The translations under genes were made by a program, and so were the position numbers. Positions 1-43,174 of a DNA stretch of 43,174 bases are shown piece after piece (position 1 is the stretch's first letter; every line of letters begins with the position of its first letter). The notes under the pieces were generated by a model, which was not told where the DNA came from, did no database searches, and worked only from the letters and a program-made list of their open reading frames with translations. Source of the DNA: Jimgerdemannia flammicorona (lineage: Eukaryota); assembly GCA_003990765.1 (NCBI GenBank), contig RBNJ01000080.1, forward strand, positions 1 to 43,174. The letters are read 5' to 3'.

Positions 1-71
1 TTTTTTTTTTTTTTTTTTTTTGAGAATACATTATGATTGGGTGTGCTGACATCATTTTTACATACTTCCAG

Positions 72-2499
72 CCCATCAGAAACATCTTACACCAGGAATT
101 TATTACACGGCTTCTGACCATCTTCCTCAATGGCCATTCGGGTTCCAGTCTGGTGTTTACCCGTTTATGGCAGCTGAATCCGAATTTGCTGGTATCGGGC
201 TTCTTGGATCTTTACAATAAAGACGCAACATCTCTATCTCGTATTCTTGATGTCGCGCAGGACCTGAAGGTATGCACGCAGAATCGTAAACTATTATTAC
301 AATGTCTGGTTTGCCTTCCAGAACGACGTGTTTATATCATGATCTCCTTGCAGATCCTCACGGCGATTCTCCAGGTGAAACCGTTCCCCTTTGCGATTGA
401 TCTCGCCGCTCTGGCGTCGCGCCGCGAATATCTCAACCTGGAGAAATGGCTGCAGGACAATATCGCCGAGCACAAGGACGTCTTTATCCGGTCTTGTTTG
501 GACTTTTTGAGTCAAAAGATTGCGTCTGACGTGACACGACAGGATACTAATGCCATACCGCAATCAGTGCCTCTGTCCGTGGAGGTCATGGCTATCTTCC
601 TTAGGGTGCTTTTAGAGAGGTTCGTAAAACTATACTGGCTGGATTTCACTTAATTCCCGGGATAATTATTAACATCATTTATACTACGTATAGCTCAATG
701 TCTCCCGAGAACGCGGAGCTCTTGAAAGAAGTCCACAGTACCTGCTTGCAATCATACCCCAAACTAATGAATGTCAGATCGGGAGGTGATTCGAATTCAA
801 CCGGTGGCGAGGTATCATTCTCGGAGGACGTTGAAGAGGAAGCGAATTCGTACTACGAACAGATATACCGAGGCGACATGAGTATCGAGCACATGATCGA
901 TCTCCTTCAACGGTTCAAGAACTCGAATGTGCCGCGCGAACAAGACGTTTTCGCTTGTATGATCCACAACCTGTTCGACGAATACCGCTTCTTCCCCAAA
1001 TATCCGGAAAAGGAGCTTGCGATTACTGGTGTATTATTCGGCTCGTTGATCCAGTACCAGCTCGTGTCATACATACCCCTTGGTATCGCGCTCCGTTATG
1101 TCTTGGATGCTCTCCGACAACCGGCCGGATCAAAGATGTTTGGGTTCGGCGTGCAGGCTTTATTGCAATTCCAGTCTCGCTTACCAGAGTGGCCTCAGTA
1201 CTGCTCCCACCTGTTGCAGATTCCGCAGTTGCAGCAGGCGCACCCAGAAATTGTCCGGTATATCCAGTCGACCTTGCAGGGCAATGGCGGGCAGTCGCCG
1301 GATCCGTCGGCGCCCCCAGTAGCGGACTCTTTGTCACCCAAAGTTGAGGTACCAGAAGAAGCGCCGGTGAAGGAAACGAAGCCAGTGTTTACGGCGTTGA
1401 ATGTGGATACATTGTTGGCGAATGCCGACCAAGTGAACTTTGAGATTCCCAACGAATCCGTTCAGGACAAGATTCTGTTCATCATTAATAATGTCGCACA
1501 GGCCAACCTTGAGGCCAAAACAGCAGAACTCAGAGATATTCTGGGTGAAACAGCTTATCAGTGGTTCAGTCACTACCTTGTGGTGAAGCGCGCGAGCATA
1601 GAGCCCAATTATCACCAGCTTTACCTCTTGTTGCTCGAGGCACTCGAAAGCCAGCAACTGTATCGTCACGTGTTGCACGAGACATACACGAATATCAAGA
1701 TCCTGTTGAACGGAGAGAAGACTGTGCAGTCGTCATCCGAGCGTGCATTGCTCAAGAATCTGGGCTCGTGGTTGGGTGGGATGACGGTGGCAAGAAACAA
1801 GCCTATCAAGCACAAGAATATTGCGTTCAAGGTAAATGTTAATCAGTATGATACCCGAGATTCTGATATGGTAGTAAATGATATGGTAGTAAAACGTGCT
1901 CATCTCACCTATGTATTACACCATTCAATCATATAGGAACTATTGATTGAAGGCTATGATAACAATCGCCTCATCGTTGTCATCCCATTCGTGTGCAAGG
2001 TGCTCGAGCAATGCAGCAAGAGCAAAGTCTTCAAGCCGCCTAATCCTTGGCTGATGGCTATCCTTCGCTTGCTGGTAGAACTGTACCTATATGCGGATCT
2101 GAAGCTGAACTTGAAGTTTGAGATTGAGGTTTTGTGCAAGAGTTTGAGCCTCGAGCTGAATGGTAGGTATTTCATCAAAGATCAACCAGCTGGTTATCAA
2201 AGTAAATATTTAAACATGTCGTCATACCCGATGTTACAGAGATCGAGCCAACTACCATCCTGAAAAACCGGCCGCCGAAGGAACTCGTGGCTGAGACGTC
2301 TGCATTGATTCCTGACACAATCCCGCGGGTTGGTGAGGGTGGATATGCCCCCAGCGCTCGTGCGGCCGCCGGTTCTGCTTTCCTGCAAGGTCCACAGGAA
2401 AATCACTTTGCGACGTCGCCGTCATTACCTGGTATGCGTTAACATTGTTCTCTCTGAATTCAAATTTATATGGTATGCTCTGCAAAAAACAAAAAAAAA

Positions 2500-2540
<41 letters not shown>

Positions 2541-3748
2541 TTTTGATCTAATTCTCATATTATCTGCGATATCGTAGAGGAAACTATGACCATCAATCTT
2601 CCGAATTTGGCGGCATACCTTATTTTCAATCCCAACTTGACCTTGTTCGCGACCCAACCAGCCTTGAGGCGACTGGTATCCATTGCCGTTGACAAAGCTA
2701 TCCGCGAAGTACGCTCTTATACCAAGTTTCGTTTCGTTTGGTGTTGTTGATCTGTTACTCACCTGATATTTACGTAAATTTCGATTCAGATCATTGGCCC
2801 TGTCGTGGAAAGGTCGGTCACCATTGCCGGCCTTTCAACTCGGGATATGATCATCAAGGATTTTGCGATGGAGCCAGACGAGAACAAAATGCGGAAGGCG
2901 GCCCATTTGATGGTCCAGAACCTGGCAGGTTAGCAACCAATGTGACTAACACTTATAAGTTTAGTCGGTTGTGCCCTGTTAGCGCATCGCGTTGAAGAGG
3001 CGAAGCGAATGTTGATAATCAACTCTGAATAAACTTTTTATAGGGAGCTTGGCTATGGTCACCTGCAAGGAACCTCTTCGGCTCAGCATGGTTACACATA
3101 TGCGAAACTTATTTTTGCAAAATGGCTTCACTGAGGTACGTTAAATCTGTACAATCTATTTTGTTCATTATGAGCTAGGGCAATCAATCTTATCATCGCC
3201 ACGGGATTTGTATTCGGTTAAAATAGCAAACGCTGCCAGAACAAGCTATCATGATTGTTGTAAACGAAAATTCCGAGTTGGCTTGCTCCATCATTGAGAA
3301 GGCTGCTATGGAGAAGGCATTGCCAGAGATCGACGAGGCATTAGCTTCTGGTTTCAACAACAGGAAAAAGCATCGCGAAGTATGTGTAGTTTGCGTGTAT
3401 TCTCGATTATTTCATGTTATACTTCACACCCTGCATCTGGTGTTTACTCGTTGCTCCAACTTACCCTTATTTCAATCGACAGCGGACAAATCAACCGTTC
3501 TATGATATGTCTGTCTTCTCGGCCTCGCGGTATCCCTCAAGTCTTCCCGAGCCTTTGCGTTTAAAGCCCAATGGTTTGCAAATGCAACAGGTATGTGGTC
3601 AATCTGTTTCTTTGTATCGATAATGTTGCACGGCATCGCTAAAATTCCTTTGCTATCAGCTCCGTGTCTATGAGGATTTTGCGAGATCTCGCATGCAAAA
3701 CCAACTAACGACATATGGAGCAGGTGAGCATTATGAAATCTGTTACTC

Positions 3749-3795
<47 letters not shown>

Positions 3796-6678
3796 TTGCG
3801 CCACCAAGTTCACCTCCGTATGAATTTCTCATTGTAGAACCCGATCGAGTCCCGAGAGCTACGCGGCCTGAAGTATACCATCCTTCTTATGGGTATGCTG
3901 CTGACGTGTCATACGAAGGGGGCGCTCAAGCACAAGCCGGCGCACATCAAATTCTCGAGAAGTTTGCTGTAAGTTCTTCGATTTAGCTATGTGGGACATG
4001 CTAAACCACATCTTTGAATTTTATCTAATCCGTTATTCTCGTCTTTTTCTAGCAATTTATCGCCGAGCTAGATAAACAAATCAGCCAAACCTCTGCGGGA
4101 TCGTTCAATGTGCTTCCGCAAAATCATGATATCCGCTTGTTGGTCCGCCAGATTCCAGTTTTGGCAAGCCAATCTTTCAACCGCGTTGAAACCGCCATGA
4201 CCCTTGCACAGAAGGTTGTCCAGCTGCTGTATAAGAGCGAATCGAACCTTGCTCGCGAGACATATGTTGCACTCCTTGAACGTTTGTGCGAGACCTCGAA
4301 CAATGTGGCGAAGGAAGTCACCACGTGGCTCGTGTACGCGGACGATGAGGTTCGCTTTTTCAAACTCGGTTCTGTGATTTATGGACTCATTTGTGGTATT
4401 GACTGTCTGTTACACCCATCATAATCTTTAGCGTAAATACAACGTTCCGGTAACGGTGGCATTGATCAGATCCGGTCTCATCAGTCTTGTTGATCAAGAT
4501 ATGCAGCTGGCGAAGTTGATTGAAAACGGGCGTCCAACCGTCATTGATTTCACGACGAAGCTCGTTCGGACTTGTGTCTTGGAGGAACCCTCTTGTGCCA
4601 CTCGCCAGGAATTCATCAACTCGTTGGAGGCATTGAACAGGCTTGCTCAGCGTGCCAAAGCTCCAGAAAGGTATCGCGTCGAAAATCACTCACAAAATAC
4701 CTAAATTTTAGGTTCGACTTATCAACCCTCCCTTCTCTGCTATTTTGTAGCGTCCTTATGCTTCTGGACGATATTAGGCGGGGAGCGCAGAAATCTGCGA
4801 GAGATGCGACAAGAGACGATGAGAATGCTGGATTGCGAGAGCAATTGCAATACCTCTTTACGGAGTGGGTCAGACTTTATCAATACCCGTCATCCAATGA
4901 GAAGGCGTACCTTTCCTTCCTGAATCAAGTAAGCAAGGCGGTAATTTCTTTTCTTTTTTTTTTTTTCAATGCTAATAATTGTTTACTCGATAATGGCACA
5001 GCTTGCACAACAGGGTGTTTTTAAGGGCGATGACATCTCTTCAATGTTTTTCCGCATCTGCACCGAAACCTGTGTGGACCATTTCCTGAAGAACAAGCCA
5101 AGCCCGGGAACCGCGCCGACGGCTAGCTATCAGCCTATCGACGCCTTTTCCAAGCTCGTGGTGTTGTTGGTGAAAATCCAAACGGACCCGACCAATACCA
5201 ATAATAACGCAGCGAAGATCAATCAGCTCAGCAAGATTTTGTCTATCATTGTACTCGTGCTTGCTCAGCAGCATGAGCAGCGCCGCCACCAGTTCAACCA
5301 GAAGCCTTTCTTGCGCTTATTCTCGAGCCTGCTCAACGATTTCAACTCGTATGAACATCACTTCCAGTCCATCTACTTCCAAATCTTGAGTGCGTTGGGC
5401 CACACGTTCCACACGTTGCAGCCATTGTATTTCCCGGGCTTTACCTTCGCTTGGTTGCAGTTGATCTCGCACCGTCTTTTTATGCCGAAACTGTTGCTCG
5501 CTGATCACCAAAAGGTAATTAGCTGCGACAATTTTTTATTTTTATGGGCGCTCGTTGTTCCACTTACAGATCCTTTAATTTACATCTATGATATTCCACA
5601 GGGATGGCCGGTTTTCCAACGCCTGCTGATTTGCCTATTCACATTCCTTGTTCCTTTCTTGCGGAACGTGGAGTTGCGGGAAACGACACGAATGCTATAT
5701 CGCGGTACGCTGCGCGTCCTGCTGGTCCTGCTGCATGACTTTCCCGAGTTCCTTTGCGATTATCATTTCAGTTTCTGCGATGTGATTCCGGCGTCATGCA
5801 TCCAGCTGCGGAATCTCATCTTGAGCGCGTTTCCCCGCAACATGCGTCTCCCTGATCCTTTCACGCCCAACCTCAAGGTCGATCTGCTTCCGGAGATTAA
5901 TCAGTCGCCACGCGTGCTGTCGGACTATAGCGGTGTCCTACTCACCAATAATTTCAAGCAAGACGTTGATGTCTATTTGAAGACGCGAGCACCAGTTCCG
6001 TTCCTGTTGGATCTCCGCAGCAAGCTGTTGCTTGATCCGAATAGTGCTGAGGCTTATAATACGGGCTCCAAGTATAATGTGCCTGTAATCAATGGCTTGG
6101 TACTTTATGTTGGGATCCAGGCCATAGCACAGAGTGCTCCGATAACGCATAGTGCGCCAATGGACATATATCAGCAATTGCTTCTTGATCTGGATTCGGA
6201 AGGTTAGCGTTTGGAAAATACCCTTGAAACATATACACTTTCATATGCTCATCAATTCTCCATTTGGCCATATTTATAGGGCGGTACTTGTTCCTGAGCG
6301 CCATCGCCAACCAATTGCGGTACCCGAATAGTCATACGCACTACTTCAGCTGCGTGCTTCTGTACCTGTTTGCGGAGGGTAACCAGGAGATTATCAAGGA
6401 GCAAGTAACAAGGGTGCTTCTTGAGAGATTGATTGTCAACAGACCTCACCCGTGGGGTCTCCTCATCACCTTCATTGAGCTGATTAAGAATCCACGGTAC
6501 AACTTTTGGAACCACTCGTTCACTCGCTGTGCGACAGATATTGAGAGGCTCTTCGAGAGCGTTTCTAGGTGAGTTTACATTTATTTCCTAATGATTGATA
6601 TATTCGAGTTTGCCCACAAAGTGGCCGGCGTCTCATTTTCAATTATTGTGGTTTGTTAGGTCAATTAATCAAACATAA
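72..6678 (+). CDS. NOT1: CCR4-NOT complex scaffold subunit NOT1 (5'-truncated by the window edge; multi-exon)
   Basis: Exon translations contain NOT1 hallmarks: [137 protein letters not shown]. Introns are GT-AG. The last exon SINQT ends at TAA 6676-6678. Confidence 0.97.
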
Positions 6679-7099
6679 AAGTCGGGTGTGCTGCAGATCA
6701 AGGTAGCCGGGTTATGACATTGATTGAGATAAGAGCCAAACAGAACGCTTTGCATGTACAAATCGAGTTTACGATTCTATAGACTCCCTCCCTGTTTCCT
6801 TTTTCTTTGTTTTCTTTGTCAGATATCTCCATTTTTTTCGATACAGTAGACTGAGACTCATCTCGGAGGGTGTTTGTAGTAGATACAGCAATTCACACTA
6901 TCAGTGGCACTTGTACAATTTGTTTTCAACCATTACAGTTCTTTGTTGCGTTTTGTCCCTTTCGCATTTCTTGAATGTGGATTTTGTTTTGTTGTCAAAT
7001 ATACACGTTTCGCTTGGCTGTCATGTGGAATGAATGTGGAAAAATCCCCCCTAAAACTATTCAATCCCCCGTATATACTGGTAGCTTCAATGCTCATGT

Positions 7100-8293
7100 C
7101 TACCGCCCTTTGAAATATGGTGCTGCTTTTTCCGCCGCCTTACGGGTCCGTACATCAATATTACGATCTTGCCATGTGCTCTTGCGTAGTTTGATGGGAC
7201 GGTTGCCGACGTACTTGCCTAATAATGAGTTTTGCGGTTTATCCGGAAAACGGCTTATTCATAGTACTACTCGGAGCAAATGATGAACCCTTCGCACTAT
7301 ACACCTCGCCCTGAGTATATCTTTTCTCTTTTATCAGATTTGCACACACACGCACAAGATACTCACCATTCATCTCCCTCCACGCTCTTACAAACTCGTT
7401 CGGGTCCTTGAAACTCACGAAACCATACCCTTTGGACTTGAGAGTCCGCTTGTCTCGGATGACCTTGGCGCGTAATAGCGAAGGGTATTTGGAGAAGGCC
7501 TTCTCGAGTATCTCGTCCGTAACTTCGTTGCCTAGATCTCCGCAGAAGAGGCGGAAGTCGTCTGGTTGTGTGGTACGTGGGGAAAAAAAAAAGGGTTAAA
7601 GTATGCTCGACGTTTACGAATAGACGTTATGCGTGTAACCATGGAGAGATAGCGATACAAGAATATGTAAAATTAAGCTTTACCATCATCCCATTCTAAC
7701 AATGTGTTATCCTCCCACACTTCTCCACCCGCCGCTCGAACCACAACCTTCTGCTTTTTCTTCTTTTTTTCCTTCCCATCCTCATCCTTCTCCCCAATGG
7801 TCACCACATCCACCACAGGCGTTCCTGTCACCGCCGACGTGACCGGGGTATACAATCCCGGCCCTACCGTCGAAGTAGCTGCCGGATACGAGCTGGCGCT
7901 CGTGGTCGCGTTAGTAGTGGACCCTGCCGGTGCGGCGTACCACTGCCCCTCATAAAAGTAGTACTGCCCCGACGGGTCATAGTAGCCACTCGCCGCCGTC
8001 GTAGCGTCGTATCCGACCGCCGCCACCGCCCCCGCTCCCGTCCCGTAGGATGCAGTGTTCTGGGGTTGCCCGGCGCCGTATGCGCTGTAATCATACGCGT
8101 AGCCGCTGGGTGTGCTGGTAGGGTAGTAGGTCTGCTGCTGAGCTAGCGCGGCTGGTCGTGACTGGTAGGGCTGCTGTGGTGGAGCGGCGGCAGAGGGCTG
8201 AGGGCGGAAAGGGCGCATGGGCCCTGTAGGGACGTTGTTTGCTCCTGTGGAGAAGGCGGGGTTGTAGTTGTTGTAGGGCGGGCGATTCGACAT
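7100..8293 (-). CDS. RBM42: RNA-binding protein 42-like (RRM; U4/U6.U5-associated), 3 exons: 8293-7684, 7561-7367, 7218-7100
   Basis: The spliced product has a Y/P/Q-rich N-terminus followed by RAAGGEVWEDNTLLEWD-DDFRLFCGDLGNEVTDEIL...KVIRDKRTLKSKGYGFVSFKDP...REMNGKYVGNRPIKLRKSTW, the RBM42 signature. Splice sites are canonical. Confidence 0.92.
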
Positions 8294-8426
8294 GATGGCG
8301 TTGAAAGCCGACTTGTGGCGAAGGAGGAATGTTTCGAGTTGTATTAGTGACGTTCATGGCCACCCACGTGGCAGTCGTGAATATATATATATTTCGAACC
8401 CTGCTTTTGCAAACAAATCCAACTTC

Positions 8427-10275
8427 ATGTTCCTCTCAACCCACCCTCCGTCCTCGTTGCGCACCTTTCGCCACGCGTGTTCGCTCGTGAGACCTATCAT
8501 CAATGTTCAGCGCCTCCGACCATTTCATCGCTCATTGGCCCGTTTCAATGCCGAGGCGGGACCAAAGAAACCCTACTCGGAGCGCCTCAAGAACGCCTGG
8601 AACGCCACACAGGTCAAATGGTATCCCATACCTGTCGGCCTTGGCATCGCATTTATTGGCTTTCAACATTCCCGACATATCCGAAAACGAGAATGGCAGC
8701 GGTTGCGAGAGGAGGCAGAGGCGCAAGCGGAAGCGCAAGGTCGGCCACGTGTCGTGGTTGAGGGTCCCTGGCAGGTATGTCCTTGCTACTGCGATTGCTG
8801 CCAATGAGAAAAAACATAATTTGAACTCGTCATTTTTGTCAAAACAGGTTCGCGTCGCCGCGGCTCTTCCACTCCGCTCCTTATCGCGGCTATGGGGCTG
8901 GTTCAACAATCTCAACATCCCTAGACCGCTTCGCATCCCTGGATTCAAACTATACAGCTTTCTGTTCGGCTGCAACCTCGAGGAGATGAAGAACCCGGAT
9001 CTGAGGACTTATTCGAATCTTTCCGAATTCTTTTACCGAGAGCTGAAGGATGGTGCGAGGCCAATCGAAAATTCACCCTTGGTACGCCTTGAATCTGTCG
9101 ACGGTTAAGTATGGCATCGCCATCCAAATGTCTGTCAAAAATTTTACCGCGTTTCTGTCGTTACTTTGCAGGTGTCTCCATCCGACGGCAAAATCCTCCA
9201 CTTTGGCGTCGTCGAGGGCCGCAACATCGAGCAGATAAAGGGAAAAACTTACTCCCTTGACGCTTTGATCGGTGGAAAGTCGGCAGGAAACACCACTGAC
9301 ATTCTTGCCTCGAGCCAATCGGCCAACATCGTCAACGAGGAGAAATTTGCCAACATCAATGATATCCCTTACTCGCTCGACACCCTACTTGGCAGCGATC
9401 CGGCCGCGGGGGTCAAGGCTGAGAGCATCGTTGGGCCTGATGGAACCGTGCGGACCAAGGGCAAGCTCGCGGCGGATACGACGGGCAACGCACGGGCTAT
9501 TTTGAAGAGGACGGATTTGGAACCGGAGGTTCGCGATCACCATCGTCCCGCTGAGGGGCATGGCTTGTTCTTTTGCGTAATCTATCTCGCGCCTGGCGAT
9601 TATCATCGGTTTCATTCGCCTACGAACTGGGTGGTCGAGGCAAGGCGTCACTTCGCCGGTGAGTTTAACAAAGATGTCGAGCTGCATGGTATACAATATT
9701 GTCGCTAGACAATGACAGAAACCTGCGCTTCACCCATTTGCATGTAGGTGAACTTTTTTCGGTGTCGCCATACATGGTGAAGCTGCTCGAGAACCTGTTT
9801 GTCCTTAACGAACGCGTGGTACTGAACGGCCGGTGGCAGTACGGTATCTTCTCCATGATCCCTGTCGGCGCCACCAACGTCGGGTCGATCAAGATCAACT
9901 TTGATGAGGTCAGTTCCTCACTAGATACTGAGATCGAAACAAACTGGTCACGAAACTAACATTGATGTATACCATTCCTTCTCATTGCACACACACACAC
10001 ACTCTCTCTCTCTCTCTCTCTCCCCATCTATCACATAGGCTCTCAAAACCAACCGGAGGGAAGACCTCCCTGGAGGTACGTACACCGAAGTCTCGTACCG
10101 ATCGGCGGACCCATTCGTCGGTGGGAAACAACTCGTGCCGGGCGAGGAGATGGGCGGGTTTTGCCTAGGCTCGACGGTCGTGCTGGTGTTCGAGGCGCCG
10201 CTGGGCTTTAGGTTCGGGGTTCAGGCGGGGCAAAAGGTGCGCATGGGTCAGGCGCTGGGCGAAATGACGGCATAG
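8427..10275 (+). CDS. PSD1: Mitochondrial phosphatidylserine decarboxylase proenzyme (multi-exon)
   Basis: Arg/Ser-rich presequence, [11 protein letters not shown] anchor, [67 protein letters not shown] and the autocleavage motif [16 protein letters not shown]. Stop TAG at 10273-10275. Confidence 0.96.
9988..10022. repeat. (CA)n(CT)n compound microsatellite in a PSD1 intron
   Basis: cacacacacacacactctctctctctctctctctc read directly. Confidence 0.85.
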
Positions 10276-10594
10276 AGTTGGAGATGTGCCGAGTAAAATG
10301 GGTAGAATGGATGCGAATTTATTGATGTTGTATGTAGGAATTATTGTAAACGGTATATTGTTTTGATCGTGTACATACATATGCGTTAGTATAGAACGCC
10401 GGAAGGGTCATAGAAACATTTCCGCTAAATTAGGAAGGAACATATTTGATTGAGGTTTGCTGCGCTCAATGCAATAGGTATAGTTTGCTCGATGAAGTGA
10501 TATCATTCTTTTCCAAAGGCCCAAAGAGAAGCACCAAGACGCTAGGCACGGACGAGTTCGTTAAGAGCCGGGTGGTCAAGGTTCAAGCGAACCA

Positions 10595-11649
10595 TCATCT
10601 CCTCGGCTTTGTTAACCTGGTGGTCGACATGTTTTCATTGGGCAACGCCGCCTGTTTCATGCGCAACTCGATGGGGGTGGCGCCGAAAGGGTTTGGGAAA
10701 AATCGGCGCCGAATGGCCGTCACGGCCATAACGGGAGGCGGGAAAGAATGGAAAACTAGGAATGTTGACCTGTGGTGGGGGAGCAGGTGTGTAAGGAGAT
10801 TGAATGGTGAACCGTTGCACAATGTGATTATCGTCTTTACCTAAGGAAAGTTTTGGCGGTGGTCAGGTTCATGTCGATGGACTTGTTGATGCGCCAAGGA
10901 TATACAGTAGAAAGTGCCTCGCAGAAAATATCTAGAGAGACAACGATGACCAACCCGGAAAAGTACCTGTAATGATTGTCGGCCGGGATGCGAATGAAAT
11001 CGCGCTTAGTAAGGGTGCTACCATCGACTCGTGCATTGGTAGTAAACATTTGCCGAAAATCCGCGCAGTCTCACCACATCCCCACAGCTACAACCGCTGA
11101 TGGCATCTCATCCATTCCTGTATTTGCATTCATCAATGGGTAGAACATGTACATGAAGGCGCAAATTCCAGCGAGAAGGAACATGAAGCGCGCGACATTG
11201 GAAAGGCACGTGGCCACTTCATTCATGAGTAGCGCCTGCAAAACGAGGCTCGCGATCATCGCCAGGTTCGTCAGTAGGCCCGTCGCGAGCGACATCCAGA
11301 AGAGGTTGTTAATGCGCTTCTTTGGCGGGTAAAACTTTCCTCCCAAGGTGTAGGTGACGATGGTGAGGAGGTCGAGGAAGACCATGAGGAAGATGGTCGA
11401 GATGTCGTTGAAGACGTCCTCCGGGATGGTGGAAGATATTCGTAGGACGTTGGCCACGGCCACAACGAGGCAGGAGAGAAAGTTGACGACGAGGCAGCTG
11501 ACCCGGAGGGAGCTGTAGCTGACGATGACTTTGCAGAGGATGGCACCGCAGCCGATGAAACTGAAACCGACGGTGGCCCACGCGCCGGCGATGGTCGCAA
11601 CGTCGCTGGACGGGATCGGCGGGTTGAGAGGACTGGTTGTGGAATTCAT
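10595..11649 (-). CDS. Orphan multi-pass membrane protein, about 291 aa, about 7 hydrophobic segments; exons 11649-11075, 10966-10841, 10769-10595
   Basis: GT-AG introns join in consistent phase (575+126+175=876 nt). N-terminal NST sequon, then hydrophobic stretches (IAGAWATVGFSFIGCGAILC, VSCLVVNFLSCLVVAVA, ISTIFLMVFLDLLTIV, LFWMSLATGLLTNLAMIASLVL, FMFLLAGICAFMYMFY, VVAVGMWYFSGLVIVVSLDIF, TFLRSTFLVFHSFPPP) and a basic C-tail. Confidence 0.75.
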
Positions 11650-11729
11650 CGGCTGGACAAGAGGACAAGTTGGCGTGGGTGAGGTAGGGTATCCAAGGCC
11701 AATTCGATCGAACAAAAAGGATTGAGTGT

Positions 11730-11790
11730 GATCGACATGTGTGAGGGAAATTCGATCGACATGTGTGAGGGAAAGACGATCGACGTGTGG
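11730..11790. repeat. 24-bp tandem repeat (about 2.5 copies) upstream of the 7-TM gene
   Basis: gatcgacatgtgtgagggaaa starts at 11730 and 11754; partial gatcgacgtgtg starts at 11778. Confidence 0.85.
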
Positions 11791-12119
11791 CAGCACGATA
11801 AGGTGAAGAAACTCGCGGAGGGGGGTTTTTTTTTGTTTAAAAAAAATCGCAGACAAACTCGGAAAATAGCTGGACAAAGGAATTCGAATGTCTACATACT
11901 TACAATCCATCTCAAACGGTTTCTATTCTTTTTTCGCCCCTATATATAGCAATCCAGAATACGGAATGGTTCCTCCAATCTGTATTTTATTTTACTTTAC
12001 TATGTATACTTGATTTTTTATGTATTCGTAGTTTTGTACTCTATTTCGCACCCTGGAATTGGTGGATTTGATGTACCACGATGAATTGGGAACTATTTCC
12101 TTCGTAAGTATATATTATA

Positions 12120-13898
12120 CTATGCCGGCACGAAATTCAGTTCCTCCTGCCTACTTGAGGCAAAATTCATCAATAATAAAATACTTTTGAATAAAAAATA
12201 AACTGTTTAAAATACACTTAAATAAATAGTTGGTACAACATTTCTGAGCACAAGCATAAGTTGTGCCAACTAAGCAACCCTAAATCATGTCCTTGCAAAA
12301 TTGCACGTCCTTCATGCCTTCACGAAATTGCCATGTCCTCACCTGTCTTAGAAGTATACATCCTATCATGAAATCACCACATCCCATCTTAGCACGTCCT
12401 GTGAAATTTGTACTGAAACTACTCATCCTACTATTGGTCAATACATCAATCGTCTACTAAGCAACTTACTCAAGATTACAGATACCTGCTATCAATAAAT
12501 TATGCATTAGAACCCCAACTCAATCTTGTCATAGTGGATGACTCAGTATCTTCACTGGATCTCAATATATTATTAAAATTAATTGTTTACAATAATTTGT
12601 AAAATTAAAAATTATAATATTTATTATTATTATATTATATATTGTATATTGTATAATAATAATAGTTATTTATTATCAAATAAATTGATTATTAATATTT
12701 TATATAATATAGTATATCTAAGATAGCTCTATATATTTAATTAAATTTATATCAGAAGACTTAATAAACTAAAATTCTAGCTAATTGATAATAAGTTCTT
12801 TAAGTTTCTAATAAACTACTTTGATATTATATATATATGTATTATTCTATTATTAAATATAATTATCATAATAAATAAAATTATAATATAAAGTAATCTA
12901 TAGAAGAACTTTTTTATATATTATTAGTAAGATATATTTAACTAATAATATAAGTATTTATTTAAAAAATAAACTCTTATAATATTAGAAAATTTAACTA
13001 AAAACTGTAATACTATCATTACTATCTTCAATTTATAATTAAAGTTAAATATGCTAAATTATAATTTATTTTAAAAAAATAATCTAAATAAATTTAACAA
13101 TACTTATAGTATATCATTTTGTATCAGACTAATGATAGTATTTAGATTGTCTATAATAAGTAATAAGTAATATTTAAATCTAAGAGTAATGACTTATAAA
13201 TAGTAATTCAAGAGTAATAACTAAGAGCTTCAATTTTATATTTAATTGTTTTATAGTAAAGTAGTAGTAATCCAGTATCTATTAATAGTTGTGAAAATTC
13301 AATATAATATTTAAAGCTAAAAATAAAAATATAATAATATATAATATATAATATATAATATAATTTTTAATCTTATCAATTATTGTGAACAATTGATTCT
13401 AATATTATATGTTGAGGTCCAGTTAAGGTACTGAGTCATCTACCACAATGGAGTTCCAAATTGCAATTAATTGACAGCAGATGTAATATGAATATTGTAA
13501 GTTGCTTAGTGTTTCTATGCACCAAGCAACTAGTAATAGGGTGAGGGGTAGTTTCAGCAGTAGACATTTTTTGAATGATGAAATAATAATTCGAAAACAG
13601 TCTATTTATTCTGTACAGATTTCGACAGCATACTTCTAAGACAGGACGTGGTGATTTCGCGACAGCATATTTCATGAATACCTTCCTGTGCAATTTCACG
13701 AGGACTCGAAGTCATGAAGACGTGAGGACGTGCAATTTTTGCAGTACTATGTGGCACAAGTTATGCTTGTACTCAGAAATGTTGTACCATTATTTATTTA
13801 AGTGTATTTTAAACGGTTATTTTTTATTCAAAAGTATTTTATTATTGATGAATTTTGCCTCAAGTAGGCAGGTGCAACCGAATTTCGCGCCGGCAGAG
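12120..13898. mobile_element. Non-autonomous or decayed DNA transposon with long terminal inverted repeats, flanked by TA (Tc1/mariner-type target or foldback-like)
   Basis: 12120-~12268 is a near-perfect reverse complement of ~13752-13898 (ctatgccggcacgaaattc.../...gaatttcgcgccggcagag). Patchy inverted similarity continues inward to ~12650/~13330 (e.g. gatgactcagtatcttcactgga vs tccagttaaggtactgagtcatc). TA on both flanks (12118-19, 13899-900). The core is extremely AT-rich with no readable ORF. Confidence 0.88.
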
Positions 13899-13989
13899 TA
13901 GTATAATTATAATAAGCCGTCCGCATGACGCAATAAGTCGTAAGTCTTCGTTCCACGCAGACGCGTTCTTGCCAAATTCTCCCCCAAAT

Positions 13990-16643
13990 ATGTCTGCCAG
14001 CTTGTCCGTGCCTGAATCTGTGCCCAACGACAGCGACGATGATGTTATCGAGCTTCCTCGCTCTGGGGAACAAACCCCTCTCCTAAAGGACAGTGTAACT
14101 GGATACCGCAGCGCTTTCCCCTGTACGAACTCCCATTTCCACTCCTTCAAAGTTAAAAAAAAAAATGGGATCCGTCTGATCCAACCCCAATCCATACTCT
14201 ACTCCCCCTGCTAAACCCAGTGCCTTCAGCCCGTGTCTACGACAGCCCACCCAAGGACAAGCTGCAAACGTTCTGGACCCGCACCAAGTACTATGTCCCC
14301 GTGCTACAGTGGCTGCCCGCCTACGAGATGCGGTTGCTTTTGGGCGATGTCATCGCTGGCCTGACCCTCTCATGCCTACTGATCCCTCAGGCCTTGTCGT
14401 ACGCGACCGCGCTCTGTAAGCTTCCAGCCATACACGGGCTGTATGCCATTGCATTTCCAGCGACTACCTATGCTTTGTTCGGGACGTCGCGGTAATACGC
14501 CCACCAAATATTTCCCCCCTTTGATCCTGTGGAACGAGAGCAGTTCTCTTGAATGTCGATTGTTTTTTTTTTTTTCTTCAATCTCTGTGACGTTAATACG
14601 CGGTTTCATATACCTCCCCAGACAACTCTCCATGGGCCCCGAAGCAACACTTTCGATGCTCGTTGGCTCCGCCATCGCCCAGATAACCCACTCATCCTCC
14701 AGCGAGCTGGATCCCCTGGCTCTTGCTTGCCTTATGACCCTCTTCGTCGGCGTCTTCACCTTCCTTTTAGGCCTCTTCCGACTGGGCTTTCTGGATTCCC
14801 TCATGTCGCGTGCCCTCCTCCGCGGTTTCATCACGGCCGTCGCCATCGTCGTCATGGTCCAGCAGAGCATCACCCTTCTCGGCCTCGTCGAGACTAGCAT
14901 CGATGCCGGCATCAATGAGGCCTCCTCCACCATTGATCGCGCCATCTTCCTCATCCAGCACTTCCACCTCGCCCACCCTCTCACATCCGTCGTCTCCGCC
15001 GTTGCGTGTTCGTTCCTCTTCAGCTTCCGCCTTCTCAAAAGCAGATTCCCCAACGCTGCCACGCTACAAATTACACCCGAGGTCTTGCTCGTCGTCGTCT
15101 TGGCCACAACACTCACGGGTATCTTTCGCTGGGATAAACTCGATCTGAAGATCCTCGGCGACGTCAAGAGCGGCGGGATCCCCTGGCCATCCATCCCGAG
15201 GATGCCCAAGGTTAAGGTCGTCAAGGATATTGCATTCACGTCCGCGCTCATCTCCATTTTGGGTTTCGTCCAATCAATCGTTATCTCCAAGACGTACTCG
15301 TCAAAACATAATTATTCCGTCAGCCCCAATCGCGAGCTGATTGCTATGGGCGTCGCGAACATTATAGGCGGCCTGTTCCAGGCTATTCCCGCCTTCGGAT
15401 CGGTACGTACTCTTCAATTTTTCATCCTTGCCTGACGCCACCGCCTTATCATGCCGTTCGTTTTTCATCTGACCCTCCACCTATATCTCTCCAAACTTCT
15501 GCAGGTGGCTCGTAGCAAGATCAATGACCGCGCGGGCGCTCGAACGCAGCTGGCTGGCTTCATAGCCGGGGTGGTTTCCCTGCTCGCCATCTTCTTCCTT
15601 CTTCCCTACTTCTATTACTTGCCCAAAGCCGTGCTTTCGTCCATCATCTTTGTCGCCGTGCTCTCGCTGCTCGCCGAGGCGCCCGAGGACATCGAGTTCA
15701 TGTTCCGCATTCATGCATGGCGGGATTTCACCCTCCTGTGCATCATTTTCCTCGCCACCGTCTGCGTGTCGCTCGAGATGGGGACGTTGCTCGCTGTGTC
15801 ACTGTCGCTGCTGCTTACGGTGAAGGAGACGAGCTATCCTAGGATCACGATTATGGTAAAGGGGAGAATTTGGGTTAAAATGGGGTGGAAAATAAGGCTG
15901 AGCTTAAATATTGGATGGACTCGTAAATTGGTCATTGAACCCCGTTTTATTTCGCCGGGATCGCACTTGGCAGGGCCGCGTGAAAGGCACTACCAACAAG
16001 TTCAAACCAATACGTGATGCCCCCGAAGGTATGGTCGAGCACGTTGAGGACACGCTTATTGTCCGCGTTGAGGAGCCGCTCTTTTTTGCCAACACTGGTA
16101 AGTACCGCCTTGGAGTATTTCATGTTGTGGTAAATCACGAGACGCTGAGGCTGGTCTAATCTTTGTTTCTGGGTCTTTCTGCCTTCCCCGTACGGCCTCT
16201 CGCGCAGGCCAGCTCAAGGACCGTCTGCGCCGTCTGGAGCAGTTTGGCGACATGTCGGTGCACCCGAGCGAGGAGCCTAGGTTCGGCGCTATCTCGAACG
16301 TCATCTTTGACGTCGAGCTGATGCTCGAGATCGATGCCAGGTAGGTTGTGGATTATTGCTATGTGTTTTCCTCTTTTATTTCGTTCCGTTCCTCTTTGCC
16401 TTACCAAGCAACAATGATTTTTCTTCCGCAAACGACAGCGCGATTCAAATCCTCATTGAAATTGTCGAGGCCTACCACGCGCGCCACGTGCAGGTATTCT
16501 TCGTCAAGGTGCACGAGGAGGCGCGCGAATTGTTCCAGCTCTCGGGGCTGATCGAAAAGGTTGGCACTGACCACGTCATCAAGCGCGTATCCACGGCGAT
16601 TGACTACATCGAGAACCATACGGAAAGATACAATACTGTTTAA
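13990..16643 (+). CDS. SulP/SLC26 family sulfate/anion transporter with C-terminal STAS domain (multi-exon)
   Basis: YYVPVLQWLPAY, GDVIAGLTLSCLLIPQALSYA, YALFGTSRQLSMGPEA, LGLFRLGFLDSLMSRALLRGFITA, PNRELIAMGVANI, RSKINDRAGARTQLAG, IVRVEEPLFFANTGQLKDRLRRLE and VIFDVELMLEIDASAIQIL (STAS). N-terminal acidic dileucine-like EQTPLL suggests vacuolar/endomembrane targeting. Confidence 0.93.
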
Positions 16644-16790
16644 GCGGGTTGCTAAGCGGGAGAGGATGACACCAGGGGATGATGCGCAACTGTATTTATC
16701 GCCATTGCTTTTTGTTCGTCTGTCTCTTTTCAAAGTACTGCGGTCGAAAAATAAAACAAGTAGATATTCGTTGGATTCTCATACATGCCA

Positions 16791-16826
<36 letters not shown>

Positions 16827-16869
16827 GGAGACGTCCATATTGGCCACGAATCGTATGCCGCGGAATAAT

Positions 16870-19800
16870 CTACACCGCCCCCAACATATTACGTATCTCC
16901 TTGACAATTTCCTCGTGGGATATTGGCGCAGCTTTACCGCTTCGGCCGGACTGCCTTTTCTTTTCATCTATTTTGTCTTCGATCGCTCTAGTCTTCACTT
17001 TTGCCAGCACTTTCTTGTCCTTCCCACCGTCTTCTTTTTCGTTTTCGTCACCTTCGTCTGAGCTCGTCTCCGTCTCCTCCACACTTCCTCCACCACCGGC
17101 TTCAGTCTCCTCCTTCACACCCACCACATCACCGCCCTCCTCATTCACTGCCTCACCAATCCCAACAACCTCCATCCCCATCCCCACCACCTCCCTGGGC
17201 ACTCTACCCTCTAAATCCGGTACGCCGATATCACACTTTCCCTCCCGTACCAGAATTTTCACCACTTCTCTCCTACCTCCCCATGCCGCCCACCACACCG
17301 CCGTGTGTCCCATCCGATCCCGCGCGTTTACGTACGCCGCGTCCGGCGGCATGGGCTTCGAAGCGCGCGCTGCGACCGCGGGTGGCTTCCCCGAACGACG
17401 CACGTACGCTTTGGGCGGCGGCGGCGGCGGCGGGATGGATGCGTGGACGAGTGCGCGCACCAGGTCGGCGGCGGTGGTCGATGGAAAATTCGGGTCCTTG
17501 CACGCGACGATCAACGGCGTCTCGCCTTGGTTATTGACCGTGTTCCATAACGGGAGCGGCAATGCATCTGACCCCAAAGAATCCTCGTTACGGGCACTCA
17601 CCTCCGCTATCCTTGTCTCCCCCGCCACCAACACTGCTCTCACCACCTCCACCTCCCCGCTCACGACCGCCATCTCCATAATCCCACTCTTGTTCGCTGG
17701 CTCCCTCGCCCACAAATCAATCGCGTCCGCGTATTGCAGTAGCGTCCGCACGCACTCGAGATGTCCTCCCCTCGCCGCGACCATCAGGGGCGTAAACCCG
17801 GCAGCGTTGGGCGCGTTAACGAGCTGTCTGAGCGAGTACGGTCTCGCTTCCCGGTAATGCTCCAACATGAGCGCAAGTACGTCGTCGTGTCCATGTGCCG
17901 CGGCCAAGAACGCACACGTCTCTCCCCGAAACGACTTCGCCGTCACGTCGACCCGGCCGTCGCCGTAAGCCTTCAAAATATGGTGCGCGAATTCGACCCG
18001 TCCGTACCGGCACGCGACTAGTAGAGGTGTCATGCCGTTCACGCCGTCGGGCTCGTCGAGGCGCCATCCTGTCGCGACGCAGCGGTCGACCAGCCCTGGG
18101 AGGTCGTAGCCGTAGTAGGCCGCGAGCCAGAGCGGGGTCTCGTTGCGCGAGTTGTGTAGGACGGGGGGCATGGGTTGGGGTCGTTGCGGCCTGTCGTCCG
18201 CCATGTCAGACGCCTTATCTGCAGGTGATTCTCGTCCTTGCTTCGCCGCGAACTGCTGGATCCATTCCTGGCGGCCCTGCTCCGCGGCGTCGAGCATGCG
18301 ACGGTGAAAGCCCTCTGCACCGTCGACCCGAGTGATGCCGATGCAGGAGAAAGAGGTGTCGCGCGTGCCGCAAATGACGGCGCCGAGGGCGTGGCGCGTC
18401 ATGGAGAAGACGACAGGGGTCGAGGCCTTGTGGCAGGCGGTGAGGATTGAAAGCGTCATGTAATCCAGGCCGGCTGGTTGAGTGGGCAAGGAGAGGGTAA
18501 GAAGGTTTGGTGGGTGTTGGCTGTTGTTTACCAGGAGCAATGAGAACGCAAATGGATATGACAATGATCGGGGGAAACCGTACTGCCTTCTTCCGTCGTT
18601 TGTTCAATGTTCCGTGCCATGATGACGCACTTGATTCGGCCCCGCTTCACGTGTTTTAGCACTTCACGAAGGCCCATGTACATCCTTCGCTTGGATTTGG
18701 CCTTTATGTTGAGAAAAACGAGATGGACATCAGCACATCAATCCTCCAAAACCCGCAACCTATGGCCGGGTTTGAGTGAAGATCGACTGTCACGGTCAAT
18801 CTTGCTCGTTCCTCCTCAGTATGTGTTCGTATAAAAGTACACGCAACTCACTTTAGTTGCATTGATGTTCAACTGCCGCTTCTGAAACCTCATAATCTCC
18901 CCTAGAAAGTCTCGCACAATTTTGTCGAGCTCCTCCGTGCATATCTGGGTGCAGTAGCTGGTAATAAAAGAATGATGTCGTCACGACATTAACAATAAAT
19001 CTTTTCGAGGACTCGTCTTCCCACACAAACCCGAATCTCACCATCTGGCCTCCCCTCGATCCCGTATGAATCGTGGCCTCTCAAGCGCGATGCGAACAGC
19101 GTGCGACTGCGGATCTGAGATCTTCTTTGAACGGCGTTTCTTGGAGGCCTGACGGCCCTGCGGTTGGGGCGTTGTCTCGGCTATGGGTGGGTTGTTGGAA
19201 TTGGAAAGTGAGACGACAGACTGCTGTTGCACCGGCGTATGTTTTGGGGGCACGATGGTGGTGGGATCGACATAGGACGGTAACGGTGACAGATGGAGGA
19301 TGGAGGCGAAAGTTCTAGCGAGGCCGGGCGAAGGGGCTGCGCGGGAGTCGAGATTGAGATCGTGAGAGGGTGACGAAATACTTGTTATTTGTGGGGATAT
19401 GGTAATTTTTGATCGTTCCGAGCCCTCTTTTGTCACCACCAAGGCCATTTCTTCATTGCCGTTTCCGCTTTCTTCGACATGATCGTCTTCCGAATCTTCC
19501 CCGTTCACCTCAGTCTTCACCAATTCCTCTACCTGAACCACCTGTTCCTCCTGCCCTGCCATGCTCGCTTTACCGACTTCCTCCGATTTCCCTCCCCCTC
19601 TTTCATCTTTAAACGCCTCATCCGCTTCCTTCCTCTTCTCAAACACGGCCTTTTTCATCTTCGTTGTCTTCTTCTTCTTGGGCGTCAGTCGTTGGATCCC
19701 GCGATACTTAACCGAAGGAGCCGACCCGTCGACCGTGTTGGTTTGCGTCAATTGCAGCTTGTCCGGGTTTGTTACGAAAGGTGCTCCGTGGGACCAGTCG

Positions 19801-20159
19801 GGCTTTGGATTCGTTTGCGAACGGGGTACGCGAGGTCGTTTGTCAGGGTTGTGTTGTCGCGTGACGTCTTGATACGGTCGTGACGCCGGGGCAGAGGCAG
19901 AAGACCGCCGTTGTACAGGATCTGTTGCGGCATTCTCTATTTTCTGTTATTTTAGTAAATTGCAGGTTATCGCTTCTATTCATGTATTGTAATGGATCTG
20001 GCGCCGCATGAATAAGCATACTTCTAGCTGGTCACCGATCAGATCAGCAAGGGACATGGGAGCGACCTTCCATTTCTTTTTGGGTTGGGCGGTAGCGAAA
20101 GCTGGCGTGGTTCCAAAGGTTTGATGTGCGAATGAGGGGTTGTTTCGTCTGTCGGCCAT
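16870..20159 (-). CDS. SBP2: SECIS-binding protein 2 (SBP2/SECISBP2) homolog fused to C-terminal ankyrin repeats, about 955 aa; exons 20159-20022, 19943-19042, 18957-18852, 18701-18584, 18473-16870
   Basis: Exons total 2868 nt and stay in frame. K-rich SID-like motif NTVDGSAPSVKYRGIQRLTPKKKKTTKMKKAVFEKRKE. Spliced L7Ae region RCYCTQICTEELDKIVRDFLGEIMRFQKRQLNINATK|AKSKRRMYMGLREVLKHVKRGRIKCVIMARNIEQTTEEG|TGLDYMTLSILTACHKASTPVVFSMTRHALG...SCIGITRVDGAEGFHRRMLDAAEQGRQEW matches my recollection of human SBP2 (RDYCSQ...ELVRFQDR...KAKTKRRLVLGLREVLKHLKLKKLKCVIISPNCE...GGLDD...PFVFALNRKALG...SVVGIFSYDGA). The same last exon then carries ankyrin repeats (ETPLWLAA, GMTPLLVAC, GETCAFLAA, GFTPLMVAARGGHLECVRTLL, GETPLIVAC, GHTAVWWAA). 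Confidence 0.9.
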
Positions 20160-20348
20160 TTGCAGAAGAGAGTAGTATGTCTACAAGCCACCCATTTTTT
20201 TCTATTATCTCAATCCCATGGCATACTCAACCCTCTTTAACTCCATGGCATACCAGACCCAACCACCTCCGATTGGGTTCAATCTACGGGCATTGGGGTG
20301 TATATATGTATTCGTATGTATAGATGACACAGTTGTGTATCAAAGAAT

Positions 20349-20349
<1 letters not shown>

Positions 20350-20400
<51 letters not shown>
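20350..20400 (+). repeat. About 50-nt poly(dA) tract in the divergent SBP2-BUB2 intergenic region
   Basis: Uninterrupted A run read directly. Confidence 0.9.
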
Positions 20401-20401
<1 letters not shown>

Positions 20402-20790
20402 GTAGATGCTTTCCCTTTGTGAATCAGCCAACTGTAGCTAATAATTGTCTGAGATATAACTGAGATATATACATTAAAGCAATCTAGTGGCAGGAGTATG
20501 TGGATATTGGACATAAGAGATTGCAATGTCAAACGCACAAAGGAGTATTGCATGACACCTAACAAAGGATTAGAGCGCGACACTAAAAAGCAAAGCAGCA
20601 TTGCGCCAAACGAACAAAAGGAGCGGAGAGAAAGAAAAGATCACATGAATAGCCACAAGGAAATATTATGTACGCATTGGCCCATCAATAGAAAATAGGG
20701 GACATTTACCATTACCCTTGAGCGGGTCTCGGGGTTGAAGTCGCCCTTCGTTGTGCTTGCTTCTTGCTCCGACTTCATGTCACATCGCAA

Positions 20791-22108
20791 ATGGCCGCTC
20801 AGATGACTTCAGTAAAGACTAGGCGGGCAGAGCTGCGCAGAGAGACGATCGAAAATATTCTAAGTACCCCACACAGTTCAGAGGAAGATGTTGCAACAAG
20901 CTTAGCGGAAATACGCAGGATTGTCGCCATCGAGGGGCTGCCCGTCGTAAGCAATTAGAAGCGAATTCCACCGAGCTCGTCGTATCAATACTTTCTAACA
21001 TCATTTTATCTCCCATATACCCATCTGCTCCGCTATGATCTCAACTCAAAAGCCAAATACTTCCGAGTTCTCTCCAGTCCGTCCGGCCCCCATCCGGCCC
21101 CGGGACCTCCAACATCGGCTCGTACATTATGACCGCCAACGCCTTCGTTCACAGGTTTGGAAGGTGTTTCTGGGTGTCTATCACGTCTCTGCTACCGAGT
21201 ATACGTGCTTGGTTAAGAAGGGTCCGTCCGATGTCTACGACAAGGTGCGCAACGATACATTCCGTACATTGGCGACGGATCAGGGATTTTCCATGGAGGT
21301 ACAGGAAGACATGCTGATAAGGGTGCTGAATGCGTTCGCGTGGAAGGCAAAAGGTAATTGGCGTTCTCTGGTTTGGCTGCGGTCAATTTTAAGTACTAGT
21401 TGAATAATATTGTCTTTACCTGAATTCCAGGCGATTTAGCAACCTCTCCCCCTCCGACAGGTCATGACCCTCTGGAGTTTACCTACGTGCAAGGCATGAA
21501 TGTCCTTGCTGCACCATTTCTGTACGCCATGCCGGAAGTGGAGGCGTTTTTTGCCTTCTCAACCCTGATTCAGTACTGCTGCCCGATGTACGTCCAGCCA
21601 TGCTTGCAGGGTGCGCATTGCGGATTGAAGGTAAGAGTGGATCTACATTCTGGCACATAATCTTGCAATTTTCCTCTTTCGCATGTCCTGTACGTCCTGC
21701 CAACTCGCGCGCGTTCTTGCAGTTGTTGGACATGTGTCTTCAGGTTGTAGATCCAGAGCTGTTCGGGTACCTGCGCGGCAAGAGCCTAACGGCAGAATTA
21801 TATGCGTTTCCATGTAAGCTACGTTGCAATTTCTTTCACCGACATTAGCATAACTTTAAGACCATATTTTGTACTCAAATGATATATCTGCTAAGTTTAT
21901 TCCCAAAAAGACTCACTGCTTGCTATTGTAAACTTGAAAATGCTCGATTAGGTGTTTTGACTTTCTCTGCGTGCACACCACCTCTGGATCAAGTACTGGA
22001 ACTTTGGGATTTCCTTTTTGCGTTTGGGATGCATCTCAATGTATTGTGCATTGTCGCACAATTATTAATGATTCGAATCGATCTTTTGCAAAGTCCAAGG
22101 TTGGGGTC

Positions 22109-22140
<32 letters not shown>

Positions 22141-22475
22141 GTGTCATTGTAAATGAGAATTTCATGATTGTATTATCACCAACACCTCCCGCCCACAGCC
22201 CAATGAAACTCCTCCGCCCCCTCCCGCCTCTCAACGCCCGCGCCGTCATCACTCTCACAATCTCTCTCACGCAGACGCTCCCCGACGCGCTCTATGATCT
22301 TCTGGCGCGCCATCCGTACGACGACCGCGTGGCTGCCGAGCTCAACGTGCGCGTTGGTGCCGGGGTCAATAGTCTGTACTCGGGGGCTGGGTCAGGCAGC
22401 GATACAGAGAAGGTGCTGAGCATGCCACTTGGGCCCAAGGTGCTGTGGGATCATGGGAGATCTGGTGGAGTTTGA
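20791..22475 (+). CDS. BUB2: Bub2/Cdc16 TBC-domain GAP (mitotic exit/septation initiation network), multi-exon
   Basis: LRSQVWKVFLGV, KGPSDVYDKVRNDTFRTLATD, LIRVLNAFAW, TYVQGMNVLAAPFLYAMPEVEAF, CPMYVQPCLQGAHCG, DPELFGYL..KSLTAELYAFP, SACTPPLDQVLELWDFLFAFGMHLNVLC, PMKLLRPLPPLNA. Confidence 0.93.
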
Positions 22476-23821
22476 GAGGTTGCTTGGTCGGATTGTTTGG
22501 TCATAGATTCGTGTCCCGTGTCCCATACTTGTTGTGTACTCTAGTCTGAAACATATGGCAGATTAGACGTTACAATTCATGGCTGACAGGGTTTCCTTCT
22601 GAAGTGGACCACCCACCATAATTTTACTCCAAATTTAATATATTGCCGAAAATATTGACAACTCCACGCTTCCTTTCCTTCGCTATGACCTCTGAGTGCG
22701 ACATTTATTTTTACCTTTTTTATTATTGCAGGCGCATAACATAGCGACTGTCTTTGTTCTCTGGCAGCATTCAATAACTGAGGTGGGATGTCGTTCTAAA
22801 AGTGGTAACCTGTTACTCGTGTCCCATGATGGTCTGAGTTATGATAGGCCGAGAGGAAATGATATAGCAAAAAAAGAAAACTACATTTTGGATCATGCTT
22901 AGGGACCGAGTCGAGAAGACGCAAACATACCAATCCCAGGCTACCTATGCTAGTACTAGGCGCCATGATCTGCACGTGAGATGCAAGGGGCCGTCGACAG
23001 ACAATTGCCTCCTCCAAACACGGATTCTGCCAAACACATGGCCCGCCCGCCGTGCCTTGAAAGAATAGTTTCCCATATCAGGCGTCGTGTTGCAGGTATG
23101 CGATCGCCATCGTGTATTTCGGGCTTCATGCATGCATGATATCATATGCAGTTACAAATTTCCGTTCTGGTCCTTGCTGGCAGGGGCTTGCACGAGGGCA
23201 TGACAATAAGTCAGAAACAACGCCCTTCATCCTCGAGGGGCCGAAGAAACGAGCTTTCAAATGTCATGAATTTCACGCTGGCCTGGAAGATTCTACCTGC
23301 CACGTTCTAGCCATCCGGTTTCCATTTCCAAGAGAACAAGGCCTTCATCGATGAGAGGGATGGCGGTGGGGGAGGGAGGTCGGAAGGCAAAGAAAGTCGG
23401 TTCTCTGGCACTCGGACACGAATGACTACTCAATCCTTCCCCACGATTAAGACCCGGCGATCCTTCACCCAACAACTTGGGAGCCTCTTTGGCAGTTTCA
23501 GCCCAATGGCCGGCGCGGACACAATTAGCACAAAGGTTCAATATCGGCTGAACATGCGTCGTTGTCTCGCTGTGATGTAGTCTCTCTCTCCTGGCCATGT
23601 GGTCTTCTCGCCTTGATGCAAAGGCTGTCGGACCTGTCGTGTCGTCGCCACGTAAGGTGGTCGATGGCGCTACTACCGGAATGGTTGCAGGATGATGACA
23701 GGCGGATACCTTCACGATGGTAACAAACGTGATAGTATGTATGGTATGAAGGAAATATTTTGTGAGAACAAAGCGAACTTGCCATGGTGACTATTTTATT
23801 TACCAGGAAAGAAAGGAGCAT

Positions 23822-23860
23822 GGGACACGGGACACAGGACATGGGATATGGGACACGAGA
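23822..23860. repeat. Degenerate 7-bp tandem repeat (GGGACAC/T)
   Basis: gggacac gggacac aggacat gggatat gggacac gaga. Confidence 0.7.
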
Positions 23861-23994
23861 ACTGGATGGTCGGAATAACATACATAAAGATGCGTTCCCT
23901 GCCACAATACGAGTTCCTGTCGATCATCGCATCTTCCACACAGCGCATACTTGCTCCTGGTCTACCAAGGCAATCCCCCACCACACACATCGGA

Positions 23995-24540
23995 ATGAAC
24001 AGCTCTCGCCTCTCCTCCGTCGCCAAACGTCTCTTCAAACCCATTTCCGCTCCTCAAGCCACCACTGAACCAGAAGGTTCTTATCCTATCACCATTTCGG
24101 CCCCGATTCTCACCCCCGCCAGCTCGCGCCGCGCCATGGCACTGACCAGCCGCCTCGACTTCCACTGTGTCGGTCCCATAGCTGCCGATCTCGCCTGTCG
24201 GTGCCCATCCACATCCACATCCACATCCTCAGCGCCCGGGCCGAGACGTAACAACGCGGTAATCCGCGGTTGTAGCTCCAATAGCACCAGCCCGGACGCT
24301 ATAAAAATGCGGGATTCGGTGAGGATACGGGACTCGGTGAGGATGCGGGATGCTGGCATCGCCGCGCGCGGGATCAAACCGCGGGGCCACTCGTTCGCGG
24401 CGTCTTGCAGCAGGCACGCGGCAACGAAGGAGGAGCGCGAACGCCAGAGATTGGCGAAGATGCGCACGTTCGAGGACCTGCTAGACTCAAGAAAAGGAAT
24501 CACTGTGAAGCTGAGTTTGACGCCGACGTTGGCGTGTTGA
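23995..24540 (+). CDS. Hypothetical protein, about 181 aa, single exon
   Basis: GC-rich open frame; Ser/Arg-rich disordered body with an RDSVR(I/M) duplication and a C-terminal KMRTFEDLLDSRKGITVKLSLTP segment resembling a short motif seen in fungal hypothetical proteins. The start is uncertain (frame open from 23848). Confidence 0.6.
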   Translation: MNSSRLSSVAKRLFKPISAPQATTEPEGSYPITISAPILTPASSRRAMALTSRLDFHCVGPIAADLACRCPSTSTSTSSAPGPRRNNAVIRGCSSNSTSPDAIKMRDSVRIRDSVRMRDAGIAARGIKPRGHSFAASCSRHAATKEERERQRLAKMRTFEDLLDSRKGITVKLSLTPTLAC

Positions 24541-25277
24541 TGAGGAATACCGTCGGGCGCGAGAATCTAGAGAGAAGAAAGCTCTACCGGGTTGGTGGTG
24601 AGGTCGGATAGAGAAAAGTTGGATCGAGCCCAACTAGTTTTTTATAGATATATAAAGAAGAGAGGTTTCAATAATGGCACTGGTTTGTTCATGTTGTCTC
24701 GCACCCATCTATGTCTTGATCTCTTCGCGAACTTCATTAATGGCTCTTGTAAGAAATGACGGCGTTTGGTAGGCCATGTCCCACGGTCCCTAGGTTTATG
24801 GTTGTACATTTCTTACTCACTGTATTATGTCAACTCTTCACCTTTGGGTAAAGCCGTATATAATTTGCACATAAAGCTCATTTGGTTTCTGGAATCTCAA
24901 AGAGCCGATCTTAGATGAATTCCTTATTCGAGAAAGATAACTTAAGGAAGAAAGAGAGATAGGAAATTAGCTTGGCCGTATGGTGGGAGAAATCCAGCAT
25001 TGACGGGATTTTTGTAGATGTAGAATGTCGTAATTACCAGTGCTAGGTGACAATGGCCTATATAACAACCGAAATCATTGAAACCGTTTTGTTTATTGCC
25101 GCGCAGCCACAGACATGTGATAAGGGAGCAGAAACCAGCAGTAGAGGATGTTTGCTAGTATTGCTCGATAAATTATGTCTCGCGATATTTTCCATCAATG
25201 CGGATGACTAAAGATGTCCCATCATACTAAAATCTCCAAGGGAGTGCAAGCAGTTCCGTATTGCTCCAGTATCCTGT

Positions 25278-25312
<35 letters not shown>

Positions 25313-27430
25313 TCTTTTCGACACGTTCGAGAAATCGTGTTATTGGTGATATGCATTCTCGAGAAGAGACATTCAATCCTAAAAATAAGCGGTGTCCTCC
25401 AACATCAAACATCCCTAAAAAGCCCGCGCCCGCATAATAATTTAGATTATTCGTTGCTTTGATTGTGTTTTATTTATGAATGCGCAAATACAATATGTTG
25501 TATACAAAATAGAGAAGCGATGTATTAGTCTTCCATTTCACTGTTTCACGGCGCTACCGACGAGGAAACGAACAAAAAGTCGATACAATGATAGCGCCAC
25601 GCATCGACAATTAACGAACATGAAAGTGATCTACCATGGCCTTGTAATCTCGAATCGCTACCAGCTCTCCTGCAGGCTCAATGAGAGCCTTAGGTGGCCC
25701 CCTCCTAATGGTCTGCAAATCTCGTTCAATTTACTACTCACCTGTGTGACACAAGCATGGGTCGAGGGAAGACATAGGCAAAAGCTTCGGATGCCTGCTG
25801 ACAGTCTCAAGGGCGAAATAAGGTCGGAGTAATTGACTCTCGACAGCAGGGCGTATTATATACTTGTATTTTTCTTGTATAAAATTTATGCAGTTCCTAT
25901 ACAACGGAGTGGGGATACATCTGAATGTAAAATAATAATAAAATGATAAAGGCTGTATGCCTAAAGAAAGGAAGGGTAACACACAATATCTGGTCTACAA
26001 GGTGCACAATTTCCGAGTCGAGTGTTGATCCTCATTATGAGGGTAGGTGTTGCTGGCGCGTATTAGGATTATAGGTGTCTGCGCCCGTTCTAAAACATGC
26101 CGGAACCAATCGCTCGCGAAGAGCCACACATCGTGATGTGAGCCATCTCCGAGGCAGGTTTCACTGCATTTGTTCGAAAACGGCGAACGGAAAAAGGTAT
26201 TATTAATGAAGATCAGGGAACAGCTTCCAAGTAGTCGGCTACATATTAAGATGTGATCGCGCTAGGTTAAAATCGACCTAAATATGCGGAAGTAGGTCAC
26301 AACTTTATTGAATGCCCGATTTTTAGATGCAAATATACAAATATACACCAATACAAATATTGGCAGCATTGTATATTGTGTGACCCAACCGGTCAACATA
26401 ACGCTTGATCATTTGTCTTATAAGTTTACCTCAACTGGGGGTTTCAAATTTCAGACATGTGACGAAACTAATAATACTCCTTTTAATATACACACATATC
26501 ATTTGTTTCCGAAAAATCGGTCTCCGTCCTCTAGATATGGAAACGCCATTAACTTTCTTTAGAATCTTTATTTCAATTTCTTATCGTCCGTAGTTTGAAT
26601 CCGATCATTCGGGCAAGGGTTTATCAAAGCACAGGTTTTTTTTTGCTTCTTCCCTTGTTGCTCCCAGATAAGATTTGCCACACTGACAGCTCAGTATCAG
26701 GAAGGTCGACATTTGCCACGTGCATAATTACATAAGGTGTATCGAGAACACAAAGGCTGCATTGATAATGGGCAAACTGGTATATCGTTGGCAATTATTC
26801 TTATGGCACCAGTTGCATAATTTTCTGATACCCTCAGGCGTTACTATTTTTAACATTTGGCGCCAAGGTTTTTCGTTTGATGCATCCGCCCATCTCACCA
26901 ATCCTTTTATCGTTTGTCGTAGTCCCAGCACATATACCGCATTTCACGAAATTTTCCGTCCGCCCACAAGAAGGGTTGTTATCCCAGTTTGGACATGGTG
27001 TGACTGATGTTTGAGGATCGGACGGTGAATGGACGAATTGGGCGGAAAGCCTTCTGGTCGATGAGTCGCTCTGGAGAGTGCCGAGTCCAGACAAGTCGTT
27101 CTTCTGAGATGCCCAGCGGCTGATGTATGCCATCAAAGGCTTACACACGGAAGTTGAAAAGCCGAGTTGATCCGGCAGATGACAATGACACGCGGTGTGT
27201 TAATTTTCGTTCCCCTAGGCAAAAAGGGGATAAATCGAGTCAGGCCCTGGATAAGTGATTAATATCACATTCCCAAAATAGTAACACTTGTCAGCGCACA
27301 AAGTCAAAGATGCAACCGGTTATACCTTCATCCAACATTGCCGCGCGAAAATGCATAAAACCCAACTGACCCCTCCCCCCTTTTTTTTTTTTTTGCATCT
27401 TCATCCATTTCACACTCTTGTTCATACAAC

Positions 27431-29227
27431 ATGCCCTCTAAGACTCTTTATTTGCTCACCCTTTCCACCCTCGTCGCCGGAGCCTTCGCCGAATTCACTG
27501 GCACCTTCAAATACACTTATCCGCCGATACAGGCCATCCCGCCAGTGGATTCCGCTCAGGTAACGTTACCGACTAAGAAAATACGTCGCGAAACTTCGTG
27601 GAGGTCAGAAACATTGACACTATACTTGCCCGCTTCATCACCGTAGGTCAAACAATGGCTCTCAGAGATCGACATGACCAAGGTTCCCAAAGTCCCAGTC
27701 GTCAAGTGCAATGGCCAGACCCCTAATTCCAGCAGCGATAGTGCCTGCGACTGGTCCAACACTGGCTGGTAAGTGGGTGCCATTTATTTCGGCCAATGGC
27801 AGCAGCGAAAATCCTATCGGCTAATGCCTAGAGGGAGCAAATACCTTGGGTCCGTCGAACTATATTAACATATTACATCCACTTCACTGCAAATCAGCAC
27901 TACTGGCGATATCACTGTCTGCCCTAAAGGTGAATGGGGCCTGACCTACGATGGTATGTCCCTTAAGCTCGCTGCTTTTCATAGTCGACCGTGTACCATC
28001 AACTTGTTAAGCACACCACATTTCGGCATCATCTTCTAATATTTTCTTTCTTCACCACAGACGGTCCGACCCAGTACTCCCCTACTCTCTACGATTTCCT
28101 CGCCAAAAGTAACCAAAAGGCCACCCTCTTCTATATCGGCTCACAAGTGCACGATTACTGGAAGAATGCATTAATGGGCTGCGGGGCAGGACATCAAGTT
28201 AGTTTGGAAGTAATATGAAATGATGATCCTCGTTTGAGACTGCGAAATATAAACACTTTCTTTTATCTTCAGATTGGTGTGCACACCTGGTCACACAATC
28301 CGTCCACGTGCCTGACGAACGAGCAGTTCGTCGCTGAGATCAAGTGGACCGAGACCATCATCAATGAGGTCTGTGGCGTCATTCCGAAATAGTATGTATC
28401 CGGTGTCGGTACATATCAAGCTTGTTGCGATTATGAGTCTGTCCATAAAAGGAAATTGATTTTATGTCATACACAGCTTCCGCCCGCCTTATGGTGATGT
28501 TGATGACCGCATCCGCGGTCTGTTGACACAGATGGGTTACAAAAATGTTATCTGGGATCTTGGTGAGTGTGACGGAATGGTCACTCAAGCTGGTCTTGAA
28601 GAAAATAGATTTTTTTTTTTTTTTTGATAGTATCTCATGTTTCCGGTTGCATTTTAGATACCAACGATTGGGATTTGCCACCGGGCGGTAAGCTCACTGT
28701 CGACAAGGTCGACGCATCGTTCGCGGGCTGGATCGCCAATGCTCCCAAGGACACGACTGGCCACATCTGCCTCGAGCACGAACTGTACAACAGCACCGTC
28801 TCCGAGGCGATCAAGTGGCTGCCGAAACTGCAGAGTGCTTTTACTGTCAAGTAAGCCTATTTCGCGAGCTACCCAATATTTTGTGAAACGGTTACGAACC
28901 TCCAATAACTCACCTACCCTCCTCTTTAACCTCCTTATTATCAGGACCGTTGCCGACTGCCTGGGTGACGCGAATCCCTACCGCTCCGGTTCCCCGAACG
29001 TCACAGTCTCGGCCTCGGCTTCTATTTCCTCGGCCTCGGCCTCGGCATCGGCATCGACAACACCATCAGCTCCTTCTTCCATCCCGGCCGCCGCGGCTTC
29101 TGGCAGCACTGGGAACACGACCTCAACCCCAACCTCAACCCCGGCCAGCTTGGCATCGAAGTCCGGAGTCGCCAGCGGTGTTGTTGTTGCTGTAGTGGCC
29201 GTGCTAGTTGCGGCTTTGGTACTATAA
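27431..29227 (+). CDS. Chitin deacetylase (CE4/NodB), secreted and probably GPI-anchored, 8 exons
   Basis: Signal peptide MPSKTLYLLTLSTLVAGAFA. After splicing: WGLTYDDGP, KATLFYIGS, HQIGVHTWSH, KYFRPPYGDVDDRIR, WDLDTNDW, GHICLEHEL. Ser/Ala/Thr-rich stalk and a hydrophobic C-terminus. Confidence 0.95.
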
Positions 29228-29580
29228 CTTATGAGAAGGGTTTGGAAAGGCTGCGATTCAGATTCATTCATTGGTATATTACATTTCGTTTTTTATTTCA
29301 TTTCCCTCGATCCCTCCATTGGCGTTCTCCTTATCTGCATTTCTAACGCATTAACGCTGATGCTCAATAAAGTAAACGAAAGGCAAACATAAGTTCCGAT
29401 TTCTGGTGCCATTGGGACTCATTTATTGATGATGGCGCGGCATTGTACTTTGAATAGAGGACCCCTTACACAAACAAGTTAGACTGCCTAGAACCCTTTT
29501 TTATTTTTATTTCTCGTCTTTCCGAAACGCTACTTTGCTCAAACCGTCAGTGGCATTAAATTCTTTTTGTCTTAACCCTA

Positions 29581-31472
29581 CTACATCCTTGTTTCCGTGA
29601 TTCCCAGTTGCTTGCATAACCTTCCGCATATGTGATTCCTAAAATATGTCTCGATTCCATGGCGCCGGTAGTTTCCATCGCATTCGTGACTAAGTTCCTG
29701 CCAGAGGTCATCTGCAACGATATGGATCCCCTGAGTAGCGACGGATCCGGAAAGGAAAGCTAAATGTTGAGCCGATTCGCTCTGCAGCATGCAGAAGAAA
29801 CGGCTGTAAAATTTAAGACAAAGAGGCGAATCTCACCGGATCCGTAAGCTTAAGCTTGTGTACACTACCCTCGACCGTATATACACCCTGATGATCAACT
29901 ATCATGAACCGCTTGTTCGATGTGTGCCATGTCCAATGGGAGAACGCATCGACTACCTCGCACACGCGTGCAACGTCATCGCCCTCTGCATCATTGGATT
30001 CCGATGCGAGCTTGCCGAAGCTACTTGTATACTAAGAGTCGAGAATATACAAGATCTTGGTATGAAGGTTGCGATGAGTGCGAGAGATTGCTTCGCGTAG
30101 TACATTGCATTCGAATACATACCTTCTTGTATTTGACTGCGTCCAGCTTTTCCTCCATCATCATGCACGTCATATTGTCCGCCTCATTCTCTCTCATGCT
30201 CGATTTTGGTAACGGATCCTCAATCTCCACCAAGAATCCCTCGCAAAAATTCAACTTCCATTTAGTTGCACTCGCCCGCAATACTTTCATTGCCACGCCT
30301 ACGGGTTTCTCGAATGCGTGCCCCGCCAGCCTGGCCAGCACGGTTGACTTGATCACACGGTGTGCGCACCATGTGTCCTTATGCAGGCCGCGTCGCAATA
30401 TAAACACCTTCCCCACGTAGTCATTTTTATTCTGGTCCCGAACATGGAACACGCACCGGAAATCCCCGTGTGCCCACGGCCTCTCCAACGCAAACTTGAA
30501 CCGCGCCTTGGTTGCCGTGATAGCAAATGCCGTGTCACTGCACTGCACCGTCGACAACTTTACCTCTCCACCCCTACGAAGCAATGCCGCATAGTTAATG
30601 TTGGTACGCATCACTGTCCGTAGCGTGATCATCCCCCACTCGGGCGGTTTCAAGCACAAGTCGCCCAGCTTGTCCGTTAGCTCGCGAATCCGGTTCTGTT
30701 CGTTCAATCGCATATACAGGTCCGTCGTCTTGGAATATATTGCGTCGCACCGCTCCTCCAATTCCGCGAGCGCGTTCCGCGTGTTTGCTTTCTCCAGCAA
30801 CTGCGCTTTCTGCATGAAGGATTCTACAAGGATCTCCCGTTCTTGCTGTTCGATCTCCCGCCACTTGGCCTCGATTTCGCCCAGCGACAGGAGCTTCTCC
30901 AAGTCCGCGATGTACGGCTTGTACTCATCTTCCATCAGCTCTTGGAGCTCACGGCACTCCCTCTCGTATTCGGCTTGCTCCGTCGCTACCTGGTCGTTAT
31001 TCCTGAAAACCTCCGTCGTCCATTCAGACACATGCTTTTGTTTCTCGCGCGCCTCGTCGACCGACCGCGCCACGGTCTCGCACCGTTGGGCCTCGCACTC
31101 AGCCATGTGCATCAGCCGCGCCAACGCCCGCTGTTGCACCGCCACCAGCACCACTAGCTTCTGCACCATCTGCCGGCGACGATGCAGCTCGGCTGGGTAG
31201 GCTTCCACCCGCTCGGCCAGAGATTTCACCATAAACTCCATGGACGCAACCTGCGGAGTCAAGTCCGATGCGACTTCCAAAAGTTCATTATAATCGGATT
31301 CCAGTTGTGCGCGGGCGTCGAGGACAGCGTGTAGCTGGGAATCTGAGCGTTGGAGTTGGTCGACGAGCGATTGCTGGCTGTGCCGTTGTTTGTCGCGTTC
31401 AGTGGATAGTTGTTGCCGAAGTTGAGCGATTTGGTTAAAGAGTTGCACGTCATCTTCAGCAATGGGGATCAT
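29581..31472 (-). CDS. Alpha-kinase (eEF2K/MHCK-type) with long N-terminal coiled coil, about 564 aa; exons 31472-30123, 30031-29837, 29730-29581
   Basis: Exons 1350+195+150 nt, all phase 0. PWAHGDFRCVF, YVGK, MMEEKL..VKYKKYTSSFG, DAFSHWTWHTSNKRFMIVDHQGV, LTDPGIH and the Zn-binding tail GNYRRHGIETYFRNHICGRLCKQLGI. The first ~270 aa are Q/E/L/R-rich heptads. Confidence 0.9.
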
Positions 31473-31569
31473 TGTTGTTTCTAAGTATTATATTGTGCTC
31501 ATGAAACTTTTTGGATATAGCTACGCTCAAAGAGAAGTCTTTAAATTTATAGCCATAATTCAAAACTCT

Positions 31570-31602
<33 letters not shown>

Positions 31603-32139
31603 CTTTCTTAGCCTCACAAAATCTTGTTACATCGTGCATGACACGCAAGGTTGTGTATCTTTGAGTTGCCAATTATTGGGCATCCACTGTAGCTGAGTGA
31701 ACCCACAGGCGTAGGTTCGTCGTTGTCTTGCCTCCTGTAGTTTGAAGGGATAGACTTGACTCTTGCGCATTTCGTCTTCGTTGTTCGGCACTTAAGTTTT
31801 TGTCGTGGTCTGCCGAAGTAACACCTCTCCCAAAAAAAATGTTTGTGGTTGACAACATAAACGTAAGACTATTCCCGGCAAAGCTGATGTAGCATGAGTG
31901 GAGATCGAGTGTAAGGCAACCGACATTCAAAGTTGAACCCTCGACCACGGAGATTTTGTTGACAACCGATTACACCCCCTAATTGTTTTGCTTCAAAGTT
32001 ATGACTCATTTTATAAAAATTAAAGCACGATACATGGATATACATAATATTGTACAAAAACGCAGCTACGTATTGCTCCGATGTCGAGTAGGATGCCGAA
32101 TAGACAGCTTCCAAAATCTCAGATATTACGGTAGCGCCA

Positions 32140-33534
32140 TTATTGCCGGTCCAACGACATCCTTGTCACGTCATCGTTGGATGTAACCAAAGGTTTCACC
32201 GTGCTGAGCGCGCATACCTTTTGGAAATCACACCCAACCTTACTGGATACCAACTTCCTGAATGTCTCCCATGGACAAGCGTGCGCATCCTTAGCAGATT
32301 CGCCACCAACGCATCCAGGGATCGCGACGGGCCTCTCGTTGATCATCATGCGGATTTTGTACCCGGCGTTCGAGCAGTTCAACACCTCAAATACCATATT
32401 CGCAGCGAACGGCACGATCTGGCTGGTCCTGTACTTACGATTGCAGATGAACTGCGCGGTGGCATTCGCCAGCAACGGTTGGTCGTCGTGGCTGATGTTC
32501 AGAAGCGTGGCGAGGAACTTGATGGTTTCGGCGTGACCGAACTTGAATGTCCCGTGCTTGGCGGCGGGATTATTGGAGATCAGGGCTTCGATGTCGGTGA
32601 CGAGGTTGGTGACGAGATCGCACGCTAGGAATTCGTTAAGTGGGTTGCCGTACGAGAAGCTGAAGTACTCATCCATGTCCTCGATGTACTCGAGTGCTTC
32701 AACTTCCGGAGGTTGTAGGAGAGTGCACCAGGTCGAGGTGCTGCCCTTGAAGGAGGCTTCGTACCCGCAGAGGCTGTAAATGTCGGATATGTGCTCCGGT
32801 TGAAGGTCTAGGTTGGGAAATTGTGCGTTGAGGCGCTGTGCGATAGCAGGGAGGTGTAAGGATGCGAAGGCGTCTATCTGCGCGTCGCGGAAGGGGTTGA
32901 TACGTCCTTCCTTGAGCCATTTAGGGCAGGCGTGCTTCATGGCCAGCTGGCGATCGATACCCTTGGGGATGGTGTAGAGGAAAATGGGTTGAATCCTGGA
33001 GTATCCCAACGGTCCATCTCCCTCAAAGAGCCCAATGGAGAAGGCAGATCCCGATTGAGAAGAGCGGCTGGTATCTGACGCACGAAATTCAAAGATGTTG
33101 GCGTTGTAGGTGGAGTTGCGGAAGAAGCTGTTGTATCGGGCGGCGAGGCGCTTGCCGAGGAAATACAAATCCTTGTCGCCGGCGAGGGCAAGAAGGTTTG
33201 ATTTGAGAGGGTCGTACTGGTTGACCCAGGTACGGAGCCAACGGTGTTGATGGTCGATTTTAGCGTCGGAGAAGAGAGCGTAGAGATCAATGAAGCGTTT
33301 GGATTCTTTGTTGCTCGGGTAGCGGGTGCCATGGCGGGCGAGGACATGGATCTGGGCGAGCTTGCACGTGGCGTGGAGGACGATTGGGGACGAGATCCTG
33401 TTGGAAATTGGGTATGGGCCTTTGCTACCGAGATGATCCAAGATGTTAAAGGGGTTTGAATGGAATTCAGGGGCGGCATGGCAAGCCTGAAGGGCGAGGG
33501 AGAGCAGGAGGAGGGTACCGACAATGCTGGGCAT
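32140..33534 (-). CDS. Secreted histidine acid phosphatase/phytase (MINPP1-like), intronless, 464 aa
   Basis: Signal peptide MPSIVGTLLLLSLALQACHA, catalytic RHGTRYP, proton-donor motif FGHAET, RTSQIVPFAANMVFEV. Confidence 0.93.
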   Translation of the reverse strand: MPSIVGTLLLLSLALQACHAAPEFHSNPFNILDHLGSKGPYPISNRISSPIVLHATCKLAQIHVLARHGTRYPSNKESKRFIDLYALFSDAKIDHQHRWLRTWVNQYDPLKSNLLALAGDKDLYFLGKRLAARYNSFFRNSTYNANIFEFRASDTSRSSQSGSAFSIGLFEGDGPLGYSRIQPIFLYTIPKGIDRQLAMKHACPKWLKEGRINPFRDAQIDAFASLHLPAIAQRLNAQFPNLDLQPEHISDIYSLCGYEASFKGSTSTWCTLLQPPEVEALEYIEDMDEYFSFSYGNPLNEFLACDLVTNLVTDIEALISNNPAAKHGTFKFGHAETIKFLATLLNISHDDQPLLANATAQFICNRKYRTSQIVPFAANMVFEVLNCSNAGYKIRMMINERPVAIPGCVGGESAKDAHACPWETFRKLVSSKVGCDFQKVCALSTVKPLVTSNDDVTRMSLDRQ

Positions 33535-33926
33535 GGCAATGTGAATATGTGTATGTGTATGGCGCGAAGGCTGCGCTTTATAGAACTTAAGACCTGGAGG
33601 TCTCGGAATGTAAAGTGTCAACCTTGAATAATCTCACGTCCCTATTCACGTGTAGACCAAGCCACCGCAACGTGAAATGTTTCAATAACCCATGCAAAGT
33701 CTATCTGACCTTTGTGCAACAACGGAAGCTTAGACTAGGAGTATCCCTGGACTAAAAAAGAGCGTAGTATGCATCTCTATTATCCTACCCCGCGGGACAT
33801 GAAATAGACCGTTCTGTGCGCTATGCCTTTATCTTATCACCCGCCAAGCCACATCCAGTCACAATCTTTTTGTTTTGCTCACACCGACTGACACTCTCCA
33901 TCTGAAACACCTCGCTATCTTGCGCA

Positions 33927-35084
33927 ATGGATAACCTCCAAGTATTATCCGCTGGTGGGAAGGTCTATGCAAGGAAGCGGAGGGCCAAGAAGGAGACTGT
34001 CGACAAGATTGAGTTCGACTTTGATGCAAGGAAGTGCGTGTCTTTTTGAAACTTTACCTGTAACGTTCGTCTCTGTTCGCAGATAACCCCACCCCCCCCC
34101 CCCCCGCTCCCTACTCGATTCTCGTAATAATTGGATCACGTTCTATTCCGCAGAGAGTTTCTCACGGGCTTCCACAAACGGAAGCTCGAGCGAACGGCCA
34201 AGGCACGAGATTTGGCCAAGGCACGGGAACACCAAGCGAGGCTAGAGGCGCGACGAGAATCGAGAGAGGAACGAAAGAGATTGGCCGGGGAGAGAGTGGC
34301 AGAGATGGCTGTCCTGATGAAACGTAAGCATTTGGATATGTCCCCTTGACCTTTTTTTTTTTATTGCCATTTCAATCCTTTGCGGTTGGCCTGACCCGTT
34401 TCTGCCCGAAGACAACGTCGTTTATGCCATTATGATTACCTTACCAAAGAACAAATGGGCGGGCTTTCGGAGGAGGAAGAAGGCGAGACCGTATTTGACA
34501 CCCTTGAAGACGACATGGTTGATGACAATGAGCCAGCCGAACCTAAGGTGACGGAATTCAAAACGCCCAGCTCGCTGACCACTGTAACGGTGATTGAGGA
34601 TTTCGAGCTCGAGGACACCTACCAGTCCGGCAAGGCGCAGCCTCGGAAATCCCGAGAGGGAGATGAGGGGGCGAATGCGGATGAGGTGAGCCGAAGTCGG
34701 GCATGGTAATCGGGCAGGGAACAGAATGGCTTGTGGAACAAGTTTGATCCAACTCATGACACTCGACGATCACTATCTCCAGACCACGAATAAAGCAGCA
34801 AAGCAATACAAGAATACTGCACCTACGACCAAGTCGAAGTCAACGGCGCCAAAGTATGGGCATTGTCTAATTGCATCCTCTTTAAGTTTGTACGCATTGC
34901 CGCGGAACACCATCTCTTAACAATAATGGATCTTTCCTCCTGCCAACCCGCTTTCGTTTCCACTATCTCGACCAGAAAAAAATTCCGTTACGAATCCAAG
35001 GGTAAGCGGAGGTTGGAAAAGAAGAATGGGAAGTCTTATGATAGGGGTGGTGGGAATACGGGAAAGAAAGGCAAGAGGAAATGA
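33927..35084 (+). CDS. RRP17: Ribosomal RNA-processing protein 17 (Nop25/Rrp17/NOL12 family), multi-exon
   Basis: IEFDFDARK|EFLTGFHKRKLER, TTVTVIEDF and the C-terminal KKFRYESK..R basic tail. Confidence 0.88.
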
Positions 35085-35307
35085 GGTAGTAATTGCGAAC
35101 GATAAATTCTTATTGTTCCTGAGTGTGTAGAAAACATCTACGGAAAACCACATCTTTAGATTGTACAGTAAAACCACTTGAAGAAAAAAAAAAAAAGTCT
35201 ATAACAATGTTACAAGTTTGAATATCTCTGTGCGAGTATGACCATCCCAAGCAACGAAATCCGCATGCTGATCAAGTCCTAAAGTCTTGGCATCGTCCAT
35301 GTAGATC

Positions 35308-37044
35308 CTACGACGGCGCCACAAATATGCCCGAATAAGCTTCGTGCAGGTCGCGCTGGTAAGCGAAACGAGGATGATAACCGCCTGCGCGTAAGCCTCT
35401 GATGTTTTTCTTTTGTTCGTCGGTTTTATCTCTAGAATCGATAAGATGGTCGGTGACACTATAGGATCACATAGGTGAGAAAAATAGGATGTGTAGTTAT
35501 CAGCGATGTGCCAACATCCCCGGATATCTGGGACGGCCAACGGTCAGGGCCAGCCCGATCCGATACACAACGATCGAATATAAATTCGGGAAGGACACTC
35601 ACGGATCGTGATACGAGTTCACCACTGTGTACATCGGTGTCGGATCTTCGTAAGGCGAGGCGATGGGATCAATATCCACCATCTCTTCGTCTTCGTTTCT
35701 ACGATCGCCCTGTGACAGCGATATCGCCAGCAGGTCCGAAATCATGGGACGTTGCACGGGCGCTGCACCGGTGGCACTCTCCTGACGGGCGGCGGATGAG
35801 CGTTTAAGAGTGTTCTGGCGGGCGGCCAGGATGGATTGCGCGGATTTGTTGGAGTTGGCCTGGATCGGCGAGAAAATATAAGGTATCGTAGTGTTGAGTG
35901 AGTTAAGGTAGAATAGAATGGAGTTGGCTATGGAAAGCAGATCATGAACAGAAACGTACCAGCTCCTCGATCGCTTCGATTTCATTGGCTTTCTTCGCGG
36001 TTTCCTCCTCCTCAAGCTCGCGCTGATAAGCCTCGCGTTGTTGTTGTTTTCTTTCCTTCTCAAGCTCTAACTGAATGCTTAAATATTTGTCCTCATTGGC
36101 CTGCAGTTGCGAGACAAAGTAGACACATCATGAAAGCCAAAATTGATTACAGAACAAATATGTAAGAATCAAGAAAAACGGGAAAAGCTGAGAAATAAGA
36201 AGACAAAATGATTTCTCAATGTACTCTCTTTGATTCATTCGCAGCGATAATCTCCTTGTTTTCCTTCTCGTACCGCTGAACTCGTGCCTGGGTAGCGTCA
36301 ATATCAACTCCGTTGATCAAATTCCAGGCTAGTCATGACAACAACGAGACATCGGGATCGGAAATAAACTGACATCTCAGCGACAATTTCTTTTCGTGAT
36401 ATTTGTGGATCAAATTCCAAATAAAATGGCAAAACGTACTGATTTCTTCCACCTCCTCCAGGTAGTCGTTGTATGCGCGCAGGCTAGCGAAATCCTCCGG
36501 CCGCTTGTTGAAGCTTCAGTGATAGAAATTGTGGGGCAAGACGAGAAGAATTGAAAAACACGACGATGTTATTATTATTATTATGAAGTAGTAATATAAT
36601 GCGATTTTTGAAGAAATTCACAGAGCTCACATTTTTGCAACCTTCTTCCGTTCACGGACCTCTTTTTCGACTAAAAGGTCCTCAAAGATCTGGGACATAA
36701 ATTGTATTTTTCGTAGAATTGTCGTACAGACCGGGCATGGAGCCGGCCCGGCACTGAAGAGCCGGTCGATGCAAGATTCGCACCTGAATAGGGTCCAGGA
36801 AGATGGAATTAGGTACACACTAAAGAGGTATGAAACCCCCAGCATAATGGGAAACCTACATCTTGTGGAAGCAGGGACTAACTAGCAGCTTTAGATTCGG
36901 GGTCAAATATTTGTCGCTCTTGCACACAGGGCATTGGTCGTCGTCCTGTGACCCAGAGGTAAAGGAGTGTGTCAAGTGGCTAGATGGTAAGATACTCGCT
37001 CGACACGCTCCCCACTGAGACAGCTACGGGATGGTTACCGGCAT
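35308..37044 (-). CDS. TFB3: TFIIH/CAK assembly factor MAT1 (RING finger), 8 exons
   Basis: Spliced: MP|[105 protein letters not shown]; C-terminal LRAGGY...AYSGIF; stop TAG at 35308-35310. Confidence 0.95.
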
Positions 37045-40000
37045 AGGAGCAAACGACGAAGGGACGGGAGCGACGACCCTTGCGCCTTGCTTTGAATTGT
37101 TTTTTCGTGCTGTCATTGTTGGGTGTGGGGAGGGGGCAAAGGCACGTCAATACGTAATATATATATATGGGGGTATGCTTCGAAAAAACCAAATCGTGAC
37201 GTCATTATTATATGGCAAGCATACACTGTTTTCACATTTCTTAACCGCCTTTTGTTTCTGACTTGTATGCAAAGAACAGATATCTTTTTTATTCATTTAA
37301 TATAATATATCTATAGTAAGCCGTGAAGTATAGATTATATGGGGCGTGCTGCAACAAAACCAGACAAAGTGAAATGATTCCACCATAAGGAAAATTTTTT
37401 GACGCGAGTTTGTTGGGAGCCATCCGAAGGTAAAGGTGTGCCATGTCTGATTGAAACTCGGGTTTGTCAGGGCTACTCCTTTCTGATGGATGATCTCTGT
37501 CACGGAATTCTCAGTGTGGATTTCGAATTAAGGCCTCTCCTCCATCAGTTTGTCAAATAATGGCGAAGTCAGCAGTAAAGTTGACTCATAGTATGTAGTC
37601 TACTGGTTGTGAAAAATCAAGTGGCTAAAGAATCATCTCACCTTTTGTGATGTGTGGCTTTCTCGAATCTAACTAACCTTTTTGATCTACATGAGCAGGT
37701 GGTGTAGAGTAAACAATACCCAATCTGATGCTTTGACTTTTATTTGAAAAAACTTTTTTTTTTTTTTTTTTTGAGTATATAATAATTTTGCTAATAATAA
37801 ACTTCTGTGAAAATGAAAACATTCTGTCTGACCATCATATATAAAGTCAAATAATACAATAATATTTGCTCAGTAAAAATAAATTTTGCTCACTTATATA
37901 TATATTCAATATATATACTTAATTATAAATACTAGTCTGAAGAAAATATCTATTATAAGTATTAAATTTTCACATTATGCTAGTTTTCAATTTTGTTTCT
38001 CTGTAGGAATTATTATACTTATTCTATATATACTTGTTTTATTAAACTATTATATCTGACTTATTGAAGACCTTATCTATATTTATATTTGAATAATTTA
38101 ACTATAAGTATATACTATAATATATATATTTTATTCTTGCTCAATTACTTTGAGTATACTGACAAATGTGCCCTATATTGTATTTTATATATATACTTAT
38201 ACAATTTACTTTGCTCATTATATACATATAGATTCTATTTAGATATTATAAGCAAAAATTTCACTAATCTATTTAATCTATTAAAGATATATATCTCTAT
38301 CTTTAATGACTATATACTTAAATTGAAAAAATACTATCATCTTTACTGCTTATATATCAAAATCAATTTCAGTTTATCAGTATATCATTTTATTCTCTTT
38401 ATGATCAGTATTTATATTTGATAGGCTAGTCTCTATATCAAAATAAGCTCAACTATTATGAGTATACTGATAAATATATATTATATTGTTTTTTATATAT
38501 ACTTATATAATTTGCTTCATTTATTATGTATATGTAGATTCTGTTTAGAAAATTATCCAAACACTATATTATTTTAGAATATTTATCAATAAGCTCTTTA
38601 TTAGTTAAGTGTGATTATTCTTTATAAAGAAATAGTATAGTATGGCTAATATTGAACTCAACTATTTAATATATAGTAATACTCCTACTATCAAATATAC
38701 TTTTTCTATTAAGATTGTGAGGTCTCAACTTATTAGATCTCTCAAGAAATAGATCATATAAGAAAAATTGAATCATTTCAAAAATACTAATGTTGATAAA
38801 TTTATACTCTAGAGAGTTTCCATTTCTCTTAATAATAATACCAACAATATGCTTGGGTAGCTTGTATTCAAAGATAATAAAGCCAAGAGTATTCAAAAAT
38901 TACTCTCAATATAAAGATTATCAATATACTTCTCTGAAAAACTTACTAATGACTACATCTATATCATTATTAAGCTACTGATTGGTGAGTAATAAAAAAG
39001 TGATACTTCTGGATTTATTTCACTCATCTTTTATTTCTTAATTGCTTACTTGCTCTTGCTCTACTATATACCATCTATATCTAATATCATTACTTTATCT
39101 ATATATATCTTCTTATTCTTACTCCTATTCTCATTTTGCTACTCTCAACTATTTGCTATATATCTATATTTATCTGTATCCTTATTATCATCACTCACTT
39201 ATACTATATCATACCCTATTATTCTTTCATTTATGTTACTTCACACTTTTCTATATTATTATTTATCTATATCTTTACTACTATTATCTATTTACACTAT
39301 ATTCTATCTATTTCTAAATTACTTACTCACTTACTCTTACTTTACTATCTTATTATCACCTGTCCAACTTGTTCAACTTTCCATCTCTACCTACTATCAG
39401 CATCTGCTCAAGATATATATTTACTCTCTATTCTGATTTATAACTTTACTTTATTTAAAACACTGCTTACTCACTCACCTATACTCTTTTATTTCTCTAG
39501 ATATACTTTTGCTCATTCTGATTTATAACTTTGCTCTGCTCACTCTATTTTTCAATTACTCAATTTTTCTCTGTTTTTCTCTAGAAGCTTCTTTAAAAAG
39601 AGACTGTGAGCAAAAGCCTGAACTTTTAAAAAAGACTCAAAAGATTTTCAGTATTATAAGTATCTTCAGAATAAAGATATTTGAGACAACTACAGTAGTT
39701 GATTATCTGAAGTCTAGTAATTAGATATATATATTATTATATAACTCAAATAGTACTTGCCTACTTAGTTTGACTTTATATTTAATATTTATAGTAGCTA
39801 TAAGTTTTATATGAGATTCTAAACTTTTATAGCTTCTGTACTGAGGAGAGAATGATTTTTATAGATAAGATAATTTATATTAAGTATCTAGAGAGATATT
39901 AAATATATTTTAGATATATATTCCTTCAGCTGCATTACTTTAGAAAGTTGGTATTCCTCAATATGCTTTATATATACTATGATATTCATACTGTCAACTA

Positions 40001-40088
40001 CTTCAATAATCTGTTTTATCTGCTCTATATTAGTAAGCATTCTATACTCTAGTATAACTAATATCTCATTCTGAAATTTGACTTATTA

Positions 40089-42144
40089 TATAAGCATACA
40101 ATCTCTAAGTCACTGAAATCACATATCACCCTCAGAATAAGTCACTAAAATCACATGTAATCTCTGAACAAATCTGGAAATTATCTATAAGATTATGAAG
40201 CTGAGTCAAACCAAAGTCATAGTATATAAAGCTGAGTCAACTCAAAGTCGCAGAATACAAGATTTATACAAATGGAGTCTTACTAATTAGGACTGAATAT
40301 ATATATACTAAGCACTTAGATATATCAAAATAGAGAACTACAATAAACTAAATAAATAACTCCAACTCTTGAACATATATACAAATATGATCACTGAGAT
40401 CTACAACTATATCTGTACTGACATTTGGAATGCCATTATCAACCAAGCCACACCCTCTCTATCTCTTATAAATATCTATAGCCTAGTATCTCTCTACTTT
40501 GTAGAAGTCTGATAGAATACTCTGAATATACTTAGTGAAGTCCACTAAATCAGACAAATCTCAAGCTACTACTAGATTGACTGCCTCTTAGAAGATATGA
40601 TTGAATACTACCATAATATAGATATTACTCAGATATCTTAATACCAGAAACTCATCATATATAAATACTGAGAACTCTTCTATGAGTACATTCTCTATCT
40701 CTGAGTTACTACTACTGAAATGATTACTATCCTATCCTATAGCTAAATTGATGATATAGTATAAGATTTTAACTATAAGTATATTGAGTATATTCAAACT
40801 ATAGATAGAACCTTCTTGTATCTCAACAACTATATCCTGCAAATGCCCTAAGTTGGATATATCATAAAGGATGTCTATAATATAATCTGATTTAATGATA
40901 ATGAAGTAAAAGATAATGATCTCTCTGATGCTAATATGATCTTGAGTCAAGGATCTCTGCCAACTCTGATCACTCTGCCAATCTTGCCAATAAACTTACA
41001 ATAGTTCATAACCACTTATGTGACCTATTGGGATAATGACCACTGGTATGAGTACCAATCTACATTTATCTCTGATTACTTCAACTATAATGAAGAGACT
41101 GGAGAATACAACCTATATCTCCAGACAACTCTTGAGATTGAACCAACAACCCCATCATCTGAGTATGAGTAATATGAATTATAACTACCAGTATACTATA
41201 ACTCTACAATACATAGTATTATAACTTATAAAAAGTATGCAGACAGCAAATCTGAGGAAAGTGAAGATGATGTACTCCTTCTTTACTCACTAACTCCTTA
41301 CCCAGCATATGAAACAGATAATGCTATTCTGTAGAATAGTAATGAGGTTCTAATATATTATTATCTCAGTGAATAGGAAGAAGTAATTCACAAACTACTT
41401 TTTCTAGATAACTATTTTATCAGAGATAATATCATCAATGGTAATATTATCAAAAACTACTCAGATAGTATCTAAATCTATAAATAACTTAGTAGTCATT
41501 AGTATAGTTAGATTAGCCTCATACAATATGACTGTAAACCAGTCAGATGATCTCTTGATATATCAGATCATACTTGTACTATATGACTATATTTCGACTC
41601 AGTAAGGCACTAAGTACTATATCTATATTCAGTATAGTCTAGATAGCCCCTCACTAGTATAAATACTCCCTCCCCAAGACCTCAGAATCTCAGACTTGAA
41701 TATACAAGAACAATTCTAAGCACTTTCTCATAATATCTCTTTATATAACTACTCTTAGTATAGTAATATTATAAATAGTAAATAAATTTATTTAATAACT
41801 CATAAACTACTCTTAAGTAAATCTACTCTCCATTAGGTCCTACTCCTAACCATATTATAAAATTTCCTAATTGGATATTATTTATAGCAATATACTGATT
41901 CAACTAAGCTGATCTTAGTTTCTTGAACTTTCTGAAATATAGAAAATCCTGAATATCCAAAACTAGTCCAAAAAAGGACTTTGGTTGAGACATCAATCTG
42001 ATCTTGAAATCAATAAGTATAGAGGATATACTCTATATAAAATTAATCTTGACCTTAAGAAAACAGTCTTTCAGAATATCCAGAACTTTCAGAAAACCCT
42101 TCCAGAACTATATAATAATTATTCTAATAAGTAACCCTCTTATA
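40089..42144. mobile_element. About 2.06-kb LTR-like element (solo LTR candidate), heavily deaminated, with TATTA target-site duplication
   Basis: Ends TATAAG...CTTATA (TGTAAG...CTTACA after reversing G>A/C>T; the right end is confirmed by the intact copy). TATTA at 40084-40088 and 42145-42149. Short tandem repeats at 40107-40260. Confidence 0.62.
40387..41763 (+). pseudogene. Fossil ORF inside the LTR-like element
   Basis: ATG at 40387. Frame +1 reads as protein-like, D/E/Y-rich sequence over more than 400 codons (e.g. YVTYWDNDHWYEYQSTFISDYFNYNEETGEYNLYLQTTLEIEPTTPSSEYE) with scattered stops and no obvious frameshift. The end point is approximate. Confidence 0.5.
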
Positions 42145-42727
42145 TATTATCTATTAGTATTAGTAGCCCTTTTATCAAAATAGAGAAGTGTTTTAATAAT
42201 AAAATCAATAGTATGCTAGTAAACTTTATTAAACAATATACAAAAGAGCTTAGTTATTCTAAAGTTAGTAATTTGATCAAAACCAATAACCCTACTTAGT
42301 CTCTAAATGATGTTTTGGTGAGTATCATTCTCTTATTCATTATATAATATTTAACTCATTATTAATATACTATTTTACATAAAGAAATTGACCAGTAAAT
42401 ATAAATATACTCTTTTTGTCAAAATGATATCTTAGCAAATAATAGTATGTTCACAGATAATATAATGAGGATATCTAATACTATTAAAAAAGTCTGCCAG
42501 ATTGAGCAGTTCTTCAAAAAGAGGTTCTTTACTCTACTAAAGAAAGAATACAGAGATCTTAGTAGTCATAATACTATTATTAGTAAGTATTTTCTAATCA
42601 GTATTATTCTAGTATTTTGTATAAAGATTAGTCCACTTACTAAAACTATCATTGTCTTGGATCATTATGAGCTATATATATGATATATATAATTTTATAG
42701 ATAATGAGATCAAAACTATTATCTAAT

Positions 42728-43174
42728 TGTAAGAGGGTTACTTTTTAGGGTGACCGTTACGTAGTTCTAGAAGGGTTTTCTCGAGGTTCCGGATATTCTG
42801 GAAGACCGTTTCCTTATGGTCAAGATCAATTTCGTATGGAGTACGTCCTCTATGCTTATTGATTTCAAGATCGGGTTGACGTCTCAACCAAAGTCCTTTT
42901 CTGGACTAGTTCTGGATGTTCAGGATTTTCCGTATTTCAGGAAGTTCAAGAAACTAAGACCAGCTTAGTTGAATCGGCGTATCGCTGCAGACAATACCCA
43001 ATTAGGAAATTTCGTGACAGGGTTAGGAGTAGGACCTAACAGAGAGTGGATTTACTTAAGAGTGGTTTGTGGGTTATGAAATAGGTTTATTCGCTATTCA
43101 TGATATTGCTATACTAGGAGTATTTGTGTGAAGGGGTATTGTGGAGAAGTGCTCAGGAGTTGTGTTCGGATTGT
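42728..43174. mobile_element. Young, unmutated copy of the same LTR-like element in opposite orientation, running off the window
   Basis: Starts TGTAAGAGGGTTAC. Its reverse complement aligns to ~41710-42144 and differs mostly by C>T/G>A in the older copy. Confidence 0.85.

What the first reader, a model, noticed from the sequence alone, without database searches (positions are those of the whole stretch)
16870..20159. SBP2 (selenocysteine-recoding factor) fused in frame to about 7 ankyrin repeats
Seen in sequence: five exons splice in phase (138+902+106+118+1604 nt) into one 955-aa protein. The ORF track hides this by splitting it into a low-complexity ORF (19038-19751) and an 'ankyrin protein' (16870-18564), and it misses two small exons. 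The C-terminal half of the L7Ae domain and all ankyrin repeats (~18145-17190) lie in one stop-free exon, so the fusion does not depend on my splice calls. Established knowledge: SBP2 binds the SECIS kink-turn via L7Ae plus a K-rich Sec-incorporation domain and recruits eEFSec to recode UGA; animal SBP2/SBP2L have no ankyrin repeats. Inference: the ankyrin module (with a poly-Pro insert and an acidic/basic tail) could dock extra partners onto the Sec-recoding complex, or could mark repurposing of SBP2. I am not aware of this architecture being described, but I cannot search for it.
Basis: partly seen in the sequence, partly recalled or inferred. Interest (0 to 1): 0.9.

Follow-up and report, generated by a model that had tools for sequence, protein, structure and literature searches.

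The report
Fungal SBP2 with built-in ankyrin domain
This fungal gene encodes SBP2, the protein that lets ribosomes read UGA as selenocysteine, permanently fused to seven ankyrin repeats, and the same fusion turns out to be the normal form of SBP2 in early-diverging fungi.

Summary
The five exons (138+902+106+118+1604 nt, all GT..AG) join in frame to 955 aa. Contigs of two public runs carry all four intron-less joints. Exons 3, 4 and 5 each match human SBP2 in order, at residues 632-660, 667-703 and 711-774. Exon 2 holds the K-rich SID. Exon 5 runs without a stop from the second half of the L7Ae domain into seven ankyrin repeats.

The organism is Jimgerdemannia flammicorona (Endogonales). Its public gene model is cut down to an "ankyrin repeat protein".

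The fusion is not peculiar to this gene. L7Ae+Ank SBP2 also occurs in Endogone, Bifiguratus, two Gonapodya, Thamnocephalis and Syncephalis, and in degenerate form in Smittium. No non-fungal SBP2 checked has it. The fungal RNA-binding domains form one clade.

A complex model places the ankyrin groove against the back of the RNA-binding domain: score 0.63, best control 0.00.

I found no paper describing this architecture. I could not test whether Jimgerdemannia uses selenocysteine, because no genome is held.

The parts
20022..20159 (-). Exon 1 (138 nt, 46 codons). Start codon at 20157-20159. Holds an N-terminal basic stretch followed by an ...SLADL... motif.
   Evidence: splice arithmetic. (in-frame stop just upstream). 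(joint 19943>20022 in run X1, side 133). The motif is shared with Endogone and Thamnocephalis in the alignment. It resembles the 'LSAD' motif named in PMC2746813, a likeness judged by eye and not scored.
19944..20021 (-). Intron 1 (78 nt, GT..AG)
19042..19943 (-). Exon 2 (902 nt). Mostly low-complexity Ser/Pro/Lys/Glu-rich sequence that also carries the SID.
   Evidence: composition. (no Pfam family). (contigs of both runs cover it).
19596..19769 (-). Sec-incorporation domain (SID) with the K-rich motif (exon-2 residues 59-116; protein residues about 105-162)
   Evidence: BLASTP to Arapaima SBP2 450-507 (E 1e-5) and to Branchiostoma SBP2L 551-587 (45% identity, E 3e-5). The Endogone equivalent aligns to human SBP2 505-547. 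It is 67% identical to Endogone. The human K-rich motif needed for 60S binding is described in PMC4114684 section 11.
18958..19041 (-). Intron 2 (84 nt, GT..AG)
   Evidence: joint in both runs, sides 107 and 105
18852..18957 (-). Exon 3 (106 nt). This is the SBP2-specific helix in front of the L7Ae core (YC.Q...RFQ.R).
   Evidence: phmmer to human SBP2 632-660, E 0.031; no other L7Ae-type chain matched. The near-invariant residues Y348, F371 and R374 are kept.
18702..18851 (-). Intron 3 (150 nt, GT..AG)
   Evidence: joint in both runs; a low-depth intron-retaining contig at 18679-18840
18584..18701 (-). Exon 4 (118 nt). First half of the L7Ae core, including the GLREV and NIE motifs.
   Evidence: Pfam PF01248 positions 10-45, E 5.6e-8. 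Human SBP2 667-703, E 2.4e-7, against eL30 at 0.24.
18474..18583 (-). Intron 4 (110 nt, GT..AG)
   Evidence: joint 18473>18584 in X1, 1 contig, side 30; in X2, 2 contigs, side 19; a low-depth intron-retaining contig at 18444-18613
18238..18473 (-). Start of exon 5. Second half of the L7Ae core plus the long C-terminal helix of the RNA-binding domain.
   Evidence: Human SBP2 711-774. Strands and helices in the model (residues 1-78 of the exon-5 product). Same open frame as the ankyrin repeats.
18151..18237 (-). Linker (about 29 residues). It is disordered in the model and longer than in Endogone.
   Evidence: pLDDT below 50 at residues 79-103 of the exon-5 product. Alignment.
17161..18150 (-). 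Seven ankyrin repeats plus a short cap. In exon-5 product numbering the helix pairs are 113-133, 149-169, 186-218, 228-245, 264-295, 319-344 and 391-410.
   Evidence: Pfam Ank_2 E 1.1e-34 and Ank E 2.8e-26. pLDDT 87-97. Foldseek hits to ankyrins and DARPins for the Endogone model. 59% identical to Endogone. Collinear in 7 other fungal SBP2 proteins.
17341..17439 (-). Pro-rich, basic insert between repeats 6 and 7 (poly-Pro run at about 17410-17430)
   Evidence: sequence. (pLDDT 51-58). An insert is present at the same place in all the aligned fungi.
16930..17163 (-). Acidic, then mixed-charge, disordered tail
   Evidence: pLDDT below 50 at residues 437-514. Net charge -8.
16870..16917 (-). Conserved C-terminal amphipathic helix and the stop codon (16870-16872)
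   Evidence: Helix 519-532 with block pLDDT 92 and 84. Equivalent helix 891-916 in the Endogone model. Similar C-terminal stretch in Endogone, Gonapodya sp. JEL0774 and Smittium.

Best explanation
This is the SBP2 (SECIS-binding protein 2) gene of Jimgerdemannia flammicorona, in the form that SBP2 has throughout early-diverging fungi.

Shown: the protein has, in order, an N-terminal motif, the K-rich Sec-incorporation domain, and the SBP2-type RNA-binding domain (a family-specific helix plus an L7Ae core). Seven ankyrin repeats, a disordered acidic tail and a conserved terminal helix follow on the same polypeptide.

Inferred from what the family does in animals: the L7Ae domain and K-rich region bind the kink-turn of SECIS elements in selenoprotein mRNAs and the large ribosomal subunit, so that eEFSec can deliver Sec-tRNA to UGA.

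Supported by a model, not shown: the ankyrin solenoid is not a free arm. Its concave groove (repeats 3-7) clasps the side of the RNA-binding domain formed by the N-terminal extension, helix 3 and the long C-terminal helix. None of the residues named in that interface belongs to the GLREV or NIE motifs. If those motifs form the RNA-contact surface, as I recall for L7Ae proteins (no call here tested it), that surface stays free. The result would be one rigid RBD-ankyrin body whose outer ankyrin surface, insert and tail remain available.

I infer that this clamp fixes or orients the RNA-binding domain on the ribosome-SECIS complex. It arose once, near the base of Fungi. It may go together with the unusual, mostly unrecognisable SECIS elements of fungal selenoprotein genes. 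It follows that Endogonales probably still use selenocysteine.

The confidence given (0.65) is for the whole statement, including the role in selenocysteine recoding. I hold the identity and the fusion alone at about 0.95, and the clamp alone at about 0.5.
For: Gene structure: with intron-less contigs.

SBP2 identity from the window's own exons. Identity through the Endogone orthologue P0002 (48% identical overall; RBD 76%): E 1.6e-29 to 7zjw_B and rmsd 2.1 A to 7zjx_B. All 11 near-invariant family columns of a 40-sequence alignment are kept.

Spread of the architecture:
- Of the 150 best of 1168 SBP2-RBD homologues, 5 hold an ankyrin region like this one.
- Pfam on 20 of the 150 gives L7Ae+Ank in 6 and L7Ae without Ank in 14.
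- All 6 are fungi: Bifiguratus, Gonapodya prolifera, Gonapodya sp. JEL0774, Thamnocephalis, Syncephalis and Smittium. Endogone adds one more.
- The named hits without Ank are animals, Diphylleia and Chlorokybus.
- The ankyrin modules are collinear and share unusual motifs.
- The fungal RBDs plus one unnamed fragment form a clade with support 100/99, and window+Endogone+Bifiguratus has 98/94.

Link to selenocysteine: Bifiguratus, Gonapodya prolifera and Harpellales are published Sec users (passages, section 12, passage). Among the 150 best hits the only ones with a look-alike ankyrin region are 5 early-diverging fungi, and none of the 30 hits whose names I looked up is from Mucorales, Mortierella or Dikarya. 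PMC2746813 states that SBP2L is not found in organisms without selenoproteins (passage).

Conservation by region against Endogone: SID 67%, RBD 76%, Ank 59%, the rest 36-42%.

Clamp: complex prediction on the Endogone RBD (305-470) against its Ank region (478-805) gave score 0.63 against a best control of 0.00. The three runs agree in at least 84% of contacts and the partner's pLDDT is at least 84. That mark was reached by 51 of 78 solved complexes and 2 of 108 mismatched pairs in the tool's calibration. No solved SBP2-ankyrin complex appeared, so the pass is not from memory of a known complex. The whole-chain pTM of 0.64, with 325 of 917 residues below pLDDT 50, fits a fixed arrangement of the domains (my inference). 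The ankyrin region is near neutral (net -4 to +4 in 7 of 8 fungi) while the RBD is basic (+5 to +10).
Against: - No selenocysteine machinery or selenoprotein gene of Jimgerdemannia could be examined. No genome is held, and the window has no tRNA and no Rfam match, SECIS included.
- SBP2-type domains can persist without selenoproteins. An earlier, unchecked note of this scan reports this for Cryptosporidium (e1-620401).
- Differences between strains give no sign of purifying selection. Among the differences listed, 9 are non-synonymous and 8 synonymous in X2, and 3 and 4 in X1. Two of the changes lie in the C-terminal helix of the RBD. Another 27 differences were not shown.
- The clamp rests on one predictor, run without alignments, on two halves of one chain, and on the Endogone orthologue rather than the window's own protein. 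The tool says such a pass supports binding but does not show it.
- The listed interface cannot exclude that RNA-contacting residues are covered.
- Only 150 of 1168 homologues were visible, and only 30 of those were looked up by name. Fungal SBP2 without ankyrin repeats, or non-fungal SBP2 with them, could lie lower in the list.
- The run kind 'RNA' is a guess by the tool.
Confidence: 0.65

Rival explanations
1. Repurposed SBP2. Endogonales have lost selenocysteine, and this SBP2-ankyrin protein now binds other kink-turn RNAs or the ribosome for a different purpose.
For: No Sec machinery could be checked. Jimgerdemannia, Endogone, Thamnocephalis and Syncephalis are not among the Sec-using fungi in the papers I could read: five species, and nine species (seven of them Harpellales). 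An earlier, unchecked note reports a conserved SBP2-type domain in selenoprotein-free Cryptosporidium. The SNP pattern shows no clear constraint.
Against: All 11 near-invariant SBP2 columns, the SID and the K-rich motif are intact. The closest relative outside Endogonales is the SBP2 of Bifiguratus, a published Sec user. No look-alike SBP2-ankyrin protein turned up from heavily sequenced Sec-free fungal groups among the best 150 hits. Intron-less (spliced) contigs of the gene occur in two runs.
Confidence: 0.2
2. Free docking platform. The ankyrin groove is open and recruits an outside partner, such as eEFSec, a ribosomal protein or a regulator, to the recoding complex.
For: Ankyrin repeats usually bind other proteins through the groove (established knowledge). 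The module is near neutral in charge, which fits protein binding rather than RNA binding. It is the second-best conserved folded part of the protein. A flexible 29-residue linker separates it from the RBD in this species.
Against: The complex model places the groove loops of repeats 3-7 on the protein's own RBD, with score 0.63 against 0.00 for the controls. The whole-chain pTM of 0.64 fits a fixed arrangement. No candidate partner could be tested, because no Jimgerdemannia eEFSec sequence was available.
Confidence: 0.25
3. Annotation or assembly artefact. Two neighbouring genes, an SBP2-like gene and an ankyrin gene, are wrongly joined.
For: The public J. flammicorona model (P0001, 530 aa) starts inside exon 5 and is named only 'ankyrin repeat-containing domain protein'. 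The exon 4/5 joint is supported by short contig sides (30 and 19 nt).
Against: The L7Ae domain itself is split by intron 4. Its second half shares one stop-free exon with the repeats. P0001 begins with that half-domain, so it is a truncated model. One contig covers 16883-18473 without a break. The same L7Ae+Ank order is found in seven other fungal species.
Confidence: 0.02
4. The L7Ae domain belongs to another branch of the family (Snu13, Nhp2, eL30, eL8, Gadd45) rather than to SBP2.
For: Pfam names only the general family PF01248.
Against: For exon 4, SBP2 scores E 2.4e-7 and the best eL30, Snu13 and L7Ae chains score 0.24-1.3. The SBP2-only helix and the SID are present. Every named hit of the exhaustive search that carries a functional name is called SBP2 or SBP2L.
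Confidence: 0.01

Closest known systems
Human/rat SBP2 (SECISBP2), seen on the ribosome in PDB 7ZJW/7ZJX
   Same: Same order of SID/K-rich region, SBP2-specific helix and L7Ae core. Collinear matches to residues 505-547 (through the Endogone orthologue) and 632-774. About 39% identity and 2.1 A rmsd for the modelled domain. All near-invariant residues are kept.
   Different: Animal SBP2 ends in a short tail soon after the RBD and has no ankyrin repeats. The fungal protein adds about 330 residues of ankyrin solenoid, a Pro-rich insert, an acidic tail and a terminal helix. It lacks the long vertebrate N-terminal extension.
SBP2 of the published selenocysteine-using fungi (Bifiguratus adelaidae, Gonapodya prolifera, Harpellales; Mariotti et al., bioRxiv 10.1101/314781)
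   Same: Orthologues: one clade in the RBD tree, the same L7Ae+Ank architecture and collinear ankyrin modules.
   Different: The preprint text calls fungal SBP2 highly divergent but never uses the word 'ankyrin' (0 occurrences). Jimgerdemannia, Endogone, Thamnocephalis and Syncephalis are not in its species list. The Smittium copy has a degenerate, much-expanded ankyrin region.
Green-algal SBP2 with added zinc fingers
   Same: Another lineage-specific accessory domain on the SBP2 core. P0023 carries PF12874 plus PF01248.
   Different: The zinc fingers lie N-terminal to the RBD and are nucleic-acid-binding modules. Here the addition is C-terminal and is a protein-binding solenoid.
SBP2L (SECISBP2L) of animals
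   Same: Same SID+RBD core. Amphioxus SBP2L gives the best SID match.
   Different: SBP2L is a paralogue that arose in animals (PMC2746813, passages). In the tree the fungal clade lies outside the branch that holds all named animal sequences. SBP2L has no ankyrin repeats (P0030).
Ankyrin-B/R repeats with a groove-bound autoinhibition segment (PDB 4RLV, 5Y4D, 5Y4E)
   Same: An ankyrin groove occupied by part of the same polypeptide. These entries are among the best fold matches of the solenoid.
   Different: There a disordered segment lies in the groove of a 24-repeat scaffold. Here a folded RNA-binding domain is predicted to sit on 7 repeats. This is a likeness in how it works only, not membership.

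Membership tests
SBP2 / SECISBP2 | L7Ae-type RNA-binding core closer to SBP2 than to any other L7Ae protein | tested here: met
   (SBP2 E 2.4e-7 against eL30 0.24).. (rmsd 2.1 A to 7zjx_B for the Endogone orthologue).
SBP2 / SECISBP2 | SBP2-specific helix directly N-terminal to the L7Ae core (YC.Q...RFQ.R) | tested here: met
   (human SBP2 632-660). (Y348, F371, R374 kept).
SBP2 / SECISBP2 | Sec-incorporation domain with K-rich motif upstream of the RBD | tested here: met
   (E 1e-5 and 3e-5 in pairwise BLASTP). (Endogone 119-162 to human 505-547). A phmmer search of exon 2 alone against PDB found nothing.
SBP2 / SECISBP2 | Family-wide near-invariant residues | tested here: met
   11 of 11 non-Met columns that are at least 90% conserved in a 40-sequence alignment are kept.
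SBP2 / SECISBP2 | N-terminal 'LSAD' motif (named in PMC2746813) | tested here: inconclusive
   A ...SLADL... stretch is shared with Endogone and Thamnocephalis. It was judged by eye only and has no score.
SBP2 / SECISBP2 | Placement inside the SBP2 tree where the species tree predicts | tested here: met
   fungal clade 100/99, window+Endogone+Bifiguratus 98/94. In one search the fungi lie next to the branch holding all named animal sequences.
SBP2 / SECISBP2 | Binds SECIS RNA and supports UGA-to-Sec recoding | not testable with these tools
   Needs EMSA and recoding assays.
SBP2 / SECISBP2 | Co-occurs with tRNA-Sec, eEFSec, PSTK, SepSecS, SPS and selenoprotein genes in the same genome | not testable with these tools
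   No genome is held. Nothing was found in the window.
Ankyrin repeat proteins | Several Pfam ankyrin repeats above the curated cut-off | tested here: met
   Ank_2 119.3 bits (cut-off 27.3) and Ank 90.5 bits (cut-off 21.1).
Ankyrin repeat proteins | Stacked helix-loop-helix solenoid | tested here: met
   (7 helix pairs, pLDDT 87-97). (ankyrin and DARPin fold matches for the Endogone model).

The most novel reading that the evidence does not exclude
Fungi run a distinct version of the selenocysteine-recoding complex. In it a seven-repeat ankyrin clamp, fused to SBP2 since before chytrids, zoopagomycetes and mucoromycetes diverged, holds the RNA-binding domain. This clamp would be what allows recognition of the non-canonical SECIS elements that current tools miss in 11 of 16 fungal selenoprotein genes. 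As a corollary, Endogonales, Zoopagales (Thamnocephalis, Syncephalis) and Quaeritorhiza would be unrecognised selenocysteine users, so the trait would be wider in fungi than the nine species reported.
Probability: 0.3. Interest if true: 0.8.

Novelty: new variant of a known kind. Interest (0 to 1): 0.6.

Why it matters
SBP2 is the factor that decides whether a UGA codon is read as selenocysteine. Its accessory parts are poorly understood even in animals. Selenocysteine use in fungi was reported only in 2018-2019, and the preprint of that study found recognisable SECIS elements in only 5 of 16 fungal selenoprotein genes. It guessed that a very divergent SBP2 might be the reason.

A folded, conserved extra domain present in fungal SBP2 from three phyla, and predicted to clasp the RNA-binding domain, gives that guess a concrete object. 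It can be deleted, swapped or crystallised.

The gene is also a handy marker. Its presence in Endogonales, Zoopagales and Quaeritorhiza names lineages in which selenoproteins should be looked for.

Finally, it shows that the public annotation hides the gene: it is an 'ankyrin repeat protein' in J. flammicorona and merged with EFR3 in Bifiguratus.

Tried and rejected
- wrong frame for exon 2, corrected.
- no whole genome is held, so the selenocysteine machinery could not be searched.
- no earlier notes on this genome or on SBP2 with ankyrin.
- word-based protein searches with the SBP2 part of the Endogone protein found only the query itself and one zinc-finger SBP2. The candidate lists seem to have been filled by low-complexity words (my reading). 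They gave nothing on distribution.
- no RNA holder is listed on record. The two holders are 'RNA?' by guess.
- no tRNA gene and no Rfam family at gathering score in the window.
- the final Nature Microbiology paper (PMC6551623) is not held, so I read only the preprint. Supplements are closed. Supplementary Material S2 (the SBP2 tree) might mention the domain architecture.
- the synonymous/non-synonymous count of strain differences was too small and too mixed to show selection.
- exon 2 alone against PDB gave no hit.
- adding the spliced protein to alignment A2 with mafft --add misplaced its N-terminal half. I discarded it and replaced it with the pairwise alignment.
- the AU test does not reject a clade of the nine named fungal rows without the unnamed fragment P0141 (p 0.264). 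This does not show such a clade either.
- Rejected idea: that the neighbouring sulfate permease gene is functionally linked. It is only a convergent neighbour, and I have no evidence of a link.


Full report
**Observation**

The exons are 20159-20022, 19943-19042, 18957-18852, 18701-18584 and 18473-16870. They measure 138, 902, 106, 118 and 1604 nt and join into 2868 nt, which is 955 codons plus a stop with no internal stop. The introns of 78, 84, 150 and 110 nt all begin with GT and end with AG (sequence). An in-frame stop lies just upstream of the ATG at 20159.

Laying the contigs of two public runs from two studies on the locus showed all four intron-less joints. The tool only guesses that these runs are RNA; this is not on record.
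- The joints are 18473>18584, 18700>18851, 18957>19042 and 19943>20022, each with CT..AC ends on the plus strand.
- One 1259-nt contig spans exons 1-4.
- One 1594-nt contig spans 16883-18473, nearly the whole of exon 5.
- Intron 1 is seen in one run only.
- The exon 4/5 joint has short sides (30 and 19 nt).
- Low-depth pieces that retain an intron exist as well.

**Identity**

Pfam places exon 4 on positions 10-45 of the L7Ae family (E 5.6e-8). It places exon 5 on five ankyrin families (Ank_2 E 1.1e-34).

Against all solved structures, the window's own exons hit human SBP2 in order:
- Exon 3 matches residues 632-660 (E 0.031; no other L7Ae-type chain matched).
- Exon 4 matches 667-703 (E 2.4e-7; the next hits are eL30 chains from E 0.24, then L7Ae and Snu13).
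- The start of exon 5 matches 711-774 (E 0.15; the only L7Ae-type hit).

Exon 2 alone found nothing in that search. In pairwise BLASTP, however, its residues 59-116 align with the K-rich Sec-incorporation domain of a fish SBP2 (E 1e-5) and of amphioxus SBP2L (45% identity, E 3e-5). PMC4114684 (section 11 read) describes the matching human motif, residues 527-540, as crucial for binding the 60S subunit.

A 40-sequence alignment of SBP2 relatives has 11 non-Met columns conserved in at least 90% of rows. The window protein keeps all 11: Y348, F371, R374, K382, A383, R388, G392, E395, E415, L451 and G473.

**Organism and public annotation**

The best database hit is a 530-aa protein of Jimgerdemannia flammicorona (Endogonales, Mucoromycota). 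It is 99% identical and is named 'ankyrin repeat-containing domain protein'. It starts at an internal Met inside exon 5, in the middle of the L7Ae domain, so it is a truncated model.

The next hit is a 917-aa protein of Endogone sp. FLAS-F59071 (48% identical) that already carries PF01248 plus ankyrin repeats. That protein matches human SBP2 628-778 at E 1.6e-29 and 505-547 more weakly. Its AlphaFold model (pLDDT 69.6, pTM 0.64) overlays the SBP2 chain of 7zjx at 2.1 A over 147 columns, and the rest matches ankyrins and DARPins.

**The ankyrin part**

I modelled the exon-5 product (pLDDT 72.8, pTM 0.67, nine sequences in the alignment). The model shows:
- seven helix pairs (113-133, 149-169, 186-218, 228-245, 264-295, 319-344 and 391-410) at pLDDT 87-97, plus a short cap;
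- a disordered linker (79-103);
- a poorly ordered Pro-rich insert between repeats 6 and 7;
- a disordered acidic tail (437-514);
- a confident terminal helix (519-532).

**How widespread the fusion is**

An exhaustive phmmer search of 1.84 billion representatives with the 175-residue RNA-binding domain of the Endogone protein gave 1168 hits at E <= 0.001, of which the best 150 were listed.

A local phmmer search with the ankyrin parts of the window and Endogone proteins against those 150 found five. Pfam on 20 of the 150 confirmed L7Ae+Ank in these five and in a sixth, weaker case. I chose those 20 because about 200 or more residues follow their RBD. The other 14 have L7Ae without ankyrin repeats, and one of them carries a primase-like domain.

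Name look-ups for 30 of the 150 show that the six are all fungi:
- Bifiguratus adelaidae (a model merged with an EFR3 gene)
- Gonapodya prolifera
- Gonapodya sp. JEL0774
- Thamnocephalis sphaerospora
- Syncephalis fuscata (a fragment)
- Smittium megazygosporum (a degenerate, expanded repeat region)

A seventh fungal hit, Quaeritorhiza, ends with the RBD, so its architecture cannot be judged. Named hits without ankyrin repeats are fish, reptiles, amphioxus, arthropods, Diphylleia and Chlorokybus, most of them annotated SBP2 or SBP2L.

The ankyrin modules of the eight fungal proteins are collinear. They share unusual motifs: a first repeat that starts right after the RBD with ...TPLWLAAYYGY..., a last repeat with ...TA.WWAA..., an insert before it, and a ...VVG.G... 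cap.

I built a careful maximum-likelihood tree of the RBD with 57 rows. These were 15 labelled rows, every third of 123 unlabelled rows with a near-full domain, and P0141; the other 81 rows were left out. The nine fungal rows and one unnamed fragment form a clade with support 100/99, and window+Endogone+Bifiguratus has 98/94. The quick 77-row tree agrees. This is what vertical descent from a single early fusion predicts.

**What it most likely does**

By homology, the protein is the SECIS-binding factor of the selenocysteine pathway.

Bifiguratus, Gonapodya prolifera and Harpellales are published selenocysteine users (preprint 10.1101/314781: passages, section 12; review passage, which speaks of nine species, seven of them Harpellales). 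Among the best 150 hits, no look-alike SBP2-ankyrin protein came from the heavily sequenced Sec-free groups. So the gene appears to be kept only in a patchy set of early-diverging lineages, as the trait is. Only 30 names were looked up, so this statement is limited.

Conservation against Endogone is highest in the RBD (76%), the SID (67%) and the ankyrin region (59%). The rest is 36-42% identical.

I therefore expect Endogonales to use selenocysteine, but I could not test it. No genome is held, and the window contains no tRNA and no Rfam match.

The opposite reading is that this is a retained SBP2 with another task. Those number 9 non-synonymous and 8 synonymous in X2, and 3 and 4 in X1, with 27 further differences not shown.

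**Role of the ankyrin repeats**

I tested one idea. I gave the RBD (305-470) and the ankyrin region (478-805) of the Endogone orthologue to complex prediction as two chains. The result was as follows:
- The score was 0.63, and the best of three controls scored 0.00.
- The three runs agree in at least 84% of contacts, and the partner's pLDDT is at least 84.
- In the tool's calibration this mark was reached by 51 of 78 solved complexes and by 2 of 108 mismatched pairs.
- The tool states that such a pass supports binding but does not show it, and that its calibration is mainly on microbes.

The interface joins the groove loops of repeats 3-7 (554-555, 596-599, 629-635, 679-683, 692-695, 751-752, 785-786) to RBD residues 311-315, 393-406 and 443-461. 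These are the start of the family-specific helix, helix 3 with the following loop, and the long C-terminal helix. Residues of the GLREV and NIE motifs are not in the list. I recall that these motifs contact the kink-turn in L7Ae proteins. The tool warns that unnamed residues are merely uncertain.

No solved structure pairs SBP2 with ankyrin repeats, so the pass is not a memory of a known complex. It does, however, concern two parts of one chain and a relative of the window protein.

The whole-chain pTM of 0.64, with a third of the residues disordered, fits a fixed arrangement. The near-neutral charge of the ankyrin region against the basic RBD argues against a second RNA-binding surface.

My working model is that the solenoid is an intramolecular clamp making one rigid RBD-ankyrin body. 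Its outer face, insert, acidic tail and terminal helix would be left for other contacts.

**Comparison with what is known, and novelty**

The SBP2 core is ordinary. The added domain is not known from animal SBP2 or SBP2L.

Accessory domains on SBP2 may thus be a recurring theme.

The fungal sequences are public, and two of them already carry the automatic name 'SECIS-binding protein 2-like'. I found no description of the architecture:
- The fungal selenocysteine preprint has no occurrence of 'ankyrin'.
- No paper in the library holds SBP2, 'ankyrin repeat' and SECIS together.
- The two papers holding SECISBP2, ankyrin and fungal are, by title and abstract, unrelated genome and transcriptome papers.
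- Searches pairing selenocysteine or selenoprotein with Jimgerdemannia, Endogone, Thamnocephalis, Syncephalis or Quaeritorhiza gave only genome lists and reviews.
- The final journal paper and all supplements could not be read, and they may mention it.

The preprint reports recognisable SECIS elements in only 5 of 16 fungal selenoprotein genes and suspects the divergent SBP2. The conserved ankyrin clamp is an obvious candidate for that difference.

**Verdict**

The feature is a family-wide fungal variant of SBP2 rather than a one-off fusion. Interest is moderate to high (0.6).

**Surroundings**

The neighbours are ordinary fungal genes:
- CNOT1 (24-6569, plus strand)
- an RRM protein (about 7242-7595, minus strand)
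- phosphatidylserine decarboxylase (about 9109-9705, plus strand)
- a SulP sulfate permease (about 14157-16014, plus strand, convergent with this gene)
- a RabGAP-TBC protein (about 20999-21400, plus strand)
- a histidine acid phosphatase (32143-33633, minus strand)

None bears on the finding.

Noticed in passing
window 14157-16640 (+): A SulP-family sulfate permease gene (PF00916 in three consecutive ORF pieces) runs towards the SBP2 gene, so the two are convergent neighbours. From recall, sulfate permeases also carry selenate. I found no evidence of a functional link.
   Followed up: partly
window 12001-14000 and 38001-42000: AT-rich blocks (GC 0.27 and 0.24-0.30, against about 0.45-0.55 elsewhere). 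This fits the repeat-rich Jimgerdemannia genome described in PMC10386755, but I did not examine them.
   Followed up: no
window 16784-16834 and 20339-20409: Long homopolymer A/T runs flank the gene on both sides. The read-laying tool skipped them as repeats.
   Followed up: no
window 16670-17857 (+): A 395-aa stop-free frame lies antisense to the ankyrin exon. It is Pro/Ser-rich low complexity and is most likely a by-product of the GC-rich coding strand opposite.
   Followed up: no
window 18444-18613 and 18679-18840: Low-depth contigs (12.4 and 2.4, against about 64) retain introns 4 and 3. Retaining intron 4 (110 nt) would shift the frame.
   Followed up: partly
P0024 (Bifiguratus adelaidae OZJ04102.1): The public 1458-aa model carries an EFR3 domain at residues 11-355 in front of the SBP2-ankyrin part. 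It is probably two genes merged by the gene caller.
   Followed up: partly
P0079 (462 aa, source not looked up): An SBP2-type L7Ae domain (49-143) is followed by a Herpes_UL52/UL70 primase-like domain (286-347, E 3.2e-11). This is an odd pairing that I did not pursue.
   Followed up: no
window 24-6569 (+): A CCR4-NOT subunit 1 (CNOT1) gene is split over many exons, with HEAT, TTP-binding, CAF1-binding, ARM and Not1 domains found in order.
   Followed up: partly
window 17247 and 17723, and the poly-Pro run near 17410-17430: The window differs from the public J. flammicorona protein P0001 by A672V, R831W and one extra Pro. The two substitutions are the same differences seen in run X1, so the window comes from another isolate or assembly than P0001.
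   Followed up: partly
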